Source: Perna viridis (lineage: Eukaryota). From it: a DNA stretch of 64,000 nucleotides. Location of the stretch: contig CM074519.1 in NCBI GenBank assembly GCA_037379345.1, positions 24,888,103 through 24,952,102 of the forward strand, read 5' to 3'. A program made the translations under genes and the position numbers. The notes beneath the pieces were generated by a model. The model searched no databases and was not told the DNA's origin. It saw only the letters and a program-made list of their open reading frames with translations. How positions within the stretch are numbered: the first letter of the stretch is position 1; every line of letters begins with the position of its first letter. Shown piece by piece: positions 1-64,000 of this stretch.

Positions 1-1310
1 GCCTTTTATTATTGTTGTTCCTTGTGTAGTTGACCGAGAAAATGGTCTCTGAAATGATCAATGGTTTATAATTGCATAGATATCCGTATCTGTAATTTGG
101 CGTCACCGGCTTGTTGAGGATGGCGATTTCCGCTAATTATTTCGTCGATAACGTTGGCATGCCACTGTTAGTACATGCTGGTGTTAGTTGCTTTGTCAGT
201 TCAGTCACCGTCTCTAGACGTAGACGGAGAGTGTGTTGTCTTTGTACATTACTCTATCATAGTGATAATAGATGGCACCGAAATATACACTTTTCAATAC
301 CGGGCCAGTAGCCAGAACATTTTAGGGAGTTTCGGAAGGGGATTATTTGTACGAACATTTTTCTTTCATAGTGCTTAACCAATTTAAAGCTCACTAAACA
401 GTTTTTTAACAGTTCCTTTTTTGCTTCTGATAGGGGCTCTTCGTAACCCCACCCCATCCACCCCTGCCTCAGATCCGAAGATGTTTATACAAAATAAGAG
501 ATGTGGGGTATGGTCTCATAAACATGACCCTCCCGTGAAAGATAATCATGTATACAAACTAGCAAATTGAAATGTTTCATCCATGGACTAGTCATACCAT
601 AAAAGATTAGTAAAACTATTACATATATACGATACTATACAGAGTACAATTTAATGCACTTAAACGAACCATATTGAATTATTTGACGTATTCAAGTAGA
701 TTTGTGTTAGGATTCTCTTTTTCCCAATCATATATGTCACGTTTCATTTTTTAAAAAATGGTTTGAATCTTGACTCGAAAATTATAACTCATATCTGAAT
801 ATAATCTGACTGTATCTATATAACTGTTCATAATTTTCAAATTTATACTTTAAATATGGGTTCGTTATACCATTTTATTTGTTCTCGTGTATTTTCTTAT
901 TAACTATTGAGCAATTTAAAACTTAATTTGAGAAGTGAAAGATACATTATTGATAGGCAATTCTTTCCTTGTGAATAAGTGATTAAGTAATAGTATGGGA
1001 GAAATTTAAATGGCTTGAGAAAGCAAAATTGATACTTTAGAAACTCCCCAGACTTCAGGTTATCACTGCAACGCGAACTAAAGTCTATTTTACTCTCTAA
1101 TAATTGTTAATTAAGTGACCTGAATTACTATTTGGATTCGACCTTTCATTTATAAAATCATTGACGAAAAAGAATTTTACAAGTGTAATTAAAAATATTA
1201 AGTGTTGTTATTTTGGATAGTAAACATTCGTTCCCGTCAGGTCAGAGAATTTTAAATATATTGTGAATGTTACATTGTGGGTGGTACTTAGTTACACGTA
1301 AACTTTTGAT

Positions 1311-1354
1311 CGCCTGAATATAGCTGAGATATTGCTGCTCGGGCGTTAAATCCC

Positions 1355-1388
<34 letters not shown>
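1311..1388 (+). mobile_element. 5'-truncated SINE/LINE 3' end with (ATCA)n tail
   Basis: Perfect 14-bp TSD cgtaaacttttgat at 1297-1310 and 1389-1402. Body ...tagctgagatattgctgctcgggcgttaaa followed by (atca)n. A second copy lies at 55491-55544. Confidence 0.8.
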
Positions 1389-1390
<2 letters not shown>

Positions 1391-4300
1391 TAAACTTTTG
1401 ATACACTTCTACCTTTAGTTTGTTAAATAAGTTTTTTTTTTCAAAATGCTTTACGGAGAGACAATCAAAACTTTTCACTTGTATAATTAAAGATACTGCT
1501 TGGTGCGAATAGGCCTTCCGCGAGGATTTTTACATGCTCCTATATAGGCATTTGGTTTTCATTTTTAAAATGAGGAGCAATGTGTTAAACGTTACCAGTG
1601 CACGTGAACTAATGGCGTAAAGATTTATTCAGACCACTTCAAAAGTTTATTTTACGTAAATATTAGTCTGAACAATACATCATCTCGTTACACTGGCGCA
1701 AACATGTTTATACATTTAATTTGATGATTGAATTATCTTTTAATTGAATTAGAATATCTAAATAACCACTCAGTTTGTGCAAACAATGATGCACATTTTT
1801 TTGTTTAAATAACAGTCGTTTGGGGATTTGAGTAAATCCATTGACAATTGTTGTTCCTTTCCCGCCATATTAATCAGATTTAGTCCAAGGTAAAACAGGG
1901 AGTACGTTCCATTGTTTCCGTAGCGGGAGAGGATACATTCAGAGCTAGTCATTGTTGACGTTAGGCATACATTGGTGATGCTCCACATTTCTTTGAAAAT
2001 GCCTTGAACCGCCTTTAATGTCATTTAAGGTCGTGGATTAACATATTTTGAAAATGGTGGTTCCAGATAAAAGGGTTAGAGGCTATATTTACTTATTTTT
2101 GCCAAAAATTTGCACAAAATAAAACCAAATTTCCACGTAAAGAGTAGGATCATACCACCGGACCCCTCCCATGGACCAGTCACTGAATATTGATGATTAT
2201 ACTGTACGTCTTCATGCGTTCATTTTTTGCGTGGAACTGTATTGTTGCGTTAAATGTTTAGCCCCTTGCTGAGGACTACAAGTGCACGTGACACTCTGTC
2301 TACTCTATATAACTGGAAAATAGCTTTGATAATGGAATACATACTCTGAAACATTTTTGGATTGTTTTATCTACTAGTATCTATTTAAGGTTCTGTCCTC
2401 TCTTTACTAACGAGTCGAACGATATCGACATAGTTAGCTTGCACAGGTTTTAGTCAGAAATTAACAAGGTGCCTGGAGCACTTTTGTATCACAGTAGTAT
2501 ACCTCAGTCTGAAAGGATGTATGTAGTAAATATGTTTCCTGGAGACTTTATTATCCGTTTCTTTTTATTATGATCATTTCAATAGTAAGCTTTAGAAACA
2601 AAACACTAGAATCGATCAAGGATCAATTGAATATTAAAGTTTTATGAGTTTTATAGGGTTGTAGTAATTTCAACCTGCTTTAATAGTGGACCGTCATGAA
2701 GAGGTCGTATTTATCACAATGTTGATATTGAAATTTTATAGTTTCTGTGATTTTCGTTCATTTATGTTATATATAAGTGTCATAATGATACATAAGGCAA
2801 TAAACACGAACAAGAATTCTTAGTAATTTGCTTTATATGTACGAAATACTGGAAAATTTGACATCGAGGAATCGTTTAAAATTATTCTGTCAGAAACGTC
2901 AAATGTGACTTGTGTTTTGAAAAAAAAAGGTAATTTTCTTCCAAGAATAGCGTTTGCTAATGTAGCATGATTTTTATTGGGTTTTTGTTTTGAAAACCTA
3001 TGAACTCCCTTGAAAATGTGGTCGCACTTCCACCACAAACCTAGTTACGTAAACGGGCATCAAACAGTTATGATGCCATGTGTCAAGCAATATTTGTTAA
3101 AATGACCTCTTTTCTACTACAAGGGAGCTCAGATGAGAATTTAATCTAAAACTTTAGAATGGTCGGTTCATTCCGTCGCAAACCATTAATAATGTACAGT
3201 TTTCGGAAAGTCTTGTCATATTTTTAAGTCATGTTTTAGGGAAAACTGGAAGTACGAAAAACAAGCGTATTCTCTTATTCCCTGGTAAATGAGCTGAGCG
3301 AAAAAGTTCTCTCTAAGAACAAAAAATAAAGAGTTCGTTCTAATTAGTCTTTCGATATTAAGTTATTTTTTATGGTTTCGTTTCTTGATGATAATGTATA
3401 AAATCCTTCACGGGTCTCTTCGTTCATTAGGCAAGGTTCTGGTGCTTAAACTCATCACGACTATCTTGTAAAGGTGATTACAGACAAAATACTTTATTGA
3501 TTAAGCTGACAAAGGAGTTTTTGAACCTATAATACATTATGTAGAAATTTCATTTTATATTTTTATCTTCTATAAACCAAAGTCATAAAAATACATCTGG
3601 CTAAGAAGGGGAGCCGGAAGCTGTATCATGAATTCCGTAATATTGTCAGAGAGTAGGATCTCGTCAACTATACTTGTAATGTGGATATTCGATTCAACAG
3701 TTAATAATTATATATAGCAGTGGCTTGCCTTTGTTTGAAGGTCCACTCAATATGCATACACAATACAGACACTGTCATCTGTAGAACTCGGTGAACACTG
3801 CATGGTGTGGATTGTATTTCTGCGTATTTATTTTTGGTTCGGTCAAAAGGCCATGCAATTAACCGAAATAAAATTTACATGTGAATCTAAAATATAACCG
3901 TATACACGAGAGAAAAGGTGGTTTGGCCTATATATTGAGCTTATAGGGAACACCATGTAAAAAATTGTTTCAATTTTTTGTCATTCTTCTCCAACAATTG
4001 TATGATTCGACGTGTGATTGAACTTTTGCAAAAGAATTTGTTTTGTTGGCACTTTCAAAGCGAAAACATCCTTAACAATAAATCAATGACGTATTTTTAC
4101 AGGCACTTGATACTTATCTGTTACTTTCTTTTTTCTACTTGGCCTAATCCAGTAAATGGTATGAAATTAATGCTTGCCATATACAAAAAAAGTTCTATAT
4201 AAGATTTAATTTTAGATTAAAAACGATTAGTCAAGTATTGACTATAGATTTTTGGATTTATTAGAAGTATTGAAGTAATTCATTCATTTTAATTACAATA

Positions 4301-4439
4301 TATTTATGTTGAAGGAATAATATTTTGAAAATATATTTTACGTGTTTTTGAAAGATTCTTCTTTATAATGAAATACTATTGGTTCTAAATTGGAGCGGAA
4401 TGTGTTTGAAATATTTGGAATTCGTGACATAAGAATACA

Positions 4440-4843
4440 ATGTCATCGAAATCTGACATTAAAAGACAAAAGTCATTGCCTAAAACAACACCAAAGCCAA
4501 AGTTTCAGAAAGATATTTCAGTCCCAGGGTCAAACTCGAACTCACCCCGTCGAGATGCATCGCCGACGAAAGATCCCGATACGACAAGGTCTTCTAACGG
4601 AGGATCTTCAACTCGAACGTCGGCAGCACCGACGCCGTCGAGTCTATATGTGATAAATGAAGGACATAACCATGTAAACAACGACGATCATTATATCGAG
4701 ATACCTGACGACTGCAATGAAGGATACAACTCAAGAATGTCCGTGGAAACCCTCGACGACGTCGAACTTCCGTCGTCACTCAAATTTAATCGAAATTCGG
4801 GAAGTGTTAAGAAAGTGCGATTTACTTTGAACGGTGAAGCCTG
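4440..4843 (+). CDS. KIF12: KIF12 candidate first coding exon 1a (Ser/Pro/Thr-rich disordered N-terminal extension)
   Basis: CpG-rich ATG-initiated 135-codon ORF. Donor GCCTG|gtaggt at 4843/4844 is phase 2 and matches the phase-2 acceptor at 5763 (TG+G = Trp). Confidence 0.7.
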
Positions 4844-5602
4844 GTAGGTGCTTCTATTTGGTTCAATACCCGTCGAGGATGTTTATCTTCAATAGAGCAG
4901 TTGGTCAAAAGGCTTAAGGTGGGGAATATCGGGTGTAATGCCCGCATGTAATGTGTGGATGTGAAAATCGGGTTAATGTAAATGGTCACTCAGTTAATGT
5001 ACTTTATCGAAGACTCACATTCTGTTTACTCGATATCGGCGAAGTCGGTCTGTTGTGCTATGATGGTCGTTCAAAATCTTTATGTAGATGACCTTAGTTA
5101 GACTGAGCTTTTTTTGTCCTAAATTGAAATATAAAAAGCAAAAAAGCATTGAATGTAGTGTCGCGATTTTAGTAACACACGGAATTCATTTCAATTGTCC
5201 ATTAGCAGGACAATATCTAAAGGCTGGACAAGTTCGATTTGCGTTATTACCGATTTAGGTTGTATACAGTAACCCATACCGCCGGCTATTATACTATCTA
5301 AATGTGGCGATGACTTTTCGGCTTGAACTACACAACAATTACATGTATGATTTCTATTTTAAATGCTCACTTAAAAAATTCCGAATTGAGAAAAAAGACT
5401 GAAATCTCGTACTTGTCAGTACATTTGCGCCAGTTTTATTTGAAATCGACAATGTACATGCATGATCAATAAACCTATACTGTACAATGTTTCATTATCA
5501 TAAATGTTTCGCTAGTTTCAACTAATTCAATAGTAATCTGGTCCTGAAGTTTGGATTCCGAGTTACATTTTCGTCCAATTACATGGTATTTGTTCATAGT
5601 CT

Positions 5603-5619
5603 ATGGTGCACCAGACGAG
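5603..5619 (+). CDS. KIF12: KIF12 candidate short alternative first exon 1b (MVHQTR)
   Basis: ATG GTG CAC CAG ACG AG|gtacct is a phase-2 donor in frame with exon 2 across a 143-nt intron. Confidence 0.45.
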
Positions 5620-5762
5620 GTACCTGGCTCTTCCAAACTTGTAAAAATGATTTGCAAAAACGCTTACGATACAATTCAGATACTAATGTAGTTCAAGCTC
5701 ATACTTCTACGTTTGGCCATATCGTTATATTTATCATTTTTATAATCTTGCTTTATTTTCAG

Positions 5763-5843
5763 GAGTTCGACAACTTTGTCTTCAACAGCACCAACTGAGA
5801 ACTCTGGTGATGATTTAGACGACCATATTAATGTAGTGCTAAG
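5763..5843 (+). CDS. KIF12: KIF12 exon 2 (SSTTLSSTAPTENSGDDLDDHINVVLR; motor start)
   Basis: tttcag| acceptor, AG|gtaaga donor. Encodes the kinesin beta1 INVVLR, continuing as VRP in exon 3. Confidence 0.9.
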
Positions 5844-7006
5844 GTAAGAACATGTTTTAGGACACGCCTTAACATATTTACATGTGCAGTCAAAAGGTAA
5901 TTGGTCTACAAGAAGGGTCCATGCCACCTAACAAGAAATGTCTTCAAAACGTGCTACCATTTTTTTTGTTGCTTTTTTTTTGTTTTATGTTCTTTTTTTC
6001 TATCTTATTTTTTGTGGTCCATCCATGACCGGTATCTGTCTGTAGTTTACAAATATGCAGGTAGGGTTCTATAAGCAAAGGCAAAGTATGATTCAGGCGA
6101 ATTGAATAAGGTAGTTTCACGTACATGTAGAAACAAACTAAAAGTTTTTTTTTTCATTTTGTGTTTTTTTTTCTTCGAAGTTCACATGTACTCTTCAAAG
6201 AAGTTAAGATTTACAAGTGTTTTATTTTGTTTTAAACGATCAAAAAGTAAGCGAATTTTATGGGCACAAGATGATTGAATCGGTGCAAAGTTCTCAATGT
6301 TTCTCCCTCCTCATAGGAGGTTGGTGTACACAACAATCTACGATTTTGAATTACTCTTTAATCTTGAAGTGCAGCAATCATTGAGACCAAATCTTTAGGC
6401 GTAGTTAAATAATTTAAGTGTCATCGAGACAATAAAGATTTGGACATTTTATCAAAATTGTGTGTATCTAAAGGCTCTGCTTTGATATGAATGTTTGAAA
6501 GACACTCAAAATCATATTTAGTGTATCGTTCAGGGCTTAAATCTTTGGAAGTTTAAAAAACTGCTATTGTGATGCCTTACTTTGACATGCTAAGTGGCAG
6601 ATAAATTTTATCAAACCTGATGTAAATGTTGTGAATTTCCTTAATATGAAATCCATTTACAAACAGCTTTTGAAATAATAAGATTTCTAATTGTGTACTT
6701 AGGTAAAATAAATATCTTTACCTGCTGAGTTGCCACATGCAGTGCAAATCATCTATCAGAAAAGACAATAAAAATTCGATGTAATAGTTTATTGTTTTCG
6801 GATGTTTCCTTATCCGTCCCAACATCAACTCTAAATTTATTTTATATGTTTCCGGTTGTCTATTTCATGGTGCGAAGCAGGACTTTTATTATTAAATGAC
6901 GTTATAGTACTAAAGTTAAGTAATAGTTAGAAAGGGCAATGTGAATGAAACTACCGTAGCTTTCTAAAACAGTCTTTAAAAGAAAATTAAATGTATGTCA
7001 CTGTTA

Positions 7007-7328
7007 GGCCTAAAAAAATACCCGTGTTTCTTTAAACGTACTCCAGCAGTGGTAGAGGTTGTCTGACAAGCTTTTTTCTGACTTGGTACCATCGTAACGG
7101 GGTATGGACGAATAGAATTCCAACCTCTTACGTTGTAGGTTTATCGTTAACCCTACTGACCCTATTTTTTGTTCATACCCTATAAAGTTTTTTGGCTTTT
7201 TTTAGTCCGATGTATCTGCAACACAAACAGGTTAAAATATTTCAAAAAAAATTTAGAAGTTTTGCCTACCTCCCTACCCTAATAGTTTTTAAGAACATGT
7301 CAGTGGAAACACTGTATTTTTTCTGGCC
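7007..7328. mobile_element. MITE with GGCC termini and TTA flanks (PIF/Harbinger-like)
   Basis: tta|GGCCTAAAAAAATACCCGTGTTTC ... GAAACACTGTATTTTTTCTGGCC|tta. Related ends near 31070-31092 and 61733-61795. Confidence 0.65.
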
Positions 7329-7568
7329 TTAACATTAATGGATCAGCATCCTTCAGTAACCTTCGTTTCCTTGATTACTCTTTCAATGAGTTGTGACCCA
7401 TCTCCAAAAGGAGTAATATGTACCAAGAATTGGTACATATCTTGTCCTAAAATATGGCACCCAAATGAATCACAGTTCAGCTAACAGGTTCACCTGGATG
7501 CCATGTTTAATGTTGCCCTTGTTTATTTTTTATTTTCTGCTACTATACAATATGCTTTTTGTTTACAG

Positions 7569-7647
7569 AGTAAGACCAGCCAATGGCCAAGAGAAAGACA
7601 GAAATGACCAATTGGTCACAACGTTCCATGGAGAGGGCAGAGTGGAG
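7569..7647 (+). CDS. KIF12: KIF12 exon 3 (VRPANGQEKDRNDQLVTTFHGEGRVE)
   Basis: ttacag| acceptor, GAG|gtaata donor. Completes the RVRP motif. Confidence 0.92.
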
Positions 7648-7923
7648 GTAATAAGAATTGTTCTGAGGGGATATTAAATGCACCCAATATTATATTTTAT
7701 GATATTAGACACTACTTTTAGTGTAATGAATAGATAAATAATAATAACAGTTTCTTGTAATTATGTATTGCATCTTCCATCATAAAAAAATAAAATTGTT
7801 GACCCATAATTTTCTTGGTAGGGTCAGAAATGGAAAAAGCAGTCGATGAATTAATTTAATCTTATTTCTCAACATTAACTGTTACTGTGACTGCTAAAAT
7901 ATACAAGTAATGTTTCGTTACAG

Positions 7924-8045
7924 GTTGACCATCCCTCTGTTAATCGTGCCTTCGTCTATAATGTTGTCTTTGAACCTGAAGCATCTCAAGAGGATGTGTT
8001 TGAACACTCAGGAGTGAAGAAACTTATAGATATGTCTATAAATGG
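7924..8045 (+). CDS. KIF12: KIF12 exon 4 (VDHPSVNRAFVYNVVFEPEASQEDVFEHSGVKKLIDMSING)
   Basis: ttacag| ... GG|gtaag. Kinesin F.(F/Y)..VF....SQEDVF motif. Confidence 0.93.
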
Positions 8046-9971
8046 GTAAGCTGAAATTATTGTTGGTTTATTTCAATATTGAATCTTGGCCTTGGTCGTT
8101 AAAGGACCAATGCATCTGTTAGAATGTAAGGTCCAAGAAAGGTTGAATTTAAAAACAAATTAACGTTCTCACAGTAAAAAAAATAATCCTTTTTTATAGG
8201 TCTTCACCATTGATGGAAGGTCCAAATCCTTGGTAATTGTAGTAGAGGTCTTCAATGTAACAAGTCATGAACCGAGGATTCTTTCTAATTTGAAAACATA
8301 GATCCATTCATGGAGCTTAAACTTTGTTCCTTCTTAGAAAACATAATTTTTTGAAAGTCAGGCTTGAACTGCTTGTGTTAATGATGTTCATGCTTGTAAT
8401 AGGTCTATGAATATCTAATTTGAATACTGTAAATGTATTAATTTTCATGGTTGCTTATCTTTGCAGATTCTCATAAGTGAACATAATTGCGAATATCAGT
8501 TTTCACAGGTTTAGAAAATTATTTCAGCTAGAAGGTGTCAAAATCCAATTCCGCATTTACTATTTTTCTTGTCCTCTGCAAAAACAGGGAAAAATTAGTA
8601 TACCTTTAAAATTACTACATTTGCAGTACTTGGATGCACTCATAGAGCCCAAATTTAGTTTGATACAGACTTTTCCTTACAAAACTATTCTGAAATTTAT
8701 ACCATGTCTACTTTAAAGGCACATGCTAAGCATGTTACTGCTCATGTTAATGATGTTATCCCTGTAATATATATGGTTTCTACGTTTAATTTGTAACTCT
8801 ATAATGAAAAAATTTACTGTTCTGAATTCTGAGTAATTTACTCAAGTAAAAATTTCAACACTAAAGACATTTGGTTGATAGGCTCTAAATTGAATATTAA
8901 ATCATTTGTATGAATAATTAAAATTTAGATAGGATTCAAAGATAACTCTTCAGTACTCATAATTAAACTTTATAGGAAAGAATAGACGACAATCTGTAGT
9001 AAACATTTAGTTCCCTAGACGTAGATACTGATCTATTGTAAAATTTAAAGTGTGTATCATCAATGTTTTGAGATTACGCCAGGTGTCTTTTAAGTTTTCA
9101 TCTGTGACAATTTTGAAATGAATAGATGTTTAAATTGATTTGTTTTTATCCACTAGTGTACATCAACACTTAGTTTTGTGTGTATTGGACTTTTTTGTTA
9201 CCTTTAAATAATTGACTAGTCTTGTATTTTATTTGGTTTTTTTCCCCTTGATAATACTTTTTATGCAATTTTGAATTCCTTCTGCAAAGTTAAGCAAAAT
9301 TGCTACAGGGTGCACTTTTTTTTTAAAATTTAGTCTTTGTAGCCTACTTTTAAGCTCTGTTTTATGTTTTACTTATCCATTGAATGAAACATGAAATCCA
9401 AAACTGCTTTAGTTTCCGAAGGTTTCACATAGAATTACAAAATGTGTTGTTGTAATAAAAAAAATATTAATGCAATTTAAATAATAATCTCTGTAGGTTT
9501 TAGTTAAATTTTGAACTTCTAACTTTGGAATTAATCAGTCTAATGGAAATATGATGGTGCAAGGGTAATGACCAAGAAATTTTGAGTCAGTCTGGCTCAT
9601 TTTTGAATTTTTGAAAGTGTTTGACAAAATGGCCAATGAATAAATCAGAAATCTTTCCATTGTATTTGATTTGTAAGTCTTTGTTTGGTTCTATGGATGT
9701 ATGTACTTGCATTGCTAAATGTTTAGTAAAAAGATATTTCTGCTCCAGATCAATTCCATTGTCCATACACTCAGATATCATTGTAACAGGTTTCTTCCTT
9801 CATAAGCATCTGTACTTGCTGTCTGTACTAAGTCAGGACTATTGGGATACCAGATGTTCCGATGGTGTAATATCTATTTTGCCAGATTTATTTTGAACTT
9901 GACTTGATTATGAATTGGATTAGTGTTCAGTAATTCTGTTGTTACCCTTATTTCTATCATTCATTTTTCAG

Positions 9972-10047
9972 GTATGCTTGTACAGCATTTGCCTTTGGAC
10001 AGACAGGGTCTGGCAAGACCCACACAATGACTGGACCTCCTCAACAG
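9972..10047 (+). CDS. KIF12: KIF12 exon 5 (P-loop: [25 protein letters not shown])
   Basis: tttcag| ... CAG|gtatga. Walker A GQTGSGKT. Confidence 0.96.
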
Positions 10048-13000
10048 GTATGAATAATAAAAGCTAATTTTTTTTCATATTTTTTTAATGTAATTTGTAA
10101 TAATTAGTGTTTCGCTTTCTTCATAAAATAATATTTCTATTTCTGAAGAAGCATCATCATTTAAATTCATTAACAATTATACATACTAATTAATTAATTA
10201 AATTGTTGTAGTGTGGTTTTGTAATTAATAGTCATATTTTGAAAATAGTTCCATTGTTCAGTCATAATTACTGCTTTGAATCATGTTATAGGATAAGTCA
10301 AACATTTTTGAACAAAATTGTTTAACAAATCTGCAATATGAATGTACGGAGCAAGTTTTCTGTATATGTTTTGTTGAGAAAATCATTAAACTTATAGATA
10401 AAATGTTAAAGATGATGGAGAAACAGATATCCCCATTTTTTATAATATAAAAAAAATTATATCTATATATATATTTTTTCAAAAATGATTACTGAAAACC
10501 AGTAGAATAGATCTTAAATGTATGTTTTAAGATATTTTACAAGAAACCAAAATAAATAAAAAAAAGGAGATTACATTTTTGTAAAAGAAATTGTCACTTT
10601 GAATATTATACAATATATACGTAAATTAATATTTTCATTACTATGTTAAAAAATTAAAGAAGGAAGATCAGATTTTGGTAAGTCTAAAACACTGAACATG
10701 CTGGTGGTACCCATACGTCCTCAAATGTTATGAACTGAGAAGTTCTAAGTTGTAAAGGATTGCTGTTCACACTGGGTAAAATCTAGCTTTTTGATGATCA
10801 ATTTTATTTTTCTGATAGTTCTAAATGTAAAAGTATCAGTCCACCTAAGAATTATGTAAGGGTAATTCTTTGGTTTAATGGTCATATCTTTTACCCCCCC
10901 CCACTTTTTATCATAATTCTTTTTTTTAGAAATTCACTAAAGATTTCAATATAATCTTTTTTTTTGCAGTGACAGGGAAATATCCATTGAATACCTTACT
11001 AGTTTTTAAGGGGAAATAACTCTTATTTTGCAAGCCTATTCAGTATAACACTCTTCTCAGATAAATTACACTAGAATACTTCATTTGAAAAATAAGTCTA
11101 TTCTATCAAAGCTTAGTAACCTTATAGAAAAATATGTACAAGTATCCTTTTTTTCAATAAATCACTTTATTCTATGTTTGCCTAATTCTTAGGTGGACAG
11201 CTAGTTAATTATTTCTTAACTTTAATTAAAAAAATGTTTTGCCAATTTATTTCAAGCTATCTTTTAATCATCATTTACTGTTAGAAACTGAAATGTCATA
11301 TACAGAAAGTTAGATTTTACCTGAAATAGTTCACGTAGTACATTACTCAACCATGAATAAAAGAAAGTGTTTCTTACAGAAGAAATTTATGTTTAAACAA
11401 AAAGATTGATAGAAAGGATTTTCGAGGTACAACCTGTTATAAAGTACAAGTATTGAGTAATTTGCCACAGACACAACAATGCATGAAACATCACATTAAA
11501 TTTAAGTAAAGTATCTGCACCTTTTATAAGTAAGCACAGTCATCAGTTTATTCTGGAGTAGGTTAAGTTTCAGAATATAAACTCATCTATTCATTTCTTT
11601 ATTTCACCAATATTTGCATGAAAATTCACAGATTATGAATAGGGAATTATGGGTATGTTATTAAAATTGCATGTTCCTTTGACACAGATGCATGCAACTG
11701 TTTGATTAATATATTCACTTTCAGGAGAAGTTTTTTGAAGAAGTGTGATTGCTCTATTTTCTGTCTGTCTGTCTGTATGTCCATTTGACTACATGATGAA
11801 TGTAATGCCTCTTTTGCATATACTTGTGTAAATCAGTAAAGCCTCAGGGTTAGTTTGTATTGTTTATTTTATCGATAGGTCTTGTAATGATAAAAATATG
11901 TATAAACATTCATCTTGGAATAAACTTCAAAATTTTATTTCCTATTTATCTAAGAAGTGTCCAGATGGACATTACACTGGTACCTTGTTTTTGTCCCATA
12001 CTTTACACTTTTAATCCAGTGTCACAAAAGGATTTCATGGATTAGTGATAATCTTATTTTGAATCTATATTATAACCCAGAGAGATGTTGTGCTTACTAA
12101 ACAAACCTTGAGAAGCATGTTTCCTGGGTTGTTAAGTACAGTTTGGTTATGTCCATATTATTATGTATAAAAGTTTCATTCTCGTTCAAAAAGAAAGCAA
12201 ATTTGAAACTTGTCCTGAAATGAAACATAAACTTGCTTATGTATAATTAGAAAGTTATGACTATTTAATTTACTTACATGAATTCAAGAAATAAATTTTT
12301 TTTATTTGAATGTAATTAACTCCTAATTAAATCAATTAAATATCCACTGACCAAATTAGTTTTCACTGGTAAAAGGCTAGAGGACCAGTGCAATCGTTGG
12401 ACACTAACTTACAATTATTTCATTTATTATTAAAGCAATGGAACAATTTTTCATATCACTCAATTCATCTGTCACATGTGGAGCCATAAATTAATTGGGA
12501 ATTTCAAATATCTACATTTTGCTAGTCCATTTTATAAATATACCTGTAGACTTGCTTTGTTAAATAATATGACTGAATTTTATTTTTGTTTCAACATCAG
12601 TTGTGCCTTTATAAAAAGGGTTTAAACATGCCTACAACATTGGAATTTTGCATCTGTGAACCTTGTCCTTGAGGTGAACCCACAAAGCTACTGTATAGAT
12701 CATAAGTTAGATGAACTAACAGGAGTTTCATAATATGAAAAGGAAAGTACATAACAAAGAAACAAGCCAGGATCTCGCTGTGAATGTTTGATAAGCTTTT
12801 AGTTCTATAAAATTTATCACAATAGAATTTGATGAAACTTTGAAGGTATTGTTTGGCTACCTTAACCTGGAGTGAACTCAGATTGGGTAGAATTATCCCA
12901 CATTATGAGGTGAATACTTTGTTCTTTTCAATGATTTTACGGTTACTTTCCGATTATTTCCTGTCTCTAGGTTTTCCTTTGATCGTTAATTGTTACTTTG

Positions 13001-16000
13001 TAAATAGTTCTTGTTACGATTTTTAAATGTCCCTTACAAACATGCATCATTTTCCCCTCGTGATTTTCCGATGCAATGTTTACTTGTAAACAAATCTGAC
13101 TTTTAAAGTACATGGAATTAACTGTTTCTTATGAATAGTGATTATAATCGAGTTACAAATGATGTTATGTGAACCAAGCCAAATGATCTCCATTACCCTT
13201 GAATGCAATTAAACTAGAGCTAGTCCATTTAAGTACAGGCTGTCCTAACAATCATGCAGATAGAAAAGTTGATACAAAAATAAATTACCAACTAAAATAT
13301 TTAACAATCTATTTTTTAAATAAAATAACAATACTGTTAAAGTACTGTTGTTCGTGGGGTACCAATTTTTGTGGTTTTTGAGGGTAGATCAAACCACAAA
13401 ATTTGGTTAACAACAAATAGTAGATTTCCATTGATGTGTATACTGAAAACCTCAAAACCACAAATTCAAGAATCCATGAACTTCAGTGTTAGAAACTTAA
13501 TTTTTGGTCAACATAGACCCGTCATGATTTTATGAAGACTCCATTGTACATTTCAAAGGAAACTGTGCCAATTTCAACATAGACCTGCTTGATTATACAT
13601 AGATTCGGTCCGTAGGTCTACTGTTAATTTCTTTCAGTGGAACTTGTGTTTCTTCCCTGATCCACAAAAATTCAGGCACTGCCTATGTTGCCTTGGTTCA
13701 TATAGTGTAGTGGTATAGGTAAAGGCAAAAACATGAAGGAATATATCTAGTCAGATCAATATTGTAGTTCGAAAAAAGCATAAAGTTCCATCAAGCACTT
13801 ACGACGTTACATGGTTACAATAAAGCGTGATACATACTGTGCGTCGTCTATGTACTGTGGAGTTCTCAACAGTTCATGGTGTAGAAAAAGCCTTCCAAAG
13901 AAGCCATGTTTTTCAGGTCTATATATGCTATTATTTTTGCATAATAGTAGTCCTTCCTGTATAAATATCTGTGTTTTTGAGAAAACAATACAATAATATC
14001 CTACACAAGACAGCCAAATCAAGAACAGGATTTCTTTTGTAAATTGCTGAATTACACAATCTATAAGATTTCTCACTCAAAAGTGAAATATTGGAAAAAC
14101 AAGCTAAGAATGGGTTATGTTTCTGAATGAAAAATAAAAGTGAATTTTGTGGGTTTTTGGCATACACGAATTACCAGTATGGTTTTAAGACTTGTACATG
14201 AGAAAGTTGACAAACATAGAATTATCACTATCTGCATGATTCCTAGGTAAACCTGTACTAAGATATGATTTAAAATTTCAAAATTTTTAATCCCATTATG
14301 TAAAAGATACACATTTATCTGAACTTGTAGAGTTACACAAAACAAAGGGATTGATTGAGATGACTTAGACCCTAGTTTAAAGAAGCATGTTTTTGAAATA
14401 CTGCCAAGTATAGTCATCTTGTATGACAATGCAGTAAATCTTTTGATTTGCATTTAAGACATGAAATTTCAGTTTGTTCTAAAATTAAATCAAGATTTTG
14501 TGGAATAATTTTACCACATAGAGATTTTAAATTGCTTTTGGTAGAGTTCTATTTACTTATACTTTTCCATATTTCATTCAAGAAAAAAACACATGGCACA
14601 CAATTTCAATTTAAGATACTGTTATTTTGAATGCCACTGAATTATCAGTATTTGCCCCAATCGAGAAACAGAATTGCAATCAGATGACTGTCTCTTAAGT
14701 CAAAGGGCAAAAAGCAAAACTATACCGACTGCATCTGAAAAAAATTACCTGTAAAGTACATTGTTAGGAACACAATTACTACTGCCAAGTAATGTGTATC
14801 AATTACCACAGTTTTGACTGGTAATGGCAGTAACATGCAAAGAATTTTAAATGTGGGGAAAGAATTTTAATCATTTTTTGGTGACCTTCCCAATTATGCC
14901 AATTTTTTACACTTTGGTCTAGGTCAATTTTTGCAACAGTGAATAACCTATTTTTGTAACCTTAAAGCATATTTTACTGTGTACCATTCAGGTCAAACTT
15001 GTTATCGATTTAGTAACAGAACTAATTATTGACTAAACTATTCAATGTAACTTAAGACAATTTACTTCTGAAGGTAAAAAAACATAGTTAGATCTCTAAT
15101 TAAGAAAATTGTTTCCTTAATGGAGTTCATGTTACCCCCACCAAGTTTGAAATTTAAGACATGAAGCTGTGTAATTGTAGGAAGTCAAAACATTTTCTTT
15201 GATAGCATTGGAAAGTTTATTCCTTTTATCTTAGATCAGGACTCAGTATTCTGTTTAGCCCTCAGACTGTTGCTATAATTATAAAGCCCTACCTAATTAA
15301 GTGCCAGAGTCTGATAGAATCAGTTAAAACTAAATACTACTGTTAATGAATCATGCTTAGAAAAAACACATAAATTTGACAATGTGGATACATAGTTATT
15401 GGTCTATTGGAGATGAATTGACAATTCATTTGTCACAGAAGTGTCATAGGATGCTGAAAAGCGAGTTCAAAATTTTAATAGAATGATACAGGAAAAGTCA
15501 GTTATCTCCCTTTCATGATGAAATTACAATGCACTTCATATGATTGCCTCCTAAAGTTACTGACACTTAAAAAAGAAATGAATGCCATTTCTGCATTTCA
15601 AATGACATTTTGAATAATATTTCATGGAAAGAAATATGTGTTTGTTCATCATGATTCACCTGCTGCCTGATTCTTATAGAGAATAACACTTGATAGCTCT
15701 TCAAAACTCCTTTAGACTGGTAAGAAGTTTGCCAGGGTTCAAAGTTGCATTCAAGAAAACAAGGTCATGGACTTTTTCTTAAGTTTGAAATCAATGGTCC
15801 ACTCCAGAAAACTATATCAATGAAAATGTTTGAGCATTGACCAGGTAAAATGAAATTTCAAAGGTCCTAGGTTGCAGAAATTGAGGATCCCAGACATCAG
15901 TCCACTAATTTTTTGGACCCCTGGTTTGCAAAGACCAAGGAAATATGAGTAGCATATTAGTGTCAGACTAATTATGGTGATTCATAGAAGAATATGGTGT

Positions 16001-16213
16001 GGACTGCACGTGTAATTGGATAGAACAATATTTAATGACTGTCCTTAGAATTCAGGGGTGTTAAATAGCCATCATCTAAGTAATGTTTCTGGATTTTCAT
16101 TGTTTGAAACTTTAATTTTAGACCTCAGATTTGTTTGGCATCAGCACAAAATGTATTTGTTTTCATTGTAACATTTTTGTTTTCATGCTTTCTAATCTTG
16201 CCTTGATTTTCAG

Positions 16214-16240
16214 CTGCCAGGAACAGAAAATGGAGACGAG
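16214..16240 (+). CDS. KIF12: Candidate 27-nt cassette microexon (LPGTENGDE) in motor loop L5
   Basis: Long pyrimidine tract + ttttcag|, GAG|gtctgt donor, phase 0/0, purine-rich and stop-free. Confidence 0.5.
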
Positions 16241-19200
16241 GTCTGTTAAAAAGTTGCCTCCCTTTAATTCCAACTTCCTGTTTTCATTTTGATTTTTCCT
16301 TATGGTAATGGTAAAATTCTGATGAAATTGTTTCATTTTGGAAAGTATAATTATATGTTCTGTAAATATATTTTTATCGGAAATAATACGTAGTTTGGTA
16401 AATTTTTAAATTGAGTATTTCTTTTTTTTTTTAATTGTTAAGTTTTACAGTTATCAGTTTCCATTTTCTTTCACTATTTTGCTTTGAAACTTTGGCACCA
16501 GTCTTGTCATTTTAATTTTGTTTTGATATTTTTTGCTTTGCTTTTCTTGTTGGCTTAAATACTTATATCACAAAGCAATCTGTTTTTCATTTTCTGATGA
16601 ATTTCACTCACAACATAGAGTATACCTGCAAAATTTCATTAGAATATGTTTGTCACTCATTAACTCATTAACATGATTTTTACTCACTAGCACTTTCTAA
16701 CATGGTTTGGCCTATACTTATCACATGTAATGTTTCACACATGTCATAGCCTGGTACCATTCTCAGAAGAGTTTCAATTTGAAAGGGTAAAGAAATGTTT
16801 AAATGCATCTAAAATACACCCGAATATCTGAATGGCTTTTACACACTTGTTAACCAGTTTTTGAAAATACCATGTGAACTCATTTTATAGTAACTATACA
16901 CAAATAATTACAAATTATACCCTACTCTGAAGGCCACAGCTGCTTGATATTTTGACACAAGCTTTACATAGATGTGCCTGTTATCATGGATTTTGAATTC
17001 AGGCTTGGATGACTTTGTTTATATTTTGACCGTACACTAAAATTGGTGTACTGAGGTATCACTATTGGGCATTGGATTACACATTTCTTGTTCTAAAAAA
17101 ATGTTATTTGAATTTTCAGTTCAAATGAATGAATAAAGTTTGAATATTTATTTTTCTACGAAAAAAATGTAATTGTACAAACTTTCCAGTAAATATGTTT
17201 TTGGTTAACTTTTCTAATGTGGATGTTTGTGGTGCACAAAGTACTAGAGCCAAGAGTAAAATTATATTAATTTTGACATTTTTTGACAAACTGTTAATAT
17301 TCGCCAAAATTAGCACCCTGTGAAAACTACACGCTATAAGGAACCATAATCTTGTATAACTAGTCACCTTAAATTGTCCCTAAATATATAAACTTCAATG
17401 GGTTTTAAGCCTCAGAAACTACTCCGGCCTTATCCAAACAAATCTCCAGTCCTTAAGAGCATCTCTTTTGGTAGGTTTCAGTACTTTCTGTTGTTTTAGG
17501 AAAAAAACTTGTACTTTATGGATTCTTGAATTTTTTGATTACACAGCTCCTATTCTCACAAATGAAAGATAAATTTCCTTGTGATTGGGAACCAAATTTC
17601 ATGGTTTGCTTAATCCATGGACTACAACTAATTTTCGTGGTTGCTAATTTTCATGGATTCTGTTAAATGAACATATTCGTGGGTATCGATTTTTGCGGTA
17701 TGAAGAAATAGTAAGCGATATATAGGATTAACAAATCCATTTCACAAATAGTATTTTTCACGGTTTTCTGTGCGAAAATTATTACACTGTGAAAATTAAT
17801 ACGTTTACAGTATCTGATTTTTACAAAGCATACTTGACTTGTGAAAAAATGATCCTCACATTGGGAAAGGATTTTGGGACATAGTGTTTCATTATTTTCA
17901 ATGACTCCTGAAATTTTGTAAAAGGGCAAAATTGTTTTTACATTTCCCATTTTTTTACAGGAAATTAAATAATGGTCCATTGATTTGCAAAATGGGCATC
18001 CCTTATCTTGATCAATGGAACATTTTGCCCATTGTATTTTTTTTATGTTCAGCCATGTAAATAGACTATGAAAATGAATTGTTTCATGGAGATTAATGTA
18101 ACAGTCTGTTCTTCTACCCTTATGAAAAAGTAATCCCTCCATATGTTTTTAGGAAAAAATATTTGCCTCTTAAACTTGAGATGAAGACATAACTCAATTT
18201 TTTGGGAGAATTTTTTTCATTGATCTAAATCAAAGTTGCTATTGTAAATAGCTTACATTGGATTGTAAAATTACTGTTCATAACACTACCATTCTACCTA
18301 CAGTACACAATTGGTATTGGCATGTTAGTACCAGTAGATAATTCCATAAATCAAATTGTTTTGACACCAGTCATTGTAATTATTGTTGCTAAGATAATTT
18401 ACCAGTTCCTTCATAACAACATCATGTCTACAGGCTATTTTACCATATCACAAGATTAGGAATGAATATTTTATGAACCAAGGATCATTACACGATACTG
18501 CAGAGAATCTGTGATTCAGTGAAGATGTTATAGCCTTAAGTTCAGAAATGTTTATTGATATCAAATATTGTTGTCTTTTACTGGGATTCTTGTTTCAATA
18601 TATTTTGCTGTTTCATGTTTTGATTCTGTTGATCAGTTATCTCCCTTTGGTCTAAAAAGTTTATTTTTTCTTTACTGGGTCCCTAAGGCATTCTTTTTCA
18701 TAACTAGTATGTTACTTTAGAACCTTGATTTACTCATTCATGTTGACTGTATGTCTAGTTGTCAACAAAACTATACACACAAATGGGCCATGAAAGTCAG
18801 GCGATAAACCGGCATACATAGAGAAATATGTAACACTATCAAATATATTTCAGTTTGAATAAATGTTAATTTAGAAATAATTATTGCATGATGTTTTATT
18901 GTGATTTTTTTTATTTAAAAACAAAATGTGATAGAAGCTTGGCCATGTTTGAAGAAGCCGCCATTTTTGTATAGTGCAAATGTTTATGATGTTCGTTTAA
19001 TTATTGTGATGACTAGTCTGTAATAATATGGGCAAACATAGAAAGATTAGCATTAATGTACAATACTTTATTTATTGGCAGAAAACAAAGTGAATTGTGA
19101 ATTGCCCAAATCTGTAGTATTGACTTAAGTGATCAGTAGTATTAATGGAATATGACCCAGGCAAACTACCCTTGGAAATTACATTGAGATCATAAAAGTT

Positions 19201-19387
19201 ACCATTTTAATTTCTGAAAGTTTTTCACTTAAATTTTGCTTATATTCAAACTAATAACTAGCCTGTCTGGAATTTCTGCTTTTTGGTACTATCTTAATTG
19301 GAGTGAAGGATACTGACCAGGAACATATCAATTAAAAATGTGTATTGACTTTACTCAAACAATTATAAATTTTCTTTCTATTTACAG

Positions 19388-19525
19388 TTCGAAGGAGGTA
19401 AACAACCAGACTATGAGATGCAAGGGGTCATTCAAAGGTCGTTCCGATACCTTGTTCAACAATTAGGTCAAGTTTCCGGAAACAAGACAATTAAAGCATC
19501 GTACTTGGAAATATACAATGAACAG
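19388..19525 (+). CDS. KIF12: KIF12 exon 6 (FEGGKQPDYEMQGVIQRSFRYLVQQLGQVSGNKTIKASYLEIYNEQ)
   Basis: ttacag| ... CAG|gtaat. SYLEIYNE motif. Confidence 0.95.
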
Positions 19526-20585
19526 GTAATGCTTTCAACAGGAGATGTAAAATAAGTACAGATGCACTAAAATATGGTTAAATGATACCATCTGTGTCCC
19601 ATCTTGCTCTGCTACATTATTGACAATTCAGGAATAATGCTAGAAAGAAAAGTGGCAATTATTTGGTTTTGGCAGATATGTAGTGCATTACTGCACTGAA
19701 ATTCACTTCGTGTTGGTCTCAAATAGTGGATTTTCTGTATTTTTTTTTAACAGCACCCCTATAAAAGGCAATTGTTTATATCAGCATTTTGTCAAATTAT
19801 ATTTACATTGAACTTGACTAAGTTTTATATACATTGTCATTATTTCTCATTTATCCCTGTAAATAACTCTTTATATTAGCTTAAGTTCATTAGGTCATCA
19901 CAAAAATACTTTCAGTATACCGGTTACCCCCCAGTGAAGGTACTTGACTTACTAAGCTATACATAGTCTATTTATGTACTCAATTTTTTTATACCAAGCC
20001 ACATCAAATTGAAAGGTTTTATATGATATCCTACAAAAAGTTTATTGTCTGTCCATTTATCTGTACGTCCTCCAATGGTTTCCAGGTGATAACTTAAAAA
20101 TGAATCTATGAATTTTTTAAAAGTTGTTAAGTACCGTAAAATACAGGTTAAGTTTCATTTTTAGCAAAATCAAAAATGCAGTTTTTGAGATAGGCCATTT
20201 TGAAATTTTGAACATTTTGCCATCCCCCTTTTACACCATTACCTGGCGGGGTATCACATAATGTTTCATTAATGCCCTAGTTTTTGGTAGTTGGGAACTT
20301 TTTCTTCTTGAAAAATATGACTGGCATATTGAGTTAAGTGCCCATAAACTTGTATGATGTTAAGAACATGTTTTTGTTCCCATAACAACATCACTGAAAA
20401 CAATGTCACAAGCTTATCGTGTTTAAACTTCGTTTTCATCATTCAGTTGGGGAAAGTGTAAATGCCATAGCATGCATTATGTAGGGGAGATAAGTGTTAA
20501 AATTGCAATAGGAAGTATTTTAACATTTAACTATAGATATTTCTTTTGTTCTACACCATTTTCAAAAACTAATTTCACAATTTAA

Positions 20586-20799
20586 GGAGGTAGACCTAGG
20601 GTAAGGAACATAACTCTTGAAATCAGTGATATGTTTGTGTCATATACAATTTCACGATAACCTATCAAGCTTTTATTTGAAAAAGAATGAAATTAGTACA
20701 AGTTACTTTGATGTTTACATGAGATTGATGTTAAATGCTGCTGAATACAAACGTTCCAATGATTTTTAAGAGTTGTGTCCCTCACTTAGGTCTGCCTCC
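20586..20799 (+). mobile_element. About 212-bp MITE, TTAA-flanked (Kolobok-like), copy 1
   Basis: Imperfect TIRs GGAGGTAGACCTAGGGTAAGGAACATAACTCTT / AAGAGTTGTGTCCCTCACTTAGGTCTGCCTCC, with TTAA on both sides. Confidence 0.85.
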
Positions 20800-21740
20800 T
20801 TAAAGCAGGTTCCTTTTCTGGTAAAACAAAAAAGAATCATGAATATGATAATATAAACCTGCCACATTTTTTTCTTATCTTGGTTATGTATTGATCTCGT
20901 TTGAAGAATGTTTTTCATTATGATGGGACAAGTTCTGCTATCACCATTTTTATGAGAAATTTCACGATAAGGAAAGGATTGTTCACACTTGAAAGGATTT
21001 TTATAATGAAATATGACTGTTTATAGCATCAATTGATGATGTTTTTCTGATACTGGTATTTCATTTCTTTAATTTATATGATTTGATCTATACAATAACT
21101 CCAGTGCTGCTAGGAGATGGGTAGATCTTGGTGATGAAGGGTAATGGCAAGTGTGATCAATCATAAACTAAGGAAATTGTTTCAGACTCCACAGACCAGG
21201 TTTGGGAGTTTTTCTTACCATATAGTGTATTTCTGTTTTTGCTGAACTCTGAAATATCGTCTCTTTGTCAGTTCTGAAATTCTGTCAAGCCATGATGTGC
21301 AATGAAGTGAAATGAAAAAAGACCTCCCCCTTTTTTGTTAATAATTTGGTAATTGTTAATTTTATGCAAACGAACACCTTGTCTTCACTGAGGCAAAGTC
21401 TTTATGCATGGCAAATACATACTTTTTGCTAGGAAATTCTTTTGTCATATGCCAAGCCATATCTAATGAAGCCAGGTATTGAATTTAATAAACTAGCTAA
21501 AGTTAGCAAGTACTGATAATTTACACTCACTAAATCTTAGTTTCTTGGGTTATTTCTTAACTGAAATTATGATGCAAATACAATTCCACAAGCAAATTTT
21601 AGTAAGTGGAAATAATTTCTGCTAACAAAATTGAATTTTAACTTGTATTTAGCAAGTATTTCCCTTTAAATTTGATCCCTGGAAGCATGCACTGCCCATC
21701 AACTACCCTAAATATAAATGATTTATTATTCTCATTGCAT

Positions 21741-22040
21741 TTTTATACCCCCTCTATCCTAAGAGGCAAGGTATTATATGATACCCTCCAAAAAGTTGGT
21801 TGCTGTTTGATCCGTCTGTCAGTCTGTCCGTCCACTGACGGTTTCCAGATAACTTAAATACAAATTGAAGGATTTTTTCAAACTTTGGATAGTTACTATT
21901 ATTGAGTATCATAAAATACAAATCATATTGAATTAATTTCAATTTGATTGGCTTATTTACACAGAAGGTATGGCCATTTTAATTTGGTTTTTTTACCCCA
22001 AAAATTTGTTACAATGTGGCTGGGTATCATTTAATGTCCC
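21741..22040 (+). mobile_element. Helentron/DINE-1-like non-autonomous element
   Basis: ttttataccccc start, (CTGT/CCGT)n tract, ending ...gggtatca...ctaatttt. Similar copy at about 19988-20283; related ends near 37510, 54880, 57450 (-) and 63640 (-). Confidence 0.55.
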
Positions 22041-22907
22041 ATTAGATTCCCTAATTTTGAAGTGTATTAATAAGGCAAAATTACAAGAAATTTTATCTGG
22101 AGGTAGAATTAGGTTATATCTATCTTAAATCAAAACAAACAGTTAATCTATGAATTTTTTGACTTAAAAATAATGTTTAAAGACCTCTTATATCTGCAAA
22201 TAGGTCCTTTAAAATCTGATATTGATAGAATTAATGGAAAAATGAGACAGACATGTTAGTAAAACCTTTGTTACCGAGTATAAAAATTTGTGCAAACATT
22301 GTCTCAATTTCTTAAGCAAATAAAACTGACAAGTTTTTTATCTTGTTCCGTCAACAAGGAAGGCCGTCAAGTGTCGATTTGAAATAAAATCTCTGATTGC
22401 AAAACCTTGTAAAGTTTCATCTTGAGATTGACATGATTATAATAAAATACAATGGTTATCTAAATTTATATGATCTTTCTGTCGTAAATTCTTTGGGTTG
22501 ATATTACCACTTATTATTTACCTGTCCTTTTCGGATTTTTCAAAATGGTTCAAGTCTTTTTACGATTGTTTGTGTATGGATTATGGATATCTTTATGTGG
22601 GGGTAGAGCACAGTAAGAAGGACTTAGGCAGGCTATCATCAGAGCAAGTAGATTGGTCTTTTTTAATACACCAAGGGCAAATCAGTGCAATAAATATTTC
22701 AACGTCTTGGGTTGTTTCAATTGATTTATACTGTTCCAGGTTTTAGTAGTTTCCTGTTTAAAATGTTATATCTTAGATTATTGTATGAGGTTTCTTGATG
22801 GTCCCATTTGCTTTTGTTGCTTTATATGTATGATTTTAGTTACTTCATGTTATTTGTTGTGTATGTCTGTTTTCCATGTGTGATCTTTGTCCCTGGATTA
22901 CATTCTT

Positions 22908-23478
22908 TTGATTACCACTATAACCTTGGTTTCCTTGATTACTCTTTGATTATTGCTATTAACTTGGTTCCCTTGATTACTCTTTGATTACCACTATAAC
23001 CTTGGTTGCCTTGATTACTCATTGATTACCACTATAGCCTTGGTTCCCTTGATTAGTCTTTGATTATTGCTATAACCTTGGTTCCCTTGATTACTCTTTG
23101 ATTACCACTATAACCTTGGTTCCCTTGATTACTCTTTGATTACCACTATAACCCTGGTTACTTTGATTACTCATAGATTTTCACTATAACCTTGGTTCCC
23201 TTGGTTACTCTTTGATTACCACTATAACCTTGGTTCCCTTGATTACTCTTTGATTATTGCTATTAACTTGGTTCCCTTGATTACTCTTTGATTACCACTA
23301 TAGCCTTGGTTCCCTTGATTACTTTTTGATTACCACTATAACCTTGGTTCCCTTGATTACTCTTTGATTACAACTATAACCCTGGTTACTTTGATTACTC
23401 ATAGATTTTCACTATAACCTTGGTTCCCTTGATTACTCTTTGATTAGCACTATAACCTTGGTTCCCTTGGTTACTCTT
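22908..23478. repeat. 38-bp minisatellite, 15 copies
   Basis: Unit ttgattaccactataaccttggttcccttgattactct, head to tail with no spacers. Confidence 0.95.
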
Positions 23479-23991
23479 CTGCTGATTTTATTAATTTTTA
23501 TTTGTTCACTTACTTCATAAAAGGTTAAGGACATGCATTAGTTGAATAGTAGACTGTACTCATGTTGATCTATTAGTAGCATTAGTAGATTTCTGAGTCC
23601 TGCTAAAAATTTGTGAAAAAAAAATGTTTCATTTTGTATGAAGCAAAGTTGAATTTTCAGAATATGGTACACTTATTGTTTACAAAAAAAATGAAAAAAA
23701 TTATATCAATGAATATTTTTATTTGACTGAATCGTTAAAAAAATGCAAATGTAAACAACTATTTGTCGAAAAAGGAACCCATCCATTTAACTATGATCTG
23801 CCTATATCACTTATTTTTGGGTGTATTTATTTTCAAGAATTTCACCATGATATATATATGTACTTCAGGTTATGTATATTAAGTGTTTAGAATATGTTTA
23901 CCTGCAGAAACGTTTAAAAATTACTACTACTGGCAAGAAAAATACAATAACAACTTATGGCTGTCAATCAATTCTTTTTTTTATTTTTTAG

Positions 23992-24127
23992 GTGATAGAT
24001 CTGCTGAACACAAACCACAGACGATATTTAAATGTAAGATGGTCCAAGCACAAAGGATTCTACGTAGAAAATTTGTTTGTTGTAGAATGTGAAACTGTAG
24101 ATGATCTAATGGCTGTACTAGAAGAAG
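23992..24127 (+). CDS. KIF12: KIF12 exon 7 (VIDLLNTNHRRYLNVRWSKHKGFYVENLFVVECETVDDLMAVLEEG)
   Basis: ttttag| ... G|gtgagt, phase 1. DLL and KIF12-type VRW..KGFYVE.L. Confidence 0.95.
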
Positions 24128-27100
24128 GTGAGTTGTAAAAGTCAATTCCCTTAATGAAAGTTTGCAATATGCTGTGGAAATTATTAATTCTAACATTTTA
24201 TTGTAGGGGAGACAACTCATATTATTTCGAAGATATTTTTTTTAGTTTTGTCTGTTGGTCTTTATAGAATTGACTCTTGACTTCATTGTACATATACATG
24301 TATTTAATAGCCTTTTAGAAAAAAAGACTTTATGAAATCTTTGTATATGTAGTTATGAGGATGATTTTGCATTTGAATAGAAAAAAACTATTCATTTCTG
24401 CTGTTGCAATGTGTCTAAAATAATATTAGGCTTTTAGAGGCTTTATTTTGTTCCGTGGATAGTATATTATAATGTTAAGCTTTGTTGAAGTCCAGGAAAA
24501 TGTGGGAGAATACATATTTACTAATTACCTGACCCTCCTTGGAAAAAAAAACCATGTCATTTTGACTGTTAAATACATGTACATACTAAATTTTACTTAA
24601 AGACAATGCTACATATTACATGTAGATTAATTTTAGATCTAGTAAATAATCTGCAGATTTATAGAAAAATTTAGTTGATCATTCATAAATGCCTTAGACT
24701 TAAAATTCATTCTAATCAATATATTGATTTCTAAATAGAAAACACAATGCTAAGGGAGGTAACTCAGTATTGATTTAGGATTGAAAATGCTCAGGGAACT
24801 CAATAGACACAGTTGGTGACCAAGTCACAACCTAGCAAATTACTCTCTCGACCAGATGATGTCAGCTACATTGAAATTCGTTCAAATTTTCTCATGAATA
24901 ATTGACATCGGATGGATAATCTGTCTTTATGAAAATAATAAATTGTCATAGACCTTAGAGCTATTTACTTTATATTGCATAGTTTTGAACCAGTGTGGGA
25001 TCAGATTTGAGATATTCAGGTTATTAGACTAAAATATTTAAAAAGTGACCCATAATTTAATAGGTGATGGTCAAATTAGGGTTTATTTTTGGAGATATGA
25101 CTAATCAAAATTATGCCATAGATGTAATATCTGTGTAGTATAGATATTTCGTCTTATTTTCAAATTTTGTCAATAATCTCAATCTGTCAAATTTCATGAT
25201 GTATCGATCATGATTTACTTGTAATTAAATGTAATTGGTCCCACATTAAAAAAATAAAACTTTCCATTGTTTTCCAAGTGTATAAATTAAGAATAATAAC
25301 TAAATTACTGAACTGATCAACTCTAGGTAATATTCATAAGGGTTAGTCTAAAAGGGAAGTCTAAATATATGGCAATCTCATGGTAAAAACTGGAAAGATG
25401 GAAACCACTGTAATGGTCCTGATGTGGTGCAGATGTTTTCGATAGTCATAACAGAAATGGTGGGTTAAACCAGGTTTTATAGCCCACTAAAACTCAGCTT
25501 CCATCTGAGTTAATTAATTGTCTGGATCTTTTATATTTTCAATATTTTTATGGAATCAACTCTTGACTGCATTTTACAATACATGTAGTAGTTTTTTTTT
25601 AGCAAAATCTTTAAATTTCTAAAAATAATTTTTTTTTTTAAATCTTAGAAAGCAGGGTGTGTGTAAAAAATACCTGAGAAATCCAGCTTTATTCCTGCTA
25701 CTTTTATAATTTAAAAATCCATACTCTTAGAATTTACCAAGCCCTGTTTAGAAAACTTAAATCATTAAGCTGTAGTGAAATTTTATAAGAAAATATTGTA
25801 CAAGTCGTACCAGTTAAGTTCTAGAGTTATTGCCCTTGAAATTACTTTGTTTAATGAAAAGTGCATACAAACAATGCAGTTTAACCTACATTGATATTTA
25901 TTTTTGACATTCCGCCAGGTTTTGCCTTTTTTGTTTGTTTGGTTTTTTTTTAGAGTTATAAAAGTGGGAATTTTTTTGTTTGAATTTTGTAGAGGCCACT
26001 TTTTCAGAAAAAGGAAAGTTTGGCATTTAGACTATAAAAATATATTGATTATCAGGTTTCATTGACCCTTCCATATTTTATTCCAAATCATTGAATGCAA
26101 TAAAAAACTTTTGTGTAGTCAGTATTTATTGATTTTCGGTCTTTTGGTAATAAATTAATGGTATTTATGGAATCAGATACTTAATACTCTAGAGATGGCT
26201 TAATCTTTTGTCTATATTCCACTGGTAGTAGATCAATTAATCTATAATTAATTTTTGGAATTTGATTAAAAAAAACAACATGTAATTATATTACTTTATA
26301 ATTCAAGGCAGTTGGTCCTGCATGTCTTATATGTAATCTCATTATTAAATTTTGAGATAAGTGCAAATAATATCACATTAGATTATTTTATTTCGTATTT
26401 CATGGTATGTTGAGTTGCATTTCTATTATGGAATTGAAACACATTATCTTATTCCTGGTATTTAATTGAAAAGAGTTTTAAAAAAAGAGATCTTATGTAA
26501 ATAATTGAAAGTCTTTCAGAGCCATTTAACTATTTAAAAGTAAATCCTAGACAAAAGAAATTTCAAAATGACAACTTTAGAGAGATTTAAATTTCTATGG
26601 AAGGAATTATAGGTGATCACATATATTTACATACATATAACAAACTTAGCCTATCTCCAATTGTTTTGTAAATTTTGAAATTTAACACTGTGATCTAGAA
26701 ATATTATTGTTACCATTTGAGTAGTAAAGAACTTACAAGCAAGGTGTTTTTAAAATGGAACAGGAATTCTACTTGTATTAAATGAAGGAATGGCTTAAAA
26801 AGGAGAAATGTTTACTAGTAACGACCGTAACAATTGCATGGATTTATTTATTCAGTTTATTTGGATTTGGTTCTGATTTGGGACCTATTGTTGCCACTTA
26901 TAAGCCTGGTGTAATGGATCTAACTATTCTTGTTATTGAATAGGAATTATTATAGAATTAATATTGAATCTAGATATAAAGAGAAAATCTTGGTGTTGTT
27001 CATTTTATGTCTCATATAATTGAAAAAAAGATAATAACGATAAATGTTTGAACAGGGTCAATGAGAAATCTTTGGAATTTTGTTTTATTGTGTCTTTATA

Positions 27101-27218
27101 TCTTGATAGATGTTGATAAATAAGACTATGTGATCAGTTACACTGCCATCGGGTAGAAACGTCAATATATTCTATATCACCTGCTATTTAAAGTCCCAGG
27201 TAAACATCAAATATAGCA

Positions 27219-28629
27219 ATGAATAAAACTAATAACAGTCGGCTTAACAAAACCAAACAGGGTAGTGGAACTGCTCATGGGAATACGTACAGTGGGAAAT
27301 ATCAAGCCAATAGACGTGATGCTCTGCAGAGTGCTAAAGTTCGTAATGGTGGGTCTGGAGCCTTTAGTAACGTAAACAAAGGGAGACCTTCTTCATTCAA
27401 TGACAGTGCATTACCTGATATTCATAAAGCAACTGATGGACCTTCATATCATCAGGGTGGCACCTCTTCCCGTAGAAATTCAGGAACTGGTAGTGTAAAT
27501 AGTTTTAAGCCAAAAGTATCGCCAGAACCACCAGGAAGACAAGCGATGAGTAATGATAGCGTAAAGAGGTCTCGGACTCCAAATATTTATTCTAGTCAAC
27601 AATACGGTGAAAACAGGTTTAGAAATAATGTACAACCTCATTATGCTGAGAATGACAATCCCAGAAATGGTAGAAATAATCAAAATGATTATTCAAGGGG
27701 AAATATACCCAATGGAGATATAAATAGGACACAAATGGACCAACAACAATACAACAGTTCTAATAGGCAGTACGATTACATGAAACCATTTGTTGGAACT
27801 TATCCTGATTCCCACATACCTCAAGGACATGGTCCTTCTAGTAATAGGGCCTATCAGAACTATAATGACCAATCTCAAAGTGGACCTTATACACAAGCTG
27901 GTGATTATCATAATCAAAGAAATTCAGTTGAACAGGAAACCAGAAGCCAACAGCCTACGCATCAACAACATGAGAACCATGGAGAATATTTTGATCGCAG
28001 GGATATGCAACCACCAGTTCAGCGGTCACCACGAAAACAGCCTGATAATCAGAGAACAAATGATTTCAGTGACCCAAGGAGGGGAAACTTTAGTGAAAGG
28101 AGTGGACCTCAGAGGCCAAATGGACCAATGGGGCCTCCACCAGGTAGAAATAATTTTGATATGAGTCCACCTGGTCCTCGTAAACCCCCATTCAAGAACA
28201 ATAACTCTAACACTCAACAGCAATCAGGTCAGACTAGCAGAAGTCCTTACAAAGATAGGGATGGGAATGTGCAATATGTGCTCCGTAATCGGAAGCCCTC
28301 GAATGATGATTTTGAAAGTCGGCAGTCGAGAATGAGTCAGGGTAATAGCAATTCTCAAACAGGCCAATCAGGTGCAAGAACACAAAACTCGAATGGAACT
28401 AAACCAAATTCTAAAGGTTATGAATTTCCAGAAGTGGCAGATGTTGACGATTTTGATATAAATGATATTGGTGCTGAATATGGCGGAAATGATATTTATT
28501 TGTGCTATCTTAAAACTGACGCAGGTGATGTTATAGGACCCCTAAGACTTGATATAGAGGATGTTCAATTGGGATTACCTAGATTTAAGCAGGAAAATAT
28601 TGACAATAAGGAACAAAATGAAGACCCAG
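27219..28629 (+). CDS. Large intronic coding exon (470 codons; N/Q/S/G/R/P-rich low-complexity region plus a short acidic/hydrophobic motif); probable alternative first exon of KIF12
   Basis: 487-codon ORF in AT-rich intron with higher GC. Donor CCAG|gtaaca at 28629/28630 is phase 1, in frame with exon 8 at 33475. Unspliced, the ORF stops at 28682. Confidence 0.75.
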
Positions 28630-29804
28630 GTAACACTCTGATACCCTTAGGATATAGAATTTACAGGCATAAAGTCCTGTAGTTCTTAGCTGCATGCCCA
28701 TGACTCTTACAGTCCTTATATTTTATTTTTGGATGGTCCAAAAAAAAACAATGTAAGGACCATAAGAGTTATGTTTCTGCTGCTACTATTAGGTTAAATA
28801 AAAATCCATAAAAATTTGGGATACCTTAAGCTTGATTCAAATTACAAACAGAAAAGAAATCTGCAGTCGAATAAAGAAACTAAAGAGAACAACATTAAAT
28901 GTTAGAAAGAACATGGTTACCTATGGTTACCAGATTTTCTTATTTTTTCTGTATTTGTTGGGTATTTTTTAAAAAAAAGATTTTATTATATATTTAGGTT
29001 TTAGTTGAATCTGAGTTGCTCTTTTATTCTTTATTTTCTGTGTTTATAGCTTTAGTTAATTTGTGTTGGCTAATTTGTGTTAATTAATTTATGTTAGTTA
29101 ATTTATGTTAGTTAACTTATATTAGTTAATTTGTGTTAATTATGGTGTTATGTCTGTTTTGTTGAAAATTTAGTGTTCATCCCATGATTATAAATATCTT
29201 GTTCTTCATTCTATTTATAGTTTCCTTGATTTTACCTTTATTTTATGTCATGTCGTAGGCACTCAAGGATTTAGTCATTATAACCTAGAAGACTTTGTTT
29301 TAAGTTCAGTTTAAAAGAATGAAAGTTACATGCTCCACTAAACATTTTTGGTGTCAAAAGGAATTCAAGATATGTCACATTTTTTTTTACATTTGATATC
29401 ACATTCTTGTCTTTAAGTTTCAATAGTTTTTAGCTGTTTGATTAGTAGTACAAATTTCCAATGCTCCTTTTAAGCTTCTGAAGTAGTTGAAAAAAGGGGG
29501 GATGTCAATATCTGGTTGATTTTGTATACTGGTATTTATTTTTTTTTTCATGGGAACATGCTTGAAATCCATTTATTTCAAAAGAGCTAGACCTTGAAAA
29601 AAGTAGAGTGTTGCATGATGTTTTCAGAGTTAGCACTTAAAACCCTCTAGCATCAAATAAAAAAAAACATTAAGGTATTAAAACTAATTTTTTTATCAAT
29701 ATATTGCATTATATGCATAATAGATTCAAGACTTAAATGGAATGATACAAAAACCTTTCTGGATTTTTAAAATTGTTCTGAAAAATAATCTAATATTTGA
29801 TGTA

Positions 29805-30241
29805 CCATGAAACCTGTCTAAACCAAACCCTGAATTATCTCAAAACCTGTTTAAACCAAACCCTGAATTATCTCGAAACCTGTCTAAACCAACTCTGAAT
29901 AATCACAAAACCTGTCAAAACCAGACATTTTTAAAAAGTCCCTAGAGTATCAGTTGAAATGTATTTTGCGCATTGGTACACTGAATATCTGTCTCAAGCT
30001 GTTTACTTATGCAGATTTTCAATATTTTCTACGAACTTTGACTGCTCAATTACACTCTATGAATTGTCAATATCTCCATAGTACCTTTGTTAAAATTTCA
30101 GTAAGTTCAGTATTTCAAGGATCATTTCCATAGAATACTGTGAAAAATATGGATTGTCATCAAGTACTATAAACAGATCTACTGTCTAATCCAAACTAAT
30201 TTTAAAGTCCAAAAAGGGTTTGTTCCAGACAGTTTTTACTG
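29805..30241. mobile_element. Degenerate copy of the same pogo-like MITE with a triplicated 34-bp subterminal unit
   Basis: aaacctgtctaaaccaaaccctgaattatctc tandem x3 at about 29810-29925. Right end ccagacagtttttactg|ta. Confidence 0.5.
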
Positions 30242-33001
30242 TATAAAAACATGATACTGAGGCTAAAACAATAAGCTCTCTTAAATGGCTTTACAAATAA
30301 ATCCTTGAGATTCAAGTCTTTTTAAAGATTAAAGTGAAGAAACTTTGTTTCAAGTGAAAACATAAAAAATGAGACTTTGTCACGAAAGTTTTCATTTATA
30401 TCAAAAAGATATTGATTCAGTTGAAATGAAATACAACTTCTACATGATGTTAATGATCATTTAATCAATAAACATTAAAAGTTATATATTTTATTGCACA
30501 TTTGAAAAGACCTAACAATTATGTCTATTTGCTAACCTGTGCTTGAGAGATCTATAATGGGGAATTATTGGAAAATTTATTATTAAGGTTTATGGGTGGA
30601 TGACAAACAAAAATGCTATTAATCAATGGTAATAATTATTTCATATTATGGAATTTGTTCACTTGCATGGATAATGCAGGTGTCGTGCATGTTAAATGTA
30701 GCCTGAACTATAGAAACATCAGATAATTCCGAAATTATTTATTCATGCACAACTAAAAAATTTGGAAACATTAAAACTTATTATTTGGTAAGGAAAACAA
30801 ACACCAAAGTTTCTGTTAACATGCTCTAAAAACTAGGGTTGGTAGTTAGGAAAAACATTTTTGCTCTAAAAATTAGGGTTGGTAGTTAGGCAAAACATTT
30901 TTGCTCTTTGCTCTAAAAAACTAGATTGGTAGTTAAGCAAAACATTTTATTTTTTAAAAGTTTTTGACTGTTTTGTTTTGTAGACACATTCAGACTTAAT
31001 TGGACTTGTCAAAAAATGGCTGAAACAACATTAGGATTGGCAAAACAATTAGAGTTGGTGGGGTTAGTTGAGACACTGGTATTTTTAGGCCTTTATCCAT
31101 TTACAGCTGAATAATTAATGTTTGCATGTTCTAGCCCTTAAGACATTGAATCACTCTTAAAGCGCTGTGTAGGCATCAGTACAGTCCTAATTTTGCTCAT
31201 ATTGACCACAGTTCCAAGTAAGCTCATACTAACATTAAAATTGCAGCAACTACAAAAAATATGATTGAAATCTTCTGGAAAAACTCATTTTAGTTGAATC
31301 TTCTATTGTGCACTTTATATCCTAATAAAGGGAGCAATTCATGTTTTCTCATTTGTTGCCTAACCCTCATAAACTGTTGTCTGCCGTTGAAGATTTACCG
31401 TGGTTTCATAGAGTTGAAATTTTCATGTCATAACAATTTAAAAATTAAATCTTTAGTGTTCCCTTGAGCTACTTGGAAACAGCAGGGTACTCCAGGTTTT
31501 TTTCCCAGGCCACTCTGGCAAGTTTGATGGCACATCATGTAAGCACTAACATCTATGTTAAAAAAAATTGACAGAGCACTTATAAAACCTCCTCTAAACC
31601 ATCAGTAGGGAACAGTAATGATGCCAAAAGGTCAATTAGGTCATTCATGGCAAAATTTGATTCGTACATTGTGAAATTAGTTGTAAAAGAACAACTCCTA
31701 GTTTCCAAATTAATAGTAGAAACTCAGAAACCTTGGATGTATACAAACATCTGTATGGGTTGTTGCTATATCCTTAATGTCTTTACAAAGTAACATATGA
31801 AAAATAACACATTAGAATTTAAAAGGAACAATTTCAAACTTTGTCATGGCTCATCAGAGCAGGAATATTTGTTTGACAAAATCTTTATGGGTTTAGTAAT
31901 ATTGAATTTAACAGCCAATTTATAATGTAGAGTAAATAAACCTTAAGAAGAGTTACATTTAAAAGAGATTGTGAGACTCATTGATCTAAGGTTTTGTCTA
32001 TTGACGAGGTTAAGCCCAATTGATCAGATCTTTGTTAATAAAACATTTTACATATCTTCATAAAACGATCAAGTGCAGAAATCTTGGGCATAGTTTTGAC
32101 AAGCGTTTTTTTGTTGTCGTTTTTTTTTTTTTTTTTAATTATTGTAGTTTGAAATATTTCGGTACAGATTGTTTTATGTTATTGAATTGCACTGGTGATA
32201 TAATTTGCTCTTTTGTGCACATTTGAAAATGGTTTTTAATTGTTATTACCATAAATAGAATCTTAACTATGAAGTGTTATTATAAATTACAAAGAAGGTA
32301 AATGAAAAAAAGTTTAAAGAATGAAAGTGAGACCATAGCTCACAAATGAAAATATAAGAATAAGGTAGATAAAATATTAGACATGAAGTGTATGAGATCA
32401 ACAACTTTATTACTTATTTGTAAGCTTTTATATACGTTTTCCACGGAACTTATGAAAATTACCTGCTATATTGTACTCAAACATGAGTTTAATATTTACA
32501 TTTGGTAAATAGGACTGTACTTTACACCTATACTTTTTCATGATTTAGGATGTTTGTCTAAGTTTGAAGCTATTTTATTTTTGCTCCTAATATTCTCTCA
32601 AACAATATTTTTATCATTACGAAATTTATTATTGCTAATTACTGTCATACTGTTTATACTGTTTAAATCAGCCATAATGAATTACTTACAAAAATAAGTT
32701 GTTAACAGTATACTGTGTTCACATATCTTTTTTACTGTGTTTTGAAATATTCAGAACATTTTGGTTCTGATTACCTTCTTTTATTTACTATTTTGACCAA
32801 TAGTACTGTAGTCCTTTTTCACAAAAAGTTGTAATAATTACAGCTCATACAGGGGTAATGTTCAGAGGATAAAGTAGCCTTCCACTGATGAGATCACAAA
32901 GAAGTAACTGCCTTAAGTATTTAACTTGACAATTGAGAAGGACATTTTAATTTCTATTAGGCAATTCAGTAGATTTTCAATAGTGCAGTCAACTAATTTA
33001 A

Positions 33002-33213
33002 GGAGGTAGACCTAGGGTAAGGGACATAACTCTTGAAATCAGTGATATGTTTGTATCATATTCAATTTCACCAAAGCCTATCAAGCTTTCATATGAAACA
33101 GAATAAAATCAGTTCAAGTTACTTCGATGCTTACATGAGATTGATGTAAAGTGCTGATTACAAACAATCCAATGACTTGTAAGAGTTGTGTCTCTTACCC
33201 TAAGTCTACCTCC
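33002..33213 (+). mobile_element. Same TTAA MITE, copy 2
   Basis: Colinear with 20586-20799, with TIRs and TTAA flanks. Confidence 0.85.
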
Positions 33214-33474
33214 TTAAGAAATCTGTTAGGTGGTTATCATTTAATCGTGGGAAGAGCAACTCTATCCCCTGAACATTATCATTGTTTGTGCTGTATATTA
33301 GTCATAAGAAATGGCATCAAAAATGAAAATAGCATGGTGTTGTTTTTACTTACAGCTGTCTGTGAAATAGGCCATTGATTACCTCTTCTATTGTAGAAAT
33401 AATCTCTTTGTGTCTTTTCCCACCAGATTTGTACTTTTTAAATTTGAAACATTGCTATTATTCATATTTTACAG

Positions 33475-33633
33475 GAATGAGAAATCGACAATCAGGATCA
33501 CATGGTCTTAATGAATTTTCTAGTCGAAGTCACAGTATGCTCACACTGACAGTTGATACTGAACAAGTTGACCCTGAGGATGAAAATTTGTACCTCACTA
33601 AAAGGGGAAAACTTACTTTTGTTGATTTAGCAG
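33475..33633 (+). CDS. KIF12: KIF12 exon 8 (switch I NEFSSRSH ... GKLTFVDLAG)
   Basis: ttacag| ... CAG|gtaagg, phase 1/1. N..SSRSH and DLAG motifs. Confidence 0.96.
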
Positions 33634-34127
33634 GTAAGGTTTTAAGTACCATTCTGTGTAAGAATCAGGCAATGGATGGCACATCATATTTTTCAATTTG
33701 CCTTTTTTGCCTCAAATATATTCAGTACATCTAGAAGACAACTGAAAAGCTATTTAAATTTATCCTGAAGCATCTATGAAGTGGATATTTTTTTACTGCT
33801 TATATAAGGAAAAAGTGCGGGAAAATTTTCCTGCCATTTTTCCATAGTGCATTTCAACTAAATTTGACCTATCAATATCTTAAAAAGGCAAATTTTACAA
33901 ACACTTTGATGGTTATTTCTGGAGGTTACTTGGTATAAATACTTGGTTAATGCAATAAGATCTCTGTGTTTTTTTCCTTCATGTGCCACACCTTATACAC
34001 ATTTTGCCTGATTTTTAGATGGAGAAGTACATAATCCCTATACTAAATAGACAAAATTTTCTAAGTTCTTTAGCATGTACTTGTATAAGATTTCTGGATA
34101 CACAACATCCCTGTTCAGTCATTTGTA

Positions 34128-34302
34128 ATTTCCTTACTATTGTTGAAGTTGAATGGCTTATGATGTTTACAAATACATATGGTCACCATTTTCATATTTA
34201 GCAAGATCAAAACCCTTTTTCCTTACTATTGTCGAAGTTGGATAGCTTATGAGCTTTACAAATACATATGGTCACCATTTTTACTATTAGGAAGATCAAA
34301 AT
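34128..34302. repeat. About 89-bp tandem duplication in intron
   Basis: tttccttactattgt.gaagttg.at.gcttatga..tttacaaatacatatggtcaccatttt...aagatcaaaa occurs twice. Confidence 0.8.
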
Positions 34303-34576
34303 GCTTTGTGCTGCAGTCCACAATTTCTTCTTTCTTTTTTGAATGATCAGAGTAGCTTTAGTTTCATCATATTTATACAGAATAGAGGTCAAAAACATGA
34401 ATCTTTTTGGTAACTTCAAAATGGAGAATACATTATGTTACTTTAAAAGGAATTCACTCCAAACCAAAATACAAGCATGATTACTGTACACAGAAGGAAA
34501 AATCACAGTCTCTGCAAGCCTAAAAATACAAGTGTTTGAATAGCTATAGAAATGGATTGAAACAATTTTTTTCCAG

Positions 34577-34660
34577 GAAGTGAAAAAGTTAAAGACTCTG
34601 GGTCCAGTGCTGAGATGCTGATAGAATCTAACAATATAAATAGAAGTCTATTAGTTTTAG
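34577..34660 (+). CDS. KIF12: KIF12 exon 9 (GSEKVKDSGSSAEMLIESNNINRSLLVLG)
   Basis: ttccag| ... TAG|gtaagg. Completes switch II DLAGSE and IN.SL. Confidence 0.95.
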
Positions 34661-37600
34661 GTAAGGCTTACCATTATCTTAGAAAAATCAATGATGTGAT
34701 ATTTAGCTCCAGGCTCAGCCTAATCCACTTTTTTGAAGGAGGGCATACTAGTAAATTCAATAAAAAAGCACATAATTTGCAATTTTCCATCTTCTTAAAT
34801 GAGTTTGTTTTTACAAAAATACCCTATTAGTCTTTCGTGCCCTTTACATAAAAATAAGTTTTTAAAAAGTATTGAATTATCTCTCCTTAACCTTCTATGT
34901 ATTACACATGCCAGTTGATACAATACTTAATTAATATCCTTATTGAAAGTTTTCTTGACCTTTGAAGTAACATAAAAATGATAAATTAAAGACCATATGA
35001 TCCATTTTTCTCTAAGGGACCTTTTTACTATAGTTCAATGTAAAATAAAAGCCCTACTTTCAAATTGATATCAATAGGTCAAGAAATTATGCTACTGCTT
35101 ATAATACTCATTATATTTAATTTAGGTTAGGCTTAATATGTAGAACATATTGAATGGTTTCATTAAATGTCAAACATACATTCTTTTAAATTTGATCAAA
35201 ATAATTCCATAAACAAATCTAAGACTGTATTCAAGATCTCCATCATTTCAGTACTCAGATGTATCGAGGAAGGATTTTGGAATTCAGATTCATATTTGTT
35301 CTGAAATCTGTTCTTTTAAATCACATGTAAATAGGTAATAATGTTAAACTTCACTTCCTGTTATACATGAACTAAAGACTTTTCATTTTGTACTTTTTAA
35401 ATTATCTCCCTTTGCCCATTTAAATATTTTTTTTTTCAAATTTGACACCTGTAATCGACATCATATTCCTAGGCTTACTTTCATGTTTATTGTTGGAGGT
35501 TAAAAAGACTTGACTAACGGCTTAGTATGATCACCTCAGTTTTATGTGTCAAATCATTTAAATTTACAGATTAAAAGCTGATGTCAATAAATCAAATAGA
35601 AATCTATTTTATGCCTAAGTATGATATAATTATCGTATTACTATCCGCTTTTGATGTCTCACTTTACCTTTGCCGATACCTGGGGATTGTATAAATACAT
35701 GAGTGCGTATCCTTACCAATTGTATCCTAACCAAAACTTTAATGTTTACCCTTTAGTGTAAAAGGTTGTTGAAACATTTTTATCAGCCCCTCTCATTTAC
35801 ACTCTTTTCACATTCCATTTCAGTCAAGAGAAGTCATTTGTCATTTAAATACATTAAAATATTGTAACTAAATGTAACTCCGTTATGATAAGAAAATCCG
35901 ATAGCTAGCCATTTTGTTTAATGTGCAGCCGGCTTATTTTCATGGAGGAAATTGATATTTTTGAATGGGATTGATGGAACAGGATTCTCTATAATAGATA
36001 TTTTGGATTTTAATTTGCTTTTTACACCTGGACAAAACATTAACGACAAGATGTGTTTTGAACTTTAACAAAGTAATCTTAAGGTAAGATTAGAGCTTAA
36101 TTCTCAGTTGGACCTAAGTTAATCAAATTGATTTTATTGTTTACATTTTTTCTTGGTATGATAAAGGAATATTAAATGAATTTCGTCAAATTACCGTTGT
36201 CCTTTAATTTTGTGTATTTGGGGATTTTAATTTTATGTTTGAGCATGCCTTGACCAGCTTATTTATATGTGTACACATTCCCTCTGTACATTGTTAACAT
36301 CAATTTGAACTATTTCTTTAGCATGAAAATAGGTACATTTTATAAAATTTTTCCTTTGATTTTTCTCTTTTGCTTGTACTCTACTCAAAGTGTCTTCAAA
36401 GATTTTGATATATCAGTCAGTCTTTCTGTCTGTCTTTCTGTCCGTCATAAGCTTTAGCATGCATGATTTGATCTACAAAAATTGAACCTTAATGTTAAAA
36501 TTGTGTTAATATACATAAAGGAAAGCTTTTTATTTGCAGAAAAAAAAATTAAGATACTTTAAAGTTCCAAAAATCTGTTGTGTATTCTTGAAAGTCCAAA
36601 AGCAAACCACTAAGTGCAATAATAATTTGTGATAGTACTGTAAGTTGTCATGCAAATACTTAAGTCTGAAATGTGCTTTTATTTTGTTTAAAATCAAATT
36701 TTTTATATGTAATGTAATCTGTCTAAACAAACCCTGAACTAACCTAACCAGAAACTTGTCTTAACCAAATTCAGTCTCTTTATATCATTTGGAATGTATC
36801 TTGGTAAGCTTAACATCAGTCAACAATAAACAATTGTACAGTCCAAAAACGGTCCCGAGAGGTTATACTGTATGTTTTTTGTGTAATCAAAGTAATTTAA
36901 TTAGAATATAGGTGGTTATTATAGGTTATATAGCTGAAAAAGGGACCATTTATTTCATGCTTATATATGTATAACTTGGGTTCAAGCCAAATAGCAACGA
37001 CTTGTGAAATTTGAAAGTAGAAAAGGTCTATTCACTTCACATTTTGTCCTATGCTTGCCAAATGAAACTTTAAGATTTGCCAAAAAATGAGAGAAAATTT
37101 AGTTGGGTCTCTCTGAATCATGAAAGTTTATGGTCTATACTGATATTAGGGTTGGAAGGGTTGTGATTTAGCTAAAGAATAAAACCAATTATTATTTTAG
37201 TGTGTTTCTTTACATTTTTACATTAGTCCTGTACTCCACATCAAAACTATAGATATAGTCTTTTAAAAGTGATTTTATTTTTATATTGAATATGGAGAGA
37301 ACACCTGTGAAATGGAATTTCCGGTCAACATGTGGAGTAAATTTTTGGTTGAAACTTAAAATCTATATGATATTGATACTTTATAACTTTCCATTAAAGA
37401 ACAAAAAGCCGTTTTTAAGAGGAAAACCCTAATGCATTTTTATGTATCAGTGTTTTATCAGTATTTGTTATAACAATATACATAAACTAAAAGCCACTTT
37501 TAAAGTCTTTTTGGCCCCCATGATGTGTCGCGAAGGGACATGGACATCTGTTTGTCTGTCCGTCTGTCCATCCACATTTTCCACACTTTTTTTTTGTAAT

Positions 37601-40600
37601 GCTTTGACCGAATAAGTTTGTTTTTCGGTATAAAACCTCATTATGAAGAGTTACAGATTAAGTTCGACTTTGGTTATGGTTGAATGTCTTTTTTAAATTG
37701 CCTTTTCTAGCCATTTACTTCTATATTTCAATTGCATATCCTTGTTTGAATAATATTCTTTTATCCAAAGGCCAGACTGTGCATGTACATGTAATATCTA
37801 AACTTTTCATAGTTTGTTTACAAGTTGTTTAAAGTGGCTGCTTTTATTTGGTAATTCTGTGAAGTTGTAAGTACTTGGTACAGTATTTATTATTATATCG
37901 ATGAAGTCTTAAATATTTTAGGCTAACAGCTGTCTTAATTGATTTGATGTAAGATCCATTTGTACAATTTCTTAAAGATAAAACTACTTTAAGCATTTAT
38001 TTGTATAATTCATTCCAAAAGTATGTATTAAAAAATTGGAATTTCCATTATTTGTATCCAGTAAGGTTTTGCCTATGTACCTGCCTTGAGATTTTTTATT
38101 GTAAAGTATGATAGGTATCCCAAATGCATTCAGGGGAGAAAATGTCAAATATGGCAAATACTCATCCAATATATGTATAGGCCTGGCTTTGTCTAGTCCA
38201 ATAATGGAAACCTACATTGAAGTGGTAAATAAAAGTAGAATTGCACGAGGTTTTCCATTTTGAAGATATTATTTGCGCCTCAGTCCAATTTAGTAAACCT
38301 TACACAATAAGGCTATATTTTTTTTTGTTTTGGAGTGTCTGGTTTATTTTGTAGGTAATGAGTGATATTTTTTTTCATTTTTTTTTGTCATTTTAATGCC
38401 GATGGCTTTGTTTTGTGCTTTGAACTCTTCTTTTTTTTACATAAAGTCAATAATTCTAGCTAGCATTAAAAATGAATTAGGACAGACACTCAATGGCATG
38501 CCCTAACTGACCACTATCCCTGTTATGTCCCACTTACTGTTCAAAAATTTAACTGTTCCCTTGACATTTCTTCAATTATTTGAATAGACCCTTTCCATTG
38601 GTAAATCATTAGGCTTAAATATTGCCTTTCCAACTGTGTATTTACGTCAGTCCAAGTCTGGAGATTCTCTCTGATAATCACCAGTAAATCTCTTGCTTAA
38701 AAAAAAAAATCCACCCAAGTTAGCATTTAAGGCCATTCAAAGTTAATTTTGTGATTCTCAGGCTGAGGAAACATTTTGTTGTTTAACTTTTTTAGTGCAC
38801 AAAAGGGGTGATCAGTGTTATATCTGTCACAGCTCATACAAATATGAAGGTGCTTTTTCTGTTTCTAGTTTATTTTTAATGCAATGAAAATATATAATGA
38901 GGTATCATTTACAGAGATGTAAGACAGTATGAAAATATGGCCTTAGAAACAAGAAATAAATTTTAGTTGGCCTATTTCACTTGATTTTGTTGTGTAGAAA
39001 CTTATTCTTGTTTAATCCTGAGAGATCAGTCAAGTGTTTGACGATATTTATAGTTGGATTTTCAAATGCTTACCAAGGAGATCTTACCGGAATTAGTAAA
39101 GATGCACTGTTGAGTTCAGTGAAACTTGGCATGTACTTTTAAAGTACTCATGATCATTGGCACATGTTCATCTTTCCTGTTAAAATGTTTTTGTTTTTTA
39201 TATTATTTAGGCTAAAGGTTATTGGAAATATATGGCTAATATTTAAGCTGTTTTAAATATGAAAATACCAGTTTTCATGAAAAATTTATGCGTTTTTGCT
39301 TTTTTTTGCAATGTAGTTGTCCAAATTTTAGTAAGGTCACATGGTATAAAGTTGGTTTAGGAATAAATCTATAAGTATATAGACTTTGATAATTAGATTT
39401 AATCCTATTGGTATACAACAGAAGGATTTACCTCAGCTGAAGAAGTCCTTATGAACCACAAGACAAACATATGTCATGTTTGATTGTTTAATATTAAACA
39501 AAGTAGATCTATTTATACTAATAAGTCAAAGGTCAATATTGAATTAGGTTAAGTCTATGTGTGAAGGATTGTCAAATTTGCCAATGATTTTATGCTTTTA
39601 CTGTTTAGGAACGTACAAAAAAAAGGGTCAAGATTTTAGGTGAAATTTTCTACTACTGACCTGTGTCCTTTATTTTAACCATTTTACCAAATTGGAACTT
39701 CCAGGAACATGATTTATGTCACAGAATGACTTCATTTTCTGCTAAAGTTTATAATGTCAAGTTCAAGAATGGTTGGGACCTGTATTTGTACAGACAGCAC
39801 CTTGGTTCGACTTGTCAAATATCATTTTTTCTTTGGTGAAGCTTTATCCACTGTGCCACCTTTGAAAGTTTAAAATCACAGATTGCCTTAAAAAATTAAA
39901 GAATGTAGAAATATGTAGCATAGGTATTGCCTGCTTATCCATATTTAATCCTCTTTAACTCATGGTAATTCTGTTGTTGCCTGCAAATAAACTTAGTTTT
40001 GGGCATTGAAAAGTCACAAAAACATTAGGTTGGCTAGGATGGGGAATTCATAAAATAAAAATTATTATTCTAATATAAATCCCTGTATACAATGCAGTGA
40101 CATGTGGATTAAGTATAAAATTTCTATCATTATAATGACTTACATCTTGCACCTGTATCAAGCTGTCCTGCATTTTGTTTGTCCATTTTTTTATTGCCTA
40201 TAAATTTTGGGTTAAATCTGGTTTTATGATCTATTTTCAAAAATCATATAAGTGTCATTGGAATAACTTGTACAGAGTAAACAGATCATGTTTCATTGAG
40301 GATAAACGTGAACGAGAAAGAAATCATACAATACTTCACTTCATTTTGCATACAATTCACATCATGCTATACATTAGATTACACTGTAGTAAGAATTAAC
40401 AGGTGTGTATTTCTATATTTTGTGGGAAACTCTACTTCAGTGTAAGATTGTTAATTCAAGGAAGATATATTATTCATTCATGGTGTACAATGTAAGTTTT
40501 ATTCTGTATAGGAGTTCTAGTTGGTACTAGATTCAGGGGTGGATCCAGGATTTGAGTTTAGGGGGGTGCGTAAATAGAATTAAATGCCATGCAAGGCAAG

Positions 40601-41116
40601 GCAAAAAATATTATGGGGTGAAAGTTGTGGTGAAAATTATTTTCTTAGTGATTTAGTTGGGGGGGGGTGGGGGGTGGGGGGTGTATGTCCGGTACGCCAA
40701 TCCTTTGAATCGTGCCTGGGATTTTAACAAGAATTAGAATTACTACTAGGACAAGTCGGAATGTGTACTAGTACATGTAGTGGGATACTTAAAACTACTT
40801 ACAATGTGCACTGTAACATATCAGGTGTTAGGAAAGAAGTTTATATTTTTTTTAGCATTTTCAAAAATGCATGTATTTAAAATTTTATTGGCGATTTTTA
40901 ACATCCTCTTAAGTACTTTACAACTTTGATGGGTTGCTTTCAGCTATGGTGTATCCAATTGTCATTAGTCTTTTTAAGTCTAATGCAATTTTTAACCTCT
41001 AAATTTCAAATTATGATGTATAGTCATAGAAATCAGAAATATCTGCCAAAGGATGTCAAGCCATAATCAGTCAACCATGTTTAATTTCGCATTATCATAT
41101 TGATGTCTATTTGCAG

Positions 41117-41235
41117 GTAATTGTATATCATCATTAGGAGATCCTAAGAAAAGACAAGGACATATACCATACAGAGACAGTAAATTGACCAAGTTATTAG
41201 CTGACAGTTTAGGTGGAAATGGTGTAACTTTGATG
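41117..41235 (+). CDS. KIF12: KIF12 exon 10 ([39 protein letters not shown])
   Basis: ttgcag| ... ATG|gtaggt. Microtubule-binding [10 protein letters not shown] motif. Confidence 0.96.
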
Positions 41236-44200
41236 GTAGGTACACATCCTCTCAAATTGGCTGTAGAATTGTTGCCAATTACTGGATAAATAAATCTTAA
41301 ATTCAGAATTCGGGCCAGGTACTGTTGGACAAATCCTGGCAGCAAACGTGAAATTGACCTGTGTTGGTAGGGCAAATCCCTACAGACCTTAAATTAGCCT
41401 GATCAGTTGCTTGTTGAAAAAGATTAAGAACCACAAAATAACAATATGTTTAAGATGTGGTTGCCGAGTGTAGTACTTACCCAGTAAATTACAGTTTCTG
41501 ACAATATTAGTGGTTCGTACCAAGCCTACTATATCTAGAAGCCAAGAACATGTTTTGGTCAGGGATTTCACAGATTTTCAACAAAGAATATCAGGATTTT
41601 GTCCTCAGCACCTAACTCTAGTGACTGTCTGACATCCATATTGTCAAACGTTGTTGTTGAAATGTTGAAGGTTTTTATTCACCAACTTGTTAAGGATGAA
41701 CAGAACTCTACCAAAAATTTAGACAAGTAGCTGCAAGTTTTTTTATGTTTTTGATTAGCAGTTTAACCATGGCTATAAATCCCCCTTTTTAAATCTCTCA
41801 ACTTCTCTTTTTGTATACTGCAGCTGTATATGTCAATATTAATACTGAATTATTGTCTCAATTGTGTACCGTTCTGATCAAGCCAGGTCGAGCAATATGT
41901 TTTTGCATTAATTATTTCTGTTTATCCATATATGGTGATGAAGATACTGATAGTGTACTACAGTTTCCAAGCAAAATGCAGTGAAGCATTTGTTTTTCTC
42001 AATAAGCCATCTAAAGAATTAGTGGGCTAGAAAAGAAACATCGTCAGATGACAACAGTTAACTCTTTAAATTATTGTTTATTGATCTCGTTGTCTCATGG
42101 TTTAAATTTTAAAGACTTGTTGCTACGACAAAGTTGGGAAAATAACTTTCTGCAAAACAAACTCAGTTTCCATTTGGCATTAATGATTTAAATGTTGAAT
42201 GTTTACTTTTTTTATTCTTTGATTTAGATCTTTTGTTTTTATTGATTAGAGTTAATTGTTTTTAAGAAATTAGGCTTTTCTTTGTTATTTTTCACTCAAG
42301 AGTCATACATGTACCAACATTTTAAAAAGGTTCTCACAAAATTTTTGATTGATATTTTAATCTAACATGTTTAACTGGTCGCTTCCTGGATTGCTTTTTA
42401 AAATAGTTGCTTCTTTGTCTTAGTAAGGTACCGATACATGTAAATCATATATTTTTACACGTAAGGCCATGCTAAAAAGGCAATTTGTATTTGTTTTTAA
42501 AGGCATATGTGAAGTGGATTTGTGTTTCCTGTGTTGGTTCAGTGGAAAACAAAATCTGTTCAATAGTCTGAATTTAATTTTCTCATTGTTAAGGGCATAA
42601 AATATCTGTCAATCAATGTTAAATATTATTCAATCAATCAATCAATTTTTAAAAACCATTTTTGAACAAAGCCACCAGTTTAACAACCTGATACACTAGG
42701 AGAAACATTTTGATGATTTAATGATTCAGTTTAAAGGTTATGACTCAAAAAATATATTAGCTCATGGCCTTGTGCACTTTAAGATCATGGTTTCCTCTTA
42801 GTAAGACTGTCATGAATAAAAATTGAACGAGTTTTTAACTAAAAAACAAGCCTGCTGCAGACTAGTTCATTATTTTATTTCTGGTTCACCCGCTAGCATA
42901 CAAACTCCATATTGTTGTTAAATACTTAAGTTGCTCAATTCATAATTGATCATTTGAAAGATTTGACATTTTAGAAAATCAATCACATGTTAGAGAACAT
43001 TATTTTGCTCTTAAGGAACTTGTCTATCTAAAGATCAGGCAGAAATTAAATATAAGAATATTCTTTGGCAAGTTTGGTTAGATTTATCAGTTGATGAAAA
43101 AAAAAGACCCTATGATAATACTGGAAGAAAAAGCGTAGACAAAAATATTTTCTTTTCATCTAAAACATTATTTAAACTTTTAGTAAAACTCTTTTAAACA
43201 AAAACTAACATATTAATGGGGACTTGAAAGAAGTTAAGTCATGAATCCATTACATATTCCACAGTTAATCTATGAATTTTTATTTGTAGTACAACTAAAT
43301 TATCTCCCTTTAAAAGTATTTTTTTTGTTGTGTAAGATTGTCTCCCTTTAGATATGTTTTATCTTGTAATGAGTCTGATACAGGCAAATTGACATCAAAG
43401 AAGATAAGAAATATTGCATGCTTACAATTATCCCATATTTTAAATGACTTTAAATCCCTTTTCATTTGTTTGCCTGTCATTTGTACCACATGAAAAAAAA
43501 AGTTTATCCAGTTAAAAATGTTTCAAGTTCTTAGAACTTGCATGACACTAATCTAGGTGTGTAACTTTGACAGGAAATTAGTTTAAAAAAAGAATTTGTT
43601 GTATTATCCATATGAATTATGCATGCATCAATCATAACTTATTTTTCTGCCACTGAGTTGAAACTGAAGTTAATTTTCATATCTGAAGGCTACATTGGTG
43701 TTATGGAGATGTGAATTCAAATATTATTTTAAAACATGACATTTTGGTCTTGAAGCACATATATTCTGAAAATCAGTAGAATATCTGTCTTTTCAAAGTC
43801 AACTTTGTTTTAATTTGGAAAAAACCTTGTGTCTAGCTGACATTATTTACTTCTAACTTTAAAAATCCTTTTGGATTGGACATCATGTAACACGAGAAAG
43901 AATTTTGCATATGTGATCAATATTATTAAATTCCAAGGAGGTTTGGTAGATAGTGAAACTGAGTTGTCCTCAACAAACTTTTTGTTTTCCAACCCTTTAT
44001 ACATTGCGTGCCTCTAAGACTGGAATATTTTCTTCACTTCTCTGTAAAGGAATGAACAGTCAATACTGAAAAACTGTGGATCCTATTCAAATTTGGAGCT
44101 ATTTAATTGATTCAAAGTTCTGTATATAAGAACCTACAAAATTGATTCTTTTTTTCTCTTCTAATGATGTTTACTTTTGATATAATACATATGGAAGGAA

Positions 44201-44749
44201 ATTGAATATTTACTTCGTAGAAGACCATTAGTGGATATTTAAAATAACTGTTTTTTATCATGACTGCAATATCTCTTGTTATAAATGGAAAATAGGTCAC
44301 CAACCAAAATTCCTATACCTGTAAGTTAATTTTGTGCTGTTTTGGTAGACTTTGTTCAATTTTACTAATTCTGAGTAATCTATGAACCTGAATTCTGAAG
44401 TACCACTCCATCTAAAAATCATGTAGTAGGTGATTCATAAGTGAATAGATCACATATTTTTTTTCATTTTATCATGTTTCAGAATATTTAAGTTCCTTAA
44501 TGGTTTCAATTGTATCTTCAAGTCTTCAAATGGTGTGAAGACAATCAAAAGAATACATCATAATTTTGCGTTATAGGGAGATAACTTTTATTTTGTAAGC
44601 ATATTCAATTCAAGACTAGCTATTTTAAGAAAATTTCTTTTAAAATAGCAGCAGTGATGAATAAATTGTATTTAGATAAAACAAAATATGTATGCTTTCA
44701 TTTGAATAGTAGTTCTTCATTCCTTAACTCTTAGCATTTTTTTTTACAG

Positions 44750-44854
44750 ATTGCATGTGTGACTCCATCTGCTTACCATGTGCATGAAACAACGAACACA
44801 TTACGATACGCCAGCAGAGCCAAGAGAATTAAAAGTAAACCTGTTGTCAAAATG
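44750..44854 (+). CDS. KIF12: KIF12 exon 11 (IACVTPSAYHVHETTNTLRYASRAKRIKSKPVVKM; motor end/neck linker)
   Basis: ttacag| ... ATG|gtaggt. ET..TLRYA.RAK.I motif. Confidence 0.96.
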
Positions 44855-45229
44855 GTAGGTCTTACACACCTTGATGAAAAAATTGCATTAATACTTTCAA
44901 AAATCAAATTACATTATAAAGAGAATAGGTATGGTGTATATGTCAAGAGAGAGAAACCCCAAATAATTCCAAACTATATAAGGCTTTGATGAAGGGACAA
45001 ATCTTAATTTTGACTTAAATCTATCAGTAATTAATAAGAAGAAGTGTTTTTATTTTTAAACCAAGTTATGCTTGTATGACCAACTATTGGGCATTTTATG
45101 CTTGTTTATAAACGCTAAGCAGTACTTGACGCATAACTACCCCTAAGTTGGTAATTTTGCATAACCTGGTCAAAAATTCAAAACTTTCCTTAAATAAATA
45201 TATGTATATCAATTCAATATCTATTACAG

Positions 45230-45398
45230 GATCCAAGAGAAAAACTGATTTTGAGTTTGAAAAGAGAGCTTAAAGTATTAAGAAATGAGAATCACTATTT
45301 ACGGGAACAGTTGGAATTTCCAGCTAAACCGAAAGGAGATTTACAGAAAAATAATGATGAAAAATTTATGAAAATGGTTAAGGATATGCAGTCAAAAG
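45230..45398 (+). CDS. KIF12: KIF12 exon 12 (DPREKLILSLKRELKVLRNENHYLREQL... neck coiled coil)
   Basis: ttacag| ... AAAG|gtaatg. Heptad pattern, phase 0/1. Confidence 0.92.
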
Positions 45399-45585
45399 GT
45401 AATGGTTTAACATTGTTAATTACATATTCTGAATATGTTGACAATTTTGAAAATTATCATGTTGAAGTCAGAAATGACAAACATTGAACATGTTATAATT
45501 TCAGAACTTACAACGTACATTATCGCTGTACTGTTATATAAAAGACCAACTCAACATTTACTTCCTTTCTGGAAAGGTTCATTTA

Positions 45586-45762
45586 CACTTAAACCTCTCT
45601 AAACTGAACCCCTTTCGGACTGCAGAATTTGGTTGGTTTGGACAGGTGTACGATTTGTCCAGGTTCAAAATACATTTTAACTGACATAATGGGACTTCAA
45701 AATTTGTCTGGTTTAGGCAGGTATTTGGATTATTCAGGGTTTTGTTTAGACAGGTTTCACTG
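45586..45762. mobile_element. TA-flanked pogo/Tc1-mariner-like MITE
   Basis: Right end GTTTAGACAGGTTTCACTG|ta, degenerate left end ta|CACTTAAACCTCTCTAAAC. Relatives near 29805, 36715, 47255 and 52980. Confidence 0.6.
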
Positions 45763-46112
45763 TATATTTAGGTCAGCTGAGGTAATAGATCTGAGAAATT
45801 GCAATGGGAACAAAGAGAACAGAATATGTCTAAGAATTTGATAGTGAAGCATTAAGATGGCTTTTATATTCTGAGACATATCTCCTAGCTGATTAACTTT
45901 TAAGTGTGCTAATGTTCATAAGTTTTTAAAATCTGTCTAGTTTAGAACCATAAAAAAAGATTAATTTCCAGGTAAATTTAAGAAAAAATGGTGAATGTGA
46001 AATTGGTCTGTTACATATCAGTGTGAACCGTTTGGTTGTTATATTGAGGAAAATATAAATAAAAAAAAAAAAAAAACAAGTGTTGATAGAGGGATTATTA
46101 ATAATCTTTCAG

Positions 46113-46154
46113 AGGTAAAGCCTACAAAACCAAGAAAAGTTTCTTCAAAAACAG
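46113..46154 (+). CDS. KIF12: Candidate 42-nt basic cassette exon (EVKPTKPRKVSSKT)
   Basis: tctttcag| ... ACAG|gtatta, phase 1/1, stop-free, frame-preserving. Confidence 0.55.
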
Positions 46155-47115
46155 GTATTAGTGAACCTTATCCCGATAACCATCACATAGTGTATGACAT
46201 TTTCCTGTTTTTACTGTGTTAATAAAAATTGCAGCAATCAAATAGTATTTCTTTTGAATACAATGTGAACTTGTATATTTTCCCTCCTTTATGATTTTTC
46301 CCCAATAACCTTAATGTTAACCGTACTGTAATTAAATAAAATGATAATTTTTCATGTCTTGTACCTCATGAATTTCTTCCTAAAGTGTAATAAACCCTTC
46401 TGGTATATGTCATTTTTAATCATTCTAACATTTCCCCCTTTTTTTGTATTTTTGAACTAAATTTTTATTAAACACTATTTTCCTTCAAATCAAATCAATA
46501 GGTTATCACTGTTTTCTCACAAATATAAGGTTATCATCAATTGCCTCTAAGTCACAAACACTCCAGAGCAAACAGGTATATTATTCTCACATGTGTTAAT
46601 GACCTTGAGTCTTAAATTTTACCTGCTTAAAGCCCATAATTTGTTTTAGAAAACCTTTCTTTAAATGTTTCCTGGACTAAATTGCATTGAGTTGGCAAAA
46701 TCTCTTTTCTTTCTGCCTTTCTGTGTTGATACATTCCTTGAAACATTAATATTTTAGCGTTTGTGCATCCTTTATGGTGCATTTACACATCATTTTGCAT
46801 TCGTTTATACCCAAGATACAAGCGTTTGTTTATTTTTGTACTTTGATTATTTCCTTGATTCAACTGTTATTTTATATTTTTTGCTATTATTAATTTATAT
46901 AATTTTATTTTCCCTTTTTTCTGTCGTCATTATTTATCGATATTACTATTTTTCATCGTTCGTCTATCATGCGTTTAAATGCACGCTAGGAATGTTCATT
47001 TATCGTGCGTTTGGGTATCATGTGTGCCGGAAACCTAAACATCTCAAGGAGTGTATGATAATCTCCATATTTCACTATTACCCTTCGTTCATTTGGTTAT
47101 TTTTTCTGTTTACAG

Positions 47116-47182
47116 CCAGTCCCGGAGACCGTGATCTATATGCCATGTTACAAGAATATATGATAGAAAATGAAGCATTAAG
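47116..47182 (+). CDS. KIF12: KIF12 exon 13 (ASPGDRDLYAMLQEYMIENEALR)
   Basis: ttacag| ... AAG|gtaaac. KIF12-type LY.MLQE.M.ENE.LR motif. Confidence 0.93.
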
Positions 47183-47722
47183 GTAAACATAGAATGAGTC
47201 TCAACATACAATGAGTCTAGTGAATGAATATAACAATTTTCAATAAATGTATATAGTGAAACCTGACTGAATGAAAGCATTTAAGCTGGAATGTTTTATT
47301 CTCTTTGTACAGTTATTTGGTTTAAACAAGTTAAGAATGCATAGGAACTGTCATGAATAAACAGAGCCCAGAATAAACTGAGGCCAGAATGAACTGAGCC
47401 CAGAATGAACCAGAAATCTATCTAAATACAACATCTAATGAACTCTGTATCGGTTTCTAGTACAAACTGAAGTACTTATCTCATCTGACAAAATTCTACC
47501 GTCATAGATGGGTTCTTTGCTGTACATGTACTCAATAAATGAAATAGCTCTGGTAGTTTGTTTTTTCATTATTAACTTTAACCACTTTTCACATAATTGT
47601 GGCTTAAAAGTATGCTTACAGTAGCACCTTTTTAAATCATGTCTTATTTAAGTATCCATCATGCAGGTTCTTGAATTCTTGGCTGCAAATTAGTCAAGTT
47701 ATGTGTTGTTTTTATTTTTCAG

Positions 47723-47830
47723 GAATGAGAATTCAGAGTTACATCGCAACAAAGATCAAATGCACAGAGACCAACAGTCTCTATCTAAACAAAATGAGAG
47801 ACTCTCAAAGAAATTTGATGACATGCAAAA
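47723..47830 (+). CDS. KIF12: KIF12 exon 14 (NENSELHRNKDQMHRDQQSLSKQNERLSKKFDDMQK; coiled coil)
   Basis: tttcag| ... AA|gtaaga, phase 2/2. Confidence 0.9.
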
Positions 47831-48137
47831 GTAAGATAAAAAAAATTATTGTACCTTTGATTTTGCAAAACAGAAGTTAACCAGGAGTTATTTCAGTTTC
47901 TTCAAGGTCTTGTCACTTTACCTTCATATGTGTGGATCTTTTGCGCTTTATTGATAATCCCTGATATTGAATATGTTGGTGCACCCTTTTTATACATGTG
48001 TGTATTTTTATAAACTGATATTTATCAGTACCAAGTTAAAACAATGCTTTTATTGCTTTCTTTTAATTAAAGTTTACATTTTTAGTCTAATTTTTTTTTA
48101 AATTGTGCTTTTACAATATTTCATGGTTTTGTTTTAG

Positions 48138-48243
48138 AACTCTGGACAAAGTTCGACATAATGGCAGTGAGCCAGGAGTACAGTACAGATCACCACAGGG
48201 CAGTGGTAACCCAGGATATGCCCCTCCTCCTCAACGTCTTCCT
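48138..48243 (+). CDS. KIF12: KIF12 exon 15 (TLDKVRHNGSEPGVQYRSPQGSGNPGYAPPPQRLP); alternative donor at 48306
   Basis: ttttag| ... CCT|gtaagt, phase 2/0. Confidence 0.85.
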
Positions 48244-48812
48244 GTAAGTATCAGTTATGTAAAGGGGGCTAAACCTGGTTACTACATTCCTCCCAAACAT
48301 TCATATGTAAGTATCATTGAGTTAGTCCAGGGAGATAACTCAATTCTAGAAATTGAATCATTGTGTTTTAGTGATGTGGAAACTTTGTTTTCCTTTTGGT
48401 TTCTTTCTTTTTAAGATGAAGGAGAAAATGGCCTAATTCAACAAATGAAAGCTCTTTATTTAGATCTAATTTTAAATTTGAGGTTTTAGGCCATTTTATA
48501 TTTTCTTAGTTTCATATGTCAGGAGGTGAATTCCTCAGCACTTGCTATGAGTTGAAAATAATTAGGTTTTTTATTTTAGAAGACAATTATGACTGAAATA
48601 GAGAAAGTAGATAATCAATAAAATTCATTGAAGTACGAACAGGTTGATTCTAGTTTAAAATTATAAAATGTATAAAAAATTAAATGAGGTAATGCTTTTT
48701 TTTAACCAAATACTGACTACAGTTGTTGCTATATACTGTTATATAATCAAGGGAGATTAAATGCTTAATTTTTTTACTTCAGTTGTTGAATACATGCTCC
48801 ATTTCTTTCCAG

Positions 48813-48928
48813 CAAAATCAAGGCTATGTTAGTCCTAACACAGGTCGAGGGAAGCCTCCACCAAGCCATGGTCAACCAAAACGTCCTCCACATAGGCTTT
48901 CAGAACCACTCATGAGACCTGCTCAACT
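48813..48928 (+). CDS. KIF12: KIF12 exon 16 (QNQGYVSPNTGRGKPPPSHGQPKRPPHRLSEPLMRPAQL; Pro-rich tail)
   Basis: ttccag| ... CT|gtaagt, phase 0/2. Confidence 0.85.
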
Positions 48929-49114
48929 GTAAGTTTTGTTTCTTTTTTAATAAATGATAAAATGGCTGTCATTTGGGTTCATGAATTTAAATATATTTTG
49001 TAAGTGTAAGTAAATACAAAAAATATGGAGCATTTTTGTTCTAAAATTTGATTAAAATTGAATCTCTTAAAAATTAGTGGCAGGACATAAGACATGCTTT
49101 TCTTTTTATTTTAG

Positions 49115-49200
49115 ACCTCCAGATCATATACAGAATGGTTATGTAGATGAAGGATACATGTCACCAAGGGGGAGACCACCAATTCAAAATGGAAGACAAG
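49115..49200 (+). CDS. KIF12: KIF12 exon 17 (PPDHIQNGYVDEGYMSPRGRPPIQNGRQ)
   Basis: ttttag| ... AAG|gtatgg, phase 2/1. Confidence 0.85.
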
Positions 49201-50715
49201 GTATGGGAGCTAACTCTATCAGTACAACTTTGCCAGGATACAAAATTCAGCCTTAATGGAAATTTAGTTGTTAACATCTGTACAGAGCTTTTGTTTGTGC
49301 TAACATTGACAATTCCTAAGTTTATGCAAGAACCTACTGCTCTGCAATTTTACTCTATTGCCAGATATGACTAAACGAACAAATTTCAGATTTTTATTTT
49401 CTTCACCTTGGTTTTGAACATATAATTCCTAGCCTTTTGCTTTAAATTCCCTTAGCAAAATTTCCTTTTTAATAATGGATATTTCCAGAGAATTATATAT
49501 CTAGTTTTGATATTTAATACCAAACAGTTCTAAGCCCTATGCTATAAAATTTCTGAGTTTATTTTTCCCTTTGACTAGTCGATAATGTTAAGGTATACTA
49601 CTTAGGATTTTAATACATTAAATGGTGCTCAGCCTAATTACTTTAAAAAATTTGCAACTGTTAAAAAGTTTTCATCAAAGATTCTAAGGATAACATCTTA
49701 TCATTATTATGCTAGATACTGGTCTGACTAATATTAGTCTACCTACGATTCCATCCTCGGAACAATCATATGTTATGATACACTCCCGAAGGCAGTATTT
49801 ACGCAGAGTCAAACGAGAGAAATATAGTAGTCTTGGGGACGTTCGTGCTGGAACTTCGTTTTCATCATATTCTTATTTGTGTGAGTCGGAATGCTGCATG
49901 TGTAAATTTGTACCATGCTTTTTGTAGAGTGTTGATTTAGTAATTGTAGCTTTAGGTAGTTTGCAATAAATAGAAGGGAAAAAATGAAAAGTGAGACCCA
50001 GTAAGTGTGTGTGGTTTCAATATTTTGTTGTAGACATTTTCTTTAAAAAATGCTGGAGAATGGGTTTTAAAGAAAAAAAATTTTAGATTCATTTTCAAAC
50101 CTTTGATACTTTGTTAAATTTGTGGTTTTTTTATCGTCTTGTGTGATTATAGCTTCGTAGTTGGCTGTAGTTTTTGTGAGTGCCTCTAGTCTTGTTAACT
50201 AGAGTTATTTCCCTTTGTTTCATGTTACCATTGGTTTTGTAGTAGCCAGTAATAACAGTTTTTCTGTCATTAGTCTATATTATTTTAAAAATTGCTGTTA
50301 ATGGAAAAATCAATAAATGTTTGGGTTATGAACTATATTTCTATTTAGATACATTTGTTTTAAAAAAGATGTTTTTTGTCTATACTGAAAATTATCTTGT
50401 ATCTGAAAACTTCGAGGTCAATTCAAATTTGTGATCCTTGTGTGATTATAATATCATAGGGGTGTTGTAGTTTTCATGAGTGTGTCACCAGTCATGTTTC
50501 CTAGAGTTATTTCCCTTTGTTCCATATATGTTAGCTAATCAGTATTACTGGATCAGTTAGTACATTGTTCTTCTATGGGATTCTGTGCATGCTGCCTTCT
50601 GATACATGGGTAAAATATATTTATGTTGAACTGATGATGGGAATTCTTCTAGTCGTTGTTTGCTTGAATTTTATTAAGCATTAATGTTTAGGATTTCTCA
50701 AAGCTGAAATTAGTC

Positions 50716-50902
50716 GAGAGTATCTTGTAGTTGAAATGATGTATATGATCATTTGACTTGTTGTAAAAATGTATATAAGTAGAAATTATGTCATATTGAA
50801 CAGGGTCCGAGTGTATCCTGTGGTTGTAATGATGTGTATGATTTCATTTGATTTGTGGTGTAATGTATATAAATAGAAATTATGTCATATCGTAACAGGG
50901 TC
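50716..50902. repeat. About 92-bp tandem duplication in intron
   Basis: gag.gtatc.tgt.gttg.aatgatgt.tatgat...tagaaattatgtcatat..aacagggtc occurs twice. Confidence 0.75.
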
Positions 50903-51023
50903 AGACAAGCGTAGGAAACAGGTAGGGGAGATCACTAGGTTGTCGCTGGGAGAGAAATGAACACATGGCTTTTTACACAATATATATTCATCACAAGCTT
51001 TTTATAGATTATGTTTGCATGAA

Positions 51024-51264
51024 CACGCCTGGTATCCGAACGCAACAAACCGGAGTGACACAACAAATACAGAGCTGTATAGGAAGACACTATGAATGTG
51101 GCACTATAGAGTCAATAGAGACAACGGACCATGGGCATATCAAATTCCATGGCCTATTGTGTCCAGATAAGCATAACTTCTATATTGGGGCATTTAATAT
51201 GCCTTCCAATACAGCTCTGAATGGTTGTGTTGCTCTGGTTTGTTATGTTAGGATATCCAGCGTG
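51024..51264. repeat. Long imperfect inverted repeat (foldback, arms about 88 bp)
   Basis: cacgcctggtatccgaacgcaacaaaccggagtgacacaacaaatacagagctgtataggaag pairs with cttccaatacagctctgaatggttgtgttgctctggtttgttatgttaggatatccagcgtg. ORFs on both strands share IQSCIGRH. Confidence 0.85.
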
Positions 51265-52168
51265 ATGAGAGTGGAACAAATTTGTATCAGTTATGATCAT
51301 TTTCAACAATATGGTGATCCAATGGTTTAACTTGAATATTCCAATAACAAATTTAATGTTATATACCACACAAATACATACAAGTGCAAGAATTTATTTC
51401 AGTTGGTAAGTGGTTTTGGTATTATAATATAACTACTAGTTAAAGTTACCATGCCTAAAAAAGAAGTTTTCTCATGACTTATCTCCCCATTGAAGAAATT
51501 GATAAACATTGTATTTCAGACAACAAACACTACACTGCCCCATTTTCACTGATGCATACCTTAATTTGAGTTGCTTGATTGGTAAAAGCTTGATATTCAC
51601 TAATAGGGTGCAATATCAGTTTTATGGGGGAACGGCTTGCTGGTGATACATGTATTTTGTTCAACCACTACATCTTGTTTTCTATCATACCCGAATGTTA
51701 CTTATTAAGTTCTGATGATTTAAGCCAAGCATTAAAAAAAAAGTAATTGGAATGGCAATACAAAAAAACATAATGTTGAACTTTAGACGAGAGGCCTGAA
51801 TTGATTTAGTAGTAAAATTACATCGATGTTCCATTTTTATTTAATAAGAAGTGACTACGAGTACCATATCTGTTTTTTTCTAATCTAAGTTCAATTTTTT
51901 TAAAAATGAGTAGATCACTTTGTAAATTTGGAACCAGATGCCTATGGTGATATTAATACATTTATAGAATAGTTACTTAATCTGAAATGGAGGGGGTACA
52001 AGATTTGGATGGAAGGACCAGAAAGTGGTTGAATCTCAAAGGCAAACGATAGATATAATGCAGTTTGAATGTTGTTTTTTGTTTTTTTGTTTTTTTTTAT
52101 TGTATTTTGTGATCACTACTATATTTTTTACTTTTCTAGTTAAATAATTACTTCTTGTTTCATTTCAG

Positions 52169-52222
52169 AATCCCCAATGAGAGCAGTAGACAGTAGAAGG
52201 TCTTCCCAGTCATCTACAGCAG
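52169..52222 (+). CDS. KIF12: KIF12 exon 18 (ESPMRAVDSRRSSQSSTA)
   Basis: tttcag| ... CAG|gtatgc, phase 1/1. Confidence 0.82.
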
Positions 52223-52573
52223 GTATGCTTCATCATTCAAGGAACTTTCAGAAAAGAGGGGTTCTCATATATAAATGGATGTAAAAGTGTTTATGGCTAA
52301 TATTCATTAAAAGTTTGAGTTTAAAAAAAAATGCATCTGAAACAAAAAAAGAAATTTATTTTATATTAAAGTTGAAATAAAAACTGTTATGATCAGGTTG
52401 TTTTAGTAACGACATAATCATTTTTTGTCATTTAAATATAAAATCAATATACTTAAGATAAATATTTATTTGTGATTTAACATTGCAATATTTTAAGAAT
52501 TGCAATAAAAAAAAAAAAAAATAATGCCTATTGCAAAATACTTTCAACATTTATTTCATTCTTTTTTTCACAG

Positions 52574-52713
52574 ACACTATTAAAAATATAAATGACAAGC
52601 TGAAAAAGGAACTGTATGACTTAGATGGACAAATAAACCATCATCATCTTGTAAATGCCCGCAATCGATCAATATATGGTTCACAGACTTCCATGCATTC
52701 AATACACAGGTGA
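52574..52713 (+). CDS. KIF12: KIF12 terminal coding exon (DTIKNINDKLKKELYDLDGQINHHHLVNARNRSIYGSQTSMHSIHR*)
   Basis: ttcacag| phase-1 acceptor, short C-terminal coiled coil, TGA at 52711-52713. Confidence 0.85.
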
Positions 52714-55490
52714 CCCCCTATTGTAGGCAGAGCTTATGTAAATCACAATACAGCAATCATAAACTCGGTGTAGTCACATGATCTGAATTCAGTGGATTGA
52801 TTGGTCAATTTTCGAAATACAGAGGACTGATTGGTCAATTCTGCAACCGTCATGGGAGTTCTAGCCAAGGATTCATTTAATGTATATTTCCGTCCAGTTG
52901 TGAAAATTGAAAGATACTGATAAAAACTTGAGCTTAAAATTGAATATCTAGTGTGAATGGTTAGAAAATTATTGGAACTACATTGAAATCTATCTAAACC
53001 AAACCTTTTTTGGACTGAAGGATTTATTCTGGTTAAACGGTTGTTGGTTTACATATATGCAGATACATTTTGAATATTAACACTGTGTATAGCTTTTGGA
53101 AGATGTCTGGTTTCAGAGTTTGGTTCAGACATATCATAATACATGTTTTTAATTTGAATGAATGGATTTTTTTGCCTTCTTAAATTATTCTTAAGTGCTA
53201 AGTGATGTAGCTTATACTGTAGCCAAGTCGGAGTAAATTTTGGAATCGTGCATGTATTTGTTTATATTTAAAATTTAAGGTGTTCATAACCATGACTATT
53301 ATCCCTTCAAAGGAAATTCTGTCCTTAGCAACAAATTTGTTATGTTTTATTTATTTTATGTTTAATTTCATTACTGTTTGCCCCAGCTCTCTGAACTATG
53401 TAAACCCATAAAATACCCAAATTATCTGTCTGTCTGTCTGTTTCGCTTATGTTACATATCTCATAGCTTATTCTGGTCACAAGTTTTTTTCTTTATATTG
53501 TAATAGATTAATCTGAGATAAATACTGTAATCTGATTGGTTAAAATAACTTTGTTATATCTCAATGGATAAAAAAAATATTGACACACCCTTATTCATTT
53601 AAATTCATAGCTACTTTTCTCATGTTTAAAGATAAAAATATGTTTTAAAATTAATCTATAAGAATTGGCAATAATAAAAATTTTGTCTATTGAAAAATAA
53701 CATAAATTTTCCATGTGCATATTTTGTTTATTGCATAATTGCCAATTCTTAAATGTGGCTTCAGTTTATCAAAACAAGGCTAAAATTCTTTGTTACAATA
53801 TATATTTTTGGTGAAATTTTGGTTTCAATAGTTGAAGTTTATAAATACAGATATGAAAAAATAGCTCATATTTTTAAGATAGAATAAGATCTTTAATGTA
53901 GTTTACACCTAAGTTTCCTCAACCATTCAAGCAGTTAGAAATATATCCAAAGCTGGTGCAGGTACGTGTATTGTGCACAAATTGTATTTCATGTACCAAT
54001 AATTATATAGTGTATGTCTTCTCTGAGGACTAGTCACTAGTGTTATGTTCATTTCTGTGAATGTGGAAATTTTACTGGGTTTGCTTTCTGTTTGTTTTTG
54101 TTTTTTGTTTGTTTTTCATGTTTTTTTGGGAGGGGGTAGCTTTCTCCATGGTCAGACTGATGTTCACAAAAGGATAAATGTCACAAACTTAAGCAGATCT
54201 TGTTTGTTTCTCCTCAAATAATTTCTATTTTCTTTTGAAAACCTTTTATTTCTTTGATAGTTATATTTTTTGCGACTTTTTCTCACATAAATAGAAATAT
54301 AGGAACCAGAATTATCCAGCCATTTTATTCCACTCACTATCGATAGCTACCTTGAAAGGCTTAGAGAATCAGAGATGATGAGGCCTGAATTATTTGAGTT
54401 AGAAATGTAGTGAAAAATGACCCTAAAATGCAAAATTTCCACTTTTACATTTCATATTTCTACATGTATGAAAAATGATTGTGTACCAGTTTATTTTTTG
54501 TTGATGAGAGTTATGAAAGATATTTATACTTGTTATTTATATTTATAAGTAAGAGAGAAATATTTATTATTTCATTGTTAATATTACATATTTTAACATA
54601 ACCAAGTCAAAACTGTGATATGAAAATAAATGAATCTGAAATGATTTTTTATTGGTCTTTATCTTCTCTCAAAGTTGTGGAAAAAAAGATCATGATATGC
54701 AAATTCAAAAAATGGTGTTGAAGGTACCATAACTTCTGAATAAAACATCACAATTTTACAAAAAAAAACAATGCAACAAGCAGAACAGTAATTAGAAAGA
54801 ATAGAATGCAGGGATAACAACTAGACCAACAAAAAAATAAACACACACAAAGAACTATAAGGTATACAATACACTTCCCCTTTTATATCCCCACCAAATT
54901 GCAGTCACTGTGCCTGTCCTTCCATATGTCCATTACTGTTTTCTGTAACAGACTTCTCAGCTTCTTGTGGGAGTGCTTAGATATTCAATATATTGCTTTT
55001 GCATTATGACCTGTACTGTGTTTCTCCTTTTTAGGTTCTTCCCTCATCTACTTCCTGTTTACTGATCAACAAAAATATTTTTTAGGTGATGCTTAATTGA
55101 AATTTCTTAAACAGATTTCTCAGCTGCTTCTATTGGAGGCAATGCTTAGTTATTTGGTCTATTGCTTTTTCATGAGGATGTACCATGTCTCCCTTTTTCA
55201 CATTTTTCATTCATCTACTTTCTGTTTACTGATTTACCTATTAATTTTTTTAGGATTTTTTTTGTTTTTTGCATACTGGAAATTTGGGTTACAGATTTCT
55301 CAGCTTTTACAGAAGTGAATGCTTAGATATTTGGTATATCATTTGTATGAAGACTTGAACCTTGTCTTCCTTTTCTGGGTCTGACAGAAATTGTTGAGTG
55401 GAGGTATCCTCATTGAGAAGTAGTGTGTAACATGTTGTTGTTTCAAGTTCCATAACTCTTAATCACATCCTAATGACACATGAGAAGTGG

Positions 55491-55544
55491 TTGATTGATT
55501 GAGTTTAACGCCCGAGCAGCGATATTTCAGCTATCTCCAGGTGA
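55491..55544 (-). mobile_element. Second copy of the same SINE 3' end
   Basis: Reverse complement reads cacctggagatagctgaaatatcgctgctcgggcgttaaactcaatcaatcaa. Confidence 0.75.
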
Positions 55545-57504
55545 AAGAGAAATGGAAATGAAGCCTTCTATTAAAACAACAAATATTTTCTTATTAAGTA
55601 AAAAAAATGCAAAATCTCTGAAAGCATTTTCCAGGTATATAATTGTGATGTGTGGTTGGATTAATAGTGGGACTAGGGTGTACTAATGTATCATAATGCC
55701 GAAAGGTGGGCAACATATACCCCTCGTAGAAAAGGGAAAGATAACTAACATCTAATATTTTGTTTAACAAACATAACATAAACATTTATATAATCTATTC
55801 TTTATTTGAAAAATTGTCAAAAAAATATAATAGCTACTATGAAACAGAACAAAATATCACAGGTATATTTATCAAATTATCACAGAAATAATATAAAGAT
55901 GGCCTCCCTGGAAAATCTCTATCCGTTCAAATTAAGGCCAGACTGAGGCAGGGGTTCAATGCACATTTTTTACAGCAGTTAAGAGGTTTAATAACTCAAA
56001 AGACCTGACAAGAAAACATCTAAGACAGAGATACAATGCACATTTTTCAGCAGTTGAGAGGTTTCATTACTTGTAGACCTGACAAGAACACATCAATCTT
56101 TCAAAAAATAAAATCTCCCAAGAAACTAAATTGGGTAACTTTCATAACATCAATTTCTGACATTTGTATGCCAGTTAAATCTTTGAATAAAAAACATTAC
56201 AAAGATCACTGGGATACTGATCAGATATCAAAGTCAGCAGAGTATGGCTGTAATAACAAGCCAAAAGGCACATATGCTGCTCATCTTCGGTAAATGGGAT
56301 GAAGTAAAAAAAAACACTGGATCTCGACTGAGGAAATTATATCTGAAGTAAATTTAATTCAAAAGGAAAGTATTACTTTGACAACAATTTATTTAGGCAC
56401 AAGCTGGTATAATAATAGGGTAATTTTTGTCTGTATAAAAAAATAATATCATTTTTTCTAAAAAAAAAAAAAACAAACAAAACCAAAATAAAGTTTCTGT
56501 TTGAATAAAAAAAAATCTTTTCTAAGCATTATTTAAAGCAGCATAGGACACTTGCTAAAAGGATCAATATCTTATTCTAGTCAGCTTTTTACATAACTTT
56601 TTTTTAATTCAACAGAAAAATTATACCTGAAGCTCAAAAGGAGAAAAAAATAAACAGTTTACCTGAATGTAAGACACATTTTTTTTACTAATTATAACTT
56701 AGTATTTAATATCAAACTTGTCAAAATACTAGTTCAATTAAGAGGTACATGTACATAATATATTTCATTAAAGTCACATATTCAGTTTATGTATAAAATA
56801 GAGGATAAAATAGAAACTTAAAGTTATATAAAGAAACAAGGACAACATTTATTTTAATGTATAATAGGATTACAGAATCATCATGTATGATAAATTGGAG
56901 TCGATTAAATTATTTTGAAATAGAAATCAGAAAAAATCGCAGAAACAGACCAACATTTGTTTTAAAAAATTAGCACAGGAATGTGACACAAGAAATAACA
57001 GTTTGGGGGAAGTTGGCAAAATGATTGTTAATATACAATAAAACATGTAGTTCCACAAGTTGTCATGCTAGGTATACCCCCACTGGTACGGGATGTTTGA
57101 TATCAGACAAAACCCAAAACTGCCTACAACATATGCCCTAATTATATAAAGTCACACACCAAATTTGACATCAATTTATCCATTGAGAGCTGACATTTTT
57201 ATGACATATTTAAAAAAAATAATTCTATCACTCCATATAGTATAAAATGAATAAGTTCCACCAAACAGTAAGTTATTATCAGACAGCACCCAAGCGTACA
57301 ACGTATGCCAAATCTATATAAATCTACTCACCAATTTCAAAATCCGTCCATTCATTGGGAGCAGAGATGGTTGTGAGGAAACTCAGACAGACAGAAAGAT
57401 GAAGGAACAAGGTGACTCAAATATACCATCCACTCGTTGAGGGAGGGTATAATATAGATTCTTAACAGAAAAATCTTGATATAAATAAATAACACAAATC
57501 AAGT

Positions 57505-58000
57505 AGGAAAACACACTCCTGTTAGCACTGAAGATTTGCAATACATTTAACTAGCACAGTATTTCATAGTAAATGCCAGTTACCAGTTTCATAAAACATC
57601 TCTAATTGAGATTTTCCTTAAATCCTTCCTCAACTGAAATTACAACCAAACAAATCACATTGAATTCAAGATTTAAAGAAAACTCACTTTGAGATTTTTT
57701 TTTAAACCAGGCCCAATAGACATTGTACATCAAACAGCCCTATCAAAAATCAGTTTTTGGAGGAAATCACATCCCTGTTAGCACTGAAGACTTGCAACAC
57801 ATTTAACTAACACAGTATTTCATAGTAAGTACCAGTTACAGGTTTCATAAAACATCTAAAATTGAGATTTTCCTCAGTCATTCTCTACACAAATTTCCAC
57901 CAATTAAAATTGAATATTGGAGAAAAACTCAGTTTGAGATTTTTGTATAAAACCATGCCCAGTATACAATGTACATCAAAAAGCTTTTTAAAAATCAGTC
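57505..58000. repeat. About 256-bp diverged tandem duplication
   Basis: cctgttagcactgaaga...catttaacta.cacagtatttcatagtaa starts at both 57518 and 57774. Confidence 0.85.
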
Positions 58001-58303
58001 TTTCATACATGATATCCTAAAAACAGTGTTCAACACCTTTTACATCTACATGCACTTTGTCTCCTCTTAAAATGTCAAAGTTATCTCCCCTGAACAATGA
58101 GTTTAACTTGGTTATCAGCTCCAGTGCAGTAAATACAAGCAAAATCTTATTGCCATGGAAACAATTACTGAATCATACATTAAATTTAATTCAACAAACA
58201 GCTATCATCTACTCTTTGTCAACTCACAGCAACTTTTCCAGAACAAAAATTAATGGTTGAACTACAATGTGAAATTTTTAAATCTACTACTGATGACAAA
58301 TAT

Positions 58304-58495
58304 CTAAGGCTTATAGTTGACCTTATGACCTTTGCTATCTGCCCAGTTTTTGAGGAGGACATCTTGTTGACTTAGTTGTTTTTCAAATTTAGTCACTAAT
58401 GTTTTGAGGTCTTTAATTGTTTTGTCTTTGTCCTTACATTCAATAAACAGTCTTTCAAGCTTGCTCTTAGAGTCACTACAATTTGGACAGGCACC
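58304..58495 (-). CDS. Distal terminal exon of an unidentified coiled-coil protein gene (GACPNC...KDKTIKDLKTLVTKFEKQLSQQD...YKP*)
   Basis: Minus-strand ttttacag| phase-0 acceptor, 63 codons + stop. CxxC then heptads; clear paralog of 62344-62541. Confidence 0.8.
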   Translation of the reverse strand, partial: GACPNCSDSKSKLERLFIECKDKDKTIKDLKTLVTKFEKQLSQQDVLLKNWADSKGHKVNYKP

Positions 58496-58529
58496 CTGTA
58501 AAAGAGAAAAAAAAAATGTTAATCTCCTA

Positions 58530-58645
58530 TCCTGTGATAAAAAGAGAGAAAATATATCAATAGGCATTATCCTGTGCTGAGATAAAAAGAGAGAAAATAT
58601 ATCAATAGGCATTATCCTGTGCTGAGATAAAAATAGAGAAAATAT
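58530..58645. repeat. 45-bp tandem repeat (about 2.5 copies) next to a minus-strand splice acceptor
   Basis: tcctgtgctgagataaaaagagagaaaatatatcaataggcatta repeated. Confidence 0.85.
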
Positions 58646-58736
58646 TCATTTATCAATAAGCATATCATATGCTGAGGTACATGTACATTTGCTAAGAATT
58701 TTACTCTGCTTTTATCAAATAGCTACTTTACAACAA

Positions 58737-59637
58737 AACAAGAGGCTTCCAGGAGCCTGAATTGCTCACCTTAATCAATTTTGCCTTTCAAAGACAATAA
58801 ATTAAACAAGAAGTTGTCCAACAATTTTGACTCAAGAAGTCTTTGGTAGGACTTATCACAAGATCTTTTCAACAATTGAAAGTTTCTTTTTATCTATCAT
58901 AGTTTTCAAGATATTGACTGAAAACTATTAAAAAGAAGTCATTTTTCCCCTTTGAAGGGCAATAACTCTTACAAGGAATCTGAAGACTTTTATAGTCCTA
59001 ATAATATGGATCATTTTAACTATTGAAAGAATTTGGATAAACCCAACGGTTTTGGAGATATATGTGAAAAACTAGTCTGACCCCTATGTTCTATTTTTAG
59101 TAATGGAGGCCATGTTTTTCGAGAAATCGAAAATCCCCACATCAGCTCTATGCAGGATACCCCAAGAAACATTCATACCAAGTTTGTTTTCAATTGGTCA
59201 AGTAGTGTTAGAGGGGAAGATTTTTGAAAGCAATAACATTAAAAATAGCAAAAATCGTTGAAAAAGGGCAATAACTTCAACATGGCTCAACGAATTAAAA
59301 CCAAAATATGACCAGAGATAGATCTCATCATGCTGAACACTTATACCCATGTCAACATTCAGCTAAACCTTACAGTTTAGGAGATATATGTTAAAAACTA
59401 CTGTCTGACCCCTATGTTCTATTTTTAATAACGGCGGCCATGTCTTTTGATGAATCAAAAATCCCCACATCAGTTCTACGCAGGATACCCCAAGGATCAT
59501 TCATACCAAGTTTGGTTCTAATTAGTCAAGTAGTTTCAGAGGAGAAGAGTTTTGTATAATTGTTAACGACAACGACGGACAACAGATGACGACGATGCCT
59601 GACGCCAAGTGATGGCAATAGCTCACATGGCCTTTGG
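58737..59637 (-). mobile_element. Non-autonomous Helentron-like element with internal satellite-like array
   Basis: AACAAGAGG...GCTCAC at one end, a (GAC)n-like microsatellite and ATAGCTCAC at the other, and an internal duplication of about 325 bp. This matches the general architecture of bivalve Helentron-derived repeats (recalled, not searched). Confidence 0.65.
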
Positions 59638-60019
59638 ATACCTGTTTAGATAGGATTTTTGCATTCTTATTGAAAATTTTCAAGTTTAAGATAGCAGAAG
59701 TACGGATTAGCAGAATGACATGCAAGTATTAGGTATGTACAGAATATTGATCAATAGGGCCTACAAAGTCACATCCTTTGACCAGTTGTTTCACAAGTAC
59801 AGATAATTTCATGTACAAAGCCTTGGAATAATAATAAGTTTGCCTCAATGTAAAAATAATCATTTTTTTAGTCAGTAATAATAATATGAAGGTTACTGAT
59901 TTAGTCAAGCAAATGATCATCATCTAAAATAGAAATGGTCATAGAGGAACATATTTATTTAGTACATATTACTACCCTACCCTCCCACCAAATATGAATA
60001 AATAAAAAAGCAAGTTTAA

Positions 60020-60230
60020 GGAGGCAGACCTAGGGTAAGGGACACAACTCTTACAAATCATTGGAATGTTTGTATTCACCATTTAACATCAAATCTCATG
60101 TAAGCATCAAAGTAACTTGGACTGATTTCATTCTGTTTCAAAGGAAAGCTTGAAAGGCTTTGGTAATTGAATATGATACAAACATATCACTGATTTCAAG
60201 AGTTATGTCCCTTACTCTAGGTCTACCTCC
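60020..60230 (-). mobile_element. Same TTAA MITE, copy 3 (inverted)
   Basis: Reverse complement of the internal sequence of copies 1 and 2, with TTAA flanks. Confidence 0.85.
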
Positions 60231-60799
60231 TTAAACATCAATCTTTATTTCTTGTACATATCTCTTTGTAATGCATAAATAAAGTACCAGTAAGTGTTAT
60301 TGATGAGAGCAAATAATGTGTGGAGCAATAAGAAATTGTGATAGACAAGTGACAAATTAAACAAATTTACTTGCTAGAAAATAGAACATTCTTGAATCTT
60401 TTTAAGTCCTTTGAAAATAAATGTCTATTGAACACTTTATTATCAAAGTGATTTTGGCTATCACTTAAAAATCAAATGTTTGTTGTAAGTAAATACAAAT
60501 TCTATTAAAAATGTTTTAAATCTTAAAGTAAGAGAAAAATCTGGATCTTTTTACAGGTCTAAAAAATTCACATATCAGGGGATACCTCTTGAATATAGCA
60601 TACTATACTTCATACTGTGCTTTCTGCAATAAAATATAACTATGGGGACTTATAATAAATTGGTTGCTATCTTAATTGTTAAAACTGACATATTCTTCAT
60701 CTGGGACTTCCCTTATTTTATTAGTGTAAAAAAATTTGCTATCTTATATGACTTGCTTCAAAGGCCTTAAGACAACAGCAATGGTAAAACTTTGATAAA

Positions 60800-61100
60800 C
60801 TTATGACCAATGTCATAGATGTATGACCATCTTATGACCAATGTCATAGATGTATGACAATCTTACGACCAATGTCATACATGTATGATCATCTTATTTC
60901 CAACATCATAAATGTATGACCATCTTATGACCAATGTCATAGATGTATGACCATCTTACGACCAATGTCATAGATGTATGATCATCTTATTTCCAACGAC
61001 ATAGATGTACAGCCATCTTATGATCAATGTCATAGATTTATGACCATCGTATTTCCAACGACATAATGTATAATCACTTATTTCCAAGGTCATAGATATG
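60800..61100. repeat. 31-bp minisatellite, about 10 copies
   Basis: Unit cttatgaccaatgtcatagatgtatgaccat. Confidence 0.9.
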
Positions 61101-62343
61101 CTTTACCAATGTTACAACAGAATTCTTTTCCAAAACAATCATCATTATATGAAACACATAGGTTGCATCTTTTAATACATATGAATAAATTTAGCTACAG
61201 CTCATGGTAAAATAATACCAGCCCATGGTCAAACAATGGTAAAATGGAGTTTCCATGATTTATTTCTTAATTATACTTCAGTATTCATTTCCTATATCAA
61301 ATCAAGTTTAATAATTTAACTGATTAATCGAAAAGGCCTTGTATGTCCTATTTATTCTACCTAGAAGATTTTGAATAAAATGATCCACAGTTCAAAGTTT
61401 GTGTGCAGAACAAGTTACAATACTTTACATCTGACTGTTATATTCTTCTCATTCTTAACTTTTTTCCATTTCAATTATTATCATATTCATTTTTTACTAT
61501 TCATTAATTCATAATTAATTGTCCTATTTTGTTTTCTTTTAACAATAATGAAAGTCAGATTCCAGCACTAATCTACTGAAAAATCATAATCCTAGCTCCC
61601 TCTAAAATACCACATATCACAATAATAAATGCATGCATATTTTTGAAATGAGAAGCACTGTAATTTTTTGGTATTCCCTACTTATAATGTAAACAGAATT
61701 ATCTTCCATTTACAGAGTTATCAATATATAAGGGCCTAAAAAAATTCTGTGTTTCCTGTAACATCTCCTTCAAAATCAGGGTCGGTAGGTAGGTTTGCAC
61801 GACATCGAAACCCACCAGCTTTGCTGCCTCTATTATGACACCAATGAATACTGAACATGTAATAGCCACGGCCATGTTGTTTTTTTTAATTTTTTAATGA
61901 AATTTGAACCTCTACATCAGAGGGCAAGGTGATTCTATTAAAAAACTGATGATGGAAATGCCGAAAATCCATTTTTTTTACATCATAAAAAAAAAATTAG
62001 GGTTGGCCTAATTAAAGGATTTTTGTTATGGCTAAATCCATTTCATCTTGCATCTGCCTCACTCTGTCTAACTCATTTATCTTTTGAGGATCAAAAACAT
62101 AAATTATAATAAAGTATGCGATTGTCTTCAAGTTGACATGTTTTCTAAAAAAAATCTAAAAAAAAGTGGTTATGTCCTATTTGATCAATACAACATACAT
62201 GACAAAAAGGAAGAAAATTCCTGCAAATGGGCGGTAACTCTGTGGCCCACAGTAAGGAAAAGATTATAAAAAGTGTCATGCTGAAGGAATCATGTGATAC
62301 CAAGAACAGTTTAGGATTACAAAAAGGAGAAGCACACAAAGAA

Positions 62344-62541
62344 CTATTTAAAGCTCAACTTTGATGAATTAATGCCACGTGAATTATCCACCATTTTCAT
62401 CAACTGTTCTTGTTGTTTTAATTGAGTTTGAAATTTTGTTACAAGTCCCTTAAGATCTTTTATTGATTTGTCCTTTTCCTTGCTTTCTTTTACAGCTGTC
62501 TCATATTTCTGAGTCAAATCAAAACAATTGCTGCATGCCCC
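62344..62541 (-). CDS. Proximal terminal exon of the same unidentified coiled-coil protein gene (GACSNC...KDKSIKDLKGLVTKFQTQLKQQE...SFK*)
   Basis: Minus-strand ttttcag| phase-0 acceptor, 65 codons + stop. No upstream exon was found in 62545-64000, so they probably lie beyond the window. Confidence 0.8.
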   Translation of the reverse strand, partial: GACSNCFDLTQKYETAVKESKEKDKSIKDLKGLVTKFQTQLKQQEQLMKMVDNSRGINSSKLSFK

Positions 62542-64000
62542 CTGAAAAATTAGCGAGGAAATCAAAGTTGTCCTTGAAAACACACACTTTCAAAGAAATG
62601 TTGTACAGTACTGTACATACAAATATAGGCTTGAATCTCATATGAAAATGTACTTTTTTTTTAACTATTTACACAGCTACATATTTCTAAGCTACTCTAA
62701 TATGAAATGATAATATGAAAATAAAAGAGAAATTATAATTTCACAAATATAAAGGAAGGCTAAATTTCTTCACACAGCCTCAGCTGAAGGAAATATTATT
62801 GTACAAATGGAGATATTGTATCAGTGATTTCCCTAGAGCCATTTAGCATCACATTGCCCTAATGCTATATTTTTTACCAGGTTGCTATCTGAAAAGAACT
62901 TTCAATAGGGTCAAATACAAATGTGATACTATAATTTTTAGGGTTACAAGGATGCTATCTGTAAATCTAAGGGAGAACACTGATTATAAGTTACACAAAG
63001 AAAGTTAATGTATATTTGAATATTCATGATGTTAATAATTCTAATCATGAGATTATTCATGCTAATAGCCGTTTTTTGATTGGTCGAGAACATTGTTGCC
63101 AGAAAGTTCATACATGCATATACTTTGCCAGATTGTTCATACATGCATGAACGCCAGTGAACTTAAAACCAATATGGCGGCCGTGTAGTTCGAAAGAGTG
63201 TGGCAACAGCATAATAAGAATAGTTTATTACATGCCTTCATCCATTCATTGAGTTTGGGAGCTCCGTGATCCGTTCATAAATGCATAAATGACCGAAAAT
63301 AGCTGTTCAATCCTACACACAATAAGCAATAAATATATTGTTTTTAAAAGTTTTGTAAAAACAGACAAAACAAAGAAATATGTGAGTGATGGATCACAAA
63401 TGATTCAATTACAAAAAAAGAAAAAGAAAAAAAGTCCATGATAAACAGGAGGTTGTTGTCAAATTTTCCTGAAAATGAATAGTTATGGCATAACTACAGG
63501 AATAATGATTTAAATTTCAAGCTCCTGTGATGAGTAGTTGCAGAGAAAAGTGTGGAGGAAAAAATTGTTACCTATGAACATACGGACAAGGGCAAAACAG
63601 TATACAGGTACACCCTTTCCTTCAGAGCGGGGGTATAATTAAAGCTGTTATCATTACAGAGACCATTTTACTAGGTCAACAAATTAAGTGGAAATTGGCA
63701 AAATTGGAAGTAAATATACAATAAAAAAAGAATCATAATGGTAAAATCCGGATTTGAAATAGCAGAAATCCACTAAATAATGGAAGAAAATCATACCCGT
63801 CATTGTAAAATGATATCAAATGCAGTTGATACTAAAGTAAATTTTACATAAACAAAACAATTATCAATACTATCTACATTTAATTCAATGAAGCCATACA
63901 GTAAAACTTGTTTAGATCATATCCTTTATAAATATTTTCTCATGGAGTGAGGAGACAATTTTCTGAAAACTTAATCATAAATTTTAAAAGTGTGTTTCCT

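What the first reader, a model, noticed from the sequence alone, without database searches (positions are those of the whole stretch)
27219..33633. Hidden 1.4-kb exon inside the motor domain predicts a P-loop-less 'half-motor' KIF12 with a prion-like N-terminus
Seen: a 487-codon ATG-initiated ORF, by far the longest in the window, lies in the intron between motor exons 7 and 8. Its donor CCAG|gtaaca (28629) has the same phase as exon 7's donor, so ...NEDP-G-MRNRQSGSHGLNEFSSRSH reads through in frame. An in-frame TAA lies just upstream (27201-27203) and there is no good pyrimidine-tract acceptor, which favours an alternative first exon. The predicted protein of about 907 aa lacks the P-loop, so it cannot bind ATP normally (established kinesin structure). 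It keeps switch I/II, the alpha4/L12/alpha5 microtubule-binding face, the neck coiled coil and the tail. Inference: one gene may encode both a motor and a catalytically dead partner, which could heterodimerise with or inhibit the motor, or tether condensates to microtubules.
Basis: partly seen in the sequence, partly recalled or inferred. Interest (0 to 1): 0.9.

Follow-up and report, generated by a model that had tools for sequence, protein, structure and literature searches.

The report
Conserved half-motor KIF12 isoform exon
A long coding exon inside an intron of a mussel-like kinesin (KIF12) gene is transcribed and spliced so that a disordered region replaces the ATP-binding half of the motor; many molluscs and an acorn worm keep the same arrangement, but its function is untested.

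Summary
A 487-codon ATG ORF (27219-28682) lies between motor exon 7 (23992-24127) and exon 8 (33475-33633). It is far longer than chance allows and is single-copy in the genome.

Contigs from three separate studies carry the GT..AG joint 28629|33475, and depth falls to zero just past the donor.

The exon is under purifying selection (dN/dS 0.25-0.31). RefSeq models in Mytilus, oysters, scallops, clams, unionids and gastropods show the same layout: a disordered region, a ~35-residue hairpin motif, then only the C-terminal ~45% of the motor. So does the hemichordate Ptychodera flava. The exon is therefore real and old. It already sits in databases as "uncharacterized protein", and I found no paper on it.

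Not supported:
- "Prion-like": N+Q is 23%, charged residues are 22%, and the composition is not conserved.
- The idea that the motif patches the fold: AlphaFold2 confidence is low and there is no significant similarity to the lost half.

The transcription start was not mapped, and the function is inferred only. The closest analogue is headless Myo10.

Verdict: a real, conserved alternative 5' coding exon that gives a P-loop-less KIF12 isoform.

The parts
27219..28629 (+). Alternative 5' coding exon: ATG plus 470 codons plus the first base of a split Gly codon. It encodes a ~400-aa disordered region and then the conserved motif.
   Evidence: ORF; spliced joint in X1, X3 and X7; dN/dS 0.25-0.31; colinear with the N-terminal 470 aa of M. 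edulis RefSeq isoform X3, P0074
27085..27218 (+). Conserved non-coding stretch just upstream of the ATG (5' UTR and/or promoter). It includes the invariant ACCTG..TTTAAA.TCCCAGGTAAA at about 27180-27205 and an in-frame TAA at 27201-27203.
   Evidence: Alignment of four mytilid sequences, 74% mean column identity; sequence. Role not determined.
28476..28580 (+). Conserved ~35-residue motif (ORF residues 420-454), pattern EYxGxDxY-x-[CF]-Y-[LM]-x-T-x-x-G-x3-GP-x-[RK]-[LF]-D-[IV]-x-[DN]-x3-GLP. Predicted to form a beta-hairpin.
   Evidence: Alignments; HMM hits of 48-78 bits in 71 of the fetched proteins carrying the alternative region (molluscs plus unnamed contigs), 19.9 bits in Ptychodera at the expected place, and no hit in the ~95 canonical KIF12 proteins; AF2 hairpin pLDDT ~70
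28269..28289 (+). Second short conserved island, VQYV[IL]R[NS] (ORF residues 351-357)
   Evidence: Present in mytilids, and visible in the sequences of Pecten, Ostrea, Tegillarca, Mya, Haliotis and Physella
27762..27815 (+). Conserved island NRQYDYMKPFVGTYPDSH (ORF residues 182-199); invariant among the mytilid sequences
28630..33474 (+). Intron removed from the alternative transcript (GT..AG, 4845 bases). Holds repeat copies at about 29640-30240 and 32997-33220.
   Evidence: Joint 'skips 4845, GT..AG (cut +3)' in three runs; depth 0 at 28640-28839
33475..33633 (+). Exon 8, shared by both isoforms: G-MRNRQSGSHGLNEFSSRSH (switch I) through ..FVDLAG (start of switch II). Corresponds to Pfam Kinesin positions ~176-235.
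   Evidence: The exon-8 contigs start at 33473 in all three runs, which is where the assembly graph branches between two upstream exons that both end in AG.
23992..24127 (+). Exon 7 of the canonical motor (beta5/alpha3, ..DDLMAVLEEG). It is the alternative upstream partner of exon 8 and has the same phase.
9973..10047 (+). P-loop exon (GQTGSGKT). Canonical isoform only; absent from the alternative product.
34577..52710 (+). Shared downstream exons 9-19. Boundaries are approximate, from tblastn: ~34577-34662, 41107-41241, 44744-~44850, 45230-45403, 47115-47183, 47718-47840, 48133-48243, 48813-48929, 49116-49202, 52168-52221, 52570-52710. They encode SE of switch II, alpha4, [10 protein letters not shown] (L12/alpha5), the neck, the coiled coil and the tail.

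Best explanation
The ORF is an alternative 5' coding exon of the KIF12 orthologue, lying in the intron between motor exons 7 and 8.

Shown: transcripts that carry it splice from 28629 to exon 8 at 33475. Translation from the conserved ATG at 27219 would give a protein of about 907 aa. In that protein the first ~55% of the motor domain (beta1-beta5, alpha1-alpha3, the P-loop) is replaced by a ~400-aa disordered polar region, which ends in a conserved ~35-residue hairpin motif. The product keeps switch I, switch II, alpha4/L12/alpha5, the neck, the coiled coil and the tail. This isoform is conserved across bivalves and gastropods and occurs in a hemichordate, so it probably predates the protostome-deuterostome split. 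In the runs examined it is a minor form, with word depth about 12-20% of the exon-8 contigs, and it is absent from one RNA run that does express exon 8.

Inferred: without the P-loop and half of the core sheet it cannot work as an ATPase motor. It most likely acts as a non-motile partner, competitor or adaptor. It would share the stalk and tail (dimerisation, cargo and regulator binding) with full-length KIF12, and perhaps its residual microtubule-binding elements. The new N-terminal region and its conserved short motifs would recruit other partners. This is the role hypothesised for headless Myo10. I put that functional part at about 0.4.
For: Splicing and expression:
- The spliced joint, GT..AG, occurs in one contig each of X1, X3 and X7, which come from three studies. 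Depths are 12.5, 7.8 and 13.7, against 104, 46 and 67 for the exon-8 contigs.
- There is no depth at 28640-28839.
- X21 raw RNA reads cover exon 8 but not the ORF exon.
- The ORF has one genomic locus, so the joined form is not a retrocopy.

Selection:
- dN/dS is 0.31 at dS 0.17, and 0.25-0.29 against the window.
- Conserved islands and the conserved start are seen.
- The 5' flank is conserved.

Same architecture elsewhere:
- The alternative region is followed by Pfam Kinesin positions ~182-327 only, in Pecten, Tegillarca, Mya, Haliotis, Gigantopelta, Ostrea, Batillaria and Biomphalaria.
- It also occurs in Mytilus edulis and M. californianus, Mizuhopecten, Crassostrea, Saccostrea, Potamilus, Sinanodonta, Bulinus, Physella and Ptychodera flava.
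- The motif HMM hits Ptychodera at the expected position. It hits no canonical KIF12.

Gene identity: the canonical orthologues are named KIF12 by their sources, and they map exon by exon onto the window.
Against: - No single contig or read shows the whole 907-aa reading frame. The contigs stop 31 bases into exon 8, at the graph branch.
- The transcription start is unmapped. The conserved CCCAG|GTAAA 19 bases before the ATG could be an acceptor for an unseen upstream exon.
- X1, X3 and X7 are only guessed to be RNA by the tool. The guess rests on the spliced joint, the empty intron bins and their 60-100 Mb of contigs.
- Unspliced contigs also exist (L001, L004).
- There is no protein-level evidence.
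- AlphaFold2 gives the half-motor only pLDDT <50 with 21 sequences and 50-73 with 80 sequences. Foldseek TM to kinesins is 0.2-0.28. It may therefore not fold as a motor-like domain at all.
- All function is inference.
Confidence: 0.8

Rival explanations
1. The ORF is an independent intronless gene nested in the kinesin intron. It encodes the 487-aa protein, which ends at the read-through stop at 28680-28682, and is not joined to kinesin exons.
For: Contigs L001 (27001-28747) and L004 (26766-29204) are colinear with the genome across the donor. Homologues P0002-P0005 and P0010 also read through the donor, giving G|GTAAG.. = 'GK..'.
Against: - Those contigs may be genomic DNA or pre-mRNA. L002 comes from a metagenome.
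- Three runs show the spliced joint and zero depth just after the donor.
- The read-through tails differ between relatives.
- The donor position, its phase and the Gly codon are conserved from molluscs to a hemichordate.
- NCBI models in over 15 species join the exon to the half-motor.
Confidence: 0.04
2. The exon is an internal cassette ('poison') exon included after exon 7, using CCCAG|G at 27199/27200 as the acceptor. Inclusion brings a stop codon (TAG at 27212-27214 in the exon-7 frame), so the transcripts would down-regulate KIF12 rather than encode a new protein.
For: TCCCAGGTAAA is invariant upstream of the ATG in four mytilid sequences. The 5' ends of the spliced contigs were not seen. 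One metagenome contig, L008, begins exactly at GTAAA.
Against: - A 470-codon frame kept open with dN/dS ~0.3, a conserved initiator Met and N-terminal residues, and a conserved C-terminal motif would not be expected of a poison exon.
- The 5' extents of the three spliced contigs differ: 148, 346 and 493 bases before the ATG, if colinear. They do not stop at a fixed ~31 bases as they do at the 3' branch, which argues against a shared upstream exon.
- The polypyrimidine tract is poor.
- NCBI models start at this Met.
Confidence: 0.08
3. The transcript is real but the product is non-functional: transcriptional or splicing noise from a cryptic intronic promoter.
For: Depth is low relative to exon 8, and the exon is absent from run X21. 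The half-motor is not confidently folded by AlphaFold2.
Against: Purifying selection acts on the exon. The architecture and motif are conserved across bivalves, gastropods and a hemichordate.
Confidence: 0.03

Closest known systems
NCBI-predicted half-motor products of the KIF12 locus in other molluscs. Examples: Mytilus edulis 'uncharacterized protein isoform X3' (P0074, 880 aa), M. californianus 'homeobox protein 2-like isoform X2' (P0069), Pecten maximus 'KIN-14R isoform X4' (XP_033747894, P0012), Ostrea edulis LOC125672587, Haliotis rufescens LOC124140214.
   Same: Same order of parts: a disordered N-terminal region, the VQYV[IL]R island, the hairpin motif, an acidic linker, then G|[ML]RNRQTGSHGLNEFSSRSH and the rest of KIF12. 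P0074 is colinear with the whole window exon.
   Different: Only 41-49% identity in the disordered part. The linker ranges from 0 to over 50 residues, and the N-terminal region from ~150 to over 1100 residues. Some species have extra 5' exons. All are automatic models with misleading names, and none has been studied.
Headless Myo10 (mouse myosin-X; PMC5725431, which cites Sousa 2006 and Raines 2012)
   Same: An alternative start inside an intron of the motor-coding part is spliced to the shared downstream exons. The product lacks most of the nucleotide-binding head and is otherwise identical. It is tissue-restricted and is hypothesised to be a natural dominant negative or scaffold.
   Different: It is a myosin, not a kinesin. 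The headless-specific exon is entirely 5' UTR, whereas here the exon adds 470 codons with conserved motifs. Here about 45% of the motor domain is retained. The function here is untested.
Canonical KIF12 (kinesin-16 family in the standard nomenclature, from my own knowledge)
   Same: Same gene. Exons 8-19 are shared. The motor exons are 75-100% identical to M. edulis KIF12, with the N-terminal extension exon at about 41%.
   Different: The canonical form has exons 1-7, including RVRP, the P-loop and beta4-alpha3. The alternative form has none of these.
VAB-8S / VAB-8L of C. elegans (KIF26-like)
   Same: One gene gives a long form with a kinesin-like motor and a short form without it. This is from my own knowledge; the paper read here only confirms that the two forms exist.
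   Different: VAB-8S, as I recall, lacks the whole motor domain and has no large isoform-specific coding exon. The details were not checked here.

Membership tests
Kinesin motor domain (Pfam PF00225) | N1 P-loop GxxxxGK[ST] | tested here: not met
   For the alternative isoform: the only P-loop (GQTGSGKT) is in exon 5 at 9973-10047, upstream of the alternative exon. Homologous half-motor proteins match only Pfam positions ~182-327 of 327. The canonical isoform of the same gene meets this feature.
Kinesin motor domain (Pfam PF00225) | Switch I (NxxSSRSH) and switch II (DLAGSE) | tested here: met
   LNEFSSRSH and ..FVDLAG are in exon 8. SEKV is at the start of exon 9.
Kinesin motor domain (Pfam PF00225) | Microtubule-binding elements alpha4 / L12 / alpha5 ([10 protein letters not shown]) | tested here: met
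   NINRSLLVLG is in exon 9 and [20 protein letters not shown] in exon 10, at 41107-41241.
Kinesin motor domain (Pfam PF00225) | Complete alpha/beta core able to fold | tested here: inconclusive
   AF2 of the Biomphalaria half-motor protein P0029 gives kinesin-like secondary structure, but pLDDT is below 50 (21 sequences) or 50-73 (80 sequences). Foldseek TM to kinesins is 0.2-0.28 at 6-13 A rmsd. No full-length control was run at equal alignment depth.
KIF12 orthologue group | Closest relatives are KIF12 across animals | tested here: met
   The best matches to the shared part are proteins their sources name KIF12, in molluscs, amphioxus, ticks, cnidarians and tunicates. M. edulis KIF12 maps on all exons. 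No phylogeny against other kinesin families was made.
'Headless' motor isoforms from an internal start | Isoform-specific 5' exon inside the motor-coding part, spliced to the shared downstream exons | tested here: met
   Joint 28629|33475 in three runs.
'Headless' motor isoforms from an internal start | Own transcription start (internal promoter) | tested here: inconclusive
   The 5' flank is conserved and spliced contigs reach 148-493 bases upstream of the ATG, if colinear. The start itself was not seen, because the one reads call had to cover the junction.
'Headless' motor isoforms from an internal start | Antagonises or scaffolds the full-length motor | not testable with these tools
Needs experiments.
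Prion-like / QN-rich domain | High N+Q, few charged residues, composition conserved | tested here: not met
   Residues 1-400: N+Q 23%, K+R+D+E 22%, net charge +24. The best 60-residue window has 38% N+Q. N+Q is 10-20% in the orthologous regions of other species. No dedicated predictor was available.

The most novel reading that the evidence does not exclude
The hairpin motif together with the C-terminal half of the motor forms a new nucleotide-independent microtubule- or tubulin-binding module. KIF12 loci would then have encoded, since before the protostome-deuterostome split, both a motor and a non-motor microtubule-associated protein that tunes or opposes it. This kind of kinesin-derived regulator has not been described.
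Probability: 0.2. Interest if true: 0.8.

Novelty: new variant of a known kind. Interest (0 to 1): 0.6.

Why it matters
Kinesin genes are normally treated as encoding motors. Here one locus also makes a form that cannot be a motor, and selection has kept that form, with its own motifs, across molluscs and in a hemichordate.

If it regulates or competes with KIF12, it would be a kinesin counterpart of headless Myo10. It would also offer a ready-made natural tool for studying what half a motor domain can do.

Practically, automatic names such as 'homeobox protein 2-like', 'trichohyalin-like' and 'KIN-14R' for these products are misleading. Some annotations also split the gene in two at this exon.

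Tried and rejected
- Pfam on the ORF and on its ordered end: nothing, apart from a sub-threshold ANXA2R match.
- Transposon or retrocopy: rejected, single locus.
- Homology of the motif to the lost motor half: not shown. BLAST placed it on beta4/beta5b, MAFFT on the beta5 hairpin, and hhalign on beta3/P-loop. The hhalign score of 18.6 is only about the 96th percentile of column-shuffled controls. A motif HMM hits no canonical KIF12.
- 'Patch' idea: two AlphaFold2 runs gave a moderately confident hairpin at best, and no confident docking. The second alignment is biased, because MAFFT laid canonical beta5 under the motif.
- ESM Atlas: the first try met a busy machine. The motif region of P0074 gave no usable hit.
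- Complex prediction for the shared stalk was not available and nothing was folded.
- Transcription start from other contigs: L007 is a chimeric or palindromic metagenome contig, and L008 starts 20 bases before the ATG. Neither is informative.
- The older M. edulis assembly shows three frame changes in the exon. The newer RefSeq model P0074 is uninterrupted, so I read those changes as assembly errors.
- Search for further deuterostome carriers with the Ptychodera region found only its own isoforms. This is word-limited, so it is no evidence of absence.
- Literature: four searches found nothing on this isoform.
Natural database proteins served as proxies.
Full report
**1. Observation**

The window holds an ATG ORF at 27219-28682 on the + strand, 487 aa long. 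It is by far the longest in 64 kb; the next longest is 159 aa. Stops occur at 0.068 per codon, so the chance of 487 open codons is about 1e-15. Shuffled windows never exceed 138 codons. GC rises to 0.36-0.43 over the ORF, against 0.25-0.31 on either side.

The surrounding gene is a kinesin. Its P-loop exon (GQTGSGKT) is at 9973-10047. Exon 7 is at 23992-24127, with acceptor ..TTTTAG|GTG and donor GAAG|GTGAGT. Exon 8 is at 33475-33633 and holds [35 protein letters not shown] is in the exon at 41107-41241.

The ORF's donor CCAG|GTAACA (last exon base 28629) has the same phase as exon 7's donor. Either upstream exon therefore completes the same Gly codon with the first two bases of exon 8. A TAA at 27201-27203 closes the frame upstream.

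**2. Is it used?**

Twenty public runs of the same organism, from six studies, hold the stretch. I laid four runs on 27640-33639, the 6-kb limit, chosen to span the predicted junction.

- One contig each in X1, X3 and X7 (three different studies) carries a joint that skips 4845 bases with GT..AG ends. This is exactly 28629|33475.
- Each of these contigs stops 31 bases into exon 8.
- The exon-8 contigs begin at 33473 in all three runs. That is what an assembly graph does where two upstream exons that both end in AG converge on one exon.
- Depth is 12.5, 7.8 and 13.7 on the ORF exon, and 0 in the bin just after the donor. It is 104, 46 and 67 on the exon-8 contigs.
- The tool only guesses that these runs are RNA. 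The spliced joint, the mostly empty intron bins and their 60-100 Mb of contigs (for a 723-Mb genome) support that guess.
- The ORF has a single genomic locus, so the joined form is not a DNA retrocopy.
- In the one run kept as raw stranded RNA reads (X21), exon 8 is covered on the expected strand but the ORF exon has no reads. Use of the exon is therefore regulated.

Two Logan contigs (L001, L004) are colinear with the genome across the donor. Their library type is unknown, and they may be DNA or pre-mRNA.

**3. Is it coding and conserved?**

- A word-based search found 41-42% identical proteins of 448-536 aa on short contigs, and a Mytilus edulis 'KIF12' model that joins the exon to MRNRQTGSH...
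- The alignment shows a conserved start (MNK..N.R), several invariant islands (RPSSF; KPKVSPEP; NRQYDYMKPFVGTYPDSH; VQYV.RN) and a nearly invariant C-terminal block.
- dN/dS is 0.31 between two close relatives (dS 0.17) and 0.25-0.29 against the window.
- About 135 bases upstream of the ATG also align among four mytilid sequences. They include an invariant ACCTG..TTTAAA.TCCCAGGTAAA, and each sequence has an in-frame stop before the ATG.

**4. How far does it reach?**

A profile of the exon, searched against 1.84 billion representative proteins, gave 29 hits. Many are 860-1431-aa proteins in which the C-terminal block of the exon is followed directly by Pfam Kinesin positions ~182-327 only. Their sources name them as Pecten maximus, Tegillarca granosa, Mya arenaria, Haliotis rufescens and H. 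cracherodii, Gigantopelta aegis, Ostrea edulis, Batillaria, Biomphalaria and Nucella.

A second search added Mytilus edulis (isoform X3, 880 aa), M. californianus, Mizuhopecten, Crassostrea virginica and C. angulata, Saccostrea, Potamilus, Sinanodonta, Bulinus, Physella and Haliotis asinina. It also added the hemichordate Ptychodera flava. The M. edulis RefSeq protein is colinear with the whole window exon, 47% identical and without interruption.

In Ptychodera, the half-motor form (P0126) and the canonical form (P0144) share the exon-8 equivalent and diverge at the same Gly. P0126 carries EVYYCWAKTESGEITGPFKLELGDLQ where molluscs have DIYLCYLKTDAGDVIGPLRLDIEDVQ.

An HMM built from the molluscan motif alone scores Ptychodera at 19.9 bits, at exactly that position. 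That is E = 0.03 with the database size set to one million. The same HMM gives no hit at all in the ~95 canonical KIF12 proteins. The isoform is therefore old, probably older than the protostome-deuterostome split, though convergence cannot be excluded from one deuterostome.

**5. What the product looks like**

The N-terminal 400 residues are polar and poor in hydrophobic residues: N 13%, S 12%, Q 10%, R 9.5%, G 9%, P 9%, and ILVMFWC together 10%. They carry 22% charged residues and a net charge of +24. N+Q is 23% here but only ~10% in Haliotis and Ptychodera. 'Disordered with short conserved motifs' is a fair description. 'Prion-like' is not supported.

The conserved ~35-residue block (window 28476-28580) is predicted as a beta-hairpin with pLDDT about 70. 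That run used an alignment of 21 half-motor proteins only.

The retained half of the motor shows kinesin-like secondary structure. Its confidence is low: below 50 with 21 sequences and 50-73 with 80 sequences. The model superposes poorly on solved kinesins, with TM 0.2-0.28. The neck and stalk helices are confident, above 90. No full-length control was run at the same depth, so the low confidence is only suggestive that half a motor core does not fold by itself.

I tested whether the motif is a diverged copy of a lost motor segment. Three methods put it on three different segments, and the best profile-profile score lies inside the shuffled distribution. Neither that homology nor the 'patch' idea of a neighbouring first-stage note is supported.

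**6. Mechanism**

*Shown:* there is an alternative 5' coding exon. It is spliced to exon 8. It is under purifying selection. The architecture is conserved. The P-loop and all of beta1-alpha3 are lost, while switch I, switch II, alpha4/L12/alpha5, the neck, the stalk and the tail are kept.

*From established kinesin structure:* without the P-loop and half of the core sheet there is no normal nucleotide pocket, so the product cannot step.

*Inferred (about 0.4):* it acts through the parts it shares with KIF12, namely stalk-mediated pairing and tail partners. It would be a non-motile partner, competitor or adaptor, and its disordered region and short motifs would bring in other proteins.

The closest studied analogue is headless Myo10. 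That isoform is made from alternative starts in intron 19 spliced to exons 20-41. It lacks most of the motor, is tissue-restricted, and is hypothesised to be a natural dominant negative or scaffold. The difference is that its specific exon is all 5' UTR, whereas this exon adds 470 codons with conserved motifs.

**7. Rivals**

- *Nested unspliced gene:* contradicted by the joint and by the zero depth after the donor.
- *Stop-carrying cassette exon after exon 7:* cannot be excluded for some transcripts. The 5' ends were not seen, and CCCAG|GTAAA before the ATG is invariant. It does not, however, explain a selected 470-codon frame with a conserved start.
- *Noise:* contradicted by the conservation.

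**8. Novelty**

The isoform is already modelled by NCBI's pipeline in many species under uninformative or misleading names. 'Hidden' is therefore true only of this window. Four full-text searches found no paper that describes it. I rate it a new variant of a known kind, a truncated motor isoform made from an internal 5' exon. It has moderate to high interest because of its depth of conservation and its own conserved motifs.

**9. Limits**

- The transcription start was not mapped.
- No single molecule spans the whole frame.
- There is no protein evidence.
- The runs' RNA status is inferred.
- The tools never named the organism. Its exons are 75-100% identical to Mytilus edulis KIF12, so I call it mussel-like.
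- The earlier first-stage notes on this window gave the motif and the composition as leads. I tested both here.

Noticed in passing
window 32997-33220: A ~220-bp repeat with ~60-base terminal inverted arms, MITE-like. The first look found over 3500 candidate copies in the genome, and the 40 scored were 90-94% identical. RNA contig depth is in the tens of thousands, with many different flanks. There is a sub-threshold Rfam match to MIR7996 (31.5 bits against a gathering score of 119).
   Followed up: partly
window 29640-30240: A second stretch of the same intron with high, patchy RNA depth (up to ~570) and many odd joints to the 33.0-kb repeat. Most likely another repeat family; not characterised.
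   Followed up: no
window 27180-27205: ACCTG..TTTAAA.TCCCAGGTAAA is invariant among four mytilid sequences, 14-39 bases before the ATG. That is better conserved than much of the coding exon. It could be a core-promoter element, a UTR element or a splice acceptor.
   Followed up: partly
L006 (Mytilus edulis GCA_905397895.1) 10001-11401: The older M. edulis assembly has three frame changes inside the homologous exon. Its annotation splits the locus into an N-terminal half-motor gene (306 aa) and a 441-aa 'KIF12' model with invented introns. The newer RefSeq protein is uninterrupted, so these are probably assembly errors.
   Followed up: partly
window 4440-4844: The first coding exon of the canonical gene (135-aa ORF, S/T/P-rich N-terminal extension) matches M. 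galloprovincialis isoform P0110 but is missing from M. edulis isoform P0109. The canonical motor therefore also has alternative N-termini.
   Followed up: no
P0005 versus P0002 (relatives of the exon): One relative lacks 72 residues from the middle of the disordered region that its near-identical neighbour has. This could be an allele, or an intron inside the exon.
   Followed up: no
L007 (JGI metagenome contig) 1-700: A contig with inverted duplicated pieces of the exon and its upstream region. Looks like an assembly chimera.
   Followed up: no
P0124 (metaclust, 1006 aa) residues 216-235: A protein of unknown taxon with a partial motif (DDGDLIGPFRLDVDESELG) placed directly before GLRNRQVGAHNLNETSSRSH. 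It may mark the isoform in a further animal group.
   Followed up: no
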